Part shown: positions 1 through 64,000 of the stretch, piece after piece
Position numbering within the stretch: the first letter of the stretch is position 1
Layout of the letters: every line of letters starts with the position of its first letter
Assembly: GCA_030428125.1 (NCBI GenBank)
Contig: JAUIBF010000002.1
Location: 15,910-79,909 of the forward strand
Direction of reading: 5' to 3'
DNA from: a bacterium
GTDB lineage: Bacteria > Patescibacteriota > Saccharimonadia > Saccharimonadales > SZUA-47
DNA: 64,000 bases
Made by a program: the position numbers and the translations under genes
The notes under the pieces: generated by a model
The model's database searches: none
The model's input: only the letters and a program-made list of their open reading frames with translations
Told to the model about the DNA's origin: nothing

Positions 1-276
1 AACCGGTTCAGCTATACCGTTCCCGCTCCTCTTGCCAGCCTCATACCAGTACTGTAAATCATCAGTTTCTGATAAGGTTTCTACAATTAGGTTATTTTTA
101 ATTAGCAGAAACCCACTGTTCGACTCCACTAACTCTCTCGCTGACTCCTCACTAGCTCTTACACCAAGTACATATTCTCCATCAATTATTGGAATTTTCG
201 GATTTAGACCTTTTACTCTACTAGATTCAGTTTTGAGTTCCTTTTCAAATGCTGGTCTTATGTATAAATGATTCAC
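1..276 (-). CDS. hypothetical protein (partial, runs off window start)
   Basis: Stop-free minus-strand frame from a GTG at 276 (10 nt after the glmS stop) to position 1. Translation VNHLYIRPAFEKELKTESSRVKGLNPKIPIIDGEYVLGVRASEE... looks protein-like. The overlapping + ORF 32..271 is TTG-initiated and low complexity. No family recognised. Confidence 0.3.
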   Translation of the reverse strand, partial: MNHLYIRPAFEKELKTESSRVKGLNPKIPIIDGEYVLGVRASEESARELVESNSGFLLIKNNLIVETLSETDDLQYWYEAGKRSGNGIAEPV

Positions 277-286
277 GAACTTTACC

Positions 287-2110
287 TTACTCCACCGTTA
301 CGCTTTTTGCTAAATTTCTTGGTTTATCGATGTCCCGACCTAACCTTTTTGCTGCGTAGTACGCAAAAAGGAATGCCGGCACCACTCCAATCAACGGCTG
401 AAGCTGTTCCGAAACTTTTGGAATAACTATTGTGTCTTCAGACAACTTGGCAGCTTCCGATTTTCCTTCATCGACAACAACTACTATCTTTCCGTCCCGT
501 GCATGAATCTCTTGCATGTTAGACACTAATTTTTCATCTAAATCATTAGACAAAGCGAAAGCAAAGGTGGGAAAATTTTTATCGATTAGAGCTAATGGAC
601 CGTGCTTCATCTCTCCACCAGCAAAGCCTTCAGCGTGAATATAGCTAATTTCCTTCAGCTTCAATGCTCCCTCTAGAGCTAGTGGATACGCGTATCGCCG
701 GCCAATGTATAAGAAATCGTTTGCCGTGCTGTACTTTTCAGCTAACTTTCTTATTTTTTCTTCTTGTGCAAATACTTCTTCGATTTTTTGTGGCAAACTA
801 TCCAGCTCGGCAATCAATTTATCGAAATTTCTGTAGTTTTTCGATAAATGAAGCGCAATCAGTAAGAATACTGTTACCTGTGCTACAAATGCTTTGGTGC
901 TAGCTACGGCTTTTTCTGGACCAGCATGACAATAAACACCCGCGTCTGTCATTCTAGCTAATGTAGAACCTGGTGCGTTCACTATTCCCAGAGTTAGAAT
1001 TCCACTGCCCTCAATTTTTTTCAAAGCCGCGATAGTGTCTGCTGTTTCACCAGATTGCGAAACGACTAACACTGCAGTACTTCTACTCAATGGCTCCTGT
1101 CTGTACCTAAATTCACTTGCTTGCTGCACTTCGACCGGAATATTAGATATTTCTTCTAGTAAATATTCACCAACTAGCCCTGCATAGTAAGATGTCCCAC
1201 AAGCTAAAACCACAATCCTATCTATGTAATCCAACTGATCGCGTACTTCCTCCAAACCACCCAACTTAACAATTCCCTCATCTGCACGCAGTCTACCTAG
1301 CATCGTTGCTCTAATTGTTTGCGGTACTTCATGGATTTCTTTTATCATGAAGTCTGGGTAATCTCCCTTTTCTGCAGCTTCATGCTCAATCTCTAATAGT
1401 TCAGTTGGTCGTTTGATGCTCTTGTCTGTCTTTATATGGAATAACTCGTAAGAATTACATGATACTACGGCGCCTTCATTATCTTCTAAAAACACAACTT
1501 GCTTCGTGTGAGGCAATATTGGCATTGCATCGGATCCAATGTACATACCATCCTCAGCAACACCAATTGCTAGTGGACTAGAAAATTTAGCGGCATAAAT
1601 ATTCCCAGGATCATGAGATGTAATCATCACGATTGCGTAAGCCCCACGAAGTGACTTAAGTGCTGCTTTAAAAGCCTTCTGCACATCTCCGTGTTCTTTA
1701 TAGAGCTCAGAAATTAGGTTTGGTATGACTTCAGTATCTGTGTCTCCATAAAACTTAACTCCTTGCTTTGTTAAATAGGCCTTAATCTCTTGGTAATTTT
1801 CAATGATTCCATTATGAATCACGTAAAATTCTTTATTTTGATCATGATGCGGGTGAGAGTTGTTCTTTGTTACGCCTCCATGAGTCGCCCAACGAGTATG
1901 TCCAATGCCAGCATGTCCTTTGGATGGATTTTCACGCTCTGCCTTACGTAAGTGCTCTACTCGACCAACTACTTTAGCAAGATTTATGCTTTTTTTATCT
2001 AATACAGCTATACCAGTGGAATCATATCCCCTATATTCCATAGATTCCAATCCGTCCAATAAATAATCTTTTGCTTGTTTTTTTCCAATATAACCGACTA
2101 TTCCGCACAT
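287..2110 (-). CDS. glmS: glutamine--fructose-6-phosphate aminotransferase (isomerizing)
   Basis: 607 aa. N-terminal MCGIVGY catalytic Cys2 of class-II amidotransferases, two SIS domains, and the canonical C-terminal ...KPRNLAKSVTVE. Confidence 0.97.
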   Translation of the reverse strand: MCGIVGYIGKKQAKDYLLDGLESMEYRGYDSTGIAVLDKKSINLAKVVGRVEHLRKAERENPSKGHAGIGHTRWATHGGVTKNNSHPHHDQNKEFYVIHNGIIENYQEIKAYLTKQGVKFYGDTDTEVIPNLISELYKEHGDVQKAFKAALKSLRGAYAIVMITSHDPGNIYAAKFSSPLAIGVAEDGMYIGSDAMPILPHTKQVVFLEDNEGAVVSCNSYELFHIKTDKSIKRPTELLEIEHEAAEKGDYPDFMIKEIHEVPQTIRATMLGRLRADEGIVKLGGLEEVRDQLDYIDRIVVLACGTSYYAGLVGEYLLEEISNIPVEVQQASEFRYRQEPLSRSTAVLVVSQSGETADTIAALKKIEGSGILTLGIVNAPGSTLARMTDAGVYCHAGPEKAVASTKAFVAQVTVFLLIALHLSKNYRNFDKLIAELDSLPQKIEEVFAQEEKIRKLAEKYSTANDFLYIGRRYAYPLALEGALKLKEISYIHAEGFAGGEMKHGPLALIDKNFPTFAFALSNDLDEKLVSNMQEIHARDGKIVVVVDEGKSEAAKLSEDTIVIPKVSEQLQPLIGVVPAFLFAYYAAKRLGRDIDKPRNLAKSVTVE

Positions 2111-2134
2111 GAATGCCAGTGTAGCTAGATGACC

Positions 2135-3247
2135 CTATTGTTGAAAAGTATTCTTAGCAACAATGTCTTCTATACGATTTTTAAACTGTTGGTTAGAGAA
2201 TTTACGTGCATTTTCTAGGATACTCTGACGGTTATACAGCTTGTAGTTAAAGTCCTTTAGTATTTTTGACAACGATTTAACAGATTGCTCATCGAAAAAT
2301 TCTCCAGTCACGCCTTCCTCGACTGTGTCTAATGAACCACCGGCTCGATATGCGATTACGGGCGTGCCGGCAGCTTGTGCTTCAACTGCCACTATCCCAA
2401 AGTCCTCTTCGTTCGGGAATATGAATGCTTCAGCAGTAGAAATGTATTTCACCATATCTTCATCGTTCACATTCGTCTTGAACGTCACAGTTGGTCCAGC
2501 AATATTCATCAAGTTTTGATGCTCAGGACCGTCACCCACAACTGTTAGTTTAGCTCCTACTTCATTGCAGGAAGCAATCGCTAAGTCTATTCGTTTATGT
2601 GTAACTTGCCTACCAAACACCACAAAACCATCTCGCTTCTGACTGCCACTATTTTCAAACCTCTCGATATCTGTTGGCGGATATAATAGCTCACTTTCGC
2701 GACCATAATATTTCTTTATCCGGCCTTGCACTGCTGTTGAAATGGCATACATCTTGTCAGGTCTTTTAGAAGCTTTTAAATCCCAGCGCTTAGCATATGG
2801 AAGCAATATTTTTAACCCTAATCTCCAAAGAGGATTTAGTCCATCAGTCCCACTCTTATTTAGGTAGTTTTCTGGTTTAACCCAATAATAAAGTGTTGGC
2901 GTGTAGCACATATTTACGTGCACGCCGTCTGGTGCGCGCACAGCTTTTGCCTCTGCGCCAGATGCAGAAATCACAAAATCAAAACCTTTGAGTTTTAAGC
3001 GCCCAAAATACCACTGCCTAGGGAGAGTTAATAGCTGGTGTTTACGGAGTAACCCTGGTAATTTTTGGAACCAGGCTGTACGCACATCTGCCCCTTTAAA
3101 CAATGGCATTTTGTCTTGCTCGAAAGTCGAAGTATAAATCGGTGCTTCCGGGAAAATCTTATGTAGCTGCAAAACCACACGTTCAGCACCACCCATGTTT
3201 GTCAGCCAGTCGCAGACTATAGCTACTTTTGGCTCACGGATTTTCAT
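2135..3247 (-). CDS. glycosyltransferase family 4 (GT-B)
   Basis: C-terminal EDFGIVAVEAQAAGTPVIAYRAGGSLDTVEEGVTGEFF matches the GT4/GT1 E-x7-E nucleotide-sugar motif. The ORF track gives 2135..3283. I prefer the internal MKIREPKVAIV start at 3247, which removes the 35-nt overlap with the upstream gene. Confidence 0.85.
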   Translation of the reverse strand: MKIREPKVAIVCDWLTNMGGAERVVLQLHKIFPEAPIYTSTFEQDKMPLFKGADVRTAWFQKLPGLLRKHQLLTLPRQWYFGRLKLKGFDFVISASGAEAKAVRAPDGVHVNMCYTPTLYYWVKPENYLNKSGTDGLNPLWRLGLKILLPYAKRWDLKASKRPDKMYAISTAVQGRIKKYYGRESELLYPPTDIERFENSGSQKRDGFVVFGRQVTHKRIDLAIASCNEVGAKLTVVGDGPEHQNLMNIAGPTVTFKTNVNDEDMVKYISTAEAFIFPNEEDFGIVAVEAQAAGTPVIAYRAGGSLDTVEEGVTGEFFDEQSVKSLSKILKDFNYKLYNRQSILENARKFSNQQFKNRIEDIVAKNTFQQ

Positions 3248-3248
3248 C

Positions 3249-4694
3249 TTAATCAGAACTTCCTTTAAGTGCTCTTTCGACAACTTGAACTGCTGTTTTA
3301 GACAGTATTACCAAATCCATCCAGAAACTCCAGTTCTGCACATAGTACATGTCTAGTTTACGTCGCTCTTCAAACGGAATATTTTTTCTGCCAGATATTA
3401 CAGCTAATCCAGTAATTCCCGGTTTTACGCTCAGAATTAAGTTCTTTTTCTTAAAAAGATCCATTTCCTGTGGAATTAGGGGTCGTGGACCAACTAAACT
3501 CAAGTCGCCTTTTAGCACGTTAAACAGTTGTGGCAGTTCGTCCAAGCTAGCCTTGCGTAAGAACCCACCAATCCTACTTACACGAGGGTCGTTATCTAAA
3601 TAATCACCATTCCCCCGGTAATCTTTGATGAGTTCTGGTTTACCCATTTTCGTAAATGCCTCTTCAGGTGTGAGACCGTTATAGGTATGGCTATGGGTTC
3701 TGAACTTATACAAACCGATTTTTGTATGGAATCTAGACATCCTGGTCTGTTTATATACAGCACTGCCCCCACCAAAAAGTGTCAGGGAAAGCCAAATAAA
3801 TAACATTATCGGTGAAGTCAGGATTATTAAGATAATCACCGCAAATATATCAAAAAGCCTCTTTATTACACGCCCCCAGCCCACCAAGGCAGTTTGATGC
3901 ACAGCTACCGTAGGAATCCCTTCAAACAAATTTACTTCTATGCTTCCCGTGAACAATCTGCTGTTTCCTGGTACAAATCGATATGCTATGTGGTGTTCTT
4001 GAGCATAAGCTAAGATTTCATCATTACGATATGTATCAGCAAATAGTTCAGTCTGAACTATAGTGTGTACATCTTTTCCTGATAAATGATCAGCTGCTTC
4101 TTCAAAGTTTTTGAACTGAATTTCAGGATCAATTTTAGCATATGTTGTCCTCCTGTCACCGACAACCCCAACAACCCTGTAGCCCAATTTTGGATTCGAT
4201 AGCTGACGAGCGAGTTCTCCTGTTATATCCGTGGCACCGATTAGCAATACATTAGCAACCCCTTTTCCGTATGCAAACATTAACCTCCGTACTCCACGTG
4301 CTACAGTCCTGAACAGCAAAGTCAGCAGAAAGGCAAAAACGAATCCATAAACAGTTACCAGTCGTGCTGGAAAAATTGCCCGGTTTAGAGCATACTCAGC
4401 CCCAACTAGGAATAGTATTCCAATAAACGACCCCATTAGTAGCATCGCAAACTCTTTAAATCGATTTTCGTATACGCTTGCTCGGTATAGACCAAGAAGT
4501 GCGTAGATAATCAGCCAAAAGACTAACAATATTGCTACTACTCCGATGTAACCCTTTGCTGTAATAGGCTCTAACAGAGGTCTGTCGTCTAGTTTTACAC
4601 GAATAATATATGCAAGTGAAAAGGCAGTAACTAGCGCAAAGAAGTCTAGTACTAGCAATAGAAAGCTGTAAAATAACGACGCACTATGTTTCAT
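3249..4694 (-). CDS. polyprenyl-phosphate glycosyl-1-phosphate transferase (WbaP/EpsL-type priming sugar transferase)
   Basis: 481 aa. N-terminal multi-TM region plus a Rossmann-like segment. C-terminal bacterial sugar transferase signature ...SLDELPQLFNVLKGDLSLVGPRP... Confidence 0.9.
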   Translation of the reverse strand: MKHSASLFYSFLLLVLDFFALVTAFSLAYIIRVKLDDRPLLEPITAKGYIGVVAILLVFWLIIYALLGLYRASVYENRFKEFAMLLMGSFIGILFLVGAEYALNRAIFPARLVTVYGFVFAFLLTLLFRTVARGVRRLMFAYGKGVANVLLIGATDITGELARQLSNPKLGYRVVGVVGDRRTTYAKIDPEIQFKNFEEAADHLSGKDVHTIVQTELFADTYRNDEILAYAQEHHIAYRFVPGNSRLFTGSIEVNLFEGIPTVAVHQTALVGWGRVIKRLFDIFAVIILIILTSPIMLFIWLSLTLFGGGSAVYKQTRMSRFHTKIGLYKFRTHSHTYNGLTPEEAFTKMGKPELIKDYRGNGDYLDNDPRVSRIGGFLRKASLDELPQLFNVLKGDLSLVGPRPLIPQEMDLFKKKNLILSVKPGITGLAVISGRKNIPFEERRKLDMYYVQNWSFWMDLVILSKTAVQVVERALKGSSD

Positions 4695-4777
4695 CTAGTT
4701 TTATTTTAACACTAGTGGAGCCCTATATGTGTGTTTGTATTTTGTTCAATATTTGTTATTGTTAAAGCGTAAACGAT

Positions 4778-5221
4778 ATGAAATCAAAAAAACTAACCAA
4801 AAAAAGGCGTAGACTACTGATTCAATTCGCTGAATACATGTTCACCGGTGGTGTTTGGTTCTGGAGCGGTTACATCTTGATTGTCTTGCTCGATGAGCCA
4901 CTTGGATTGTTCTGGGCGAACTTCATCGGTAATGCTGTCGGTATTTCCCTTAATTTTATTCTTGAACGTTACTGGGTATTTAAAACCAAGCGCCCTACCA
5001 AACTCGGCATAGCTACTTTGCGATACGTTGTTTACACAGCACTAAACGCATTCCTTCTAAATTACTTGATACTTTATTCACTCGAGGAATACGTAGGACT
5101 AGGTCCAGAAATCGGCCAGTTCATAGCTAGTGGATTCTTTACATTATGGAACTGGTACTGGTACAGAACGTGGGTATTTAAAGGCAAATCTAAACCAAGA
5201 AAGACCCGTCATCATGCGTGA
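4778..5221 (+). CDS. GtrA family membrane protein
   Basis: 147 aa with four hydrophobic helices. The basic N-terminus followed by LIQFAEYMFTGGVWFWSGYILIVLL is the typical GtrA-like layout. It sits in a glycan cluster. Confidence 0.75.
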   Translation: MKSKKLTKKRRRLLIQFAEYMFTGGVWFWSGYILIVLLDEPLGLFWANFIGNAVGISLNFILERYWVFKTKRPTKLGIATLRYVVYTALNAFLLNYLILYSLEEYVGLGPEIGQFIASGFFTLWNWYWYRTWVFKGKSKPRKTRHHA

Positions 5222-5277
5222 AAATAAGACACAGAAAGGAGTAGCTTTGTAGCTCTAAGGGAAAAGAGCAGCCAGAT

Positions 5278-5296
5278 GAACGAATTCATTTCGTTC
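5278..5296. promoter_or_regulatory. inverted repeat GAACGAA-N5-TTCGTTC upstream of the LexA-DBD gene (candidate operator)
   Basis: Perfect 7-bp arms (gaacgaa ttcat ttcgttc) about 55 nt upstream of the ATG at 5351. The GAAC/GTTC half-sites recall Gram-positive SOS boxes, but the spacing differs. A second hairpin, tcgagga-N13-tcctcga, follows at about 5305-5331. Confidence 0.3.
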
Positions 5297-5350
5297 CCTG
5301 CGTGTCGAGGAAAACCGTAAGTTGTCCTCGAAAAGCGAAGCGAAATCAAT

Positions 5351-5821
5351 ATGCCTAAGAAAAAAGCTGCGGTAAAGAGACCAGCAAAAACCACACACAA
5401 GCCAGGTAAAACTAGGCCAACCAAGAAACAGCATGCCACATTAGATATGATTCGACATTTTATTTCGCAACACGGCTATAGCCCAAGTTATCGCGAGATC
5501 ATGAAGGAATGTAACTATACATCCGTTGCAACAGTTTCCCTTCATGTTAATAACTTAATTAAGCGTGGACATTTAGTTAAACGAGGCAATTCAGCCCGGT
5601 CGCTAGAGCTCGTTGAAAATGTACAAGAAGCAGTTCAGTCAGCAAACAATCACAAAAATGAATTGGTAAAAGAAATAGAAGCTCGTTTTAAAAGTCTAGA
5701 ACAAGAAGTATCAGAAGAAATTCTAAACGAAGTCTACGTGCTCGTTGGCGCTCTTAAGGTTCTTGGCCACCAGGAAGCAGCAGCTGCCTACGCTGGTCGC
5801 ATCAATCAGCTTCAAAGCTAA
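5351..5821 (+). CDS. LexA-type winged-helix DNA-binding protein lacking the S24 peptidase domain
   Basis: After a Lys-rich head, LDMIRHFISQHGYSPSYREIMKECNYTSVATVSLHVNNLIKRGHLVKRGNSARSLEL matches the LexA N-terminal DNA-binding domain pattern. The C-terminal about 60 aa are helical or coiled-coil-like, with no Ser/Lys dyad region. Confidence 0.7.
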   Translation: MPKKKAAVKRPAKTTHKPGKTRPTKKQHATLDMIRHFISQHGYSPSYREIMKECNYTSVATVSLHVNNLIKRGHLVKRGNSARSLELVENVQEAVQSANNHKNELVKEIEARFKSLEQEVSEEILNEVYVLVGALKVLGHQEAAAAYAGRINQLQS

Positions 5822-5853
5822 ATCGGAGTTAACTCCGATTTAAATCCGATTTA
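5820..5853. terminator. bidirectional intrinsic terminator / repeat family 1 copy A
   Basis: aaatcggagttaactccgattt is a perfect palindrome (9-bp stem, TTAA loop) flanked by an A-run and a T-run. It lies between convergent genes and is followed by an extra aaatccgattt half-site. The same 33-nt unit recurs inverted at 28511..28543. Confidence 0.55.
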
Positions 5854-5922
5854 TATTTTATAATTTCGTATCTGTTACTTACTGGTAATTTTAGAGTAGC
5901 CTACGACCGGTCTATCTTGGGC

Positions 5923-6378
5923 CTACTTGTTTTCGTGGCCGTTTTCTTGATTGATTCTACTAGAGGAATCTCGCTTTTCAACGTCGTGACTACCTACTCC
6001 AAAAACAGCCTCTATCCTACAATCTTTGATTGCTTGCATTTCATTTTCCGGTAGCGCATGTTTATTCGGATCCCTGTCCCCGCCATTACAGAAAATTAGC
6101 TCGTCATCTGGATATCTAGCTCTAATCTCACGCAACGTTTTCGACTGTCCTAAATCTTCGTCGAGCGCCAAAATTACTTCGTCGACTAACCGTAAAGCTC
6201 TCATCAGACGCATTCTATTTTGTTCATCTAAAATAATTTTACCCTTTTTGAGCATCTGAGCTTTGTCGTTATTTACGGAAACTATTAAATAATCACCCAG
6301 CAGCTTAGCTGCTTCAATCATATCCAAATGCCCACCATGAAGTGGGTTAAAGTATCCACTAACTATTACGCGTCTCAT
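5923..6378 (-). CDS. cytidylyltransferase-fold nucleotidyltransferase (RfaE-domain-II / TagD-like)
   Basis: 151 aa. VIVSGYFNPLHGGHLDMIEAAKLLGDYLIVSVNND carries the HxGH motif of the cytidylyltransferase superfamily. It is zero-gap coupled to the upstream ORF. Confidence 0.7.
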   Translation of the reverse strand: MRRVIVSGYFNPLHGGHLDMIEAAKLLGDYLIVSVNNDKAQMLKKGKIILDEQNRMRLMRALRLVDEVILALDEDLGQSKTLREIRARYPDDELIFCNGGDRDPNKHALPENEMQAIKDCRIEAVFGVGSHDVEKRDSSSRINQENGHENK

Positions 6379-6897
6379 CTAATCTCCGGTTAATCCTTGA
6401 GTTTTCTCATAGTTATTTACTGCGAGTTGTATAAAACTGATTTGAGATTGCATAATGTTGTTTGGCAGGCTGTCCACTCTATACATTTTCCCTAACTTTG
6501 GCTTTTCCTGCACTTCGACCCAGTATACTTGAGCATGCTCGGTACCTCTTTTGCTCTTGTGTAAGATACTTCCGACAAAGTATGGAGCAGAAACCTTTGT
6601 GTTTGCCAGTTCATCTTTTAAAATCCTCTCAAATGCTAGATACTTCTTACCATCTGAATCTGTTGGCCTAATAACTGTTCCAGGTGTATGCAGTTCTCCT
6701 GCAAACAGTTTGTCATTCTCCTCTCTGTTCAAAAGCAGCACTTCGACGACACCGTCTTCATTTTTCCATACTGGTACAAATTCAATTATTGATAAGGTGT
6801 TCAGTCTAGCCATTTGCATAAAAATCTCTAAGGGGTAAAAGCCTGGATCGAGTTTTTTAAGCAAAGACACTAATTTACTTTGGTCTTCTTTATTCAT
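6379..6897 (-). CDS. hypothetical protein, possibly Nudix-fold
   Basis: 172 aa. The segment HTPGTVIRPTDSDGKKYLAFERILKDELANT loosely resembles a Nudix box (G-x5-E-x7-RE-x2-EE), but it is degenerate. Its stop abuts the start of the nucleotidyltransferase gene. Confidence 0.45.
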   Translation of the reverse strand: MNKEDQSKLVSLLKKLDPGFYPLEIFMQMARLNTLSIIEFVPVWKNEDGVVEVLLLNREENDKLFAGELHTPGTVIRPTDSDGKKYLAFERILKDELANTKVSAPYFVGSILHKSKRGTEHAQVYWVEVQEKPKLGKMYRVDSLPNNIMQSQISFIQLAVNNYEKTQGLTGD

Positions 6898-7007
6898 GGA
6901 TAGCTAGTTTTAGTAGTTTACTGACTCTAAAATAACAGCAAACTTTTTCGTAAACCTCCGTTAAGCTCTAGTAAAGTATACTGTATGTGCAGACCTAGGA
7001 AGAAACT

Positions 7008-8348
7008 ATGAAAATAAACTCAGAAATATTTAAGTCTTATGATATTAGAGGCAAAGTTGGTGATGATTTAAATACTAAAACATCCAAAGCAATAGCTAGA
7101 AGCTTTGCAGATTGGCTGCCAGAACAAGGTGTTATTGCTGTTGGACGTGATATGCGTCCAGACTCTGAAGAGTTGGCTGCAGCGTTTATTGAAGGTTTAA
7201 CTCAGCAAGGTTATGACGTTTGGGATATCGGTCAAGTTACTAGCGATATGATTTATTTTGCAATTGGCAAGTGGGGTTTAGCAGGAGGTGCAGTTATTAC
7301 GGCTAGCCACAATTCAGGTGGAGAAAACGGGGTTAAATTATATCGTGATAAAGTAACTCCCGTTGGGCTCGATTCTGGCCTTGCAGAAATTCGAGACAAA
7401 GCACAAAATGACGATTTTGAACAATCCGCAAAAACAGGTGGAATTATACAAAAATCAATTACCGATGAATGGGTACAGCATTGTATGACTTTTATAAATG
7501 AAATAAAGCCATTCAATGTTGCTATAGACGCCGGAAATGGTATGGCTGGAGCAATATTGCCAAGTATATTACCCAAACTTCCAATTAGCGCAGAACAGAT
7601 GTATTTCGATCTAGACGGTACATTCCCTAATCACGAAGCAAATCCTCAAAAAATCGAAAATTTACAAGATTTAATAGCAAAAGTAAAAGAAAATGGCTAC
7701 GACTTCGGCATTGCTTTCGACGGAGATGGTGACCGAGCAGTGTTTGTCGACGATAAAGGCAATTTGGTGTTGGGGACGGACCTAATGACAATTATCGCAC
7801 GACTTTACCTGGAAAAATATCCAGGAACCAAGATTGTCCACGATGTCCGAACCAGTCGTGCCACACAGGAGTTGATTAAAAAATGGGGTGGCGAACCGAT
7901 TAGAACAAAGGCAGGTAGAGTAAATGTTGGTACTCTATTACGAAAAGTTGGTGGAGCATTTGGTGGCGAAACAACTGGCCACTTTTTCTACAAAGAAAAC
8001 TACGAAGCTGATTCTGGATTGATTGTTGCACTAACTGCAATGCAAGCAATATCGAATAGCGATAAAAAACTATCGGAACTCATTTCTGAATATCGCTTGT
8101 ATGAAATGATACCGGAAATGAACTTCGAAACCACCAGGGATAAACAAAAAATATTTGATGAGCTAAAAAGAGTATTTTCTAATGGGCAGGTCGATGAACT
8201 AGACGGTCTAACCGTAGAATATCCTAACTACTGGTTTAATCTTAGAGCCAGTAACACAGAGCCTGTTATGCGCCTCAATGCTGAGGCAACAAATAAGCAG
8301 TCGCTGGATGATATAGTTAGTAAAGTTAAGAGCATAATCGAAGGCTAA
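7008..8348 (+). CDS. phosphomannomutase/phosphoglucomutase (alpha-D-phosphohexomutase family)
   Basis: 446 aa. Active-site loop TASHNSGGENGVK (variant of TASHNP), Mg-binding FDGDGDR, and the sugar-binding GGETTGH region. Confidence 0.9.
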   Translation: MKINSEIFKSYDIRGKVGDDLNTKTSKAIARSFADWLPEQGVIAVGRDMRPDSEELAAAFIEGLTQQGYDVWDIGQVTSDMIYFAIGKWGLAGGAVITASHNSGGENGVKLYRDKVTPVGLDSGLAEIRDKAQNDDFEQSAKTGGIIQKSITDEWVQHCMTFINEIKPFNVAIDAGNGMAGAILPSILPKLPISAEQMYFDLDGTFPNHEANPQKIENLQDLIAKVKENGYDFGIAFDGDGDRAVFVDDKGNLVLGTDLMTIIARLYLEKYPGTKIVHDVRTSRATQELIKKWGGEPIRTKAGRVNVGTLLRKVGGAFGGETTGHFFYKENYEADSGLIVALTAMQAISNSDKKLSELISEYRLYEMIPEMNFETTRDKQKIFDELKRVFSNGQVDELDGLTVEYPNYWFNLRASNTEPVMRLNAEATNKQSLDDIVSKVKSIIEG

Positions 8349-8425
8349 CCACTAAATGCCATTGTCCTTTGGTGCCTAGGACTCCAAAAAGTACGGATTC
8401 ATATTTATTAAAGTTTAATTAAGTT

Positions 8426-9475
8426 CTATAAGTATGAAAAAAGCCGTTCTGCAAATGCATCACCATTAATTTTCCGCGTGACGATAAAGTCATGGAGTGC
8501 CTTTACGGGTGAGACTTCCATCAGTGTCGGGTACAGACCAAGCGATGCGACAGTAGAAACGGATTCGACAGTCTTTCCTTCACTTTTCATGCCCTCCAGA
8601 GCTTCGTCTACTGTTTCTCCTCGTCCTAAACGAATACCGAACTGCTGATTTCGCGTCTTACCACCTATAGAGCTCATCCACATATCATTACCCCAACATT
8701 GGCTATCAATAGCAAATGTTCGTTCGTTTGCACCCATAACAACACAAGCTCGCCCAATTGAACCAGCCGTTTTTGAAATAGCATAAGTCATAGTTCCGGT
8801 ATCATACTCTCTTCCCTGAACAAATCCGGATATTACTGAGATGACATTCTTCATAGCAGATGCGAATTCAACGCCTATTAAGTCCTGTGTTGGGGTCAGT
8901 GACAAACTTGAAGATGATAAGAATTGAGTAATTTTCTGAGCTACCTCTAGTTTTTCGGAAGCAATATCGGCACCCAGAGGCTGATCGTCGAGAAGCTCTC
9001 TGTCGATTGTACCTCCAGCAAAAAGCGCGTAATTATAGTCAAAACCTACTAGTGTATCTGCATATATTTCCGAAAGTCGTTTTCCTGTTTGCACATCTAG
9101 TGCTTTTGCTGTATTCAACAGCGTCACACCTGGTTTTAGGTTTGCACCTACTTCTTCCAATACGCTTCTTGTAGACAAAGATGGAGTGGCTAAAATGACT
9201 AAATCGGCACCACTAACTGCCTCTGCAGGTTCACTTACAATATCGAAGCGTCGAGACAGCTCAGAGTCAGTAAACTTACTAGGGTGCCTTCCGTGTTCTT
9301 GTATGTGAGCTGCTGTATCGCCTCGAACATACGCCCTAAGAGTGGCATCATCTCCTGCAACTCTATCAATGTGCTGCATAAATGCTAGGCCGAAATACCC
9401 AAGCCCGTATACACTTACGTGATTGAATTGCTCTCTGTTGAATCTTTCTTGATTATGTGGTGTTATTGCATTCAC
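8426..9475 (-). CDS. gpsA: NAD(P)H-dependent glycerol-3-phosphate dehydrogenase-like
   Basis: 349 aa. DLIGVEFASAMKNVISVISG and KTRNQQFGIRLGRGETVDEAL parallel the GpsA signatures (DVIGVElgGALKNVIAI; SRNRRfGlaLGqGksleea). The N-terminal dinucleotide-binding loop is divergent. It would supply the substrate for the tagD further along the cluster. Confidence 0.7.
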   Translation of the reverse strand: MNAITPHNQERFNREQFNHVSVYGLGYFGLAFMQHIDRVAGDDATLRAYVRGDTAAHIQEHGRHPSKFTDSELSRRFDIVSEPAEAVSGADLVILATPSLSTRSVLEEVGANLKPGVTLLNTAKALDVQTGKRLSEIYADTLVGFDYNYALFAGGTIDRELLDDQPLGADIASEKLEVAQKITQFLSSSSLSLTPTQDLIGVEFASAMKNVISVISGFVQGREYDTGTMTYAISKTAGSIGRACVVMGANERTFAIDSQCWGNDMWMSSIGGKTRNQQFGIRLGRGETVDEALEGMKSEGKTVESVSTVASLGLYPTLMEVSPVKALHDFIVTRKINGDAFAERLFSYL

Positions 9476-9531
9476 AGCAAGTAATTATACTTCTCGGCAA
9501 GCATGGTAAGCAAGCGTAAGCGTAAATCAAT

Positions 9532-10422
9532 TTACATTTTTCGGTAGCGCTCGATAAATTTTGTTGCTGCTTTTTTTGGAAGTAGCTTCGAGATCATTCG
9601 TACTGTGAAATTTTGATCATATTTGGTCTTGCTCATAATATAACCAACACCTATTTTACCCTGCTTCAAATCTTCTCTTAAGAATTTATTCATCAGGTAG
9701 TTTGCGTAGTGGACTTTTTTATCGTTGCCTGAAAAACTAGTGTTTCCTTGAGCCCCGGCTTTGAATTTTCGATGATGGTAATTTGCTAGCGCAAATCCTG
9801 GATCCAAAAAATCAACATCATATTTTTGTAAGAATCGAATACCAAAATCCCAATCGCCCATTACCTCTAAGGTCTCGTCGTATTTACCAACTTTTTCATA
9901 TGCATCTCTAGTGAAAATAAAACAAACTGGTGTCATTTGATTATCAACAAATTGCCTGTATAAATTTACGGCCCTCATTTCCGGCATCCACTCTGATGTT
10001 TTCAGGTGCTTTATCGATTTACCACTACTATCAATTTTTTCAACAATTTTATTGGTTCGTACAACAACGCCTTTTGAATTTGTAGATTCAAGATGTGCCA
10101 ATACCCGTTCAACAAGCTCTGGATGCCAGGTATCATCATCGTCAAGAATTGCTATGTATTTAGTTGCTACTTCGTTAATACCGGCATTTGTGGCAATCTC
10201 GATCTTGCCTTTTGTACTTACTTTTAGGATTTTGGTTTCATGGTCACGACCAGCAAAACTCTCTACTGCATTTCTTACTGTCTGCTCATCACCCGAATCG
10301 TTAACGATTATGTGAACGAAATTTTTATTTGTCTGAGACTTTACTGACTCCAGAACTCGTTCGAGAAACAGTGGTCTGTCTTTTGTTCTAGTAACAATTC
10401 CGAGTAGTGGCGTCTGGTTCAT
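9532..10422 (-). CDS. glycosyltransferase family 2
   Basis: LLGIVTRTKDRPLFLERVLESVKSQTNKNFVHIIVNDSGD plus the DDDD acidic motif (AILDDDDTW). The track ORF is 9532..10482. The MNQTPLL start at 10422 avoids the overlap with the upstream gene. Confidence 0.85.
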   Translation of the reverse strand: MNQTPLLGIVTRTKDRPLFLERVLESVKSQTNKNFVHIIVNDSGDEQTVRNAVESFAGRDHETKILKVSTKGKIEIATNAGINEVATKYIAILDDDDTWHPELVERVLAHLESTNSKGVVVRTNKIVEKIDSSGKSIKHLKTSEWMPEMRAVNLYRQFVDNQMTPVCFIFTRDAYEKVGKYDETLEVMGDWDFGIRFLQKYDVDFLDPGFALANYHHRKFKAGAQGNTSFSGNDKKVHYANYLMNKFLREDLKQGKIGVGYIMSKTKYDQNFTVRMISKLLPKKAATKFIERYRKM

Positions 10423-10435
10423 ATAAATCCGTTCT

Positions 10436-11752
10436 TTACTTAAATATTTTATCAATAACCCTCTTAGATACCTTGCCGTCATCTAGATAACAGAAGCGTT
10501 TCTTGAACTTTTTTAGCTTGGCGCTATGATTTCTGGTGTAGTTCTGTATGCTTTTTAAAGTCGAAGCAACTTCGTCGTTCGTCTCTAGGATGTCGCCAGG
10601 TAGTTCGTCAAGCCCTAGATAAAATCCACGAAGTTCACTAGCATACTGCTGCTTGTCATACATGAAAAATACAATGGGCTTCTCCAAAATTGCATAGTCG
10701 AAAAATACACTGGAATAGTCAGTCATTAGACAGTCTGCCACAATGTATAACTCATTTATGTCGAGGTGCTGGCTGACATCATAGACAAATCCTTCGTACT
10801 TTGAGAAGTCAAAGCTGTTAGCTATAAAGTAGTGCGCTCTAAATAGTACTACCCAGTCTTTACCCAACTCCTTTTGAAGCTTATCGAAGTCCGCCCCTAA
10901 CTCGTATGTATAGCCTTGTTTTAGATCGTGCTGGTTATCCCTCCATGTTGGAGCGTACAACAGTACTTTTTTATTTTTGGGTATTTCTAGGTTTAGTTTT
11001 ATGCGTTCAACGTCACTCTTAGTGTAATTTACCAGGTAGTCATTTCTTGGATATCCTTTTTCTAAGATTTCAACATTGCTACTATCGTCTATTACGAAAG
11101 CTGTTTTAAGCTTTTCGGTATAAAATTCACTTGGTGATAATAGATAGTCCCACTTTTCGGACTCTTGTTTATAAATAGCTGCTAATTTTTCTGTGGTATG
11201 TACCGCGTTTGCACCTACTTCTATATCAGCCCCTAGACGCTTCAGAGGTGTGCCATGCCATGTCTGAACATAGACGTGATTTTTGCTAGGTTCTACTCCG
11301 TCTTGTATGCGTGAGTTTGACACCCAGTATTTAGCCTTGGCTAATGTTTCGTAATACTCGGTAGTGTTGTACACAACTGTTGTTGCTCGTGCGTATTGTG
11401 CTAGTTCGTTTTCGTGACTTTGCTTCAAGGCCTTATCAGTTAGAAGACTTTTTGCTAACTCAGACTTACCGTCAAACTCTTTTGAGTTAATGCTTTTGAA
11501 TACCCATATAAACTTCCAGTCATCAAAAAAAGGATCACTCAACATTTCCCGATACAGGGCTAGTGGTGAGTCAGAGTATCCTCGACCCATGAATGATATA
11601 AATACTACTGTTTTATCATCCTGCTTATTATTCTTGGTTAGCTCTTTAAATCTTTTTCGGAGTCGTTCTGTGCCAACTTTGCGTGCCATGTTGTGCACTT
11701 TTACCGAACGCTTTGATGCTTCACGCACGGCAACATGTATAACTTTTTTCAT
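10436..11752 (-). CDS. CDP-glycerol glycerophosphotransferase (TagB/TagF family)
   Basis: VQTWHGTPLKRLG and LYAPTWRD are hallmark TagF-family motifs. The track ORF extends to 11872. The internal start MKKVIHVAV at 11752 removes the overlap with the upstream nuclease gene. Confidence 0.85.
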   Translation of the reverse strand: MKKVIHVAVREASKRSVKVHNMARKVGTERLRKRFKELTKNNKQDDKTVVFISFMGRGYSDSPLALYREMLSDPFFDDWKFIWVFKSINSKEFDGKSELAKSLLTDKALKQSHENELAQYARATTVVYNTTEYYETLAKAKYWVSNSRIQDGVEPSKNHVYVQTWHGTPLKRLGADIEVGANAVHTTEKLAAIYKQESEKWDYLLSPSEFYTEKLKTAFVIDDSSNVEILEKGYPRNDYLVNYTKSDVERIKLNLEIPKNKKVLLYAPTWRDNQHDLKQGYTYELGADFDKLQKELGKDWVVLFRAHYFIANSFDFSKYEGFVYDVSQHLDINELYIVADCLMTDYSSVFFDYAILEKPIVFFMYDKQQYASELRGFYLGLDELPGDILETNDEVASTLKSIQNYTRNHSAKLKKFKKRFCYLDDGKVSKRVIDKIFK

Positions 11753-11831
11753 TTTCTCGCTTTCTTTATTGTATACCAGTATACAGGGTGCGAGGTGCTT
11801 GAATAAAGTCGGCTTTGAGTTGAAAACTAGC

Positions 11832-13790
11832 CTAACAGGAGCCTTTACCCCAGCTATAACACTTTGTGTCATGGCGATATGGATTCAGTAGCTCAACTTC
11901 ACGTGAACCTGTGTTGTATAGGATGCCTTTGGACTTGCCCCAGTACATTCTTGTCTTCGTGTTTTTTCCTTTTCCTATGTATATTGTTATCGATTCTCCT
12001 GGATCCATCGGACGGCTTGCAACTGAAACTAGCTGATATGGTCCGACTTTGATTTTCCAGTTCTGTAAATCCTGACGAGCTGCGCTTGTATTCTTTATGC
12101 GTATCCATTCACCATTTGGGTTCTTTGCGTCGTTACCTGGAGCGTTATAGTTTACCCTATCAATCGTGAGCCCGTAGCTGTACCCACATGAAATACTGCA
12201 TGGCCATGAATGCTCTGCAATTACTGCGTCTCCGGAACTCCTCAGCTGGAGGAAATCACCCGAGTTGCTGAGAATTCCACCTGAATTACCCCAGTACTTG
12301 TTGTAGCGAGTGTGGGTACCACTACCTATTCTTACCCTCAGATAACTATTAGGCCCTATCATAGATCCAACAGGAAATGTAAACGTATGACCAGGCGTAT
12401 ATAGCTTATAGTTAGTCAACCATATACTCTTGTTGCTCGTATTTTGAATGGCAACCCATTCACCATTCGGATTCGTAACGTCGTTTCCGGAAGCATCAAA
12501 GTTTACGAACATACGAACGGCAGCTCTAACTGACTGGGCTCCACACTCGTCAGTGTTCCCCCATGTATAGCAGTCCATTTCCCAAGAGTCTGGATTCAGG
12601 ACTTGCACATAATCTTTGCCTGAGTTGTTTAGGATACCACTTTGGTTCCCCCAATATTTAATGCTCGATGTGCTTATTCCGGTACCTATTTTAATGATTA
12701 ATCTTTGGCCAGGATAAATTTTGTCGCCAACTGCGAATCTGTAGAATTTTCCACTTTCTTTAACTCTCCAATTATTCAAATCAATGGTAGTGTCACCGAC
12801 ATTACGAAGCCTAATCCACTCACCATTAGGGTTAGTGGCATCGTTGCCTGGTGCGTCATATTGCACATCCTCAACCACCAAGGACTTCCAAGGTTCACAT
12901 GTCGAGGTACATGGCCAGAATTTTGCAGCCCTCATATTCAAATCTAAGTCACGTATATACACAACGTCTGTCTCATTATTTAGCCAAGGCTCGTCCAAAC
13001 CTAGATAAGTCTTAGTTGCGGTGCTGGTACCATACCCTGAGTATATTCTGTGAATCCCCCCCGGTTGCACTGATGCACCACTCGGAATTGTATGGGTGTG
13101 CCCGTTAAGTCGTGCACTCCCACGTATAGTCCAGTCACTCATATCTAAAGTAGCTGCTCCTTTGTTTCTCAGCTCTATGTACTCGCCATTCACATTAGCG
13201 AAGTCGTTACCTTCGGCATCATAATTAACATAAGTTTCAACTTCTGGCCACGAGGACGGCGCCCCTCCACAAACACCTGGTAACCATAAACCACGTTCTG
13301 CAACCTTTGCTTCCTCGCCGTACTTAAAGTACCAGTATTTATAGCTAGGCTCCTCAGCAAAACTAGCCGGCAACCCCATTCCTTCTGCAATCATTTTTAT
13401 CGCCAGGTTATTTACATATCCTGGACCATAAAAAACATGTCGTAATGCCCTAGTCTGTGAACTTGAAGTTGGATCTTCCGCCACTAACTTTACTGACGAA
13501 CCAATGGGTATCAGCTCTTCTAGTCTTGTTGTAGCTGCATCTGCAAGACACTCACCTTCAGCAACTTCGTTTGTGTCCAGTCCTGCAACCCTAATTGTAG
13601 TTGAGGGATGTGTTGCTCCTGAGTCCCAAGTAATCTCAAATGTGTCTCCATCCCATATATTTGTTACTGTTCCGTAACCACTCTCTAGTGCTGCAACTTG
13701 ATTGCTTTCAAATGGCATGCTGGCTATAACGCCTAATAGAATTAGTAATGCAGCTGTTATATTTAGTGATTTATGGAATAGATTGGTCAT
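11832..13790 (-). CDS. secreted thermonuclease (SNase)-like nuclease with four lamin-tail domains
   Basis: Signal peptide MTNLFHKSLNITAALLILLGVIASM (start at 13790; the track ORF extends to 13871). SNase core: NIWDGDTFEITW...IRVAGLDTNEV...ALRHVFY. There are four LTD repeats, each starting V(N/Q)(Y/F)(D/N)AxGNDxxNxNGE(Y/W)(I/V)x(L/I)xN. Confidence 0.85.
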   Translation of the reverse strand: MTNLFHKSLNITAALLILLGVIASMPFESNQVAALESGYGTVTNIWDGDTFEITWDSGATHPSTTIRVAGLDTNEVAEGECLADAATTRLEELIPIGSSVKLVAEDPTSSSQTRALRHVFYGPGYVNNLAIKMIAEGMGLPASFAEEPSYKYWYFKYGEEAKVAERGLWLPGVCGGAPSSWPEVETYVNYDAEGNDFANVNGEYIELRNKGAATLDMSDWTIRGSARLNGHTHTIPSGASVQPGGIHRIYSGYGTSTATKTYLGLDEPWLNNETDVVYIRDLDLNMRAAKFWPCTSTCEPWKSLVVEDVQYDAPGNDATNPNGEWIRLRNVGDTTIDLNNWRVKESGKFYRFAVGDKIYPGQRLIIKIGTGISTSSIKYWGNQSGILNNSGKDYVQVLNPDSWEMDCYTWGNTDECGAQSVRAAVRMFVNFDASGNDVTNPNGEWVAIQNTSNKSIWLTNYKLYTPGHTFTFPVGSMIGPNSYLRVRIGSGTHTRYNKYWGNSGGILSNSGDFLQLRSSGDAVIAEHSWPCSISCGYSYGLTIDRVNYNAPGNDAKNPNGEWIRIKNTSAARQDLQNWKIKVGPYQLVSVASRPMDPGESITIYIGKGKNTKTRMYWGKSKGILYNTGSREVELLNPYRHDTKCYSWGKGSC

Positions 13791-13941
13791 GAACTTTTTG
13801 TTTCTATTTTTGCTAGTTAGAGTATTAAATTTGTATAGTTTTATACTAACATAAGCTTTATCTTTTGTCAATTTACTTTTGTTGCTTTTTTGATTTGGCT
13901 TATGGCTTTTTATGCTTGTTTATGGTATATTAGAAGTACTT

Positions 13942-14514
13942 ATGCTAAAACAAAAAAAGTACATCATCTTTATAGTTCTGACTCTGGCGCTGATAGGGAT
14001 TATATCTCTGGTCGTTGCACTAAATAACTCAGGTGGCGAATCGGCGCCTACCCCTCCTGCAGAAAATATTGATAACGAGTCGCAAACTACAAGTGAGGAG
14101 CCTACTGCGCAGTCTAACTTTTCTGACGGAGACGAACGAGAACCAGGTAACTCACTGTCCGAAGACGATGGTGTTGGGTCTGTTGAAAATGATAATGCTC
14201 CAGTTGAACCAACCGACAACCCTATAGCCTCTGATGATGATAAAACGGTGGTATACTCACCGACAAATAACCAAATGATACTATCCGGTTCTGCGATCTC
14301 AGGTAATACCCAAAATGATAACGTGTACTTTAGACTTATCGACAATAAAGTAGGCTTGATTGGGGAAGGTAAATTAACTCTTAAAGACAATGGCGATTTC
14401 TCGGGAAAATTCAATATCGACAGTCACGGCGATAAGGGTAGATTAGATATATTTTCAAGAAGTAATGAAGGCATAGAGTATAGTGCTGTATATATTGATG
14501 TGAGGTTCAAATGA
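13942..14514 (+). CDS. hypothetical secreted/anchored protein
   Basis: The N-terminal anchor MLKQKKYIIFIVLTLALIGIISLVVAL is followed by an acidic low-complexity linker and a small beta-rich C-terminal domain. The track ORF starts at 13912. The stop overlaps the start of the next gene (ATGA). Confidence 0.55.
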   Translation: MLKQKKYIIFIVLTLALIGIISLVVALNNSGGESAPTPPAENIDNESQTTSEEPTAQSNFSDGDEREPGNSLSEDDGVGSVENDNAPVEPTDNPIASDDDKTVVYSPTNNQMILSGSAISGNTQNDNVYFRLIDNKVGLIGEGKLTLKDNGDFSGKFNIDSHGDKGRLDIFSRSNEGIEYSAVYIDVRFK

Positions 14515-16220
14515 AGGTAATGACCATTAAAGGCACATCTTATGTTATGTTCATGATCATTTTATTGCTAGCAATGATTTTGTTAGCTATTCCTGAAAGA
14601 GTTGGCGCGTCTTATCAAGGTGGACGTTTAATAGATAACAATGTTTTCCTTCATGCTACTAGCATGAGCAAGTCTCAGATCCAGAATTTTTTGGAAGACA
14701 GAAATAGTGGTCTAGCTACGAGAGAATACGAACTTATGTGCTATGGTTCTGATAGTAAGGAACGAGAATGGTACACTAACGCAGGCGCAGAATGTGACGA
14801 GGACATACCGGCTTCGCACATAATTTACTACGCTGCACGAATCTACGGAGTTAGCCCTAAGGTTATACTGTCTACTCTACAAAAAGAACAGAGTCTTGTA
14901 ACTACCTCAAATCCTACGTCGTGGCAGCTTGATCACGCCATGGGATATGGATGCCCAACGTCTGGTAGTTGTAGCACTTCTTCATTCCCTGCTCAAATTG
15001 ACTCTGGTACATGGGCTCTACGCTGGCACTATGAGAGAGCAAATGGCAACAATAGTTGGTGGCGAGACTCTAGTGGTTGGACCTGCGGCACTGAGAAAAA
15101 TTATTACAAGCCTAACTTATATCCTAAACAAAATGTTAGTTTTTATGACCAGAACGGTGTTAAGTACAGAACCCATTACATAAATAACGCTGCAACTTCT
15201 GCGCTCTATTGTTACACTCCCCATGCCTATAACAACCCTGACGGACTATACGGTAGAGCCCCTTATGGCACAACTGGCATGTACTACAGTGGCAGCTATA
15301 ACTTTGTGTACTGGTACGAGGCTTGGTTCGGCAGCACAACCTCAAGCTGGGCGCTTTGGTCAGAAACGGGTGGTGGAGCTATCTGGTCAACTGAGGCTAG
15401 CCCTAGTCTGTCTTTTGGGCCAAACGGCGACTTTCTACTTACAGCAATTGCTGAAGATGGTCATTTGCTTGTACGTAAGGGCACCTTTGGTGGAAGTTGG
15501 GCTGAGTGGGAAACACATTCTGGTGGATCAAACTGGTCAAGTGCAACTGCCGGTTTCAATGACGAGAGTCAATTACCTAGAATCTTCGCTATTGATAAAG
15601 ACGGACAGATGCATTACAGATATAAAAATGACGGTGGATGGAGTAATTGGTCAGAAACGGGTGGTGGAGCTGTCTGGTCAACTGAGGCTAGCCCTAGTCT
15701 ATCTTTTGGGCCAAACGGAAAATTTATCCTAAGCGCTATTACAAAGAACGGTTACCTACGCGTTCGCCAAGGATCTTTTGGTGGCTCATGGGACAACTGG
15801 CAAACACTTGGTGGTAGTGGATCATGGGCCAATGTCACTGCCGGTTTCAATGACGAGAGTCAATTACCTAGAATCTTCGCTATTGATAAAGACGGACAGA
15901 TGCATTATCAGTATTTTGGAGAAAATAACTGGGTTGGATGGAGTGCTATAGGTGGTGGGGCTGTCTGGTCAACATATTCTGCACCACATTTATCATTTGG
16001 TCCTCGAGGTGAGTTCCTTTTGACGGCCATCACAAATACGGGGAGCATGCGTGTTCGACAAGGTACATTTGGTGGCTCATGGAACAACTGGGCTACACAT
16101 GCTGGAGGTAACAACTGGAAAGGAGTAAGTGCCGGTTTCAATGACGAGAGTCAATTACCTAGAATCTTCGCTATTGATAAAGACGGACAGATGCATTACA
16201 GATATAAACTCTGGCTGTAG
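14511..16220 (+). CDS. secreted protein: N-terminal uncharacterised domain + six-blade beta-propeller (lectin-like) repeat region
   Basis: Signal/anchor sequence. The N-terminal domain contains IIYYAARIYGVSPKVILSTLQKEQSLV. The C-terminal half holds six W-rich units of about 48 aa arranged as three 97-aa super-repeats (WSETGGGAxWST..SFGPNG...VRxGxFGGSW..W...AGFNDESQLPRIFAIDKDGQMHY). Confidence 0.8.
   Translation: MKVMTIKGTSYVMFMIILLLAMILLAIPERVGASYQGGRLIDNNVFLHATSMSKSQIQNFLEDRNSGLATREYELMCYGSDSKEREWYTNAGAECDEDIPASHIIYYAARIYGVSPKVILSTLQKEQSLVTTSNPTSWQLDHAMGYGCPTSGSCSTSSFPAQIDSGTWALRWHYERANGNNSWWRDSSGWTCGTEKNYYKPNLYPKQNVSFYDQNGVKYRTHYINNAATSALYCYTPHAYNNPDGLYGRAPYGTTGMYYSGSYNFVYWYEAWFGSTTSSWALWSETGGGAIWSTEASPSLSFGPNGDFLLTAIAEDGHLLVRKGTFGGSWAEWETHSGGSNWSSATAGFNDESQLPRIFAIDKDGQMHYRYKNDGGWSNWSETGGGAVWSTEASPSLSFGPNGKFILSAITKNGYLRVRQGSFGGSWDNWQTLGGSGSWANVTAGFNDESQLPRIFAIDKDGQMHYQYFGENNWVGWSAIGGGAVWSTYSAPHLSFGPRGEFLLTAITNTGSMRVRQGTFGGSWNNWATHAGGNNWKGVSAGFNDESQLPRIFAIDKDGQMHYRYKLWL
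15549..16199 (+). repeat. three perfect ~69-nt intragenic repeats spaced exactly 291 nt apart
   Basis: gccggtttcaatgacgagagtcaattacctagaatcttcgctattgataaagacggacagatgcatta occurs at about 15549, 15840 and 16131. A second near-identical block (tggtcagaaacgggtggtggagct...) recurs with the same period. Confidence 0.85.
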
Positions 16221-16243
16221 TTTTGCTTAGAAGTATGATTTTA

Positions 16244-18343
16244 TTATTTTCTTTCGGAGAGTGAGTCGAGTAGCCACTTGCCACTATGGGCGCGCTTCTT
16301 GTCCAATATACCCTCGACCTTTTCCCAGTTTATTGTTTTGAATTTTTTAATATCAACAGATTTGCGCTTACTCTGTTCTATGACCCTGTCTTCAAGTCCC
16401 AGAGGCTTTAACAGCTCCATTATGCGTGCTGTCCCCCCGCCCTTTTTATCAAAAACAACGAAAGGAGTATGAAAAATGATTGAAAAAATTACTGCGTGGT
16501 AAGAATCTGTAACTACTACTTCTGCGTCACGTATACTCTTTAGCCATTTTTCCATCGAAGGTAGCGCAACACCCCTGTATGGCCCGAGGTATGGAAGAAT
16601 ACCCTTAGATTTAGTCTCATACCGTTCCTCGTACTGTGAAATTGTAGATTTAATGAGATCAGTAGGATCAATCATATAGTAGAAAACTTTGGAAACTTCT
16701 TTATCTTTAACGCTTGACCTATTTACTAGTGCTGAGTATGTCCTAGCTTGAATCAGAAGTGTTGGATCTAGAACTTGTTCAACTTTTTTCGCTCCGAGCT
16801 CTTCCGCAAGCTGAACTCCTGATGCCTCACGCACAGAAATGTGGTCAAATTTCTTTATCAAAGGAGTAACCTTTTCTTTACGGCGATCTACGATTCCGGC
16901 TTCTTCCAAACTATCAACACCAAAGCTCGCTGCATAAGCCACTCGTTTAGTTTTAGGGTTATTAACGAAACTCAAAAACTGTATACCAAAATTTTTCCAA
17001 CCTTTATTAACCGAGAAATGGCGCCATATCTGGTCTGACCCAACAATGTATGTTTTATAAAATTTTGACACTCTAGGGTTGAATTTTTCTTGTACAAGAT
17101 ACTTGTCGACAAACTTCTTAACATGTCGATGGTGTTTGTTTACCTCTCCTGTATGCAGATCAAACATCACGTATTTGTAGTTGTTCATCTCAAGGAATTT
17201 TTGTAGAGCAAAACGCTGAATTACGTTGCCATAATTATTGTAGACTGTAAGCGTTACAATCGCGCCGTCATACTTAGCATGCCTTTTCACTAATGCCTTT
17301 GCTTGCCGAGCTCTCACCCTTGGACTAATGCGTTTTCTGAGCTTCTGGGCAGTAGAGGTTGTTAGGTTGTCTATTTTTTTTTCTCTTTTGTTATCGATTT
17401 TTCCAAATTTCGGATTTTTAGAAAATAGCGACAGCTCCATTCTTAAACCCTCTCTCAAAGGCATCAAGTCCTTCTGTTTTATTCCTGTTATTTTTTGAGC
17501 CTTTGTATTATCAATCCTACGATCATATGATCTGTTGTACATGTACATATACTTTAGTCCATACACGTCGAGATACTTCTGATCAGACACTAACTTTACC
17601 TTCACGCCGAGATATTCTTTATACAAATCTAGGATCGACTTCCATGTTTGACTCTCTGAAGAAGACACATTAACAGTTTCGCCAAATGCTGACTTTTTCA
17701 GGATTAGGTGCGCAATTATTCTTGCTGCATCGCCTGCCCATGTCATAGTTGCCTCTTTGCTTAATATGCCTCTAGGGAAAATTAGCGACTTTCCATTCAT
17801 TGCTCTATAAAGAAAACCGTCTGTTCCTGCGTTCCCTAAAAAGAATCTATCCTTGGAGTATGTAATCGCGGGTCGAAGAATAGTCCAGTTTTTGCGCTTT
17901 GATTTAAAAAGATAGTTTTCCTGTCTTGCTTTAGCTAGAGCATATTCATCGGTCTCTAGATACTTTTTATCCTTTAAGGTGTCCAGCAGACGAGGCGAGT
18001 CCTCTTTCAATGGACTGTCAGACTCCCCATACACCCTGTAAGACGACAGGTACAGATAGTGGTTCGTGTTGTTTAGTAACATATCAGCTCTTTCGGTGAA
18101 TTCCTGAGTGTTGTACAACATGAAATCAACGATTGCGTCATATTGCTTTGAGTCAATAAGTTTCTCCAGAAACATCTTGTCTTTAGCGTTACCTTTTATG
18201 TAATGAAGCCTATTTTCATTCGACTCGCGATCGCTTCTTGAAGTCACAAAAACCTCAAACCCTCTATCCAGAAGCTCGGGAACCAAATATGCTCCCATTG
18301 CCCCCGTACCTCCTAGGACTAAAACTTTTGCTACTCGCGGCAT
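16244..18343 (-). CDS. fusion protein: NAD-dependent epimerase/dehydratase (N-terminal) + polysaccharide pyruvyl transferase (C-terminal)
   Basis: 699 aa. The N-terminus KVLVLGGTGAMGAYLVPELLDRGFEV is an SDR Rossmann GxxGxxG. The C-terminus ...VVTDSYHAVIFSIIFHTPFVVF matches the conserved end of the pyruvyl transferase (CsaB/WcaK-like) family. Confidence 0.75.
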   Translation of the reverse strand: MPRVAKVLVLGGTGAMGAYLVPELLDRGFEVFVTSRSDRESNENRLHYIKGNAKDKMFLEKLIDSKQYDAIVDFMLYNTQEFTERADMLLNNTNHYLYLSSYRVYGESDSPLKEDSPRLLDTLKDKKYLETDEYALAKARQENYLFKSKRKNWTILRPAITYSKDRFFLGNAGTDGFLYRAMNGKSLIFPRGILSKEATMTWAGDAARIIAHLILKKSAFGETVNVSSSESQTWKSILDLYKEYLGVKVKLVSDQKYLDVYGLKYMYMYNRSYDRRIDNTKAQKITGIKQKDLMPLREGLRMELSLFSKNPKFGKIDNKREKKIDNLTTSTAQKLRKRISPRVRARQAKALVKRHAKYDGAIVTLTVYNNYGNVIQRFALQKFLEMNNYKYVMFDLHTGEVNKHHRHVKKFVDKYLVQEKFNPRVSKFYKTYIVGSDQIWRHFSVNKGWKNFGIQFLSFVNNPKTKRVAYAASFGVDSLEEAGIVDRRKEKVTPLIKKFDHISVREASGVQLAEELGAKKVEQVLDPTLLIQARTYSALVNRSSVKDKEVSKVFYYMIDPTDLIKSTISQYEERYETKSKGILPYLGPYRGVALPSMEKWLKSIRDAEVVVTDSYHAVIFSIIFHTPFVVFDKKGGGTARIMELLKPLGLEDRVIEQSKRKSVDIKKFKTINWEKVEGILDKKRAHSGKWLLDSLSERK

Positions 18344-20154
18344 TAGTTAGTACCTTTAACTCTTCTGTATGCTTTAATCGCTTTCTTCGGTGCAACTTTT
18401 TTTATAACTCGTTTAGCAACGGGTGTAGGCTTTGATGGAGTTGGTTTTAGTTTCTTTTTGTTTTTTTCTATGGCCTTAGCAGACTTAAGCTGCTTGCTTA
18501 TTGGTCGGTTGACGTTTCGAATTCGCCTAATCGCTTCTTGTTCATCAGAAATAGTTGTAAAGACTTCGAAGAGCACAGGCTGTTTAAAGCAATTGATGTC
18601 CTCACTGCAGAACTCCACTATTTGATCGTCGTATTCTTCTTTGGTCGTCGCACTCATATACTTAAAATTTCGAGACTCTGCCCATGCTCTTGCACTTCCA
18701 TTGTGACCTGCGGCCGAAATGAACTCGTTCGTGTCAGAGCCCCACTGACTTTCTAGCCTATCATTTAGCCTAAACTCAACTCCACTCCCGTTATTAACCA
18801 TCAGTATTCGCACATTATTCGTAATGCTTCTTATGCCAAGCGCATTCATGTCATAGAAGAATGCTAAATCCCCAATTAAGCCAAACGACAATCGATTTTT
18901 GTCCGCCATTGACTGGCCGATTAGAGTTGATACTGGTCCGTCGATTCCAAATCCACCCACGTTACAGCTAGAGACTATGCTTTTGTCAATTTCATAAAAA
19001 TCCATGTTGCGAAGACTATTCAGAATGCCCATATGCAAAATGCTGTTCTTTGGAATATGGCGTGATAGTTTTGACGATATGTACGTGTTCGAGAGGGGCA
19101 TTGTTGGAACGGTTATTTTTGCCGTGACTTTTGCAAGTTCGCCATAATAATTTCTTGATTTGGCAGTCGCAGACGATGAAGAAACAGAGTCAAAAAACAG
19201 TCTCTCACTACAATAAAATACTTTTCGCAGTTCCTGCTCGCCTTTACGGTTGTGGAATTCGCCATCTTCAGACACTCGCCAAGTCACTATGTCCTTACAA
19301 AGCATTGGCGCACTATAGTCACCATGAATAGACCCGATATCTATCATTATGTCTGGGAGGTTGTCTGTCATTATTAAATCAGCTATTTGTGATGTTAGTA
19401 CGCGATTACTTCCTGTATAGCTCGATGTATGATCGTAAAAAACAGCTGCCCCGGTCCTCTTTGCAAATCTGCTAATTGAGTCTGTTGTCTCCTTGTCGAA
19501 TGGTCTGTGAGAACCAATGAAAATACCTACTTTTTTTCCAGCTAGCTCTTTCGATAGAGATTTAGAATTAATTGATTCCGAATCAAAATAGTCAATTTTA
19601 GTAATGTCTGGCAGCTTCTTTGTTGTAAACCTAAAAGATGTCACAGGTAAGTTGATGTGAACTGGGCCACCACCTTTAGTCGTGGCAAAATGCAGGGCTT
19701 TATTTATCTGAAAAACACACCTCTTATGATCTTCGTTGTCTTTCACTACAGGAAGCAGTGCTGCGTAGCGTTTTACGTCGTTCTGCGACACCGTTCTATC
19801 AGTAAGTTGTGGCACCAAGTCCGAGTAGTCTGGAGAGTGGTGTTGTGATGTTAGCGCTATAACTGGAAGATTTCTGTAAAATGCCTCTGTTAGTCCTGGT
19901 AGGTAGTTTCTTGAAGAGGTTGCTCCGGTACAGGAAATGACCACCGGCTCATTTGAAGCAAACGCTAGCCCACCTGCAAAAAAAGCAGCACTCCTCTCAT
20001 CTACTACAGAATGTACTTCAAAGAAAGAATCATTCTGAACAGAACGAGAAATTGGAACGTTTGTCATTCCTGGGGATATTACTATCTTTCGAATACCGTA
20101 TTTTTTTAGCAACGCTAGTACAATCTGAGCATTTTTGTCGTCTGTATACATCAT
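18343..20154 (-). CDS. thiamine-diphosphate-dependent enzyme, MenD-like, with Lys-rich C-terminal tail
   Basis: 603 aa. The N-terminus IVISPGMTNVPISRSV...VVDERSAAFFAGGLAFASNEPVVISCTGATSSRNYLPGLTEA follows the MenD/TPP N-terminal pyrimidine-binding pattern (APGSRSTPL...DERsaaFfALG). The GDLAFFYDMNAL segment resembles the TPP GDG-x-F motif. The last about 60 aa are K/P/A-rich. Confidence 0.7.
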   Translation of the reverse strand: MMYTDDKNAQIVLALLKKYGIRKIVISPGMTNVPISRSVQNDSFFEVHSVVDERSAAFFAGGLAFASNEPVVISCTGATSSRNYLPGLTEAFYRNLPVIALTSQHHSPDYSDLVPQLTDRTVSQNDVKRYAALLPVVKDNEDHKRCVFQINKALHFATTKGGGPVHINLPVTSFRFTTKKLPDITKIDYFDSESINSKSLSKELAGKKVGIFIGSHRPFDKETTDSISRFAKRTGAAVFYDHTSSYTGSNRVLTSQIADLIMTDNLPDIMIDIGSIHGDYSAPMLCKDIVTWRVSEDGEFHNRKGEQELRKVFYCSERLFFDSVSSSSATAKSRNYYGELAKVTAKITVPTMPLSNTYISSKLSRHIPKNSILHMGILNSLRNMDFYEIDKSIVSSCNVGGFGIDGPVSTLIGQSMADKNRLSFGLIGDLAFFYDMNALGIRSITNNVRILMVNNGSGVEFRLNDRLESQWGSDTNEFISAAGHNGSARAWAESRNFKYMSATTKEEYDDQIVEFCSEDINCFKQPVLFEVFTTISDEQEAIRRIRNVNRPISKQLKSAKAIEKNKKKLKPTPSKPTPVAKRVIKKVAPKKAIKAYRRVKGTN

Positions 20155-20159
20155 TATCT

Positions 20160-21701
20160 CTATCCTCTCTCTTTACTCCATATTAACAAATGGTCTCTTA
20201 CGGCACTAATGCTAAACCTCATTTTTGATATGAAATTGTTAGGAAAAATAATTATCGACGACTCCTCGATAATCACAATGTTTTTTTCTAGTCTAATTTT
20301 GGTGGGTGTTTGTTCATATATATCACGCATTGGGTACGGACTAACTCTTTTGACTCGCCACGTCTTATCGCCACGATTGGCAATGAATTTTATGCGTCGT
20401 ATATCTTTACTATCGACCGGTATTTTGATTTTATAGCTCGTTCTCTTGTAGGCTTTATCCTCCAGCTTTGTAGCTGTTGTCTCGATTGCGTGATGCCTAA
20501 GTGTAAAGTCTTCAATCAGTTTACTATTTATTTTCGCCTTGACGGTGATATCCTTAAAAATAAATTCGAGAAAATACCCTTCTATTAATATATTTCCGTC
20601 TGCTTCTTTTATGCTAGAAATCCTTGCTTGCATTTTTTTCATATGGTTAAAGATCACGAGTCCACACCACGTAAGCTTACCTTTTTTGTTATATACAGCT
20701 TCGGTTAATATGTCCTTTTGGTGTTTTCTGTTCAGCAAGTAGACTCTTTGCCATACATTGTTGAGTTTGAAGTCGACTAAAGTCTTATCGGATATCAAAT
20801 CTAGTATTTTTTTGTTTACTTTTCTATATCTTGTATAGTCTGCTGTACTCAGAACTTCTTTAGGAGAGTTTTGGTTATAGAACATTCTCCATCTAATTTC
20901 ATAAAGTGCCAAATACTGAAAGTAAACGTGGGGCAAACCTGTCTTTATGTCTTTATACTTCTCTAATAAATAAAGTGATACTTTTTCTGGAGAGTCGGTA
21001 TAGAACCTTCTCTCTGTAGTTGCTCCCGTGGTAATAGAAGCGTTTCTGTTGTCTTCTTCATGTTTCCTGTTGAAGTATATGCCCTCATCTATAACACCAA
21101 GCTTCATGTTTTCGGACAATACATCACCCATATACCTAGAATCCTCGTAAAACCTCGTACTTTTTTCGAACTTATGTCGCTTTGCTACTTCAGACCTAAT
21201 AAATGCGGGGGCCACTCGAGGGCATATGTCGAACCATTGAGGTTGCAACAAATCTATCGTTCTAGTCCCGTCTTCAAACTTTTTATTTATCGGGCGTTCC
21301 GTGTTCTTCTCTCCAAAAAGTATTACTCTTACAACTGCTACGTCAACATTCGTGGGCGCAGTTTCGAAATAGCTTGCGACAGAACTCAATGTTTCTTTAG
21401 ATATATAATCGTCAGCATCAACAAAGCCGATATACTCCCCACTCGCTTCTTCTATTCCTACGTTACGAGCTTCCGAAGCACCAGCGTTTTCCTGTTCTAT
21501 ATAATTTATATTCTTTGGAAATTGTTTTTGATATTCCTTGCATATCTCAGCCGAGCTATCTTCGCTCCCGTCGTTTACTAGAACAAGCTCTATATTTTTT
21601 TTGAAGCCGATATCCTGATCCAGGATACTTTCGATACACTGCCCGAGATACTTCTCTGCGTTATATATAGGCACTACAATACTTACCAGATGCGACTTCA
21701 T
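20160..21701 (-). CDS. glycosyltransferase family 2 with extended C-terminal domain
   Basis: VSIVVPIYNAEKYLGQCIESILDQ and FVDADDY (DxD) in the first about 110 aa. The remaining about 280 aa are unassigned. Confidence 0.85.
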   Translation of the reverse strand: MKSHLVSIVVPIYNAEKYLGQCIESILDQDIGFKKNIELVLVNDGSEDSSAEICKEYQKQFPKNINYIEQENAGASEARNVGIEEASGEYIGFVDADDYISKETLSSVASYFETAPTNVDVAVVRVILFGEKNTERPINKKFEDGTRTIDLLQPQWFDICPRVAPAFIRSEVAKRHKFEKSTRFYEDSRYMGDVLSENMKLGVIDEGIYFNRKHEEDNRNASITTGATTERRFYTDSPEKVSLYLLEKYKDIKTGLPHVYFQYLALYEIRWRMFYNQNSPKEVLSTADYTRYRKVNKKILDLISDKTLVDFKLNNVWQRVYLLNRKHQKDILTEAVYNKKGKLTWCGLVIFNHMKKMQARISSIKEADGNILIEGYFLEFIFKDITVKAKINSKLIEDFTLRHHAIETTATKLEDKAYKRTSYKIKIPVDSKDIRRIKFIANRGDKTWRVKRVSPYPMRDIYEQTPTKIRLEKNIVIIEESSIIIFPNNFISKMRFSISAVRDHLLIWSKERG

Positions 21702-21843
21702 TGAGTAACTACGAAAAATCCTTTTTGGAGTTCAATTTCAATATTCACATACTATTATACACACCCCTGTAGCTATGTTGCACAGATGAGCCACTCTACG
21801 ATACTTTATAAGTTCTTCATAATGACTGTTATATACTAGAGCA

Positions 21844-22260
21844 ATGAAAACAGTTATTACATATGGGACATTTGACCTCCTACATTATGGTCATATAGAA
21901 ATATTTAGACGTGCTAAAGAACTAGCAGACGGTGGAAAGTTAATTATCGGTCTTTCTTCTGATGAGTTTAATGCAACTAAGGGCAAAACCTCTCACATGC
22001 CATACGAGAAAAGAAAAGAACTCGTCGAAGCAATTCGCTATGTTGATAAGGTTATTCCTGAAGAGAATTGGGAACAAAAGAAAAACGACATAACAGAACA
22101 TGACGTCGATGTGTTCGTAATGGGAAGCGACTGGAAAGGAAAGTTCGACGAACTGAAAGATTTATGTGAAGTTGTATACTTAGAGAGAACTCCTGCGATC
22201 TCATCAACGGCAATAAAGAATGTGATAGCGGAACTACAAGCAATTGAAGCAGACTCTTAG
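21844..22260 (+). CDS. tagD: glycerol-3-phosphate cytidylyltransferase
   Basis: 138 aa. KTVITYGTFDLLHYGHIEIFRRAKELAD, a downstream RTPAISST (RTxGISTT-type) motif, and the size all fit TagD. Confidence 0.92.
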   Translation: MKTVITYGTFDLLHYGHIEIFRRAKELADGGKLIIGLSSDEFNATKGKTSHMPYEKRKELVEAIRYVDKVIPEENWEQKKNDITEHDVDVFVMGSDWKGKFDELKDLCEVVYLERTPAISSTAIKNVIAELQAIEADS

Positions 22261-22269
22261 ACAAACTAT

Positions 22270-23073
22270 ATGCTCTCAAAAATTATAAAAGACCACAAAT
22301 TAGCAGGTAGCCAAATATACTGGTTGGCCCTGCTTGATCTTAAGAAAACATATAGCGGATCAGTATTAGGGTGGGCGTGGGCGGTAATTAAACCAACCGT
22401 TATGCTAATGGTGTATTGGTTTGTTATAGGTTACGGGTTGCGTGGTAGTGAAAAGCTAATAAACGGCGTGGAGTTTTTTCCGTGGTTGCTCGTTGGTATG
22501 ATTGCCTGGCTATACATGAAAGACCTGCTAAATGCTGGGATTAAGTGTTTCAATAAATACAGCTACCTGGTGTCGAAAGTGAAGTTTCCCGTGTCCACTA
22601 TCCCGACATTTATAGCACTGTCTTCTCTGGTGGTACATGCTGTATTGTTGGCTATTGCTTTCGTCATCTTGATTCTAACAGACAACACTTTCTCCATTCA
22701 CCTTATACAGTTACCCCTGTACACACTTTTAATGGTTATCATGATGATTGCTTGGTGCTATATAGTCGGACCAATCTCAGCTATCAGTAAAGACTTCGCG
22801 AGCCTCATTGGCACCATTGTACAAACACTATTCTGGATGTCTGGCGTACTATTTAACATAGATTCGCTTAGTGATGGGGTGGTAAAGACGATACTTCAAT
22901 TAAACCCTCTGTACTTCATTATTGAAGGATATAGAAAAACCATTTTGTATGGAGAGTGGTTTTACCAAGACTTAGCATCCTTAGGGAAGTTTATAATTAT
23001 TCTTGCTTTAATGATTGCGTTCGGACTATTTATATATAAGCGAGCCTACAACGATATGGTGGATTCCCTATGA
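22270..23073 (+). CDS. tagG: ABC-2 type polysaccharide/teichoic-acid export permease
   Basis: 267 aa with six hydrophobic helices and the N-terminal LALLDLKKTYSGSVLGWAWAVIKP signature of ABC-2 exporters. It is translationally coupled to the following ATPase. Confidence 0.85.
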   Translation: MLSKIIKDHKLAGSQIYWLALLDLKKTYSGSVLGWAWAVIKPTVMLMVYWFVIGYGLRGSEKLINGVEFFPWLLVGMIAWLYMKDLLNAGIKCFNKYSYLVSKVKFPVSTIPTFIALSSLVVHAVLLAIAFVILILTDNTFSIHLIQLPLYTLLMVIMMIAWCYIVGPISAISKDFASLIGTIVQTLFWMSGVLFNIDSLSDGVVKTILQLNPLYFIIEGYRKTILYGEWFYQDLASLGKFIIILALMIAFGLFIYKRAYNDMVDSL

Positions 23074-23798
23074 GCGAGTCGTATGCAATAAAACTAGTTG
23101 ATGTTACAAAGCGCTATCGACTATTCAAGAATGATAAAGCAAAGTTGATGAATCTTTTTGGCAAACACAGCAAACCACATATTAAGCTCGCAAACGATAA
23201 TATTTCACTAGAAATAAAAAGAGGCGAAAGTGTATCAATACTCGGAAGAAACGGCGCAGGCAAATCTACGCTTTTAAAGATGGTTACTGGTGTACTCGAG
23301 CCAACATCAGGTGAAATCCATGTCAACGGTCGGATTAGTGCTCTTTTAGAGCTAACAGCAGGGTTCGATAAAGATATAACGGGTAGAGAAAATATTTACC
23401 TACGTGGACGCCTGCTCGGGCTTAAGACAAATGAGATTCAAGAGCTTGAACAAGATATTATAGATTTTGCTGAAATTGATGAGTACATTGATCAGCCTAC
23501 AAGAACGTATTCTAGTGGTATGCGCGCTAGACTTGGATTCGCCATCAACTCAAGTGTCAGCCCTGACATTTTGATTGTTGACGAAGCCCTAAGTGTAGGT
23601 GATGTTCAGTTCAGCAAGAAATGCCAGAATCGTATTCACTCCCTTATCCAGAAGAAACATATGACCGTAATACTGGTTACTCACAGCCCTCAAGCAGCGA
23701 GAGATTTTACGAGCCGCGGTATCGTACTTAAGAGTGGCAAAGTAATATTTGACGGCAATATTGAAGAAGCAATAGATAATTACCAGTCACAAAAATAA
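23070..23798 (+). CDS. tagH: teichoic-acid/polysaccharide export ABC ATP-binding protein
   Basis: Walker A GRNGAGKST, signature YSSGMRARL, Walker B ILIVDEAL. The RLFKNDKAKLMNLF leader is typical of TagH/Wzt-type ATPases. Confidence 0.9.
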   Translation: MSESYAIKLVDVTKRYRLFKNDKAKLMNLFGKHSKPHIKLANDNISLEIKRGESVSILGRNGAGKSTLLKMVTGVLEPTSGEIHVNGRISALLELTAGFDKDITGRENIYLRGRLLGLKTNEIQELEQDIIDFAEIDEYIDQPTRTYSSGMRARLGFAINSSVSPDILIVDEALSVGDVQFSKKCQNRIHSLIQKKHMTVILVTHSPQAARDFTSRGIVLKSGKVIFDGNIEEAIDNYQSQK

Positions 23799-23800
23799 CT

Positions 23801-24943
23801 ATGACTAATAGCACCCCTCAGCCTGCAGCCGAAAACGGAATTTACTATTTCCTTGGTAATATCACTAGTCATGCTCTTCATCTAATTCCTTTGCATAAAC
23901 TAGTAGGTGGGACGGTTGTTGTTCTGTCTGAAAAAGCAAAAAAAGAAATAGAAAAAACTTACCATTTGCCCGTACTTTGCTTGCAGGACGCGCCTGATGC
24001 AAACCTAGAAATCAACTCACAGCATGCTGAAACTTTTAAATATCTTGAAGAAAACGCGAAACAAATAATCTTTTACGAGATTTTTAAGTTTAACGACCGA
24101 AGTTTAGTACCTAAAAAGCCAGTGACTTTCTTTTTAACACACGGCAATATGCTAAAAAACTATATGGGCGACCAAACTCAACGCGAAAAGTCAGTCAAAG
24201 ATTATGACTACATTGCAGGACTCGGACCTTTCATGAAAAATAAATTCATGAGTGAAAATAAAATCCCTGAAAACAAAATTTTAGATATAGGTGTAGCTAG
24301 AACTGACGATATCCTAAATGGAGAGTCTCAAACGCAAAGAAAGGTCGAGACGCTTAATAAGCTACGACGAAATGGACTGACAGATAAACAAACTGTTGTT
24401 TCGTACATGCCGACTTATTGGGGCGATTCGTCTGTCTATAATACCGGACTAAAGGTTGTTTGGAACATTAAAAAAGAACATTTTTTGATAGTTAGACTAC
24501 ACCCACAAACAAAGAAGGTCCTTCAGATAATTTATAAAGCATTATCGATGCTAAAAAAGAATGTTCTGTTTGTCCCCAACGGGAACAAATTGGGAATTTC
24601 ACTAGAGGATATATATGCTATTAGCGACGTAATTATTGGTGATGTAAGTAGTGTTATGTTTGAGGCAATACTACTCAAAAAACCCCTGCTGTTCGCATAT
24701 GGTTCAGGAACTCACCGTCAAGACGAAAGCACTTACGATGCTATTTCTACCATTGTCAGTAACTCGGGTGAAATTAACGAGAAAAATGTAGGTCGTATCA
24801 GCAGTATTATATCGGAGTCAGTTTCTAATAAAATCGACAATAAAATATGGGACAAGACTATTGGCGAGACGTTTTTCTTGTGCGGCGGAAAGTGCACTGA
24901 AAAAATTGCTGAACTAGTACAGTCCTCTCCAAAACAAGTTTAG
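23801..24943 (+). CDS. CDP-glycerol glycerophosphotransferase-like protein (TagB/F family, divergent)
   Basis: 380 aa. THGNMLKN, SYMPTYWGD and RLHPQTKK correspond to the HG / APT(W/Y)R / HP motifs of the family, but they are divergent. Confidence 0.6.
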   Translation: MTNSTPQPAAENGIYYFLGNITSHALHLIPLHKLVGGTVVVLSEKAKKEIEKTYHLPVLCLQDAPDANLEINSQHAETFKYLEENAKQIIFYEIFKFNDRSLVPKKPVTFFLTHGNMLKNYMGDQTQREKSVKDYDYIAGLGPFMKNKFMSENKIPENKILDIGVARTDDILNGESQTQRKVETLNKLRRNGLTDKQTVVSYMPTYWGDSSVYNTGLKVVWNIKKEHFLIVRLHPQTKKVLQIIYKALSMLKKNVLFVPNGNKLGISLEDIYAISDVIIGDVSSVMFEAILLKKPLLFAYGSGTHRQDESTYDAISTIVSNSGEINEKNVGRISSIISESVSNKIDNKIWDKTIGETFFLCGGKCTEKIAELVQSSPKQV

Positions 24944-24944
24944 A

Positions 24945-26285
24945 CTATCTTTTGGATATGTTTACGCCTAATGCGAGTCCTGCGAGCAGCCACCACTGCA
25001 AAGCAACAGCCTCATTAGACCAAATATGCACTAATAGCCCGTAAAATAAATAGCCAGCGAGAGATGCTAGTACAATTAGACTGAGCATGTGTTTGTGTAG
25101 TATGTAATCATAATACAAATATCGAATTAGTAGAGTCGTGATGAGCAAAAACAATATAAGTCCTACTACCCCTGTTTCATGAGCAACTTGCAGGAAGTAA
25201 TTCTCTGTTAGATTTTCCCCACTATCGCTTTTCTCAGATACTATACCGGCACTTCCTGGTCCATGCCCTAAAGGTTGATCCAGTATGTTCTCTGTTGCTC
25301 TTTCGTATAAAATCAGCCGTTGCTCATTTGGGTCTGCTTTAGTCGTGGCTTCGTCCGCATGAAACACTACGTTTTTAAATATGTAGGTATCTCTAAACAT
25401 GAAAACTACGCCCAAAGTCACAACTAAGACAATAGAAGCGTGAGGCCAATACCTCTTTGTAGTGTTAATCAGCTTATCACTGTTGTATAAAGCAAAGAAG
25501 ACTGCCAACGAAACTATAAGAGCCAAGGTTGCTCCACGCGAAAATGTTAAAAACAAACAGATTAGAAGAACCGAAAGTACAAAAACTAGAAATGATTTTC
25601 TAAATGGCCTGATAAAAAGCTCTTTGTTAAACTTGTTGTTTAGTAAGGATACTCCTGTAAGTAAAATAGGAATTATTAGAAAAGCGCCTAACGAATTTGG
25701 GTCTTTTATGGTGCTCATAACCCGAGGAAAGTCAGGCTTATCGTCTATGAAAAAGTTTGGCTTCACACCACGCTCAAGACTATAACCAACCGACTCTAGC
25801 AGGTCATGAGGTAGGAAGTATTGGAAGACCCCGAATAGTGCGACTATAAGCGCCACCAAAAGACCTGCTGTAAGTATTGTTTTCGAATGCTTCTTTGCAC
25901 TAGTAGAAGAGACTACTAAATAACCGAGAAGCAGGTACCCAAAAATCCGTGTATTGTAAACGCAAGCAATAATTGCTGCGTAGGTTCCTGTTATATCTCT
26001 ATAAAACAACAGAAACAAGAAGTGAAGTAAAGTATATAGACCACTAAAAATAATAAACTTTCTGAGAAAACTATCTGCAAAGAGCCCTCGCTTATAAGCC
26101 CAAAATAGCATTCCCGGAACTAAGAGCACGATTAGAACATCCTTGGTAGCTTTCCAGACCTCTAAGCCTCCGGTGACTAAACTGGCTGATTGGGCAATAA
26201 ACACATGTAGCGGCATATAAACAATTAGCGCTAATGCTAGGAAAAAAAGACAATTCGTAACTTTGTCTAAGTACTTATTCTTCAT
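24945..26285 (-). CDS. O-antigen ligase / polymerase family membrane protein
   Basis: 446 aa with about 11-12 TM helices. The central loop ...LFLTFSRGATLALIVSLAVFF... is typical of the Wzy_C/O-antigen ligase domain. Confidence 0.75.
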   Translation of the reverse strand: MKNKYLDKVTNCLFFLALALIVYMPLHVFIAQSASLVTGGLEVWKATKDVLIVLLVPGMLFWAYKRGLFADSFLRKFIIFSGLYTLLHFLFLLFYRDITGTYAAIIACVYNTRIFGYLLLGYLVVSSTSAKKHSKTILTAGLLVALIVALFGVFQYFLPHDLLESVGYSLERGVKPNFFIDDKPDFPRVMSTIKDPNSLGAFLIIPILLTGVSLLNNKFNKELFIRPFRKSFLVFVLSVLLICLFLTFSRGATLALIVSLAVFFALYNSDKLINTTKRYWPHASIVLVVTLGVVFMFRDTYIFKNVVFHADEATTKADPNEQRLILYERATENILDQPLGHGPGSAGIVSEKSDSGENLTENYFLQVAHETGVVGLILFLLITTLLIRYLYYDYILHKHMLSLIVLASLAGYLFYGLLVHIWSNEAVALQWWLLAGLALGVNISKR

Positions 26286-26631
26286 CTTCCTCTGGCACTT
26301 CTAGTATGCGAGGAAAGCTCAGGTATTTCCTAAAATAATAAACGGCTCCAACAACCGATATTACTAATAATAAAACGGCGAACATTGGAACCCCACTACT
26401 ATTTGTTTTAACAACTGCGGAATTTTCTGTTGCCACCCCAAGCACTTCATTAGTACTGTTACCAGTCACTACTTTCAGTTTTCCGGTAATTTCAGTCTGC
26501 AATAAATCATCATTAGACTGCTGAACATTTGAGCCACTTATAGTTCCTTGAACCGTACCGGTTTGCGAACTATTTTTGTAATTTTGGGGAGATAAATTAC
26601 TGGCAGGTGTTCCGGATTGCAATGGATTCAT
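26275..26631 (-). CDS. hypothetical protein, Ser/Thr/Asn/Gln-rich with C-terminal TM anchor
   Basis: 118 aa. Low-complexity N-terminal half, the hydrophobic stretch MFAVLLLVISVVGAVYYF, then an acidic tail. It overlaps the start of the downstream ligase-like gene by 11 nt. Confidence 0.45.
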   Translation of the reverse strand: MNPLQSGTPASNLSPQNYKNSSQTGTVQGTISGSNVQQSNDDLLQTEITGKLKVVTGNSTNEVLGVATENSAVVKTNSSGVPMFAVLLLVISVVGAVYYFRKYLSFPRILEVPEEDEE

Positions 26632-26722
26632 CTTGCTTGAACTCCATAAAATACAAAGACTGAGAACACCACTTGAATACTAAAGATTCTGACAAAATTC
26701 ATTATTAATAGTGTAGCGCACT

Positions 26723-27010
26723 TTATGCCGCTTCGGACCCTTTATTTGAATGGTTGCCTCTTGAGCCAGCATGTTCGTCTAACAATATCTGCTCTGGGAA
26801 AGCTAACCGTGCTACTAGCTCCCCACAAAACGTGTCTACCGATGCAGACCTACCGCATGTACGAATTTCTTGAATTGCTACCATAACCATTTGCATTGAC
26901 GTGCCTCGTAAAGTAATTTGTTCACCGGGGATCACTATTACCTCAGGAGCTGGCGGGCCATACATTTGGCCGGCAAGAACAGGCTCACCTGGTTCTGTTA
27001 GTTCTGTCAT
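26723..27010 (-). CDS. hypothetical protein (orphan ORF in a locally GC-richer stretch)
   Basis: 95 aa with no recognisable motif, signal peptide or TM. It is the only ORF in a 600-nt gap, and its composition looks GC-richer than the neighbouring sequence. Confidence 0.35.
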   Translation of the reverse strand: MTELTEPGEPVLAGQMYGPPAPEVIVIPGEQITLRGTSMQMVMVAIQEIRTCGRSASVDTFCGELVARLAFPEQILLDEHAGSRGNHSNKGSEAA

Positions 27011-27139
27011 CTTTTTGCTACCTACATTTCTTTTGATATAGGCATCCCTCTGTCAATCCTTTATACTCCTCACGTTTAAAAAATCAAGGATTAAATTTAT
27101 AAACACACACTACTAATAATTCACTAGTTAAGCCCTTAA

Positions 27140-27178
27140 CACCTTACTGTACAAGGAACGTCCTTGTGCAGTAAGGTG
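27140..27178. repeat. repeat family 2 copy A: long palindromic hairpin
   Basis: caccttactgtacaaggaacgtccttgtgcagtaaggtg has about 17-18 bp arms with one mismatch. Related copies lie at 29792 and 30965. Confidence 0.8.
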
Positions 27179-27180
27179 AA

Positions 27181-27213
27181 AATATAAAAAGCTCCCGAGT
27201 AATACGGGAGCTT
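27181..27213 (-). terminator. rho-independent terminator of the 27235..27720 gene
   Basis: On the minus strand: AAGCTCCCG-tattact-CGGGAGCTT followed by TTTTTATATT, about 20 nt after the stop codon. Confidence 0.7.
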
Positions 27214-27234
27214 AGTAGGCATTAATTATGTTTA

Positions 27235-27720
27235 CTATGGAGCCGGTTGACCTACGGCATCGGTGTTAAAATCGGCTACGTTCGCATATCTTGTCCACAG
27301 TGAAAGTTCTGCTTCGCTCAAGTTTGTTGCCTTATCAACCCATTCCCTAACAAGATTTTCTTCGATTGACACTTCTTCGCCTATATTAAGTTGCGGCGAC
27401 CCCGCTGCAATGGTTAGATTCGTCTCTACGAATATAATCTGCTCGCCACTTAGGTTGATCTCGTTCTCAATTCCATAAATCTGCGTGGTTTTGCGTGCAA
27501 TTTGTGTGTATGAATCGCCGGGTTGTGCTGTAAATGTATAGCTCTTGGATTCACCTTCTTGGTTATTTTCAGAACTATCATCTTCAGACGTCTCAACAAC
27601 TTCTTCGCCTCCTTCTTCAGAGCCTTCTTCTTGCGCATAAGCAGGCATGGTTAGGATTAGCCCTGCTAGAATTGCTAGGACTACGACTGCTATCAGTCTT
27701 AAACTTTTGGTTAATGTCAT
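27235..27720 (-). CDS. secreted acidic protein with LysM-like segment
   Basis: Signal peptide MTLTKSLRLIAVVVLAILAGLILTMPAYA, then an E/S-rich linker. YTFTAQPGDSYTQIARKT... resembles the start of a LysM motif. The assignment is tentative. Confidence 0.55.
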   Translation of the reverse strand: MTLTKSLRLIAVVVLAILAGLILTMPAYAQEEGSEEGGEEVVETSEDDSSENNQEGESKSYTFTAQPGDSYTQIARKTTQIYGIENEINLSGEQIIFVETNLTIAAGSPQLNIGEEVSIEENLVREWVDKATNLSEAELSLWTRYANVADFNTDAVGQPAP

Positions 27721-27876
27721 TTTTACCCCCGCCCACCAATGTTAATTATTTGTACTGAAATTATATACTGATAAAGCTTAACTTATCAAATAAATAATCA
27801 TCTATCCGATATGTCTTTTGAGCTTTGCAAGAATTCACTTTACGCTAGAGTTGAATAGCTATTAAAAACCCCGGTG

Positions 27877-28404
27877 TTAGTTGAATTCAAAAGATTCGAT
27901 AAACTCTCGTGAATCGAAAGCTCTCTCGTCTGTAGTAAAAATTCTGACTAATTTTCCGTTCTTTTCGAACCAGTAAATATTAATCGTCCCACCACCTGCA
28001 GCGTCGCCTGTAATTTTTGTTACTGCAGTACTTACATCACCATCAAACTCTACATCTTCTACAAAATCTTGGTCTAAATTCGAGAGATACTCACCTAAAC
28101 TCATATTGACTTCGCTTGGTTGCAGGCTGATTTGATATTCACCCTCTGGTCCTTGTATAAAAATCTCGCTGTATTGATCGTCTTCGGTTTCTGAGACTGT
28201 TGCATTTTCAGGATATTTGAAGCTTATACCGTATTTTTCGCTTTCATAATCAACCCAAATCACCTCGTTAAGCCCACCACTAGAGCTATCCGAAGTATCT
28301 TTGGTGGAATTAAGCCAAACAAATACAAGGGCAAACGTTAGCAATAGGGCTAACGCAACGAGCAGTGAAGCAAGCAGTCTTCTTTGCTTATTAATATTTT
28401 TCAT
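27877..28404 (-). CDS. hypothetical N-terminally anchored protein
   Basis: 175 aa. The single N-terminal TM segment (LLASLLVALALLLTFALVFVWL) is followed by a globular acidic domain. Confidence 0.55.
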   Translation of the reverse strand: MKNINKQRRLLASLLVALALLLTFALVFVWLNSTKDTSDSSSGGLNEVIWVDYESEKYGISFKYPENATVSETEDDQYSEIFIQGPEGEYQISLQPSEVNMSLGEYLSNLDQDFVEDVEFDGDVSTAVTKITGDAAGGGTINIYWFEKNGKLVRIFTTDERAFDSREFIESFEFN

Positions 28405-28510
28405 TAGCTATATTTAACCATTAGCATCTTTTTGGTACAACTTTTTGAGCCTAGACTAAACAAAACTTGCCAACAAGTTACCACTTGGACTAAAAACTTT
28501 ACTCTAAAAT

Positions 28511-28543
28511 AAATCGGATTTAAATCGGAGTTAACTCCGATTT
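28511..28543. terminator. repeat family 1 copy B (inverted) / terminator after purK
   Basis: aaatcggatttaaatcggagttaactccgattt is the reverse complement of the 5820..5852 unit. It lies about 50 nt downstream of the purK stop. Confidence 0.55.
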
Positions 28544-28592
28544 ACCTAAAAATAACAGATTATTTTGTCGTTTGACTGGTTGCTAACCACCC

Positions 28593-29717
28593 TTAAACCG
28601 GCATTTTGTCGCGAGCAGCATGTGCCATTTCTAACGCTTCATCAGGAGTGTCGCCCAGCACGGTAATGTGGCCGATTTTTCGTGCTGGTCTAGATGATTT
28701 TCCATACAGATGCACGTGGGTATCTGGATACGCCAACACTTCATCGAGCCCTTCCCTGTCAAACGGTTCATCTCTGTGACCTAAGATATTTATCATAACT
28801 GCCGCAGGTGCTCTCATTCTTGTCGAACCAAGAGGCATGCCTGTAATTGCGCGTATGTGTTGTTCGAATTGCGAAGTCATAGCCCCTTCAATAGTCCAGT
28901 GGCCCGAATTATGTACTCTTGGCGCAATCTCATTTACCATCACATCGTCTCCCCTAAGAAACATCTCTATCGCGAATACACCAGCACCTTGCAAAACACC
29001 TAGGGTATCGTGTGCTAAGTCCGTTGCTGCTACGTGTTGTCTCTGCTCGATTCTTGCTGGTGTAATAGTTGTGTGACAGATATTTTCCTCGTGATACGTT
29101 TCTGTAACTGCATACATTGTTGTCTTACCGTCCATGTCGCGTGCGACAACCACAGATAGTTCTTTATCAAAATCCACGGTTTGTTCTGTCAGATATGGGC
29201 CAATCATATCTGCAGCATCTAAGGTAGTTTTTATGACCTCTGGGTCCGTTTCAGCAGTCACTAAATTTCCTCTACCGTCGTAACCACGTGTGCGTGTCTT
29301 AACGATGTAAGGACCAACGTTACCTAGCCCGTAAGCGATGTTGTCAATACCGTCTATAAACGGAGCAACCGGGATGTCGTTAGCTACAAGCATTTGCTTT
29401 TGCCTGAGTTTGTCCTGAATCGTTGCCAATGTTCGAGGTGAAGGTTGAATTTCTACGTCCCCTTCTTCTTCGGTGACGCATAAATAATGTGCTGGTATGT
29501 GTTCTATTTCCCAAGTTAAAACGTCAGCTTGTTCTGCCAGCTGGTCTATTGCTTGTTCGCTATCCAAGGGTGCAACGATTTCCCGAGCGCCTACCTGCGC
29601 TGCAGGACTCATTGGATCTTTGTTTGTAACTACTACATCAAAACCTAATGGTTTAGCTGCTTCTGTTAACATTCGGCCAAGCTGGCCCCCACCTACGATT
29701 CCGATTGTTTCTACCAT
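28593..29717 (-). CDS. purK: 5-(carboxyamino)imidazole ribonucleotide synthase (ATP-grasp)
   Basis: 374 aa. N-terminal IGIVGGGQLGRML and C-terminal HVHLYGKSSRPARKIGHITVLG are the characteristic PurK ends. Confidence 0.88.
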   Translation of the reverse strand: MVETIGIVGGGQLGRMLTEAAKPLGFDVVVTNKDPMSPAAQVGAREIVAPLDSEQAIDQLAEQADVLTWEIEHIPAHYLCVTEEEGDVEIQPSPRTLATIQDKLRQKQMLVANDIPVAPFIDGIDNIAYGLGNVGPYIVKTRTRGYDGRGNLVTAETDPEVIKTTLDAADMIGPYLTEQTVDFDKELSVVVARDMDGKTTMYAVTETYHEENICHTTITPARIEQRQHVAATDLAHDTLGVLQGAGVFAIEMFLRGDDVMVNEIAPRVHNSGHWTIEGAMTSQFEQHIRAITGMPLGSTRMRAPAAVMINILGHRDEPFDREGLDEVLAYPDTHVHLYGKSSRPARKIGHITVLGDTPDEALEMAHAARDKMPV

Positions 29718-29791
29718 GACTTACATTGTTAAGTAATTTACAAAAATACACAAGTAAATAAGTTTACTTGGTTAACACGTAAAGCTCATAA

Positions 29792-29831
29792 CACCTTACT
29801 GTACAAGGAACGTCCTTGTACATAGAGGGTG
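29792..29831. repeat. repeat family 2 copy B (degenerate distal arm)
   Basis: caccttactgtacaaggaacgtccttgtacatagagggtg lies in the divergent purK/GT4 intergenic region. Confidence 0.7.
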
Positions 29832-29838
29832 TTATTAT

Positions 29839-30960
29839 ATGGGTATGGATGAAAATAAAAAGCACATAGTGATAGACGCGAGAATTAGGCGCTCTAGTAC
29901 TGGTAGACCAGTTGCTCAGTTATTAGAGCACTTGCAGGAAATCGACAACGACCATCGCTATACTATAATTACCCAAAAAGACGACGACTGGGAGCCTACG
30001 AATCGTAGTTTTACGAAAGTTACTACAAGATTTAAAAACTTTAGTTTTAACCCATTGAACCAAATTTTATATTCTTGGCAACTGCATAAACTCCGTGCTG
30101 ATTTAGTTCACTTTACGCTTACCCCACAACAACCCCTGTTCTACTTCAAAAAACAAACGACTTTTACTCACGACCTGCAGATGTTTAATTTTGAACGTCG
30201 CGAAAGACTTCCAAAGCTTTTACACAAAATTCGCATGCAAGGTTATCGCCTACTGATGTGGCAAGCACACAAAAAAGCGACTCATATAATCGTGCCAACG
30301 GAGTTTGTGAACGACGACGTATGTAAGCGTTACTTATTCGTAAATCGCAAGATTACTACAGTCCTTGAAGCCAGTGAGCCCCCACTACCCGGGAAAGCTA
30401 GAGCTCCTGAAAACGCTCCTGAGGAATTCATCATGTATACCGGAAGCGCCTTCCCACACAAAAATTTGGAAAGATTAATCAGCGCTTTCTGCGTGCTTAA
30501 AGAACACCATCCAGACCTCAAGCTTGTGCTAGTTGGTAAGCGAGAATACCATTCTAAAAAGCTAGAGAAGTGGGCTAAAACTCAACCTTGTTTTGACGAT
30601 TTAATCTTTACGGGCTTCATTCCTGACCAAGAACTAAAGTGGTATTACCAGAACGCTCGAGCTTACGTATTTGCTAGTCTATCAGAGGGTTTTGGCTTAC
30701 CCGGACTTGAAGCAATGGTTCACGGATGTCCTGTTGTTAGCAGTGACTTTAGCTGTTTACCAGAAGTCCACGGCGATGCCGCACACTATTTTAACCCTGA
30801 AGATATCCAGGATATGGCGCATAAGATCGATGAGGTTATAAGCAGTGAACCCCTGCGCAAAAAGCTAACTGCACTTGGACACGAAAACGCCAAGCGCTTC
30901 AGTTGGAAGAAGTTCACCACTCAAACACTAGAAGTATTCAACAATATACTAGTTAAGTAG
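29839..30960 (+). CDS. glycosyltransferase family 4
   Basis: SLSEGFGLPGLEAMVHGCPVVSSDFSCLPEVHGDAAHYFNP is the GT4 C-terminal motif. Confidence 0.88.
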   Translation: MGMDENKKHIVIDARIRRSSTGRPVAQLLEHLQEIDNDHRYTIITQKDDDWEPTNRSFTKVTTRFKNFSFNPLNQILYSWQLHKLRADLVHFTLTPQQPLFYFKKQTTFTHDLQMFNFERRERLPKLLHKIRMQGYRLLMWQAHKKATHIIVPTEFVNDDVCKRYLFVNRKITTVLEASEPPLPGKARAPENAPEEFIMYTGSAFPHKNLERLISAFCVLKEHHPDLKLVLVGKREYHSKKLEKWAKTQPCFDDLIFTGFIPDQELKWYYQNARAYVFASLSEGFGLPGLEAMVHGCPVVSSDFSCLPEVHGDAAHYFNPEDIQDMAHKIDEVISSEPLRKKLTALGHENAKRFSWKKFTTQTLEVFNNILVK

Positions 30961-30964
30961 CCAG

Positions 30965-31000
30965 CACCTTACTGTACAAGGACGTTCCTTGTACAGTGGG
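30965..31000. repeat. repeat family 2 copy C (opposite orientation); probable bidirectional terminator
   Basis: caccttactgtacaaggacgttccttgtacagtgggg has its centre (aaggacgttcctt) inverted relative to copies A and B. It lies between convergent GT4 and jag. Confidence 0.7.
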
Positions 31001-31003
31001 GAT

Positions 31004-31477
31004 TTATTCGTCGGTAGGTTTTTTGAGGACGATATGACGATCGCGACCTTCGCCCTCTGATTCAGTAACTAGACCGTGCTCTCCTGCTAAACGATGAATA
31101 GTGCGGCGATCTGCAGAGTTCATAGATGGCAAGTGCTTGTCCTCGCCGGTGTCTTTTACTTCCTTGAGCCAATCGGCTGCTCGATCTTCCAGACGATGTG
31201 CTCGTTGTTTCTTGTAGTCGGCAATATCAACATTTACTCGGTTGAGTTCATATTCTTTGGATTTCAGCGCCATGCTAATCAGATACTGCATGCTGCGCAT
31301 GGTGTCGCCACGATTACCGATTAAAAAACCATTCATGTGGGTGCTGGGTACGTTCAACTCGATTACGTCTCCGTCTTCTGAGGTAGCATAAACATCTACG
31401 TTTAAGCCAAAAAAGGACAGCAGGTCTTCTAAATATTTCTTGGCGAATTGAATTGATTCTTCTGGGCCTTTATCCAT
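31004..31477 (-). CDS. jag: Jag/KhpB-type RNA-binding protein (KH + R3H)
   Basis: 157 aa. C-terminal R3H region MNSADRRTIHRLAGEHGLVTESEGEGRDRHIVLKK. It holds the conserved position downstream of yidC. Confidence 0.88.
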   Translation of the reverse strand: MDKGPEESIQFAKKYLEDLLSFFGLNVDVYATSEDGDVIELNVPSTHMNGFLIGNRGDTMRSMQYLISMALKSKEYELNRVNVDIADYKKQRAHRLEDRAADWLKEVKDTGEDKHLPSMNSADRRTIHRLAGEHGLVTESEGEGRDRHIVLKKPTDE

Positions 31478-31479
31478 AA

Positions 31480-32493
31480 CTACTTCCTCTTCTTTTTACT
31501 TTTCTTTGAGGAAGATTTCTTTTTAGTTTTTGGTTTGGTGTTAGCTTCACCTGCTTTAATAGTAGTTACCTTTACGCCACTTTTAGTGGTTGTGGTGCTA
31601 GTCTTTTTGCCAGATTTAGTAGGCTTTTTTGCTTTAGATTCTTTGAGTGGTTTTTTGGATACAACTTCTGCAGTTGCGGTAGTCATTGCATACTCATCCT
31701 GCTTAAGGAGATAGTACTGTTGCAAGAATGCTATTAGTCCGCCTGCAAACCAGTACAGCGACAAGGCCGCCGGGAATCCGATTGTTACGATAAAGATAAA
31801 TATCGGCATTACGTAGCTCATATTGCGACCCATGGCTGCGTTTACTTCAGAGGTGTCTGCCTGTTTCCCGGTGTTCGCATCACGCAATATTTCTCGTAGT
31901 TTACGACCCTGCTTATCGTTAGGCATCGTTTGTCTAATCTGGACAAACTGAATAATCGCCGAACCTAGGACTAACAAAAATGCCGGGAAATAGAAACCTT
32001 CGTCGCTATCAACTGCCGCTCTACCTAAATCAACTACCCCGAACAGTGTGTTATCAAACTGCGAGATATCTTCGTTAAGCCCTTGCATAAACTCTGTGTT
32101 TTGAATTACTGGGTATGAAAAATCATAAATTTCTTGAGGGTTATTAACCACTCGATTGAGTCCTTGGAAAAGTGCTAGAAAAATTACAATCTGTAGAGCC
32201 ATGAGCCCGATGTAAGCCATCGGTTTAATCTCGCGTTCTTTGTATAGCTCCATTGTGAGCAAGCTTTCTTGTTGCTTGTTTCCCTTGGTCTTTTCCTTGA
32301 TCTTCTTTATCTCTGGTTGAAGCTCTCGCATCGCCTTGGTATGTCGTAATTGTTTTTTAAGAAGTGGGAAAAGTGCGAACCGAATGACAATTGTGAATAA
32401 AATAATCGCTATGCCAAAGTTATGACCCGGCAAAAGCGAATATATAAGTGTTAAAACATTAAAAATTGGTTGTACAACTAGAGTTGTCCACAT
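31480..32493 (-). CDS. yidC: membrane protein insertase YidC (short, Gram-positive/Oxa1-like) with poly-Lys tail
   Basis: 337 aa. FALFPLLKKQLRHTKAMRELQPEIKKIKEK and SLYWFAGGLIAFLQQ are YidC motifs. Synteny is rnpA-yidC-jag. The C-terminus is K/T/S-rich. Confidence 0.92.
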   Translation of the reverse strand: MWTTLVVQPIFNVLTLIYSLLPGHNFGIAIILFTIVIRFALFPLLKKQLRHTKAMRELQPEIKKIKEKTKGNKQQESLLTMELYKEREIKPMAYIGLMALQIVIFLALFQGLNRVVNNPQEIYDFSYPVIQNTEFMQGLNEDISQFDNTLFGVVDLGRAAVDSDEGFYFPAFLLVLGSAIIQFVQIRQTMPNDKQGRKLREILRDANTGKQADTSEVNAAMGRNMSYVMPIFIFIVTIGFPAALSLYWFAGGLIAFLQQYYLLKQDEYAMTTATAEVVSKKPLKESKAKKPTKSGKKTSTTTTKSGVKVTTIKAGEANTKPKTKKKSSSKKSKKKRK

Positions 32494-32554
32494 TGAAATA
32501 CTTACTCCGTTTCTAATAGTTTAGCACAAGGGATGGACCCAAAAACCACTCGCT

Positions 32555-32917
32555 TTAGTTGGATAGGATTTTTTCACAGGCTTTTTGTACCTGGGAGTCT
32601 AATTTACTAGCCTCCACAGTGGCCAAGGTGTCTTTTTGGACTACAAATACTGCGTCTACGGGCTTACCCGTTAGTGTGCCCTGCTTTCGAACTGACTCAT
32701 ATAGGCGGCGGCGAATCCTATTACGTGTGACAGCTGACTTAGCTACTTTCTTGCTAACAACAACTGCCATCCTGTAGTCGGTGCGCTTGGTTTTAGAATA
32801 AAACACCTTAAAATCTGATAGCTGAACACGCCCACCTCTTACTCTAGAGACGCTGCGATGACCGTGAAATCGATTCTTTTTAGCTAGCATGGCGTTTGTT
32901 CTTTTATTATTTAGCAA
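32555..32917 (-). CDS. rnpA: ribonuclease P protein component
   Basis: Basic protein of about 110-120 aa with the RNR motif region AVTRNRIRRRLYE, located downstream of rpmH. The likely true start is MLAKKNRF at about 32890. Confidence 0.9.
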   Translation of the reverse strand: MLNNKRTNAMLAKKNRFHGHRSVSRVRGGRVQLSDFKVFYSKTKRTDYRMAVVVSKKVAKSAVTRNRIRRRLYESVRKQGTLTGKPVDAVFVVQKDTLATVEASKLDSQVQKACEKILSN

Positions 32918-32973
32918 AAAATTAGAGTCAAACTCTATTGACTCTAACTATAACTTATCTAAAGAAAATTAAA

Positions 32974-33111
32974 CTATCTAGACAGTTGCTTGCGGCCTTT
33001 AACGCGTCGTGACTTCAAAACTGCGCGACCTTGTCGTGTAGACATTCGCTTCATAAATCCGTGCACTCGTGAGCGCTTCCGCTTTTTCGGTTGGAACGTT
33101 CTTTTTGGCAT
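32974..33111 (-). CDS. rpmH: 50S ribosomal protein L34
   Basis: Not in the ORF track because it is under 60 aa. The minus-strand translation is [45 protein letters not shown], a canonical L34 sequence, in the conserved rpmH-rnpA position opposite dnaA. The track ORF 32999..33250 is an out-of-frame artefact over it. Confidence 0.92.
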
Positions 33112-33397
33112 AATCAACTAATTCTACCACTGTTAGGCGTTTTTTACAACCTCTTACGGTTGAGTGTGCGAACAGTATTTGAACGGAAATTTTACTTTTT
33201 AGAAAATTGTTTGTATAGATTATCCACTCTTCCACATGTTTTTTCCACAAATTTAACAGGGGTATGTTTTATCTGTGGAAAACTCTTCACCGGTGATGTG
33301 ATGTATCTTACAAAAAATGTTGTGAAAGAAGCTGTGGAAAAGTCCCCTGCTTTTGCAGTACTATTAATTTAACAAACGGAGGCAGGAGTAAAAGGAT
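33112..33397. promoter_or_regulatory. rpmH-dnaA intergenic region with DnaA-box cluster (oriC part 1 / dnaA promoter)
   Basis: TTATCCACT (33220), TCTTCCACA (33228) and TTTTCCACA (33241), plus the reverse-oriented tgtggaaaa at about 33274 and about 33334. That is five 9-mers within 1-2 mismatches of TTATCCACA. Confidence 0.65.
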
Positions 33398-34768
33398 ATG
33401 CAGGACACTGCTAGGTTATGGCAGGCAGCTTTGGGCGAGATTGAACTAACGATTTCGCGTGGCAACTTTATGACTTGGTTTAAAAGCACCCAGCTCCTTC
33501 AAGCCGACAGCACAAAAGTAATTATTGGCGTCCCCAACATCTTCATAAAACAGCAGCTTGAGCGAAAATATCAGGATTTAATAACTGACGTACTTGATAA
33601 AAATGGAGTTAGGACAGAAGTTATGGAGTTTAAGATCTTTAACGCAAAAGCACCTGCTTCGAGAAGTACCTCTGACACAATAGTCCTGGACAATGCTACA
33701 GCTAAAAAACCCAATATTAAAACTCGCTCCTCTGGTTTAAGCCACAAGTACCGTCGTGGCTTAAACGACAGGTATACGTTTGAGAATTTCATTGTGGGGT
33801 CAGGTAACGAACTAGCCTACGCTGCTTGTCAAGCAATCGCTGCAAAGCCTGGCGAGAAATACAATCCACTATTTGTATATGGGGGAGTAGGAATTGGTAA
33901 AACACATCTCATGCAAGCCGTAGGTAACGAGATTCTGAAGTCTAATCCACAGGCGCATGTTGTTTATATTTCCACCGAACAGTTTGTGCAAGAATTCTTA
34001 GACGCTATTAGATATAAGAAAAATACAGACTTTGCCGACCATTACCGAAGCGCTGACGTTTTAATCGTTGACGATATACAGTTTATTGCCGGTAAAGAAA
34101 AAACTCAGGAAGAATTTTTCCACACCTTCAACGCCCTACACCAAGCAAACAAGCAAATTATTATAAGTAGCGACAAGCCACCTAAAGACATCCCTACTTT
34201 AGAGGAGCGTCTTCGTAGTCGATTCGCCTGGGGCATGAGCATCGACATGCAAGTTCCAGACTACGAGACACGCTGTGCGATTGTGCAAACGAAAGCTCAA
34301 GCCAACAACTTACAGCTCGATAATGAGGTCGTGGATTTCCTGGCGAACTTAGTCACCACTAACATTCGTGAGCTTGAAGGTGTACTAAACCAGCTACTTG
34401 CCTTCTGTGAAATGCGAGGACTGGAACCTGACCTCCAAATAGCTCAGACGCTGTTAGGTAGTGCCAAATCTAGGCCAAAGCACGTGACACCAAAACAGGT
34501 TGTGGAGCGTACTGCCAGGTATTTCTCTGTTTCACTCGAAGACATTATGAGCCCAAAAAGAGACAAGGAAATTGTTTATCCGAGGCAAATTGCTATGTAC
34601 ATGCTGAGGAGCGAGCTACACATGAGCTTCCCTAAAATTGCTGCAGAGTTAGGGCGTAAAGACCACACAACTGCCATACACTCTGTTGAAAAGATTGAAA
34701 AAGAATCCAACTTAGACGCCGGCGTACGCCAGCAGTTAGTTGAAATTCGGGGGAGGCTATATGCGTAG
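33398..34768 (+). CDS. dnaA: chromosomal replication initiator protein DnaA
   Basis: 456 aa. Walker A GGVGIGKTHL, Walker B LIVDDIQF, sensor motifs, and the C-terminal DNA-binding KDHTTAIHSVEKI. Confidence 0.98.
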   Translation: MQDTARLWQAALGEIELTISRGNFMTWFKSTQLLQADSTKVIIGVPNIFIKQQLERKYQDLITDVLDKNGVRTEVMEFKIFNAKAPASRSTSDTIVLDNATAKKPNIKTRSSGLSHKYRRGLNDRYTFENFIVGSGNELAYAACQAIAAKPGEKYNPLFVYGGVGIGKTHLMQAVGNEILKSNPQAHVVYISTEQFVQEFLDAIRYKKNTDFADHYRSADVLIVDDIQFIAGKEKTQEEFFHTFNALHQANKQIIISSDKPPKDIPTLEERLRSRFAWGMSIDMQVPDYETRCAIVQTKAQANNLQLDNEVVDFLANLVTTNIRELEGVLNQLLAFCEMRGLEPDLQIAQTLLGSAKSRPKHVTPKQVVERTARYFSVSLEDIMSPKRDKEIVYPRQIAMYMLRSELHMSFPKIAAELGRKDHTTAIHSVEKIEKESNLDAGVRQQLVEIRGRLYA

Positions 34769-35014
34769 GGTTGTGAATAACCTGTGGATTGGTTTAGTAA
34801 AAACTGTGGGCGACTGTGGGCAAGCCGTGCAAAAGTTAGTTTTTATACACACTGCAAAAGTAGTAATTGTCGGTTCTACACATTTTTTACTCAACGAGTA
34901 CACAGCATTTGTGAACAACTTTTTTAATAAATTTACAGAGGTGAAAATCAACTTATTCACATCATCCACATGGCCTACTAAAACTATATATTTAAATAAG
35001 AAGGAGATACTTAT
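34769..35014. promoter_or_regulatory. dnaA-dnaN intergenic region with DnaA boxes and AT-rich tract (oriC part 2, candidate DUE)
   Basis: tgtgaataa (34773), tgtggatt (34784), TTATTCACA (34953), the immediately adjacent TCATCCACA (34962), then the AT-rich aaaactatatatttaaataa. The track ORFs here (34740..35018 +, 34757..34969 -) look spurious. Confidence 0.6.
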
Positions 35015-36106
35015 ATGAAGCTGACCGTCACTCAGGAGAATTTGTCTAGAGCTTTGAGCACAGTTTCTCGAATAGCAAACTCTAGAGGATCCCTGCCCAT
35101 CCTTTCAAACGTCCTATTAAAAACCGTAGACAACCAATTGATAGTTGAAGCTACAAATCTAGATGTGGCGATGAGCGAGACTATCGGGGCTAAGATTAAG
35201 ACAGAAGGGTCAATTACAGTTCCTGCCAGACTGATGCAGGATTACGTAGCTAGTTTGCCGGCATCAACCTTAACCCTAGAAGTTAAAGATTCTAAATTGC
35301 AGCTAACTACTGACCATCACAGCTCTACAATTAACGGAACTCCAGCTGACGACTTCCCTGTTATGCCGGTAATAGAAAAAGGAGATGTATTAGAGATTCC
35401 TGGCTCTGAATTTAAGCAGACCTTACAGCAGGTTTTGTTTGCTGCTTCTTCCGACGAAGCTCGTCCTGTTCTGACAGGCTTATTTCTTCACTCAATAGAC
35501 GGAAATCTATTAGCTGTCGCAACTGATTCATATCGACTGGCCGAGAAGAATGTTATGAAGACCGACAAGGACATCTCTTTATTGATCCCCGCCTCGTCCC
35601 TGCAAGATGTTTTACGAGTAATGAAAGACGACAACGCTCCAGTAAGCATTCAGTATGACGACCAACAAGCACGATTTAGTGTTGGTTCTGTAGAGTTGGT
35701 TACTAGGTTAATCGAAGGAAACTACCCTGATTACAGAAGACTCCTTCCTAAAAACTCAGATACAACAGCTGTTCTGAAGCTATCTGATTTACAAGAGATT
35801 ACTAAAGTTTCTAGCCTGTTTGCAAGAGAAGCTGCCGGTGGAGTTACTGTTTCTATTGATGAAGAAAAGCAAGATGTTAGTATTCGCTCAATCGCCTCCC
35901 AAGTTGGAGAAAACACAGCTGTTGCCGAAGCGAAAGTTTCCGGTGAAGCAGTCATAACTATGAACTCTAGATATATTCTGGACGCACTGTCGGCATTTTC
36001 AGGTGAATCAGTGTCGGTAAACGTGAATGGAAAATTAGATCCATGCTTGTTAACTGATCCAGACAATGATGACTACTTGCACGTCGTTATGCCAGTTAAG
36101 TCATAG
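35015..36106 (+). CDS. dnaN: DNA polymerase III beta sliding clamp
   Basis: 363 aa. MKLTVTQENLSRALSTVSRI...LPILSNVLL, and DSYRLA in domain II. Position after dnaA. Confidence 0.97.
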   Translation: MKLTVTQENLSRALSTVSRIANSRGSLPILSNVLLKTVDNQLIVEATNLDVAMSETIGAKIKTEGSITVPARLMQDYVASLPASTLTLEVKDSKLQLTTDHHSSTINGTPADDFPVMPVIEKGDVLEIPGSEFKQTLQQVLFAASSDEARPVLTGLFLHSIDGNLLAVATDSYRLAEKNVMKTDKDISLLIPASSLQDVLRVMKDDNAPVSIQYDDQQARFSVGSVELVTRLIEGNYPDYRRLLPKNSDTTAVLKLSDLQEITKVSSLFAREAAGGVTVSIDEEKQDVSIRSIASQVGENTAVAEAKVSGEAVITMNSRYILDALSAFSGESVSVNVNGKLDPCLLTDPDNDDYLHVVMPVKS

Positions 36107-36126
36107 AAACTAGCTATACTAGTCTT

Positions 36127-37173
36127 ATGTTGCAGACACTGGAGCTGACTAACTTTAGATCTTACGGTAGTGGTCTTTTCGGTTTTGAACCGGGAGTGAA
36201 TATTATAGTTGGCGCGAATGCCAGTGGTAAAACTAACCTGCTTGAGGCGATTCACACTATATGCACATTGCACGGTTTTAAGGCCGCCGACAAAGATTTA
36301 ATCAGTCTAGACAGCGAGTGGTCTCGTTTAGAAGCGCTAACTGACGACGGAACACGAATCTCGAAATTACGAGCTGACGCGCAAAACTCTATGGAGATCG
36401 ACGGTGTGGTTAAAAAGCGTCTTACCCCTCAAAGCAGCTTGCCGGTTGTAGTTTTTGAACCCGAACATATGCTGCTTTTGTCTAGTGAGCCAGAACGTCG
36501 GCGAAACTACTTGGACGGAATATTGTCGTTGACAAAGCCAGGATATAAAGCCACATTGACCGCCTATAAAAGGTCGGTATCACAAAGGAACCGGTTACTT
36601 AAAAATGAAAACTTTAACCAATCACAACTGTTTGTATGGGACTTGCAGTTATCCGAAAAAGCCGGGCAAATTGTGAGAGCCCGACTAGAACTTTTGGAAA
36701 CTTTAAATAAAATCGCTTCAAAACACTATAAAAAACTCAGTAATTCCAAAGAAGAATTAGAGCTATCTTACAAAAGCAAACTCGAAACCGAAAACTACTC
36801 CGACAAATTACTTACATACCTAAAGCAAAACATCGACACAGACCGCATGAGAGGCTTTACGACAGCTGGTGCGCACCGAGATGACATAGATATCATTTTA
36901 AAAAATAAAGACGCCAAAACGCTGGCGTCCCGCGGAGAAACTAGAACTATAATTTTGTCACTAAAAATAGCCGAGCTAGAGCTGCTCCACGAGCAAACCG
37001 GAAAAGCACCGATACTTTTACTCGACGACGTCTTCAGCGAACTAGACGGTAGTCGTAGACGCGCGCTTGCTGAAGCTTTGAAAGAATACCAAACTTTCCT
37101 AACTACCACCGACGCCGATGTTGCAGTAGACCACTTCTCTGCCTACAATATAATCCCCGTTGAGAAAAACTAG
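36127..37173 (+). CDS. recF: DNA replication/repair protein RecF
   Basis: 348 aa. L..L.L.NFRSY, Walker A GANASGKTNLLEAI, signature-like SRGETRTIILSLKIAE, and Walker B LLLDDVFSELD. Confidence 0.95.
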   Translation: MLQTLELTNFRSYGSGLFGFEPGVNIIVGANASGKTNLLEAIHTICTLHGFKAADKDLISLDSEWSRLEALTDDGTRISKLRADAQNSMEIDGVVKKRLTPQSSLPVVVFEPEHMLLLSSEPERRRNYLDGILSLTKPGYKATLTAYKRSVSQRNRLLKNENFNQSQLFVWDLQLSEKAGQIVRARLELLETLNKIASKHYKKLSNSKEELELSYKSKLETENYSDKLLTYLKQNIDTDRMRGFTTAGAHRDDIDIILKNKDAKTLASRGETRTIILSLKIAELELLHEQTGKAPILLLDDVFSELDGSRRRALAEALKEYQTFLTTTDADVAVDHFSAYNIIPVEKN

Positions 37174-37841
37174 AGACCAAACTCTTGGTTTTTGTCTCCC
37201 ACTCCGTATCTAATAACAGTTTCATCCTCAAACGTTTCGCTCAAGCCTTTCTTCATAAATTCAATGGCTTCATTGTAGTTGTCTGAATTATTGAAAACAT
37301 TTACGGTGAAGATATCTTGATCCTCTAGATACTCAATTACATAACCTTCAGTCTCGATAGGGGTAGACCCAATAAACGAATTTCTTTGATTGTTTGCATT
37401 TAGAAATTCATCGATGTTCAGGTCCGTTTTTAAATCTGTAATTGATATATTAATCCTATCGCTTTTTAATTGTTTGACAACTACTTCAATGGAGTTGTTG
37501 TTGGCTCCGAAATTGCCACTGAATTTTATATCTTCAGACGTATCTACATCACTCACAGCAAAACCAATAACAGGGAATGCTTCGTGTGAATATTTTTCAT
37601 ATGCTGATTTTGCAAAGACATAAAGCTCTTCACTTATTCTGTCGTATGCCTCAAAGCCACCGACTTCTCTAAAAATTTCCTCCCCATCCTTGATGCTGAC
37701 CTGATTTTTTTCTAGGCTCGATCCTTCGTATATAACATCGATGGGCTCTTCGCTTCTGGTGAAAACAAATACCCCCAAAGTAAAAGTCAGTAAAGCTATC
37801 AAAATCACTACTACTATGAAATTTCTATATTTTTCTGTCAT
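37170..37841 (-). CDS. hypothetical N-terminally anchored protein (last gene of T4SS-like operon; immunity/VirB8-like role possible)
   Basis: 223 aa. The single TM segment (FIVVVILIALLTFTLGVFVF) is followed by an acidic globular domain. Its start overlaps the stop of the upstream hydrolase by 4 nt. Its stop overlaps the recF stop convergently. Confidence 0.6.
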   Translation of the reverse strand: MTEKYRNFIVVVILIALLTFTLGVFVFTRSEEPIDVIYEGSSLEKNQVSIKDGEEIFREVGGFEAYDRISEELYVFAKSAYEKYSHEAFPVIGFAVSDVDTSEDIKFSGNFGANNNSIEVVVKQLKSDRINISITDLKTDLNIDEFLNANNQRNSFIGSTPIETEGYVIEYLEDQDIFTVNVFNNSDNYNEAIEFMKKGLSETFEDETVIRYGVGDKNQEFGL

Positions 37842-39925
37842 TGTGGCAGCCCTTCATAAATTGCGCTTAAGAAAGGAATGAATTCCGGATCTCGACATTC
37901 GTCCCTTCCACCTGTTTGTGGAATGCCATCAATCACACACCCCCGGTCAATATGAAGGTGGGATGTCCCTGACGTTCCGTTACAGGTGTGCGACGAAGTC
38001 CACTCCGCGACTTCTCCCAGTACGTCGCCAGAGCTTACGCTTTGGCCTTCCGAAACCACTAAATTGTTCAGGTGGCCGTACCAATAGTAGTAGGTGTCAA
38101 TAGATCTGAACTGAATGCTATAGCACCAGTTTTCTTCCTGGATACCAATGCTTTCCACCACTCCGTCACTTATTGCATACACTTTTTCACCTCCTGCATT
38201 CCCATTAGGTCCAATTAGGTCAAACGCTGGTGTGTTGTCACCACTGTGCATAGTTTCGGTTTGGCCGACTATTATTCCACCAATAGACCTGTTTTGAGGC
38301 TCCATCGGGAATGAATAGCCGTCGGTATTTACGTTTCCACCACCCTGTTCAGGGTTTGTGCAATTTGCGTTAGAAGGTACCGTACCTCCACCTGACGGTC
38401 CATAAACTAGTGCCGGAGCTTCCCCTTCAGGACTTCCGTCAAGTATCTTTCCTGCGTACGCCGGATAATCATTTCTAACACTATTTAAGGTATCTCGCTT
38501 AATGCTTACAAAAAGCTCTCTGTCTCCTATTCCCCCACCGTAGTCAAAGCCAGTTATCGATAGGGCTGCATAAACTAAGTCGCCAGGGTAAATGTCCTCC
38601 AGTCTGTTAACCACATCCGAATAGTTACTTGAACCGTATGGTATTGCCACAAAGTCTCCCGCAACAGCTTCAATTAGCGCTTCCTGTGGGAAATTAGGGT
38701 CCAGTAAAGCGCTACCGATTCTTTTCTGGTAACCATTAAACAGGCCCCTGGTTATGGCTTCTACGCCATCATCAAAAGTAGTGTATCCTTGGCTGTTTGA
38801 GTCCGTGCTTGCGTTACCTTGATTCCCGCTTTCAATATCAGAGTATTGAGATTTTGTGTTTAAGGGGTTAAACGTACCGTTGTGTCCGTCCACAGCTCCA
38901 CCTTCAGCCTTAGCCCAAGCAATCATAGAGACCACCTTATTTTCCGTAACTAATTGACTTTCAGGTACGCCAGCTTTGCGAGCAATATTTTTCAGGACAT
39001 GAATCGCCCAGAGTTCGACAGTATAAGGACCAGGCTCTCCACTGACGTATTTTTCAGAACCGTCCCCCCAAACACCCTCACCCCAAGTTATGCCAGTATT
39101 GATGGATGGGCCGGTATTTCCCCCGGCAGAACATGAGCATAGTCCGTCGTCGTTAGGGTGTACCTGACTGGTTACTTGTGTTTCCTTGACACCCTTGGCA
39201 ATCGTTTCAGCGAACTGTTGGCTCCCTGCGACAGTTGGGTGAATCCCGTCAGCCGCTAATTCTATCTCGGCGCTTGTAGTGTCTATGACGTTGTAGTTGT
39301 ATGTCGAAGACTGTTCCGTGATAGCGGCATTTCTAAGTTCGGGGCCTGTTCCGTCAGTGTAGAACAGGTTTACCCAATAGATATGACCAGTGAATCCCCC
39401 TCCGTCTCTAATAGCCAGTATAAGATTCGGGATTTCCTTGCTCAAATCTTCGATTCCACTATTTGTTCCTAGGGCTACAACTACAGCATCAGACTCTCTT
39501 ATTATCGGTAAATCTTCATTAACTGCCTCAAGTCCTGTCGGATCATCTCCGGCCGTGTCTTTTGTGATTGCTCTGCCGGGGTCTGCGTTGATTGAAGAAA
39601 TCTCGTATCCTTCCGTTTCAAACGCTGAACTTACTGAGTCTCTAGACTGGTTTGTGATGGAGTCTCCTAGAATATACACAGACGATCCTTGGGGTAAAAT
39701 CCCCGAAGTTGGGGTGTTGGAGTTAGGTCTGCAAACATTATCGCCGGTACAATTTACAACTATAACTCCGAGACCCCTCAATCTCTCCTCGTCACACTCG
39801 CCAGTAAGCGAAACCACTTTCGGAGTCGAAACAAAGGCCAGAGAAAAAGTCAGCGACACAACTATTGACATAAATATGCTTAAATAACTAGTCGGTGTTA
39901 AATTTCTAATCATCTGCATTTTCAT
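37838..39925 (-). CDS. secreted multidomain cell-wall hydrolase: SGNH/GDSL esterase + central domain + M23 metallopeptidase
   Basis: Signal/anchor sequence. VYILGDSITNQSRD is GDSL block I, with DGIHP later (block V-like). At the C-terminus, YWYGHLNNLVVSEGQSVSSGDVLGEV...SHLHID is the M23 HxxxD/HxH pattern. The track start at 39928 is a TTG; the ATG is at 39925. Confidence 0.82.
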   Translation of the reverse strand: MKMQMIRNLTPTSYLSIFMSIVVSLTFSLAFVSTPKVVSLTGECDEERLRGLGVIVVNCTGDNVCRPNSNTPTSGILPQGSSVYILGDSITNQSRDSVSSAFETEGYEISSINADPGRAITKDTAGDDPTGLEAVNEDLPIIRESDAVVVALGTNSGIEDLSKEIPNLILAIRDGGGFTGHIYWVNLFYTDGTGPELRNAAITEQSSTYNYNVIDTTSAEIELAADGIHPTVAGSQQFAETIAKGVKETQVTSQVHPNDDGLCSCSAGGNTGPSINTGITWGEGVWGDGSEKYVSGEPGPYTVELWAIHVLKNIARKAGVPESQLVTENKVVSMIAWAKAEGGAVDGHNGTFNPLNTKSQYSDIESGNQGNASTDSNSQGYTTFDDGVEAITRGLFNGYQKRIGSALLDPNFPQEALIEAVAGDFVAIPYGSSNYSDVVNRLEDIYPGDLVYAALSITGFDYGGGIGDRELFVSIKRDTLNSVRNDYPAYAGKILDGSPEGEAPALVYGPSGGGTVPSNANCTNPEQGGGNVNTDGYSFPMEPQNRSIGGIIVGQTETMHSGDNTPAFDLIGPNGNAGGEKVYAISDGVVESIGIQEENWCYSIQFRSIDTYYYWYGHLNNLVVSEGQSVSSGDVLGEVAEWTSSHTCNGTSGTSHLHIDRGCVIDGIPQTGGRDECRDPEFIPFLSAIYEGLPQ

Positions 39926-40490
39926 CAAGATACCTTTTTAGTTCTTCCGGAGAATCGACAAGTACAGGGTTGCCTGCGCTAACTCTTTCTCCACATTCAA
40001 CGATTGTCCAGCCTAACATTTCCGGTGAGTAATTTAATATACAAGTCTCATCATGTAAACTTCTGCTGCCCTGATCGATAAATATAACAATCCAGTCGTT
40101 GGCACTACCAAAATCCCTGCTTTTTATAAGATTTGAAGGAGACACGCTTTTGCCTAGCGTATTTAGCAGGGACTCTACATCTACAGGAACGGTAGTGTAG
40201 GATCTCTGAATAGTTTCTTGCGCGTCTAAACTAACAGTTTCTTCAATACTTTCTATTTTTGGTCCTGATATTTTAATTTTTAATTCACTACTAGGACTAG
40301 TGCTCGTACTATAATATTTGCCACCTTCACCTGCAGGAAACACTCGTTGGTCGTTTATAGTTACCACATTAGAAACGGGGTCGTTGTTGTCTATAGTTAT
40401 TTCGACAGTTCCCTTATTGAAGGCGCTAAAGACCACAAAGCCTAGCAAACCTAGTGCTAGTACGACGAATAATGCAACAATTTTTTTCAT
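39906..40490 (-). CDS. hypothetical N-terminally anchored protein (T4SS-like operon)
   Basis: About 194 aa. The TM segment IVALFVVLALGLLGFVVFSAF is followed by a globular domain. Its ATG overlaps the stop of the upstream 1128-aa gene (TGATG). The track start at 40493 is a TTG. Confidence 0.6.
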   Translation of the reverse strand: MKKIVALFVVLALGLLGFVVFSAFNKGTVEITIDNNDPVSNVVTINDQRVFPAGEGGKYYSTSTSPSSELKIKISGPKIESIEETVSLDAQETIQRSYTTVPVDVESLLNTLGKSVSPSNLIKSRDFGSANDWIVIFIDQGSRSLHDETCILNYSPEMLGWTIVECGERVSAGNPVLVDSPEELKRYLDENADD

Positions 40491-43400
40491 CAATTTATAA
40501 CCCCATCATCTAACAGCTGCTTAACTACGTTGGCATGTGCTTTCATATAGCTGGCTGACTCGCTATTTGTTAATTCAACTAGGAGAGCTCTTGATCCAGT
40601 GGCGTTTGCGTACCATCCCTCCATAAACCCTTGCCCCTGGTTGTTGTACAACATTCTCCAGGTGTTGGAACTGCCGTTGCACGAACCACTCTCTTGAGGT
40701 GCAAGATTAGCATATGCTTGAGCTATTGGTCGTGATTCGTTCGTGTTAGGTCCTGATGGCGCCACCCAGTTTATGCAGTCATGATAACTAATAAACAAAC
40801 TAGTCTGACCAACCGAGGTTAAGAAATTCTGAACATTTTGCGTTTCAGGTTCGCTGGCAGCACTAGGGCCGTAATAGTTTCCGTCAGAAGGATTTGAGGT
40901 GCCCTTTTCGCTCCATCGATAATCAAAGTTTCGATTCAAATTTACTCCATTTGAATTCGTACGACTACTAGATGCTATACCGGACTTATTGACCTCAGGA
41001 ATTGCAACTATCCGTACATCGTCTGGCAAGTCAGCATTATATAGAAGCTCAAAGGTAATTCGCTGCCCACCGTTTTCTGAACCGTGGATAGATGAGCCTA
41101 TCACTACTGTGCGGATATCTGACTGTCCAGCACATGCATCTCTTACGTATACTCCCTGATCGTTACCTGCGCTGTCTTGTCCGATGATTCCAGAAGGAGG
41201 GATGCTATCCCAATTAATTGCATTTTGTCCTGGTCCGAAGAAGTCAGATTCGTTTTTTGGCTCCCCCTGACATGGGATAATTGGCCCCGTTAGGTCTCCT
41301 AGCCCCACGCCCGAACCACCAGAACCACCGGAACCTCCAGGGTTTTCTGGGTTGACATCGCTTATCTCTTCAGGGAAAAGGTAGGCATCGATAAAGTCGT
41401 TCGAGTCTAAGTATGCTAAATGAATTTTAAACTCTCTTGCTCGTTGTGTTTTCCCGGTGCAGTCTAGAGTCGGGTCTGTATTGCTATCATCGTTTTCTAG
41501 TGGTGATATCGTGTCCGCAGAGTATACACAATTTTCAACGTGTTTTTCGAAATCAGATCCCGATACGATTTCGTATGGTTCATTGGGAGACACTTGACCA
41601 TCTGCAATTAACTTATCTCTATTAGCGATTTCATCCGCTTCGGTAAGCCAGCTAGGCATAAATGTTCTAAGGTTGCCCGAAGGGTCAGTTGCATACTCTG
41701 TGCCATTTATCTCCAGTGTATCGAACTCTGCTAGGTCGTCGTCTTGAGCGCTAGCACTGGCCGTTAACGTATCGGAAACCGAACCGAAAACAGAAAGAGG
41801 AGTCAGTGCTAGTGTAGAAGAGACCTGACGGACGGCTCCCACTGGATCTTGTGTTCCGAAGGCAAGAGTTGCCATTGACTGATGTGCTAGAGAATCGTAA
41901 TTATCCATAGCGAATATTCTTTCCGTGAATGATTTATTCCGAAGCTCTTCTTTCTTTTCGGCTAGATGAACGGCGTTTGCTTGAGCAAACTGAGCAGCTG
42001 TCGCCGGTACTTGTCCCCCCATCAAGGCTCTTTGCTTGTGCATTACCCCAGCTCCTGCAAATAAAACTGCGGCTAGCATAGCCCCCTCTTCTTGTCCGGT
42101 TAATCCAATAGATAATTTTTCTTGTGCGTATAGCTGTGCTAACTGCAATATCTGTTCGAAACTAATGTCTATAACTACACCCGCAGCTATACCTACAAGA
42201 GCTCTTTTTGTTACCATGGAGCGAATAGTAGCCTTAAATGCTTCGGTAAGAGCGACTTTTCCCAAAGTCGAACCGGCAGTTAACGCAGCCCCACCACTGC
42301 CAAATGTAAATATACTAATAACTACAGTTCCAATTGCAGCTGCCCCTTGGAAAAATGGATTTTGCCACACGGCACAGCCACTTATCCAGCTGACCTTATC
42401 CTTGATCAAGCCCATTAGTCCGGTTAACTTTCCGTCCACTGCGGTTCTATCACGTGTGAGCAGGTTCTTGCTAGTGCTGAATTTTCCAGTGGTTGCAAAC
42501 TGGTAATTTGTAGAATTTGCAAAATTGCCCATTACAGCGTCCGAAGTAGTTACCCTGGCAAGCAGAGCCCCGACTAAATCTGCAGAGGCCTCACCTTTTC
42601 GCTGCCCATCGTCGGCGCTGATGAATGCAAAGCTCGCCCTCATTAGCTGGATAGAGGTAAACGCTCTTGCAATAGTGACCGCCATGCTTAGCTTATTTTT
42701 TACGGCACAAATTTTATCTGCCGGGTCAGCTACGTTTAGGAGTCCTTTTACAAAACCAAATCCTTGCGTTAAAGCATTGGCGCCTTCAAGTGTACTTAAA
42801 GCGTTTGGAGCATAACCTGTTTTTATTTCATCAGTATGCTTAGCTAGACCTGGGGCATCAGCTTTGTCACCACCTTCAGCGAAGTGTTCCCTGCCTTCTG
42901 CAAACAACTCATCTCCTTCCTCGAGTCCTTGTTCTTGGACTTCTCTGCCTGCTTTTGTTGCATCATCAACGTTATCTGCGTCTTCACCGTCAGGGGCTCT
43001 CGTTCTAGTGTCTAGTTCGTCTTCACCTTGTGTGGCGTTAAACATTCTCTTATTAGTTTCTACTTCAGCATCTTCGGCATCACCCGGTAGTCTTTTTACG
43101 ATTGACTGCCTAGATACAACGCCGTAGCGCTTGTAAAAAGCTTCCATTCTGGCAGACTTCCATCTTGCCGATCTGGTCGGTTGACCAAAAATACTCCATC
43201 TTCTGTCCAGGAATTCAGATATCTCGTCGTCGACTGCTCCTACAGAAGTTGGCGCATATGTTCCGTCTGGTCTTCTTATAGCATCAATCTTGTTGGGCTC
43301 TTCGGGGTTAAATACAAAGTTATAACCTCTGGCTTCCATTTCCTTAATGACCTGACTGCCACGTCTTCCATCTATGCTAAATCGGTCCGTGAATTTTGCG

Positions 43401-43873
43401 AATTTCGACCTCCTGTAGCGTGCCTGATGACTGGCCTCCAGAGACCCCATTTTATCGGTCATTAGGGTCGACAAGTGAGTCATTATAAACGATGGTCCTG
43501 AAAGGAAAATACCAATAAACCCTAGGGTTACTCCTACTCCACCGACTCCTAAGCCCAACTTTTTTCTGTTAGCAATAACCCTTTGCTTTATAGATTTCCG
43601 TTCACCGTCCCCTGTGTAGTTTAAATCTTTGTGAGAATCGTTGCTATCTCTACCGATAGATTGTTCATTCCTCGATGTGGAGGTGTCCTGCCCGTCGTTC
43701 GTCGAAGCATTAGCTTCCTTAGCGGCAACGGCGTTTTTTGGGTCGTTTGCATATGCCTCGAGCTGATCGATGCCTGCATCTACAGATTCGTCAGTTGGCA
43801 TAGCTCTATTAGCAGGGTTTAATTCATCATCCTGCTTGTCTTCCGGTCTGGTGTCTAGATCACTACGCGCCAT
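40490..43873 (-). CDS. large membrane protein with C-terminal M14-type zinc peptidase domain (T4SS-associated)
   Basis: About 1127 aa. The disordered acidic N-terminus is followed by a TM segment (LGLGVGGVGVTLGFIGIFLSG) and several further hydrophobic segments around residues 500-640. After a GGSGGSGGSG linker, the C-terminal domain carries SSIHGSENGG (HxxE zinc site) and GVNLNRNF, both typical of M14 carboxypeptidases and gamma-D-Glu-DAP peptidases. Confidence 0.8.
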   Translation of the reverse strand: MARSDLDTRPEDKQDDELNPANRAMPTDESVDAGIDQLEAYANDPKNAVAAKEANASTNDGQDTSTSRNEQSIGRDSNDSHKDLNYTGDGERKSIKQRVIANRKKLGLGVGGVGVTLGFIGIFLSGPSFIMTHLSTLMTDKMGSLEASHQARYRRSKFAKFTDRFSIDGRRGSQVIKEMEARGYNFVFNPEEPNKIDAIRRPDGTYAPTSVGAVDDEISEFLDRRWSIFGQPTRSARWKSARMEAFYKRYGVVSRQSIVKRLPGDAEDAEVETNKRMFNATQGEDELDTRTRAPDGEDADNVDDATKAGREVQEQGLEEGDELFAEGREHFAEGGDKADAPGLAKHTDEIKTGYAPNALSTLEGANALTQGFGFVKGLLNVADPADKICAVKNKLSMAVTIARAFTSIQLMRASFAFISADDGQRKGEASADLVGALLARVTTSDAVMGNFANSTNYQFATTGKFSTSKNLLTRDRTAVDGKLTGLMGLIKDKVSWISGCAVWQNPFFQGAAAIGTVVISIFTFGSGGAALTAGSTLGKVALTEAFKATIRSMVTKRALVGIAAGVVIDISFEQILQLAQLYAQEKLSIGLTGQEEGAMLAAVLFAGAGVMHKQRALMGGQVPATAAQFAQANAVHLAEKKEELRNKSFTERIFAMDNYDSLAHQSMATLAFGTQDPVGAVRQVSSTLALTPLSVFGSVSDTLTASASAQDDDLAEFDTLEINGTEYATDPSGNLRTFMPSWLTEADEIANRDKLIADGQVSPNEPYEIVSGSDFEKHVENCVYSADTISPLENDDSNTDPTLDCTGKTQRAREFKIHLAYLDSNDFIDAYLFPEEISDVNPENPGGSGGSGGSGVGLGDLTGPIIPCQGEPKNESDFFGPGQNAINWDSIPPSGIIGQDSAGNDQGVYVRDACAGQSDIRTVVIGSSIHGSENGGQRITFELLYNADLPDDVRIVAIPEVNKSGIASSSRTNSNGVNLNRNFDYRWSEKGTSNPSDGNYYGPSAASEPETQNVQNFLTSVGQTSLFISYHDCINWVAPSGPNTNESRPIAQAYANLAPQESGSCNGSSNTWRMLYNNQGQGFMEGWYANATGSRALLVELTNSESASYMKAHANVVKQLLDDGVIN

Positions 43874-43893
43874 CAAGGATCTCTCGTTTTTAT

Positions 43894-45807
43894 TTATTGA
43901 ATTTGTACAGTATCATTATACCCTGTTTGATTTAAATCCACTTGTGCTTGTTGACCCTGTTGCTCCATGCGTTTTACCTCTTCTGGATTGGTTGTGATTA
44001 GGCTGGTTTCAGTTGGGCTGGCAACAACCTGGATGTGAACATGGTTAGAGCCGGCAAAGAACAAACCTTGTCCCACAGGGAATTGACTAAGTCTCTTCTT
44101 CTCTTCGCTAGTCAGCTTGAAGGTATTGGCTAGCACATCAACTGCCGAAGACGATTGCTTCAGCAGAATTTGCATACTTGCATTTGCAACGATTGCTCGT
44201 CCCATACGTGAACCCATAAAATCTTCTACGTCTTGAGTTATAGTGGTTATTCCAAGGTTATACTTACGTGCTCGCTTGGCTAGTGAGAACAAGAAATTTG
44301 CACTGTCTTCGTATTTCATAAGTTGCCAAGCTTCATCAACAACCAAAATTCGTTTTTTCTTATCACTTTTAGTTTTATTCCAAATAAAGTTCAAAACAAT
44401 GTACATTGCGACTGGTCTTAGTTCATCTTCGAGATCTCGGATGTTAAAAACAACCAGTGGATTATTGATGTCTATGTTGCTTTGCTGTGAAAATATCCCA
44501 GCGAAGGTCCCAGTAGTGTACTTGCGCAATCTTTGAGCAAGCTGAGGACCGGTACCCCCCATATGAAGCAAAGTGTCATAAAGGTCATTTATAGTCGGCG
44601 CTGGAGATCTATGAGTCAGTGGATCATTGGTTATGCCTGCTTTGGCGTAGGTTTCAATCAGTGCAGCGTCTAGGTCGGACTCTTCGACCGGACTTAAAGC
44701 TGGAGCAATCATTTGATTCCCAGAATTAGCCATTTGTGCTTGTGCGCCACCCATCATAAGCCTGAGCAGGCCATGCAAAGTTATCAGGTTACTACGCAAG
44801 GCATTATCGGCTTCCTCGTCATCAGTTACTTGTGGTAGGTCAAATGGATTAATTCTAGTGGAGCTGTTTAGGCTCAAGCGAACATATGCTCCACCTACGG
44901 CGTCGGCCATGCGCTGGTATTCGTTTTCAGGGTCAATGATAAATACTTCAGTGCCAAACATCATACTTCTCAGGGCCTCTAACTTGACGGTGAAGCTCTT
45001 ACCAGCACCGGACTTTGCAAACACTACACTGTTGCCATTTTCTAGCGAAAATCTGTCGAATATAACCAGACCGGAGTTGTGCATATTTATCCCATACAAA
45101 ATTCCATTGTCTTGCGTTAAGTCGGCACTGGTGAATGGGAAGCTGGTGCTTATAGCACCGGTATTCATATTCCTTCTAATCTGTAGTTGATCGGTAAATT
45201 GTGGGATTGTAGAGTTTAGGCCCTGCTCCTGTTGGGCGCTTGCCGGTTTACTGTAAACAAGCTGTTGGCCCAAAACACTCTCTACCTTATGGGATACAAA
45301 TTCCATTTCTTCGTCAGAACTAGCGTAAATTGTAAAGTACAGGCCGAATCGGAAAAATCTCTCCTCTCCAACCTGTAGTTTGTCTCTTAGCTCCTCGGCA
45401 TCTTGGATAGCTGATTGTTTGCCTGGATCTCTAACTTTTCCTTTTTCGGCGTCGATTTGTATACCCGCTTCAAGCTGACCTACTTTTTTTCGAAGATTTT
45501 CTAGCACTACTTGACTCTCGACTGGGTAAATAAATATCGATAAATCCAGAACCTCGTCCAAGTTAATCATACTGGAGAGCCATCCTGTAAATATCTGTCT
45601 AGGGTAACCATAGACATAGTAGGTTCTACCTAATCTTGTGCCGATTTTGAACTGTGCGCTTTCAAATTCTAGAGAAGCAGGAGCTATGAAATCGCGAAGA
45701 GCTGTAATGCCCTTTTGAAAAGCTGCTTGTACTTCTTGTTGTTCGCGCTGTGCTTGAGCTTGAGCGGCTGCAACTGGGTCTTCTTTTTGTTTCTTTCCTA
45801 ATGCCAT
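43894..45807 (-). CDS. virB4: VirB4/TrbE/PrgJ-family type IV secretion ATPase
   Basis: 637 aa. Walker A VVFAKSGAGKSF and Walker B RILVVDEAW. Upstream, FKIGTRLGRTYYVYGYPRQIFTGWLSSM matches the conserved VirB4 middle region. ITTITQDVEDF is sensor-like. Confidence 0.92.
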   Translation of the reverse strand: MALGKKQKEDPVAAAQAQAQREQQEVQAAFQKGITALRDFIAPASLEFESAQFKIGTRLGRTYYVYGYPRQIFTGWLSSMINLDEVLDLSIFIYPVESQVVLENLRKKVGQLEAGIQIDAEKGKVRDPGKQSAIQDAEELRDKLQVGEERFFRFGLYFTIYASSDEEMEFVSHKVESVLGQQLVYSKPASAQQEQGLNSTIPQFTDQLQIRRNMNTGAISTSFPFTSADLTQDNGILYGINMHNSGLVIFDRFSLENGNSVVFAKSGAGKSFTVKLEALRSMMFGTEVFIIDPENEYQRMADAVGGAYVRLSLNSSTRINPFDLPQVTDDEEADNALRSNLITLHGLLRLMMGGAQAQMANSGNQMIAPALSPVEESDLDAALIETYAKAGITNDPLTHRSPAPTINDLYDTLLHMGGTGPQLAQRLRKYTTGTFAGIFSQQSNIDINNPLVVFNIRDLEDELRPVAMYIVLNFIWNKTKSDKKKRILVVDEAWQLMKYEDSANFLFSLAKRARKYNLGITTITQDVEDFMGSRMGRAIVANASMQILLKQSSSAVDVLANTFKLTSEEKKRLSQFPVGQGLFFAGSNHVHIQVVASPTETSLITTNPEEVKRMEQQGQQAQVDLNQTGYNDTVQIQ

Positions 45808-45825
45808 TATTTGTAAACCCTCATC

Positions 45826-46650
45826 CTAAATATCCATCTCTCGTTCTAGTTGTGGTTGAGCTGCTTCGCCTTCGCCTTTGGTAACGACAGGTGCGTCCAT
45901 ATCCTTAAAAGTTCGAAGCTTCTGCCGGGTAGCTGTATCAGGATTGTATGCATCGTAGTAAAGTTCAATTAGTTCTTGAGTATCAAGCGGGACACTTTGT
46001 ACCCCACACTGTTGCAGACCTGCCATAACTGCCTGGATACGGTTTCGGAGCTCAGTCTTACCCCCTTCTAGAGCTTGCTCATTAATGACAACTCGCTCTT
46101 CTTTTTTACCAAGTATGTTGGTGAAAAAACCTTTGGTAGCCTGAACAGCCGCTTGAGCATCGGCTGACTTAAAGTAAGGAATAATTATATAGAATCTCTT
46201 ATCCATGATATTGGTTTGCATTGAGATGTTTGACATGAAGGTAATGTAATCTTCCATCAAAAGCGCAAGTAACATATTGTCGTGTTCGCTTCTTATGCGA
46301 TCCATTTTTTCAATATAAGGTCTCATATCGACCTTTGAGCTTCTGACAAAAATCTGAATCGGAAAGTACAGTGAATTTAAGAACCCTTGATAACTGAACT
46401 CTACCGCCTCACGTTCTTCACCACTCATTAAATCGAAGTTGATGCTCTGACAAGCAATTACAGCCCTAAAACTCCCATCATTCATAATGACTATTCCGTC
46501 TCTTACTTCAGCTATCTGGAGTGTGTTCTGAGTACTGTTTGGATTAGATGGAGGTGGAGGTGTTGGTTGTTGCTGTCCTGGCATAGCACCAACCTGAGTT
46601 GTCGCCTGCATTCCTGGATTTGTGTTTGGTGCTTGTTGATCTGGATTCAT
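45826..46650 (-). CDS. hypothetical protein resembling the extreme N-terminal domain of Gram-positive VirB4/TcpF-type ATPases
   Basis: 274 aa. After a Q/P-rich head, IAEVRDGIVIMNDGSFRAVIACQSINFDLMSGEEREAVEFSYQGFLNSLYFPIQIFVRSSKVDMRPYI follows a pattern I recall from memory at the start of monoderm VirB4 homologues (dgii-..-y-kvlev-pinf-L-s-eE-..-fLn-l-..-qi). It lies 18 nt upstream of virB4. Confidence 0.55.
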   Translation of the reverse strand: MNPDQQAPNTNPGMQATTQVGAMPGQQQPTPPPPSNPNSTQNTLQIAEVRDGIVIMNDGSFRAVIACQSINFDLMSGEEREAVEFSYQGFLNSLYFPIQIFVRSSKVDMRPYIEKMDRIRSEHDNMLLALLMEDYITFMSNISMQTNIMDKRFYIIIPYFKSADAQAAVQATKGFFTNILGKKEERVVINEQALEGGKTELRNRIQAVMAGLQQCGVQSVPLDTQELIELYYDAYNPDTATRQKLRTFKDMDAPVVTKGEGEAAQPQLEREMDI

Positions 46651-46671
46651 TAACTTTTCCCACCGGACTCA

Positions 46672-47805
46672 CTAGTGCAATGAAATTACAACTTCATCAT
46701 CCGCTGGGTCATCGTCCTTTTTATGCCCTTGGCGCTGAATAGTCTCAACGTCTAAGTCGTTGTTGTATACGTACTTAAGCATATCAGGTTTCGTCTCTGT
46801 TGTCATTGATTGATTTTGGGTTGTTGGTTCAGGTTTTGGTAGTATCTCGGGCTCTTTCTTTTTCGAAAAAGGATCGACCTTACGAATGTGCGAAGTTTGT
46901 AACTTATCTCGACGTTGTTTTTCGTGGACTTTTTCCAATAAAGCAGACTCATCTAGGGGTTTATCGTCCGAGGAGGTGGTTTGACTACTTGAAATAGGCT
47001 GTGATTGACCAGGATGTATTACTGAACTAGCGCCGAATGTAGCCAAGCTTGGGTCTGACGGGGCTTGTTTTTGGTGCATAAACCAGAAGTCTTCTTGTTT
47101 ACCGTTGTCACCTTTGTGTTGAAGACGCTTCAATTTCTGATTGTTTGATTCTGGTTCTTCAGAGCCTTGCGAATCTTCTCTTGCGTTCTCGATAAGCTTA
47201 CGAGCTTCCGACTTATGCTTGGCTTCTGATTCCTGAATTTTGCTATCGAACTGTTTGGCTATAACTCCACTGTTCTCGTCCATAACATCATCTGGGTTGT
47301 CGGTGATAGTAACACTGGTTTGTTCAGTTACATTCCCACTAACAAGTCTGTCGCTGGGTTCTACGGTACTTCCACTATAGTTTTTCACAGCCCAACCTCG
47401 ACTATCCACCATTGTTGCCAGTGCACTCAGTCTGTTACGGACCTCGCCCTGTGACAGACCATCTGTAAAGTTGCGTGCAACTTGTTTGGGTACAGTAATT
47501 TCGACAAGATGCTTCATACCAGTTTGATCCCAAATACGTCTTCTAGGCTTAATCAGAAATCTGATGCGTGCTGCCAACCAAAGCTCAGTCGGTTGTTCTT
47601 TACTCCAGGGAAAAGTTAGGAAACCGAATACAATCATCGGCAAACCGAATATAGGGGTTAAAAAGGCTAGATTCTTGGTCAACAAGATGAAAACTAAATA
47701 GCCACAGACAGCAGTCAGGCCGCCGAATACGAATTGTTTGAAACTTAGTGGGCCTAAGAACTTGTCATCGGCCTCCACGTCTTGAGGAACTTTGTATGTT
47801 GCCAT
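46672..47805 (-). CDS. PrgI/VirB3-like T4SS membrane protein with long disordered C-terminal extension
   Basis: 377 aa. The N-terminus TYKVPQDVEADDKFLGPLSFKQFVFGGLTAVCGYLVFIL plus a second TM helix is the PrgI-family layout. The remaining about 250 aa are polar and low complexity. Confidence 0.68.
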   Translation of the reverse strand: MATYKVPQDVEADDKFLGPLSFKQFVFGGLTAVCGYLVFILLTKNLAFLTPIFGLPMIVFGFLTFPWSKEQPTELWLAARIRFLIKPRRRIWDQTGMKHLVEITVPKQVARNFTDGLSQGEVRNRLSALATMVDSRGWAVKNYSGSTVEPSDRLVSGNVTEQTSVTITDNPDDVMDENSGVIAKQFDSKIQESEAKHKSEARKLIENAREDSQGSEEPESNNQKLKRLQHKGDNGKQEDFWFMHQKQAPSDPSLATFGASSVIHPGQSQPISSSQTTSSDDKPLDESALLEKVHEKQRRDKLQTSHIRKVDPFSKKKEPEILPKPEPTTQNQSMTTETKPDMLKYVYNNDLDVETIQRQGHKKDDDPADDEVVISLH

Positions 47806-47856
47806 TTCATAAGCATTATAACACCTGTAAAAGCATTAAAAAATAGCTTCTGAAAA

Positions 47857-48681
47857 TTACCAACGTGCTTCTATAGCGGCATTTACAGCATCAAGCTTGG
47901 CTTTCTTTTTAGCGTGTCTATCCTGTTTTTTATGGTGTCTTTTTACATCTTTATGTAGTGGCTCAAGAAATTCTTCGTGGGCCTTCTCGTGTCTCTTAAC
48001 ACTACGGCTTTGTCTAAAGCTCAAATCCCTCTGTCTTACGGCGTGTGCTCTTGTACGTTCCAGTCCTTTTTCACGCCATTCCTTTTTAGCCTCAACAATC
48101 TTATCTCGGGTTTTTCTTTGTCTTCTAGTTGTTGGTCTTAAATCATCTGCTACATAAGGTCTTTTACCGGCTGCTGCTGTTTGCGCCTGCGTGTATTCAT
48201 CAACAGCACCATTGCTAGTGTCAGTCGCTATGTCTGCATGACTACTTGGAGCAGCTCTACTAATCGTATCAGTTAAATGCCATGTGGTTACGGCGTCTTT
48301 TTCTGCTTCTTCAGCTTTGACACGAGCTCTGTTGACGGTGTGAGTTAAGATGAAACTTCTTAAGTTTAGCAATCCTCTAGGCTGTCTTCCACTGTAAGCC
48401 TCAAAGTCAGTGGGTTCTCTGTGAATCATCTCTGCAAAGTTTGGTACGGTGTTGTCGGGGTCTGTAGGATCAACTGTAGTTAGCTCTACAATTCTGTTTA
48501 GGCCGGGTACCGACGGAATGTGTGCATCAACCTTTATTTCACGATGAATATCAGGAACAACTGTAGAGTTATTTACCCCAACTCTTGCCCCACCATTAAT
48601 AGGTGTAGTGTGATCAAGTGCCGCATCAATTCTAGCCGCTTGTTCAGGTGTGTGGTTGTAGGTTGGTGTACGACCTGGCAT
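47857..48681 (-). CDS. hypothetical protein, strongly basic C-terminus (T4SS-like operon)
   Basis: 274 aa with no TM or signal peptide. The C-terminal 100 aa are R/K/H-rich (RRQRKTRDKIVEAKKEWREK...HHKKQDRHAKKKAK). Confidence 0.5.
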   Translation of the reverse strand: MPGRTPTYNHTPEQAARIDAALDHTTPINGGARVGVNNSTVVPDIHREIKVDAHIPSVPGLNRIVELTTVDPTDPDNTVPNFAEMIHREPTDFEAYSGRQPRGLLNLRSFILTHTVNRARVKAEEAEKDAVTTWHLTDTISRAAPSSHADIATDTSNGAVDEYTQAQTAAAGKRPYVADDLRPTTRRQRKTRDKIVEAKKEWREKGLERTRAHAVRQRDLSFRQSRSVKRHEKAHEEFLEPLHKDVKRHHKKQDRHAKKKAKLDAVNAAIEARW

Positions 48682-48736
48682 AGTATCTATATACTAACAT
48701 AAAATTACAGAAAAAGCAATAGCATTATGTAAAAAT

Positions 48737-51700
48737 CTATGCGCCGCCGTCGCCTCCAGGCATTTGGCCACTTCTTCGCATTTCTTCCATCTGTTGCTGC
48801 GACATCGCGTTAGTTTTTCTGACGTAGGAGTCACTACCTTCGGAACGAGCAAATTCCATTTCACTCTGTACGGTTCTTGGCTCGTTAACATACGTAACGA
48901 CCTTTTCTGTTCTCATAGTCGGTCTTCCATCTGGGCCTACTTCAGGGTTGCCAGTTGCATCTACGACATACTGGTCAACAAGCTTCCTGCGCTTAAGTCT
49001 ATCAGTACGATTTCCATTCTCGTCCAACAAGACTTCCTCTAACTTTACTGCACCCTTAGTCTTTACTATTTCTTGTTCGGTTATAGTTTCATCGAATACG
49101 GCAACATTTTCCGGAGAGAAGTAAGCTACCTGTTGTTTTGCGTTATTAATCTCTGCTAATTTGTAATTTCTCCTGTCTGTAGCGACCTTAAGTTCGTTTT
49201 GAAGCTTAACGTTTGTTGGGTCGCTCTGTGCTGCAGCAAGCGCAACCTCGTACTGCTCATCGGCTTCATCGAACTGCATTTTGAGTGCTTGAGCATTATT
49301 TCTAACTGATGTCGCATGGCCTCCCCATATTTGTGCTGAGCTTTTGCCTTCGTAGCCTTTCTGTAGTAGGCGTTTCTTAACATCGTTCATTACCTGGATC
49401 TTTTCGTCTGGTGATGCCCCTATAATTTGACCCATGGCTGCTAAGCCCTCACCATAACTATAATTAGCCAAGTCTCCACGTCCTGCTTGCTCGGCCTTGC
49501 CTCTTGCGGCATTGTATACGTACGCTCCAAGCTGCATATCTCCTTCTACTGCCTCGCCTATTGATTCAAGCATTTCGTCTGGTCCACCTCTGAACGAAGT
49601 CTTCGACCCAGCTTGCGCAATAACTGCTTGTGCGTCGAACACCTCTTGACCGACTCTTCTGGCAGCTGCAACACTTCTTCTTGCGCCATCTCTGGCATCT
49701 TCTTCTGAATATTTCTGCATAGTTTTTCCGTTTTCATCATAAATAAGGTTACCTTGTTCGTCAGTTTTTTGAAGTCCAGCTAGGTATTCGTATGCTGCTT
49801 GTTCACTTCCCCTGGCGAGGCGTCCAGCTGCCCCAAAGTCATCGTTTGCTATAACTGCCTGAAGTGCAAAGTCATCATTAGCTTTCTTAATCTTTTCTAA
49901 TTTTATATCGGTCAGGCCCGAGTCTAGTCCAGCTTTGGACATTCCAAACCCGAATCCACCTTCTGTGATTGCTCTTTTTCTAGCACTGTGTTCAAGTGTT
50001 CTTCTGTTCATTGCCGTTGCAAATTTACCGGTGCCTTTATACCTCTCACCTAAACTTGCTTGTTCGCGCGCATGTTTGGAAAGTTCAGCGCGCTTTTTAC
50101 GACTTCTGTCGAATATACCCTTGCTTTTGTCATTTACCATTCCGGCTATATTCGCGAATACTCCACCTGCGTATTTAAATGCCGCTGGTATAAAGAAGTA
50201 TGGTCCTACAACTGCCACGAGCTTTATTATAGTTCCCACGACGGGGTCGGCGTTACCTGCATCACCAACTACCAAAGCAAAAACTCTACCGGTTGTAATC
50301 AAGGCCATGATAAGAGGAAACAATATTAAAAGCTTCCAAAAAGCTGTCCACCAGAACTTCCATGGTTTATCATTCCCCGGGAAAATCCACGCCAATATGG
50401 CGAGAGGACTAACAAGCATCAAGAAAATTATTGCCATTTCCCTGAAGGCTAATAAAGTAAAAATAATTAGTAATGATAAAGCCACTAAGCCTACAGTAAT
50501 GCCCAAAGTTATCCAAGTAACAGAACCTATTACTGAAGCCACTCCGGCGCCTACTGAAGTGCCAACTGCAGTTCCACGCGCTAAGAAGTAAGCAAGGATT
50601 ACACCAGCAGTTGCTACCGTACCGCCTGTTCCAGGGTCAAAAATGTCTCTCAGAGTCAGGTTAGACAGTCCACCCCACGGGGCTGCAATTATCCCCGCAA
50701 TTCCTTGACCTAACAGGTTTACTAACTCAATTAAAAACGTACAAATATAAAAAGAAAGAGCGATGAATATTATAGCTGCCAACATCCTAGGCAGTGCCCT
50801 TTTAACGGTGTAGGCGTCTAAGAACTGAAAGCCCAGGGCTGTACCTATGACCATAATAAGCATGGTCGGAATTAAGAGGATGAACGCCAAATCTCTAATA
50901 TTTGCCCATGCATCCTGAATTTTTGCATCATTGTAGTAAGCATTTTCTACCCTAAGCAAGCTGATTATTTTGTCGTCTAACCAGCCTAGAGCTTGATCGC
51001 CTGCCCACAACAAAGGACAAAGTACAAAGTTGAATGCAAATTCAGTACCTTCACAGCTTCTGTCAGGCCCTTCATTGACACCGGTGCCAACTGCTCCCTG
51101 ACCTGCTTGAATCGAACGATTATCAACATCACCAATAACTACTTGTCTTCTGGAAGTTTCCACACACTCATCAAGGCTATCAAGTTCGCTATCGCTTTGC
51201 TCTATAAGCTCGGCTGTAGTATCTCCAGTTACTTCAACCACTGTTTCTTTACAATCATCACTACTATCAGGTAAAAAATCGTTTCTGCCTTGTTGTTGAA
51301 TATAAACCTCGTTGGTAACTACGTGCTGCAATGTACCTGCATCAATCCACACCAATTCAATCCTTGAGTTACTAGTTGCGTTTAGGGTTAGGGAGTCATC
51401 AGTCTCATCACAATTACCAGTTCTTGGATCCTTGGTTTTTGTATGTAGTCTAGCGTTTCCTACTTTATTGGTATCTTCAACATCACTAGTATCAAAATCT
51501 TTTACTTCGCTTACACAGTCTCCTTGTACTCCATCCAATTTGTAGTTTAAGTCTCCATCATACGGATTTATGTCTATGTATAAGTCGTCACCAATCTGTA
51601 TGGTCGCAATATTAACCCAAGCACCAGTTGCAGCAAGAGTAATCTGCGGGAATATAATATTAAAGGCAGTAGTCAGTAGTAGCCCACCTGCCAACACTAT

Positions 51701-51811
51701 TAATAAAGGTTTTTTTATGTATCGAAACAGCATCATAACTTTTATGCTAACTATAACAGAATCATAGTAATTTTGCTCGCTGTTTATCTCTTTGCTAAAA
51801 CGTAGTATCAT
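48737..51811 (-). CDS. VirB6/TrbL/PrgH-like polytopic T4SS channel protein, giant form
   Basis: 1024 aa. Anchor sequence, an extracytoplasmic domain of about 250 aa, then at least six TM helices including REMAIIFLMLVSPLAILAWIFPG (TrbL/VirB6-like), then a soluble C-terminal region of about 450 aa. The likely true start is MMLFRYIKKP at about 51736, which leaves a 99-nt divergent promoter region. Confidence 0.7.
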   Translation of the reverse strand: MILRFSKEINSEQNYYDSVIVSIKVMMLFRYIKKPLLIVLAGGLLLTTAFNIIFPQITLAATGAWVNIATIQIGDDLYIDINPYDGDLNYKLDGVQGDCVSEVKDFDTSDVEDTNKVGNARLHTKTKDPRTGNCDETDDSLTLNATSNSRIELVWIDAGTLQHVVTNEVYIQQQGRNDFLPDSSDDCKETVVEVTGDTTAELIEQSDSELDSLDECVETSRRQVVIGDVDNRSIQAGQGAVGTGVNEGPDRSCEGTEFAFNFVLCPLLWAGDQALGWLDDKIISLLRVENAYYNDAKIQDAWANIRDLAFILLIPTMLIMVIGTALGFQFLDAYTVKRALPRMLAAIIFIALSFYICTFLIELVNLLGQGIAGIIAAPWGGLSNLTLRDIFDPGTGGTVATAGVILAYFLARGTAVGTSVGAGVASVIGSVTWITLGITVGLVALSLLIIFTLLAFREMAIIFLMLVSPLAILAWIFPGNDKPWKFWWTAFWKLLILFPLIMALITTGRVFALVVGDAGNADPVVGTIIKLVAVVGPYFFIPAAFKYAGGVFANIAGMVNDKSKGIFDRSRKKRAELSKHAREQASLGERYKGTGKFATAMNRRTLEHSARKRAITEGGFGFGMSKAGLDSGLTDIKLEKIKKANDDFALQAVIANDDFGAAGRLARGSEQAAYEYLAGLQKTDEQGNLIYDENGKTMQKYSEEDARDGARRSVAAARRVGQEVFDAQAVIAQAGSKTSFRGGPDEMLESIGEAVEGDMQLGAYVYNAARGKAEQAGRGDLANYSYGEGLAAMGQIIGASPDEKIQVMNDVKKRLLQKGYEGKSSAQIWGGHATSVRNNAQALKMQFDEADEQYEVALAAAQSDPTNVKLQNELKVATDRRNYKLAEINNAKQQVAYFSPENVAVFDETITEQEIVKTKGAVKLEEVLLDENGNRTDRLKRRKLVDQYVVDATGNPEVGPDGRPTMRTEKVVTYVNEPRTVQSEMEFARSEGSDSYVRKTNAMSQQQMEEMRRSGQMPGGDGGA

Positions 51812-51835
51812 GACTAGTGAAAAGCTCGCATTTTT

Positions 51836-52627
51836 ATGAAAATTCTAAAACACACACTTTTTGTTATAGTTGCCTCCTTGGGGGTCATACAACTGCACTT
51901 AGCACTAAGCACCGGCGTGGCGTCAGCAGATACAGATTCAGTGGTTTGTCAGCCAGGCTACGTTACGAACCCAACAGATCCAACCTCATGCGTTACTCCC
52001 GAACGTGCATGTGAAATTACTGATGGTGTTTGGGTTGAGATACCTTCGCCTCCTAATGAAAATCGAGGTTCGAGCTTTGCTTGTGATTGCCCTGGCAACA
52101 ACGTATTGCTGAATAGTGGGTGCGTCAGCCAAGCCGAGCGTGATTGTGTTAACTCTGATGGCGAATGGGTTGAGATACCTTCGCCTCCTAATGAAAATCG
52201 AGGTTCGAGCTTTGCTTGTGATTGCCCGGGAGATGAAGTGCTTGTAAATGGTAGGTGTGAAGTGCCAACTTCAGATAGTGGAAGCACAGGCACAACAGGT
52301 GGCCAGGCTGATACTGGTGGTAGGGCTAGTCTGGCATCAAATGATCCGACTGCGAATTGTGAACCACCTAATGGTGATCCCCTGGACTCAGAGAACTGCA
52401 GGATAATCGGGATAATTGTTGATGCTATAAATATCCTTTCTGGGTTAGCAGGACTGGCAATCGTTGCCTCTCTAGTTATTGCTGGTTATCAGTACATGAC
52501 AGCTAGAGATAATGCTGGACAGATACAAAAAGCAAAAACTCGTATAATCTGGGCCCTCAGTGCTCTGGCGTTATTCATATTTATGTACGCAATATTGAAC
52601 TTCTTGGTTCCTGGGGGTGTATTGTAA
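51836..52627 (+). CDS. VirB2/TrbC-like pilin-like protein (paralog 1 of 7) with Cys-rich tandem-repeat N-terminal extension
   Basis: Signal peptide ...STGVASA. Two 45-aa repeats (W VEIPSPPNENRGSSFACDCPG) in a region with 12 Cys. C-terminal two-helix module IIGIIVDAINILSGLAGLAIVASLVIAGYQYMTARDNAGQIQKAKTRIIWALSALALFIFMYAILNFL. Confidence 0.72.
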   Translation: MKILKHTLFVIVASLGVIQLHLALSTGVASADTDSVVCQPGYVTNPTDPTSCVTPERACEITDGVWVEIPSPPNENRGSSFACDCPGNNVLLNSGCVSQAERDCVNSDGEWVEIPSPPNENRGSSFACDCPGDEVLVNGRCEVPTSDSGSTGTTGGQADTGGRASLASNDPTANCEPPNGDPLDSENCRIIGIIVDAINILSGLAGLAIVASLVIAGYQYMTARDNAGQIQKAKTRIIWALSALALFIFMYAILNFLVPGGVL

Positions 52628-53106
52628 TGCTTAAAAAATTCGTCCACGTTTTAATTGTCTTTACGCTTTTAACTTTTGGCATCCAAATACTAACCAGTCA
52701 GAACGTGTCTGCTGCTGACGGAGGTGACGACTGTGGTAGTAGAACTTTTTTGGGCTTCCTGCCTGCGTGGGATAAGTATTTAGCCCATGAAGAAGTAAAC
52801 CACAGGTGTACTCCAGTCATAAACGGCGCCGAGGCTGCATTGCCTATCGGAATAGCAATTCTTGAAGCAGCTATCAGGTTAGGTGGATTAGTCGCAGTTG
52901 TAATGATTATCGTAGGATCGTTTAGATTTATAACCTCTCAAGGAAACCCCGAAAATGCCGCTGCTGCTAGAAAGACTATCATTAATTCCTTGGTTGGGTT
53001 GGTGATAGTAATAATATCAACCTCCGTTGTAAGTTTTTTGGGGACCACGCTATCTGAGTCTAGTGGCGATTCCAGCTATCTAAATTATAGTAAGGAAATA
53101 TCGTGA
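52627..53106 (+). CDS. VirB2/TrbC-like pilin-like protein (paralog 2 of 7)
   Basis: Signal peptide and a Cys pair. Module GIAILEAAIRLGGLVAVVMIIVGSFRFITSQGNPENAAAARKTIINSLVGLVIVIISTSVV. The start overlaps the previous stop. Confidence 0.75.
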   Translation: MLKKFVHVLIVFTLLTFGIQILTSQNVSAADGGDDCGSRTFLGFLPAWDKYLAHEEVNHRCTPVINGAEAALPIGIAILEAAIRLGGLVAVVMIIVGSFRFITSQGNPENAAAARKTIINSLVGLVIVIISTSVVSFLGTTLSESSGDSSYLNYSKEIS

Positions 53107-53393
53107 ATATATTAACTAGATTAGCTCAGATTAATATTGGCGAGGATGAATTAAGGATACCCACCACGGAACCGAACGAGTCCACTATTACCACAGTAAT
53201 GAGTTATGTGTTTGCAATTGCAGGGGGTGTGGCATTAATCGTGATTATAGTAGCCGGCATACAGTTCATGCTGAGTCGTGGCGATCCCCAAAAAGCAGCA
53301 GCTGCACGAGCCACAGTTATTTATGCAGCTATTGGTCTAGTAGTTGCTACCCTCGCGTTCAGTATAGTTAGATTTGTTGTAGGATCTCTATGA
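53103..53393 (+). CDS. VirB2/TrbC-like pilin-like protein (paralog 3 of 7, minimal)
   Basis: 96 aa with no obvious signal peptide or Cys pair. Module VMSYVFAIAGGVALIVIIVAGIQFMLSRGDPQKAAAARATVIYAAIGLVVATLAFSIV. 4-nt overlaps on both sides. Confidence 0.7.
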   Translation: MNILTRLAQINIGEDELRIPTTEPNESTITTVMSYVFAIAGGVALIVIIVAGIQFMLSRGDPQKAAAARATVIYAAIGLVVATLAFSIVRFVVGSL

Positions 53394-53800
53394 TAAATAT
53401 TAGAAATATACTACTCTCGATTATCACCCCCCTTATTTTTGTATTGGTATTGTTGCCGGCGTCCACAAGCGCATTCGATCCAATTGATGAGAGCTGTAAT
53501 AATATACCTGACACTTCTCAGAGATCTGAGTCTGAGGTGTGCAGTGAAGCAATGGATCCAGAAGACCCTATTACGGGTACAGATGGAGTTATACTTAAGA
53601 TTGCGGATGTTTTAGCGATTATCGCAGGTATTATAGCTGTAATAGTTATTATTATCGCAGGGATGACTATGATGACATCCAGTGGAGATGCCACTAAAAT
53701 TAAAAACAGTAGAAACGCAATTATTTACTCAATTGTTGGGGTAATTGTTGTTGTGTTAGCTAGAAGTATCGTAATATTCATAATTAATCAAACAGGATAA
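53390..53800 (+). CDS. VirB2/TrbC-like pilin-like protein (paralog 4 of 7)
   Basis: Signal peptide and a Cys pair (SCNN...EVC). Module ILKIADVLAIIAGIIAVIVIIIAGMTMMTSSGDATKIKNSRNAIIYSIVGVIVVVLARSIV. Confidence 0.75.
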   Translation: MINIRNILLSIITPLIFVLVLLPASTSAFDPIDESCNNIPDTSQRSESEVCSEAMDPEDPITGTDGVILKIADVLAIIAGIIAVIVIIIAGMTMMTSSGDATKIKNSRNAIIYSIVGVIVVVLARSIVIFIINQTG

Positions 53801-53804
53801 TTTC

Positions 53805-54320
53805 ATGGTCTTAACAAAAAAATTAAACATATTAATCACAGTAGCGTTAGCGCTAATTTCAATTATCAGCATAACAGTCGCTAATCCATCGTTAACTAGC
53901 GCAGCCTCTGCAAAAGATGCTGTATGTAAGTCACTGGGCGCGACAGATGAAGACACCACAAGTGGTGATTGTAGTGGAGGTGGGACTAAGATTAATGATG
54001 TACTTAAGATTGTGCTAAATATACTCTCGTTTGTCGCAGGTGTTATAGCAGTGATCATGATTATTATTTCAGGCATAAAGTTTATTACTTCACAGGGTGA
54101 CTCTGGTTCGATAGCGTCTGCCAGGACAACCGTTATCTATGCCATTGTGGGCGTGGTTATAGTTCTAGTGTCTCAAGTGATCGTTAGGTTAGTATTGACG
54201 GAGGCAGCCCAACTACAGGAACCAGGTTCCGGCTCCAGTACGTCCGCACCTAGTGGAGGTGGCAGTGAACCTACGTGCGTAGAACCAGGTCAAGTTGGTG
54301 GTGGAATTCCATGTGAATAA
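53805..54320 (+). CDS. VirB2/TrbC-like pilin-like protein (paralog 5 of 7)
   Basis: Signal peptide and a Cys pair. Module VLKIVLNILSFVAGVIAVIMIIISGIKFITSQGDSGSIASARTTVIYAIVGVVIVLVSQVIV. G/S-rich tail ending with two Cys. Confidence 0.75.
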   Translation: MVLTKKLNILITVALALISIISITVANPSLTSAASAKDAVCKSLGATDEDTTSGDCSGGGTKINDVLKIVLNILSFVAGVIAVIMIIISGIKFITSQGDSGSIASARTTVIYAIVGVVIVLVSQVIVRLVLTEAAQLQEPGSGSSTSAPSGGGSEPTCVEPGQVGGGIPCE

Positions 54321-54395
54321 TTGGGTTGCTTTGAGCTATTGTTCATAGACCTGAGCTATGGTATAAACATAAGTAGATAACTATAAGGAATAAAT

Positions 54396-54854
54396 ATGTC
54401 TAAACTAAAAAGAATAATTTTAACTATCGCAGCTAGCTTAGGCTTGCTAGCACCTGCAGCTATGCCAGCTACAGTATTTGCCGCAGACCCAGCAGATCCA
54501 GAAACTACAGCACCTAGTATCCAGGATGGTTTATGTCAGGGTGCAGAACTGATGGTCGGTGCCGATTGTACGGATGTAACCGAAGCAAATGCAGCTAAAG
54601 GCGTAAACGACATCATTACTACCGTCATCAACATCTTCTCTATCGTTGTCGGTGTCATTGCAGTCATTATGATTATTGTTGGTGGTCTTAAGTACATCAC
54701 ATCTGGTGGCGACTCTGGAAACATCACAGGAGCAAAGAATACCATTCTATACGCAATCGTAGGTCTTGTAGTAGTAGCCTTAGCACAAATTATCGTAAGG
54801 TTTGTTTTGACAGAGACTGGTGATTTGGGCGCTCCTGAAGATCCGGGGATTTAA
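54396..54854 (+). CDS. VirB2/TrbC-like pilin-like protein (paralog 6 of 7)
   Basis: Signal peptide MSKLKRIILTIAASLGLLAPAAMPATVFA and a Cys pair. Module IITTVINIFSIVVGVIAVIMIIVGGLKYITSGGDSGNITGAKNTILYAIVGLVVVALAQIIV. Confidence 0.78.
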   Translation: MSKLKRIILTIAASLGLLAPAAMPATVFAADPADPETTAPSIQDGLCQGAELMVGADCTDVTEANAAKGVNDIITTVINIFSIVVGVIAVIMIIVGGLKYITSGGDSGNITGAKNTILYAIVGLVVVALAQIIVRFVLTETGDLGAPEDPGI

Positions 54855-54885
54855 GCTATCCTAAACTCCTAGAAAGCAAAAAGTA

Positions 54886-54909
54886 GTAGGCGACCAGATG
54901 GTTGCCTAC
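54886..54909 (+). terminator. hairpin terminator between pilin paralogs 6 and 7
   Basis: gtaggcgacc-agat-ggttgcctac (10-bp stem including one G-U) followed by tcttaatttg. The T-run is weak. Confidence 0.4.
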
Positions 54910-54961
54910 TCTTAATTTGTGTGGTAAAAACGTAAGGTAGAGTAATAGAGAAGGTAATAGT

Positions 54962-55405
54962 ATGTCTAAACTAAAAAGAATAATTTTAACTATCGCAGCT
55001 AGCTTAGGCTTGCTAGCACCTGCAGCTATGCCAGCTACAGTATTTGCTCAGCCAAGTATTCAAGAAGGTCTGTGTCAGGGTGCTGAACTGATGGTCGGTG
55101 CCACATGTCAGCAGGTATCGGACGCGGACGCTGCAGGTGGGGTCAATGAAGTTATAGAAACCGTCATCAACATCTTCTCTATCGTTGTCGGTGTCATTGC
55201 AGTCATTATGATTATTGTTGGTGGTCTTAAGTACATCACATCTGGTGGCGACTCTGGAAACATCACAGGAGCAAAGAATACCATTCTATACGCAATCGTA
55301 GGTCTTGTAGTAGTAGCCTTAGCACAAATTATCGTAAGGTTTGTTTTGACAGAGACTGGTGATTTGGGCAGTGGTAGTAGCGGTGGTGGTACAGGCGGGA
55401 TATAA
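54962..55405 (+). CDS. VirB2/TrbC-like pilin-like protein (paralog 7 of 7; mosaic duplicate of paralog 6)
   Basis: The first 86 nt and a 210-nt 3' block (55160..55369) are identical to paralog 6 (54396..54481; 54621..54830). The centre and the tail differ. Confidence 0.78.
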   Translation: MSKLKRIILTIAASLGLLAPAAMPATVFAQPSIQEGLCQGAELMVGATCQQVSDADAAGGVNEVIETVINIFSIVVGVIAVIMIIVGGLKYITSGGDSGNITGAKNTILYAIVGLVVVALAQIIVRFVLTETGDLGSGSSGGGTGGI

Positions 55406-55433
55406 CCACACCAATCTCTTGGACTAAATAACG

Positions 55434-55461
55434 AAACCTCTGGCTTTTAAACCAGAGGTTT
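55434..55461. terminator. bidirectional terminator between pilin array and hsp20
   Basis: aaacctctgg-cttttaaa-ccagaggttt is a perfect 10-bp stem flanked by A/T runs, between convergent genes. Confidence 0.6.
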
Positions 55462-55485
55462 CTTAACTAAACAGTGTTTGTTTTA

Positions 55486-55974
55486 CTAATTGATTTGAAT
55501 CTTCTTAACAGTATCTTGTTTGACTTTAGTGAAACTAATAGTCAAAACACCATCTTTAAGCTCTGCCTCAATCTCATCTTCTTTAACAGGAACAGGCAAC
55601 GCAATACTTCTACTGAATTCGCCCCAATAACATTCTTGTACGAAGTAGTTTTCTACTCCAGACTCTTCCCCTGCAGATAGCGTTCCACGAATACTTAAAG
55701 TATTATCAGCGATACTAACGTCTAGATCACTCTTGTTGACTCCCGCTGTTCTTGCTTTAACGATCAGTTTTTCTCGAGTTTCATATACGTCAACTGCAAG
55801 CTGTCCTGGAACAGCTTCTTCCTCATCCCATTCATCTGTCGGAGCTTCAGCGTCCTCCATTTCCATAGGTGCGTCTTGTTGTGGCTGATCGCCTAGGTCC
55901 GCCTCTTCACCCAAAAAAGCAGCAGTTAGCTCATCTTCCATTAATAAATCATCGTCGCGCGATTTTCTCGCCAT
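55486..55974 (-). CDS. Hsp20/alpha-crystallin family small heat-shock protein
   Basis: 162 aa. The acidic N-terminus is followed by an ACD: LAVDVYETREKLIVKARTAGVNKSDLDVSIADNTLSIRG...ALPVPVKEDEIEAELKDGVLTISFTK. Confidence 0.9.
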   Translation of the reverse strand: MARKSRDDDLLMEDELTAAFLGEEADLGDQPQQDAPMEMEDAEAPTDEWDEEEAVPGQLAVDVYETREKLIVKARTAGVNKSDLDVSIADNTLSIRGTLSAGEESGVENYFVQECYWGEFSRSIALPVPVKEDEIEAELKDGVLTISFTKVKQDTVKKIQIN

Positions 55975-56127
55975 AATGGGATTTCCCTCCTTAAAATAGT
56001 CTTGAATACAGATTTTGTCTCGCTAAACTTCTGTATTCTGGGCGTTTTTATGTTAAAAACAGTATAACGGACAGTTTGCAAGAAGGGCAAGTTTTGGACG
56101 CAATATTTACAACACAATAAACACAAC

Positions 56128-56802
56128 ATGACTATATTTGATAGCATAATTGGAATTGTTGCACCCCATATATGCTTGGGGTGCTACTCAGAAGGTTCTG
56201 AACTTTGCACTGATTGCATAGACGACTATTTTCAGCCTATGCAACCAAAATGTGCCGGTTGTTTTAAGCTATCTGATGATTTTAAAGTGTGTGAGTCATG
56301 CAAAAATTGGTTGCCACTAGCACATGTAACGATAGCAACGAGTTACGAAGGCATGTATGAAACCTTGCTCAAAAACTATAAGTTTAAGTTTCGTCGTCAG
56401 AATGCTCGTTCAATAGCAGAGACAATGACCAGAAGTATAGACAGCCATAGGTATTCAAATTATTTACTTTGCCCTATCCCAACGGCACCAGCTCGCGTTA
56501 GGTTGCGTGGGTTTGATCACGCCAAGCTAATAACAAAACATCTAGGTGATAATTTGAGATTAAACAGAGGAAACTTCTTAGGAAGAAACAGTAACGTCAG
56601 ACAGTTGGGGTCGAGCAGAAAACAACGCATAGAGCATATGAAGAGCGAGTTTTACATCAAGGATTCGGTTAAAGGTAAAAGAGTTCTTGTTGTAGATGAC
56701 GTTATGACATCCGGTGCGACACTAGCAGCCGCTGCAAAAGTTCTTAAAGCAGCTGGCGCTAAAGAAGTTTCCGCGGTAATATTTGCTAGACAAATTTACT
56801 AA
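56128..56802 (+). CDS. comF: ComF family protein (ComFC-type phosphoribosyltransferase-fold competence protein)
   Basis: 224 aa. N-terminal Cys clusters (CLGC...C..C; C.GC...C..C) form a zinc-finger region. The C-terminal PRT motif is VLVVDDVMTSGATL. Confidence 0.85.
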   Translation: MTIFDSIIGIVAPHICLGCYSEGSELCTDCIDDYFQPMQPKCAGCFKLSDDFKVCESCKNWLPLAHVTIATSYEGMYETLLKNYKFKFRRQNARSIAETMTRSIDSHRYSNYLLCPIPTAPARVRLRGFDHAKLITKHLGDNLRLNRGNFLGRNSNVRQLGSSRKQRIEHMKSEFYIKDSVKGKRVLVVDDVMTSGATLAAAAKVLKAAGAKEVSAVIFARQIY

Positions 56803-58235
56803 AAACTAATTTTATCAACGGGAGCAAAATCATCTCTAAGCACTATTCCCTCCCCCTGAACCGTAACCATATTTTGCTGATTTATTAATTGTTCAGCGCT
56901 AAATCTTCGTGAAGCCACAGTAATGTAGCCGTTTCTTTGCGCAATATTGTAAATATCTCTGGTACTGTAGTTCTTTGTTTGGAAAAATTCTTGGTATGTT
57001 CTGTTTATAGAACTAAGGATTCCATCCGGTTGCCTAGAAATTATGTTGGCAACTAACACGCCCTCTTCTTTTAGCGCACTAGATAATCTTTCGGTTGCCT
57101 CCACCGTAGCTAAGTGAAACGGAATAGTTGCTGAGTTATAAGCATCGACGATGATTATGTCGTAGCTGTTAGTATTATCATTTAAAAATGTTCTACCATC
57201 TTCATAAACAACAGAAATTTTATCAGTATTTTTAAATCCAAAAAACTCTCTAGCAATATCATCTAAAGCAGGATCAATTTCAACTACAGTGATATGTGAG
57301 TCCGGATATTTTTGGCTAAGTAGTGTCGGAAGTGTATACGCGCCCCCTCCAATCATAAGGATATTGTCTTTTGGTACATCTAACTCGTCTATTATCGACA
57401 ATATTTTGGTTGAGTAGCTCATCGCAGATTCTTCAGGGTAATCAGGATAAAATGCAGACTGAATCGTTTTGTCATCGGTTTTTAGTAGGTTAATGGTTTT
57501 ACCGTTTCTCACTTCTTGGATAACTTGATATCTGGTGTATGCGCTGTCTTTGTCCAACAGAGTGTTAGCCGAAGAGCTTCCTGAAAATAGTAAGGCGAAC
57601 GTAGTAAGCACCAGGATGATTCTCAAAGGAATCAATCGCTTAGTATCGGCTATAAAAGATGTCGCAAGCAATACAACTGCTAGAAACATGCTAATGTCTC
57701 TAGACCCAAAGTAGGAAAGCAAGAAGTATCCACTTAAAAAGACACCCATAATACTTCCAATTGCACCCGCTGCTTCAAGTCTCCCAATAGTTTCACCAGA
57801 GTTTTTTAATGACTGAACACGAATCTTAGCCAAGTGTGGTGAAATCATTCCGATTAGCATACTCGGGATACTAAAAAGGACGAAGGCTGCTAGTAGTGCG
57901 CTTATTCTTAAATCAAAATCACCCATTGCTATCAGCTCAAGAACAGGTTTGTGAAATAGGGACGACAACACAATAAGGACCGAAGCTACAATCAGCAACA
58001 GCGACAGATCGTCTTTTGGATTATCTTTGTCTGCCGCTTTACCACCAATCCAGTAACCGACAGATAGAGCGCCTAGTATCACACCTATCATGGCAGTCCA
58101 AACATATGTCGAAGTGCCAAAATAAGGTGCGATTAATCGGGCGCCAACAATCTCTAATATTAAAACACTTGCTCCTGTGAGCATTGCGATAATTTCGTAG
58201 CGCCAACTTTTTAGTTTTGTAAGTATCTTCATCAT
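56799..58235 (-). CDS. fused membrane domain / spermidine synthase-like aminopropyltransferase
   Basis: 478 aa. The N-terminal region has about 7 TM helices. The C-terminal domain carries ILMIGGGAYTLPTLL...VVEIDPALDDIAREFF...IIIVDAY, a class-I methyltransferase-fold spermidine synthase signature. Confidence 0.78.
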   Translation of the reverse strand: MMKILTKLKSWRYEIIAMLTGASVLILEIVGARLIAPYFGTSTYVWTAMIGVILGALSVGYWIGGKAADKDNPKDDLSLLLIVASVLIVLSSLFHKPVLELIAMGDFDLRISALLAAFVLFSIPSMLIGMISPHLAKIRVQSLKNSGETIGRLEAAGAIGSIMGVFLSGYFLLSYFGSRDISMFLAVVLLATSFIADTKRLIPLRIILVLTTFALLFSGSSSANTLLDKDSAYTRYQVIQEVRNGKTINLLKTDDKTIQSAFYPDYPEESAMSYSTKILSIIDELDVPKDNILMIGGGAYTLPTLLSQKYPDSHITVVEIDPALDDIAREFFGFKNTDKISVVYEDGRTFLNDNTNSYDIIIVDAYNSATIPFHLATVEATERLSSALKEEGVLVANIISRQPDGILSSINRTYQEFFQTKNYSTRDIYNIAQRNGYITVASRRFSAEQLINQQNMVTVQGEGIVLRDDFAPVDKISF

Positions 58236-58245
58236 TAAAAATTTA

Positions 58246-58357
58246 TGGCGGAGAGAGAGGGATGGCCGGTGAAAAACCGGCGGAACGAACTCCCGCGAGG
58301 GTTCGAACCACTTTCTGCAAAGAAAGTCAGAATTACCTAATGGTACTTCTGCCTCTC
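58246..58357 (-). other. tRNA-Ser 3'-end duplication plus ~95-nt hairpin-rich spacer (pseudo-tRNA or att-like scar)
   Basis: The 17-mer tggcggagagagaggga (rc TCCCTCTCTCTCCGCCA, i.e. T-stem 3' strand + acceptor 3' strand + CCA) occurs at 58246 and again at 58358 as the true tRNA end. The spacer contains GGTTCGAACC and four short hairpins. I cannot fold it into a cloverleaf because there is no GAGGG partner for the CCCTC T-stem strand. Confidence 0.35.
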
Positions 58358-58447
58358 TGGCGGAGAGAGAGGGATTCGAACCCTCGAGGCGATTTCTCGC
58401 CTACACACTTTCCAGGCGTGCCAGTTCAACCACTCCTGCACCTCTCC
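58358..58447 (-). tRNA. tRNA-Ser (anticodon GGA)
   Basis: rc = GGAGAGG-TG-CAG-GAGTGGTTGAA-CTG-G-CACGC-CTGGAAA-GTGTG-TAGGCGAGAAATCGCCTC-GAGGG-TTCGAAT-CCCTC-TCTCTCC-G-CCA. This is a class II fold with a 5-bp variable arm, a canonical T-loop and an encoded CCA. Confidence 0.93.
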
Positions 58448-58735
58448 TTACTCGCAGGGTGCGACTTAACTTCTCAAAATCACTCTTTGAGTAATTTTTC
58501 GCAGTTTGCTTCCTGCTCGCTTCAATTCTTCAAACAGCAAGCTTGGTTTGAAGAATTGGCTTTACTTGCACAGAACAAGTGTATCTTGTTGAACTATATA
58601 CTTCAAAGTGATTGCCGTGTTCTATTTCGAGAATCCTCTCTCGAATTTTAAATCGGCTACAAATATACAGAATATATTATTTTTTCAATTCTTATGCTTG
58701 TGTTATCTGTTGTAACAGATGTAAAATAGTACTAA

Positions 58736-59656
58736 ATGTCAGTCATTCAAATTGATGAAGTTTCCAAGCTATACGGCTTCGGTGACGCGACTACTGTCGC
58801 GCTCGACGAAGTTAGTTTGACAATTGAAAAAGGTGAATTCATCGCTGTTATGGGCCCTAGTGGTTCTGGTAAAACTACCCTGATGAATATTCTAGGCTTG
58901 CTGGATAAACCAACACACGGTGTTTATAAGTTAAACGGTCGTGATGTATCTAGGCTTTCAAAAATTCGGCAAGCAAAACAACGACGTGACAACATCGGAT
59001 TTATCTTCCAGTCTTTCAATCTGCTTTCCAAACTTACCGTTATTGAAAACGTTGCTCTTCCTCTTGCCTACAAAGGCACTAGGAGTAAAAAGCGCTTAAA
59101 AACTGCCGAGCGAGTCTTAGAACAAGTTGGACTGGCAGATAGAGACTCCTACCTCCCGACACAGCTATCAGGTGGACAATTACAGCGAGCAGCCATTGCA
59201 AGAGCTCTAGTCAATAACCCAAGCATAATCATCGCCGATGAACCAACCGGAAACCTAGACAGTGTTTCTGCTCGAGTAGTAATGGAGTTATTGAGTGAAG
59301 TTCACAAACTGGGTAATACGGTAATTATGGTTACCCATAACCCTTCGCTTACCCGGTACGCAGACAGAATTATTTATATGCTCGATGGAAGTATTGTTTA
59401 TGATGAATCAAGTGTGGTCGGCGACATACCGAGTCGTGTTCAAAGAGCAATTAACGCTCTTCGAAAATCTGATGACGATGAGAAATTGGCGAATGTCAGT
59501 GCCATGATGGAAACTATTCCTGACAGTTCCAAGACTCCCGAAAAGACTGACACTAAAAAGAAACGCAAAGCTGCCAAAAAAGCTCGCAAGGCCAGAGTGA
59601 AGAAAGCTAAGAAGTCAGAATCTAATGCCAAGGAGAAGTCGGAGGCTAAAAAATGA
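58736..59656 (+). CDS. ABC transporter ATP-binding protein (MacB/LolD/FtsE-like) with Lys-rich C-terminal tail
   Basis: Walker A GPSGSGKTT, Q-loop, signature LSGGQLQRAAIARAL, and Walker B IIIADEPTGNLD. The last about 70 aa are K/A/E-rich. Confidence 0.92.
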   Translation: MSVIQIDEVSKLYGFGDATTVALDEVSLTIEKGEFIAVMGPSGSGKTTLMNILGLLDKPTHGVYKLNGRDVSRLSKIRQAKQRRDNIGFIFQSFNLLSKLTVIENVALPLAYKGTRSKKRLKTAERVLEQVGLADRDSYLPTQLSGGQLQRAAIARALVNNPSIIIADEPTGNLDSVSARVVMELLSEVHKLGNTVIMVTHNPSLTRYADRIIYMLDGSIVYDESSVVGDIPSRVQRAINALRKSDDDEKLANVSAMMETIPDSSKTPEKTDTKKKRKAAKKARKARVKKAKKSESNAKEKSEAKK

Positions 59657-60867
59657 TTGGCGAATACTTCAAGATGGCTCTGAATTCAATTAGGGCAGCA
59701 AAGTTCCGAAGTGGACTAACTATGTTTGGGATTATTGTTGGTGTTAGCTCGGTGGTGACAATTGTGTCGTTGGGTGAAGGTGTCAGGCAGCAAATCACAA
59801 ACCAAGTCGGTGAATCAGGTGATTCACTAATTGTGGTGCGCCCGGGAAAACAAGCAGAAGCAAAAGTCATAAGCTTTGACTCAATTCGTTCGTTTACTCA
59901 GAATGCTGGTTCTTTGAGCGAAGAAGATTGGCGAGATACTGAAAAAGTAGAAGGTGTTGAATCAGTAGTGCCGGTTGGAATTATCAGTGGTGTCGCAAGC
60001 TATAACGGTCAAGACCATAACACGACTATCATTGCTAGTACATCCCGATTTCCTCTAGTTCTAAATCAACAGGTAGAATTTGGTTCATTCTTTACAGAGA
60101 ACGACTCTAAAAAACGAGTTGCGATAATTGGTCGGCAGGTTGCAGAAGAACTATTTAAAGAAAACGTGCCAATCGGAAAACGCCTAACAATTAGGGGTAA
60201 AGAGTTCGTTGTCCAGGGTGTATTTGAGCAACAAAGCTCGGGTACATTTGCAGCCGTTAATGTAAATAACGCAGTTGTTCTGCCGTATGACGCAGCGCGT
60301 GATGTTGGTAGCAGTATCCAGCTCTTGCAACTTTTTGTAGAAACTGACAGTCCGGAATCCGTGGAGCCTGTAGCAGAAGATGTAAGGGAGAGTCTAAAAG
60401 CAAACCACGCTGGTCAAGAAGATTTCTCTGTGCTAGAAAAAGAAGAGGCTCTGGAAGTAACAAACGAAGTATTCTATCAGCTTACCGTGTTTATCGCAGG
60501 AGTTGCTTTCATTTCCTTTATTGTTGGCGGGATTGGAATTATGAACATTATGTTCGCAACCGTCAGCGAACGAACAAGAGAAGTTGGTATCAGGAAGGCT
60601 GTAGGTGCGACCAACGGTCAGATACTCGGACAGTTTGTTATGGAAGCTGTAGTGCTAAGTGTCCTGGGGGGATTTTTCGGGGTTTTAATATCTTACATTG
60701 CTAATGGAATATTACGAGCCACTACCGACTTACAGCCAGTCATTACTCTGGACATAGCGCTGATCGTATTTGGATTATCGGCTGCAACTGGAATTATCTC
60801 GGGAATCTTGCCGGCAGCTCAGGCAGCACGCAAAGATCCGATTACTGCCTTGCGCAATGAGAATTGA
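59653..60867 (+). CDS. ABC transporter permease (MacB/FtsX family)
   Basis: 404 aa. An N-terminal TM segment, a large extracytoplasmic MacB_PCD-like domain, and a C-terminal FtsX 3-TM bundle with REVGIRKAVGAT. Confidence 0.9.
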   Translation: MIGEYFKMALNSIRAAKFRSGLTMFGIIVGVSSVVTIVSLGEGVRQQITNQVGESGDSLIVVRPGKQAEAKVISFDSIRSFTQNAGSLSEEDWRDTEKVEGVESVVPVGIISGVASYNGQDHNTTIIASTSRFPLVLNQQVEFGSFFTENDSKKRVAIIGRQVAEELFKENVPIGKRLTIRGKEFVVQGVFEQQSSGTFAAVNVNNAVVLPYDAARDVGSSIQLLQLFVETDSPESVEPVAEDVRESLKANHAGQEDFSVLEKEEALEVTNEVFYQLTVFIAGVAFISFIVGGIGIMNIMFATVSERTREVGIRKAVGATNGQILGQFVMEAVVLSVLGGFFGVLISYIANGILRATTDLQPVITLDIALIVFGLSAATGIISGILPAAQAARKDPITALRNEN

Positions 60868-61484
60868 TAACTGATACTAAATGCATGACTTTGCGGAGAT
60901 TCAATAATTTTCTTTCAGTTGTTGTCGTGTTGTTGGGTTTGTACATTTTTCTAACTCCACTTATCCCTAATATATTGTTCATGTTCAGAGATGATTCGCC
61001 AGAGGTCATCGCGCCGTATGGAGGCAACTTAGCTAAAGCTGTTGGTTCGGATTCCGATTCCCCTGTACCAGAAGAAAATAGAATTGTAATACCTGGGATT
61101 GGTCTAAACGAGCCAGTATACGAAAGCAATTCTATATCAATAATCAGTGATGGCGGTACTTGGCATAGGCCAAACTCAGTATCACCAACCGAAAATGGCA
61201 ATAGTGTTATCGTTGGTCATAGATTTTTCGGCAGTACGGTGTCTACTTTTTATCATTTAGATAAACTCCAAGATAATGAATTGCTTGCAGTCTACTGGAA
61301 TGGCGAAGAGCTTATGTACAAAGTTTCTGAGAAGAAAATCGTAGAAGCAGATGCCGTAGAGGTAGAGGCAGCAAGTAGTAAGCGAAAGCTAACTTTATAT
61401 ACTTGCCACCCTCTTTGGACATCTAAACAAAGATTAGTAATTATTGCGGAGCCGATAGAGCTGGATGGAGAGTCGGATGTTTAA
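60864..61484 (+). CDS. sortase family transpeptidase
   Basis: 206 aa. An N-terminal TM anchor, the catalytic His region NSVIVGHR, the TLxTC motif LTLYTCHP, and a downstream Arg (KQRLVI). Confidence 0.85.
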   Translation: MITDTKCMTLRRFNNFLSVVVVLLGLYIFLTPLIPNILFMFRDDSPEVIAPYGGNLAKAVGSDSDSPVPEENRIVIPGIGLNEPVYESNSISIISDGGTWHRPNSVSPTENGNSVIVGHRFFGSTVSTFYHLDKLQDNELLAVYWNGEELMYKVSEKKIVEADAVEVEAASSKRKLTLYTCHPLWTSKQRLVIIAEPIELDGESDV

Positions 61485-61596
61485 ATTCAAAGAATGGCAT
61501 AGAACAGTTATTATAGTTTTGCTTATTGTTGCAGCCGTTGGTTTCATTATCTGGACTAATGGAAATTATTCAGCAAACTTCGTTGACAGCTTCTAG
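61477..61596 (+). CDS. possible small membrane protein (39 aa)
   Basis: Not in the ORF track. MFKFKEWHRTVIIVLLIVAAVGFIIWTNGNYSANFVDSF. Its ATG overlaps the sortase stop (ATGTTTAA) and it has a single clean TM helix. There is no other support. Confidence 0.25.
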   Translation: MFKFKEWHRTVIIVLLIVAAVGFIIWTNGNYSANFVDSF

Positions 61597-62030
61597 TCTT
61601 CGCCACGTTCTATTTTGCGTTGTTCGGGAGTTTCGTCAGGGCGTGAGTAATCATCCTCTAACCTCCAAGTCGTACCTAGCTCTGGAGTAGAAACTTCCAG
61701 TACATCACAGTCAGTTATTCCTTTTAGTCTGTGCTTTTGACCTAAGGCCGTGGTGTAGCCCTTGCCGTTTTCTAACTTGGTTTCTATAAGTTCACCTTGG
61801 CTATTTTCCCAAATCACAGAGGCTTCACCGTTCATTAAAAACCAACTCTCACTTTTTTGGTCATGGACTTGGAGACTCAGCCTTGCCCCCTCTTTAATGT
61901 GAAGCACTTTGCCCATATAAGGAGCATCTTCTGGGACCCAGTGAAGTTCATGGCCCCAGGGTTTTTCTACCCTTTTAACGTAAGAATCATTCTTGAATTC
62001 ACTAGAGTCAAAAGTTGGCGCCTGACTCAT
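61593..62030 (-). CDS. cupin-domain protein (type II phosphomannose isomerase C-terminal-like)
   Basis: 145 aa. VEKPWGHELHW...GKVLHIKEGARLSLQVHDQKSESWFLMNGEA...GQKHRL shows the cupin motifs G(x)5HxH-like and PxG..H. Confidence 0.72.
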   Translation of the reverse strand: MSQAPTFDSSEFKNDSYVKRVEKPWGHELHWVPEDAPYMGKVLHIKEGARLSLQVHDQKSESWFLMNGEASVIWENSQGELIETKLENGKGYTTALGQKHRLKGITDCDVLEVSTPELGTTWRLEDDYSRPDETPEQRKIERGED

Positions 62031-63115
62031 ACTGGGTGCCCTAGTTCATTTTTGAACTTTTCAATAATATCGTCATTACCCATGTCGATAGGGCTCGTTC
62101 CGTTCAGTAAGGCGGTGTAAACGCTGACAAAGTCCCCTAAAGTTATTGACCACAGCAGTTGTTCTAGACGAGTTTCGCCTTCGACTTCTACTCTGATTGG
62201 TGATGGCCAGCGTCCGCTTAAAAGCTTGTCGCTAAGCTCGAATCTTTTCTTGATTCGGTCATTGTCATAGCTAGAAAGCAAGTAGAAAATCTTATAAGGC
62301 TTATCTACTGGGTGTGATGACCAGCCGGTGAATTCATTGTGATTGAATTCCGGGAAAGTATACTCCCACGCTACGTTTTTGGCATTCTCGTTGAAGCCAA
62401 TTTTCCATTTGTGGGCAGCTGGAGAAAGTGTTGGTCCGCTATAAATAACAACAGACGTACCTGCACACTCAAGCGCCAACTGTTTTGCTAAGTTTTGTTC
62501 AGTTGGCACATCCGGCTTCCAGCCATCAATCGCTTGCTTAACAAAATCAGCAGCTGCCTCAATTTCAGTGACAGCATTTTCTGCTTTCAATATCCCAAGT
62601 TGCTCACCTAGCAGGGTGAGACCTTTAAGGCCGTTAAACATACCGTATCTAGGTGGGCGAACCTCAGGCAATTTGATAAATGGATAGTTTTTGGATTTTG
62701 CAATTTCTTCTAGTTTGCCTCCAGCCGATATTGCAACAATGAAAGCACCTCTTTCTTCTGCTTGAGCTAGCGCAGATAGAGTTTCTTCGGTGTTGCCTGA
62801 AACGCTTGCAGCTATGAATAAAGTAGATGAGTCAACATACGGCGGTATGTCGTAGTCTTTTAGTATTTCAAACGGCAGAGTAAAGATTGGCCAGCTTTGA
62901 GCAACTATCGCCCATAAGGCCGAACCACCCATTCCAGCATGAACAATATTCGAGAACTTCTTATCGATAGCGGGCAGTTCATACGTTTGTTTAAGTTGTT
63001 CCCATTGTTTCCCAACCACACCTAATGCATCGTAGCTGTCTTTGCTGTGAATATATTTCAAATCGTCTAACATATTTGCCCCTTGTTTGTTATGGTCTAT
63101 ACTATAAACTAACAA
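62027..63115 (-). CDS. bifunctional phosphoglucose/phosphomannose isomerase (SIS domain)
   Basis: SIS motifs: NIVHAGMGGSALWA and LFIAASVSGNTEETLSAL. The size and the conserved C-terminal W..P-containing region fit the PGI/PMI family. The likely start is MLDDLKYIH at about 63073. Confidence 0.78.
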   Translation of the reverse strand: MLVYSIDHNKQGANMLDDLKYIHSKDSYDALGVVGKQWEQLKQTYELPAIDKKFSNIVHAGMGGSALWAIVAQSWPIFTLPFEILKDYDIPPYVDSSTLFIAASVSGNTEETLSALAQAEERGAFIVAISAGGKLEEIAKSKNYPFIKLPEVRPPRYGMFNGLKGLTLLGEQLGILKAENAVTEIEAAADFVKQAIDGWKPDVPTEQNLAKQLALECAGTSVVIYSGPTLSPAAHKWKIGFNENAKNVAWEYTFPEFNHNEFTGWSSHPVDKPYKIFYLLSSYDNDRIKKRFELSDKLLSGRWPSPIRVEVEGETRLEQLLWSITLGDFVSVYTALLNGTSPIDMGNDDIIEKFKNELGHPV

Positions 63116-63149
63116 CTTGAAACATAACTAATCGAAGGTGGGCAAACTA

Positions 63150-64000
63150 ATGTTCGGTCTGAACGATGACAATCAAAAATCTAATGATGATCCAGCAATG
63201 TTGGATAACGTAAAAGATTTAGCCTCACAACCAGCATCAGCTGTTGAACCACCAACTCCGGTAGCAGTCACGCCCGACCCTTCTTCTACAGCATCAGACC
63301 CTGTAGCTACGCCGGCAGAACCAGCTACTTCTGCTGACGACGCTACTCAACCAGCCACTGAACCACCAGTTGGTTTCAATATGCCTTCGGACACACCTTC
63401 AGTGGCAGATTCAGCAGTTTCACAGCAGCCAGCAACTCCAGAAACGGCTGCTACAAGACAGTCTACTGATGAAAATCCCGGACATATTGAACTGCCAGAA
63501 GGATTTACCAGTAATCCGATGACTGATAGTGGTTCACAGCAGGCAACAGGTAACGCTTCAGCAGATTTGCCTGCAGACGATACCACCTTATCTGATAACA
63601 CAATCCCAGAACCTGCCACTACTGAGGTGTCGCCACCTTCAGAAACTCCTCAAATAAGCCAGCATACTACACCAATCACAAAGGTTTCCAGTGAACCAGC
63701 AAGAGAGCCTGAGCAAAACGATGTTACATCTCCTCCTGCACCAGTAATATCAGAGACTGATGCTTCCGAAGCGAATGGACAACCAAACGACCCCAAGGCC
63801 GTAGATCATGAAGGTTTGGCAGCAATCAAGAAAGAAGCTCTAGGACATCTTGAAGGATTGTCCGATCATATCGATGGTTCCCCAGAGGAAGTCTTTAAAA
63901 GCACGATGCAATTAATTCAGGCTAATGATAATCACACTCTGCTACAAAAGGCTTTAGACGCAGCGAAAAAAATTGAGGATGATAAGGTTCGTGCTCAAGC
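63150..64000 (+). CDS. hypothetical P/T/S/A-rich protein (partial, runs off window end)
   Basis: An ATG at 63150 opens a stop-free frame to the window end (MFGLNDDNQKSNDDPAMLDN...). It has about 200 aa of acidic, Pro/Thr/Ser/Ala-rich low complexity, then a helical region (LAAIKKEALGHLEGL...). It is absent from the ORF track because it has no stop. The antisense track ORF 63347..63619 looks spurious. Confidence 0.55.
   Translation, partial: MFGLNDDNQKSNDDPAMLDNVKDLASQPASAVEPPTPVAVTPDPSSTASDPVATPAEPATSADDATQPATEPPVGFNMPSDTPSVADSAVSQQPATPETAATRQSTDENPGHIELPEGFTSNPMTDSGSQQATGNASADLPADDTTLSDNTIPEPATTEVSPPSETPQISQHTTPITKVSSEPAREPEQNDVTSPPAPVISETDASEANGQPNDPKAVDHEGLAAIKKEALGHLEGLSDHIDGSPEEVFKSTMQLIQANDNHTLLQKALDAAKKIEDDKVRAQ

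Follow-up and report, generated by a model that had tools for sequence, protein, structure and literature searches.

The last two genes of a T4SS pilin array in the 64,000-nucleotide stretch of Saccharimonadales DNA analysed here (the window) most probably go back to an early tandem duplication of the final array pilin and have recently undergone gene conversion over two stretches. The first of these open reading frames, W6 (54396-54854, + strand), encodes a VirB2-like T4SS pilin of 152 aa with a short acidic tail, APEDPGI (a-type), and the second, W7 (54962-55405, + strand), a VirB2-like T4SS pilin of 147 aa with a Gly/Ser-rich tail, SGSSGGGTGGI (b-type); the two proteins are 85-88% identical. 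Read in this way, the pair illustrates gene conversion clearly, though not unusually, in a family where it was previously undescribed: a known textbook process in a known pilin array, with no new mechanism.

W6 and W7 are identified from sequence as pilins six and seven (PF18895, VirB2-like) in a T4SS cluster of Saccharimonadales that adjoins dnaA. They follow pilin paralogs 1-5 (51836-54320, + strand, PF18895; the individual genes lie at 51836-52627, 52627-53106, 53103-53393, 53390-53800, and 53805-54320), and the VirB4-containing T4SS cluster is found directly upstream of the array on the opposite strand. The Pfam matches in this divergent set of core genes (43894-51811, - strand) include a VirB4-like ATPase (PF19044/PF12846; 43894-45807, - strand), a PrgI/VirB3-like gene (46672-47805, - strand), and a VirB6/TrbL-like membrane protein of 1024 aa (48737-51811, - strand), the L001 ortholog of which bears PF19590 (TrbL_3). 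No relaxase is in sight at the locus, and dnaA is nearby. The same six-gene pilin layout is present in about 80 Saccharimonadales loci, and the published Saccharibacteria arrays resemble the window in having about six tandem PF18895 pilins by VirB6-, VirB3/PrgI-, and VirB4-like genes, no relaxase in sight, and a position close to dnaA (Wang et al. 2023 Cell, PMC10633639; Quinonero-Coronel et al. 2025 Microb Genom, PMC12102498; FEMS review, PMC12857230). The pilin array and its T4SS are essential in S. epibionticum, the one Saccharibacterium tested so far (PMC10633639; PMC12102498; PMC12857230).

Both genes are complete, each with its own RBS, start codon, signal peptide, promoter-like motif, and terminator-like hairpin. 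The spacer between them carries a terminator-like GGTTGCC hairpin (54885-54910, + strand), and a palindromic terminator-like hairpin 3' of W7 (55433-55462, no strand assigned) is common to W7 and a convergent HSP20 gene. Spacer alignments reveal a conserved, extended -10-like motif, TGGTATAAAC, upstream of W6 (54359-54368, + strand), with the counterpart TGGTAAAAAC for W7 (54922-54931, + strand). These are putative promoter motifs; a sigma-70 scan returned 9 hits, compared with 9.4 in shuffled sequence, none of them upstream of W6 or W7. Within the array, conservation is highest in the last pilin, which appears to be transcribed separately.

The description of the two genes as pilin paralogs, made earlier in a sequence-only reading, is borne out by the PF18895 T4SS_pilin HMM, which scores W6 at 49.8 bits and W7 at 50.5 bits (gathering cut-off, 26.6), and by the presence in each of a signal peptide ahead of a two-helix hairpin. 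All homologs recovered for the pair likewise bear PF18895. The scores for PF04956 (TrbC) are 24.2 and 23.7 bits, below its cut-off of 27.9. Signal-peptide cleavage is predicted from a cleavage-type motif, VFA-A or VFA-Q (cut at the dash). An AF2 model of W6, of medium confidence (pLDDT 72, with residues 30-60 below 55), consists of a signal helix (residues 2-27), a helix (63-102), a loop (103-106), and a second helix (107-144). Across 59 homologs, the invariant columns all fall in residues 78-137, G49 and C58 excepted. A PDB profile search with the pilin gave one spurious transmembrane match and nothing else, and Foldseek against the PDB found no match to solved pilins at E <= 0.001, the Aeropyrum conjugation pilin 8dfu ranking sixth with a non-significant E of 4.7. 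A filament built from these pilins is a prediction; the literature calls the pilus 'potential'.

Direct string comparison reproduced both exact blocks that had been reported between W6 and W7. The first, of 86 nt (54396-54481 = 54962-55047), gains one more identical base at its left, giving 87 nt (54395 to 54481), and in a repeat search the likeness begins 11 nt 5' of the ATG, in the RBS region (96% over 97 nt). Putative converted tract 1 (copy A, 54385-54481; copy B, 54951-55047; both + strand) would accordingly span the RBS region and signal-peptide codons 1-29. The second block, of 210 nt, extends on neither side and corresponds to putative converted tract 2 (copy A, 54621-54830; copy B, 55160-55369, an exact match; both + strand), covering codons 76-145, with both hydrophobic helices and the loop; exact DNA identity totals 297 nt. 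When the 54 differences were shuffled over the 429 aligned sites, an identical run of at least 210 nt appeared in 0 of 20,000 permutations (the longest was 88), and a 51-nt piece of the 210-nt block is confined to these two sites in the window (chance expectation, 0); the identity of the blocks is therefore not due to chance. The neighboring W5 (53805-54320) has no tract of at least 15 nt in common with W6 or W7 in the repeat search, and exchange between it and the pair was dropped as a candidate for that reason.

Between the blocks, the centre is substituted and unequal in length, as had been noted: 139 nt in W6 (54482-54620, + strand; the mature N-terminal region, residues 30-75) versus 112 nt in W7 (55048-55159, + strand; residues 30-66), with a 27-nt indel and 38 substitutions in 111 aligned nt (34%). 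The W6 centre holds a 9-residue insertion (ADPADPETT), the Cys pair, and the start of helix 1; in the AF2 model the diverged centre takes in the first 13 residues of that helix and so reaches beyond a loop alone. Within it, a 30-nt island (54534-54563, + strand, versus 55073-55102) has 1 mismatch in 30 and encodes the Cys-loop residues CQGAELMVGA. In the syntenic pair of a relative, L002, these codons are nearly all synonymously different, and the island may be a short third converted tract, for which the comparison is suggestive only. The C-terminal tails also lie outside the tracts: APEDPGI of W6 (54831-54851, + strand) is of the short type found in the first gene of the syntenic pairs of L002 and a second relative, L004, and SGSSGGGTGGI of W7 (55370-55402, + strand) is of the Gly-rich type found in the second gene. 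The peptides quoted earlier for centres and tails match the translations. To speak of identical flanks is accurate for the two exact blocks but loose otherwise, as the tails and everything outside the region from -11 to codon 145 are unrelated.

Synonymous divergence is strongly heterogeneous from segment to segment. Among codons for the same amino acid, W6 and W7 differ at 1 of 27 in the signal peptide, 12 of 24 in the centre, and 0 of 69 in the core (Fisher p = 3e-9 for the contrast among segments), and the corresponding Nei-Gojobori pS values are 0.04, 0.71 (saturated), and 0.00. A pN of 0.23 with this pS puts dN/dS for the centre at about 0.1-0.3; the centre is therefore an old divergence under relaxed purifying selection, with no signal of positive selection. 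Synonymous divergence in flanks and centre is sharply unequal, which is not the pattern of neutral differences over an even synonymous background that the sequence-only reading had named as the result that would count against it.

The same values bear on the view that the duplication is young and that centre and tail then diverged very fast under positive selection. This would fit the clustering of amino-acid differences in segments expected to be exposed, and also the near-confinement of the family's invariant columns to residues 78-137. A young copy, however, predicts low dS throughout rather than a synonymously saturated centre between flanks with almost no synonymous change; the low dN/dS of the centre speaks against positive selection; and no sign was seen of a mutational hotspot in the centre, such as targeted mutagenesis, that could raise its divergence. 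Moreover, L002 and L004 have an a/b pair with the same tails, hairpin, and downstream genes, and their cores are saturated relative to those of the window. We consider a young duplication largely refuted and extremely improbable.

The L002 pair provides a control for the identity of the core. Its two core proteins differ at 3 of 70 residues, yet core pS reaches 0.70, with a different codon at 36 of 66 same-amino-acid positions, against 0 of 69 in the window (p = 7e-15); in the signal peptide, 12 of 27 such codons differ, against 1 of 27. Since nearly the same core protein is encoded there by such different codons, protein constraint alone cannot explain the DNA identity of W6 and W7. Between genomes, the core proteins of orthologs are 94-97% identical with a core pS of 0.58-0.81. 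It could be supposed that the core DNA is held identical with no conversion at all, by extreme purifying selection on its protein combined with constraint on codon usage or at the RNA level, and the core is indeed the most conserved part of the family, containing most of its invariant columns. Against this stand the L002 paralogs and the orthologs, and also the near-absence of shared 30-mers in pairs from different loci (8 of 26,771); the L002 and between-locus controls likewise argue against a nucleotide-level constraint on the 210-nt block, for example an embedded RNA. Constraint without conversion is refuted by these controls and is almost certainly wrong. The claim of a recent gene conversion or homogenisation of the structural parts is upheld by the L002 control together with the pS of about 0 in the blocks versus 0.71 in the centre.

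The relatives also inform the age of the pair. In L002 and L004 the order is as in the window (short-tail gene, Gly-rich-tail gene, convergent HSP20, PRTase), and the spacer between the W6- and W7-type genes has the same hairpin and TGGTATAAAC motif. Because gene order, tail types, and spacer are shared, the W6/W7 duplication is old, predating the lineages. The signal peptide, in turn, is genome-specific, reading MSKLKRII...AAMPATVFA in both W6 and W7 and MSRIKRILL...AALPATV in both L002 genes, and in this likeness within each genome concerted evolution can be seen at the protein level. The L004 pair differs at 1 of 38 same-amino-acid codons in the centre and at 13 of 65 in the core, and has thus homogenised the centre instead; its second gene combines an a-type centre with a b-type tail.

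A more elaborate history would have a re-duplication or whole-gene conversion followed by the import of a foreign centre, and perhaps a tail, from a diverged strain. The W6 centre shows no clear orthology to the first-gene centre in relatives (pN 0.25 to L2a, 0.24 to L2b, and 0.23 to W7), its insertion ADPADPETT is unique to W6, the identical blocks around it are ideal recombination anchors, and natural competence of Saccharibacteria is documented (PMC10633639). This history requires more events than two conversion tracts do, the W7 centre and both tails keep the positional orthology of L002/L004, and the search for a donor-like sequence yielded nothing closer than 77-85% protein identity. As it still needs conversion of the flanks, it is a variant of our explanation rather than a true alternative, and we regard it as distinctly unlikely.

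An assembly or polishing artefact, in which the identity stems from collapsed repeats or mis-mapped reads, or in which centres were joined to the wrong flanks, deserves attention because the sequence apparently comes from a metagenome-type assembly and because short-read assemblers have difficulty with exact repeats of 87 and 210 nt at a spacing of about 550 nt. Comparison with orthologous loci shows, however, that the tandem pair recurs in independent assemblies of relatives (one NCBI MAG and three Logan runs). The tail type of W7 and its centre, QPSIQEGLC...VSDADAA...IET, match the second gene of the L002 pair, so that the cassettes have not been swapped. Had the cores diverged as in L002, roughly 25% of their nucleotides would be expected to differ, which polishing cannot remove, and many unrelated assemblies contain near-identical tracts of a comparable kind. 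Exact-protein look-ups of W6, W7, and P0001 in an assembly index gave no hit, and scans of genomes and metagenome contigs returned no near-identical relative, the best having 60-62% protein identity. We judge an artefact very unlikely. In practical terms, the exact repeats at such loci can break or scramble short-read MAG assemblies.

Under gene conversion, non-reciprocal homologous recombination between the direct copies would have overwritten one with the other in two stretches, the RBS plus signal peptide and the entire two-helix membrane/polymerisation core, and would have left the mature N-terminal segment and the C-terminal tail unchanged. Both unconverted segments are likely to lie outside the membrane, on the pilus exterior, because by analogy with VirB2/TraA the topology would be N-out after cleavage, helix 1, a cytoplasmic/lumenal loop, helix 2, and C-out; exposure of the variable parts is suggested by this reasoning and by the medium-confidence model. 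If so, the two pilins would have identical parts for export, membrane insertion, and packing, and different surfaces. Identity of the core may be favored, or at least tolerated, because both pilins would depend on one assembly machine and, probably, on a common filament lattice, and the surface parts may be kept distinct by selection or may simply be too diverged for strand exchange. The earlier statement that diversification was retained in the exposed segment is accordingly right in that the centres differ; it does not hold as a statement about selection for diversity, given a dN/dS below 1, or as a rule, given the homogenised centre in L004, from which it follows that the centre is not generally protected from conversion. 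The window core has a pS of 0.58-0.73 to every ortholog, while the W6 and W7 cores are identical; these between-genome synonymous sites are all saturated and favor no particular direction, number, or age of the conversion events.

The pair is not an isolated case. In L058/L132, the last ~75 codons alone are homogenised (8 of 67 differ) and the N-terminal halves are ~25% identical (in L058 the cores are identical and the N-terminal halves unalignable), and the L100 pair displays patchy homogenisation; mosaics like W6/W7 thus occur independently in L058/L132 and in L100. An exact 30-mer is common to 16 of 275 within-locus paralog pairs (40-60% protein identity), versus the 8 of 26,771 between loci given above, so that such sharing is ~190 times commoner within a locus. 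Such homogenised tracts between array paralogs are therefore general, with the converted segments differing by lineage.

RecA-dependent gene conversion is known to drive the concerted evolution of tandem bacterial paralogs such as tufA/tufB and the rRNA operons, and the pilE/pilS system of Neisseria produces pilin antigenic variation by replacing the variable part. With these examples W6/W7 share non-reciprocal copying, sharp-edged identical tracts, mosaic genes, and conserved segments that form recombination anchors around variable cassettes. They differ from pilE/pilS in that the conserved part is homogenised, whereas in Neisseria the variable part is replaced, and in that silent, promoterless, truncated cassettes are absent from the pair and no evidence of programmed high-frequency switching was seen. 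A parallel in gene structure is found in Anaplasma phagocytophilum and A. marginale, which have 8-15 tandem virB2 copies encoding a signal peptide and two hydrophobic helices, with two hypervariable regions, one N-terminal near a cysteine and one near the C-terminus (Al-Khedery et al. 2012, PMC3556328). W6 and W7 differ from each other at these same two positions. Anaplasma, however, is a diderm intracellular pathogen, whereas the present organism is a monoderm epibiont, and the pilin families are only remotely related, PF04956 being below cut-off in W6/W7. The driver proposed for Anaplasma is host immunity or tick-versus-mammal expression (PMC3556328), while the partner here is another bacterium.

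For Saccharibacteria arrays, we found no mention of gene conversion in the literature open to searching. A published survey gives a within-array amino-acid identity of 25% on average and 54% at most (PMC10633639; PMC12102498; PMC12857230), and the W6/W7 pair as well as the L004 (94%), L002 (91%), and L100 (79%) pairs all exceed this maximum, which corrects the picture of within-array pilins as always highly diverged.

A bolder proposal is that the blocks serve as fixed recombination anchors for shuffling, swapping, or replacing the outward N- and C-terminal modules of essential T4SS pilins, core conversion being selected because the subunits co-assemble. The exchange could run between paralogs and, via natural competence, between strains. 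If true, the organelle contacting the bacterial host would have a modular system of surface variation, with core conversion selected and both subunits co-assembling in one filament; we think it unlikely. Compatible with it, without being proof, are the L004 gene of mixed type, the contrast between cores and N-terminal halves in L058, and the coincidence of tract boundaries with domain boundaries.

More generally, adjacent pilin paralogs repeatedly exchange the helix-hairpin core and keep different N-terminal regions and tails. Given the repeated core exchange, a single assembly pathway or filament lattice probably serves the paralogs, and the N-terminal region and tail, being free to specialise, are candidates for host contact.

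The last two pilin genes of the array, W6 (54396-54854, 152 aa) and W7 (54962-55405, 147 aa), were described in the sequence-only reading as a mosaic of identical flanks and a diverged centre, and string comparison bore out the exact identity of both blocks. Block 1 (54396-54481 = 54962-55047) lies in the signal peptide and spans 86 nt, or 87 nt counting one extra base leftward; block 2 (54621-54830 = 55160-55369) comprises the 210 nt of the two-helix core, and the match stops at both ends. In a repeat search the similarity (97 nt, 96% identity) already begins in the RBS region, 11 nt 5' of the ATG. The intervening centres, of 139 nt (W6) and 112 nt (W7), are separated by one indel of 27 nt and, over 111 aligned nt, by 38 substitutions; they enclose a 30-nt island with one mismatch at the Cys-loop codons (54534-54563 versus 55073-55102); the tails are wholly unlike (APEDPGI in W6, SGSSGGGTGGI in W7). 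When the 54 differences were permuted across the 429 aligned positions, an identical run of 210 arose in none of 20,000 permutations (maximum 88). No further copy of the 210-nt block was found elsewhere in the window, and the exact tracts of the window are the longest among the loci compared.

For each segment, we took the codons at which both genes specify one and the same degenerate amino acid, and counted those that differ. Between W6 and W7 these number 1 of 27 in the signal peptide, 12 of 24 in the centre, and 0 of 69 in the core (centre versus flanks, Fisher p = 3e-9), with proportions of synonymous differences (pS, Nei-Gojobori) of 0.04, 0.71 and 0.00, respectively, and a non-synonymous proportion in the centre of 0.23. 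The decisive control is a related organism, whose Logan contig L002 carries a syntenic pair (P0004/P0005) with the convergent HSP20 and PRTase genes again downstream; there the corresponding fractions are 12/27, 20/30 and 36/66. The longest DNA word common to the L002 genes over their full length is 21 nt, and their core proteins match at all but 3 of 70 residues, whereas pS there is 0.70; protein-level constraint is thereby ruled out as the source of the DNA identity of the window core (window versus L002 core, differing codons, p = 7e-15), and a recent copying event is therefore needed. This control and the synonymous contrast between flanks and centre support conversion of the flanks well, and we consider gene conversion, including a variant in which the centre was imported, the probable origin of the mosaic.

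The pair itself is far older than its identical tracts, since tail types and spacer are kept across genomes whose cores are synonymously saturated. In the window, L002 and L004 (NCBI MAG GCA_041618555.1) the first gene is short-tailed (APEDPGI, TE and E, respectively) whereas the tail of the second is Gly/Ser-rich and closes with GG[IL]; all three spacers retain both the hairpin with its GGTTGCC arm and a TGGTATAAAC-like motif, and pS between their cores is 0.58-0.81. The age of the pair and the saturated pS of the centre rule out a young duplicate that diverged quickly. Concerted evolution is visible at the protein level too: both window genes begin MSKLKRII...AAMPATVFA, and both L002 genes MSRIKRILL...AALPATV.

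That the exact identity is an assembly artefact is very improbable. The pair is present in four independent assemblies of relatives; W7 combines the same centre and tail as its L002 ortholog, so the cassettes were not swapped in repeat resolution; and the approximately 25% nucleotide divergence of an unconverted core is beyond what polishing could erase. Two independent Logan contigs, L001 (6545-6613) and L003 (1157-1225), stop in the second pilin gene of the pair, 23 codons from its start, whereas L002 reads through; this suggests a locus prone to break short-read assemblies.

Conversion recurs in other lineages. In L004 (1-342, 452-904), where the signal peptide lies outside the contig because the first gene is cut at the contig end, 1 of 38 same-amino-acid codons differ in the centre and 13 of 65 in the core, homogenisation thus being most recent in the centre and older in the core. 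An independent and more extreme mosaic is found in an unrelated Saccharibacterium represented by two contigs (L058 4222-4644 and 4737-5159; L132 3222-3644 and 3737-4159): signal peptides and N-terminal halves of the adjacent pilins are about 25% identical, while the last ~75 codons nearly coincide at codon level: synonymous changes affect 8 of the 67 same-amino-acid codons, amino-acid changes 2 of 70 residues, and an exact run extends over 77 nt. In typical adjacent paralogs, 50-65% of such core codons differ. Patchy tracts occur in loci L100 and L153, and the terminal pairs of L004 (94% identical) and L100 (586-993, 1117-1557; 79%) have converted segments unlike those of the window. Exact 30-mers are shared by 16 of 275 within-locus pairs of 40-60% protein identity, a count slightly inflated by a few loci that duplicate one organism, versus 8 of 26,771 between-locus pairs. 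Together with the recurrent mosaics, this excess marks short-tract conversion among adjacent pilin genes as a general feature of such arrays.

The sequence-only reading also held that diversification is retained in a presumably exposed centre, a claim that finds only partial support. The region varies among orthologs too, as does the tail, but at saturated dS its dN/dS ranges from about 0.13 after Jukes-Cantor correction to 0.33 uncorrected, and in L004 it is the centre that was homogenised; an adaptive interpretation is unproven. Nor did we find the neutral pattern of dN/dS about 1 with similar dS in the flanks, where pS is 0.04 and 0.00 against 0.71 in the centre. Sequence and fold searches of solved structures returned nothing informative. 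The AlphaFold model of W6 (pLDDT 72) has a signal helix (2-27), helices 63-102 and 107-144 joined by a four-residue loop, a disordered tail, and low confidence at residues 30-60; invariant columns of the family alignment all fall within residues 78-137 save G49 and C58. Once the signal peptide is removed, the expected topology has an external N-terminus, helix 1, a cytoplasmic or lumenal loop, helix 2 and an external C-terminus; both variable parts would then lie outside the membrane and, to judge from solved VirB2/TraA pili, on the outer pilus face. The surface parts may be kept distinct by selection against their conversion; the tract boundaries coincide exactly with the point of signal-peptide cleavage, with Thr76 (where the core begins, within predicted helix 63-102) and with the residue that precedes the tail, which is suggestive of selection, though in a single case. 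Alternatively, a purely mechanical barrier may have spared the centre, its 34% divergence and indel blocking strand exchange.

The array belongs to a known Patescibacterial T4SS with VirB2-like pilins (PMC10633639, PMC12102498, PMC12857230). All seven tandem ORFs (51836-55405) match PF18895 (T4SS_pilin); W6 and W7 score ~50 bits (cut-off 26.6), and lie slightly under the cut-off of PF04956 (TrbC/VirB2). Upstream on the opposite strand are a 1024-aa VirB6/TrbL-like membrane protein, a PrgI/VirB3-like protein, a VirB4-like ATPase, and M23 and M14 peptidases. Directly upstream of the T4SS cluster (37170-55405) lie dnaA (33398-34768), dnaN (35015-36106) and recF (36127-37173), so that ~17-20 kb separate the array from the probable origin of replication, in agreement with a published remark that the T4SS adjoins dnaA in some Patescibacteria. 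Among 160 related loci, all from Saccharibacteria/Saccharimonadales where a taxon is named, about six pilin genes with the W6 type last is usual; about one in ten has seven or eight, several of these with a second W6-type copy. Within paralog 1 (51836-52627, 263 aa), a 135-nt unit is tandemly duplicated at 81% identity (51999-52122 and 52134-52257); it encodes a Cys-rich module (..DGxWVEIPSPPNENRGSSFACDCPG..) of the long N-terminal extension. Paralog 5 (53805-54320) has a long low-complexity tail (54204-54320) with its own Cys pair (..EPGSGSSTSAPSGGGSEPTCVEPGQVGGGIPCE), whose Gly/Ser-rich stretch is similar in composition to the tail of W7; a search for DNA tracts in common found none of 15 nt or more. 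Downstream, a plus-strand 129-aa ORF (58262-58651) is probably not a real gene, as tRNA-Ser (GGA) lies inside it on the minus strand (58358-58447).

Paralogs 1-5 abut or overlap; W6 and W7, by contrast, look like separate transcription units, since each has a motif (TGGTATAAAC at 54359-54368, TGGTAAAAAC at 54922-54931) ~25-30 nt upstream of its start codon and a hairpin 3' of the gene; the motif is kept upstream of their orthologs in the L002 and L004 spacers. Nor is this a pilE/pilS-type system: W6 and W7 are both complete, and each possesses an RBS, a promoter-like motif and a terminator-like hairpin of its own. The nearest analogue is the Anaplasma VirB2 paralog family, whose diversity is confined to an N-terminal region near a cysteine and a C-terminal region (PMC3556328), the same two places as in W6/W7. 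The survey by Quinonero-Coronel et al. (PMC12102498) puts within-array identity at 25% on average and 54% at most; W6/W7 (85-88%) and the L004, L002 and L100 pairs all exceed that maximum. None of the papers searched ties gene conversion to the pilins of Patescibacteria. Both the process, an ordinary one, and the system are known; the novelty lies in recurrent conversion within the pilin array of Saccharimonadales, an array that is essential in Southlakia epibionticum. Such recurrence hints at a single assembly lattice common to the paralogs, which would differ on the surface.
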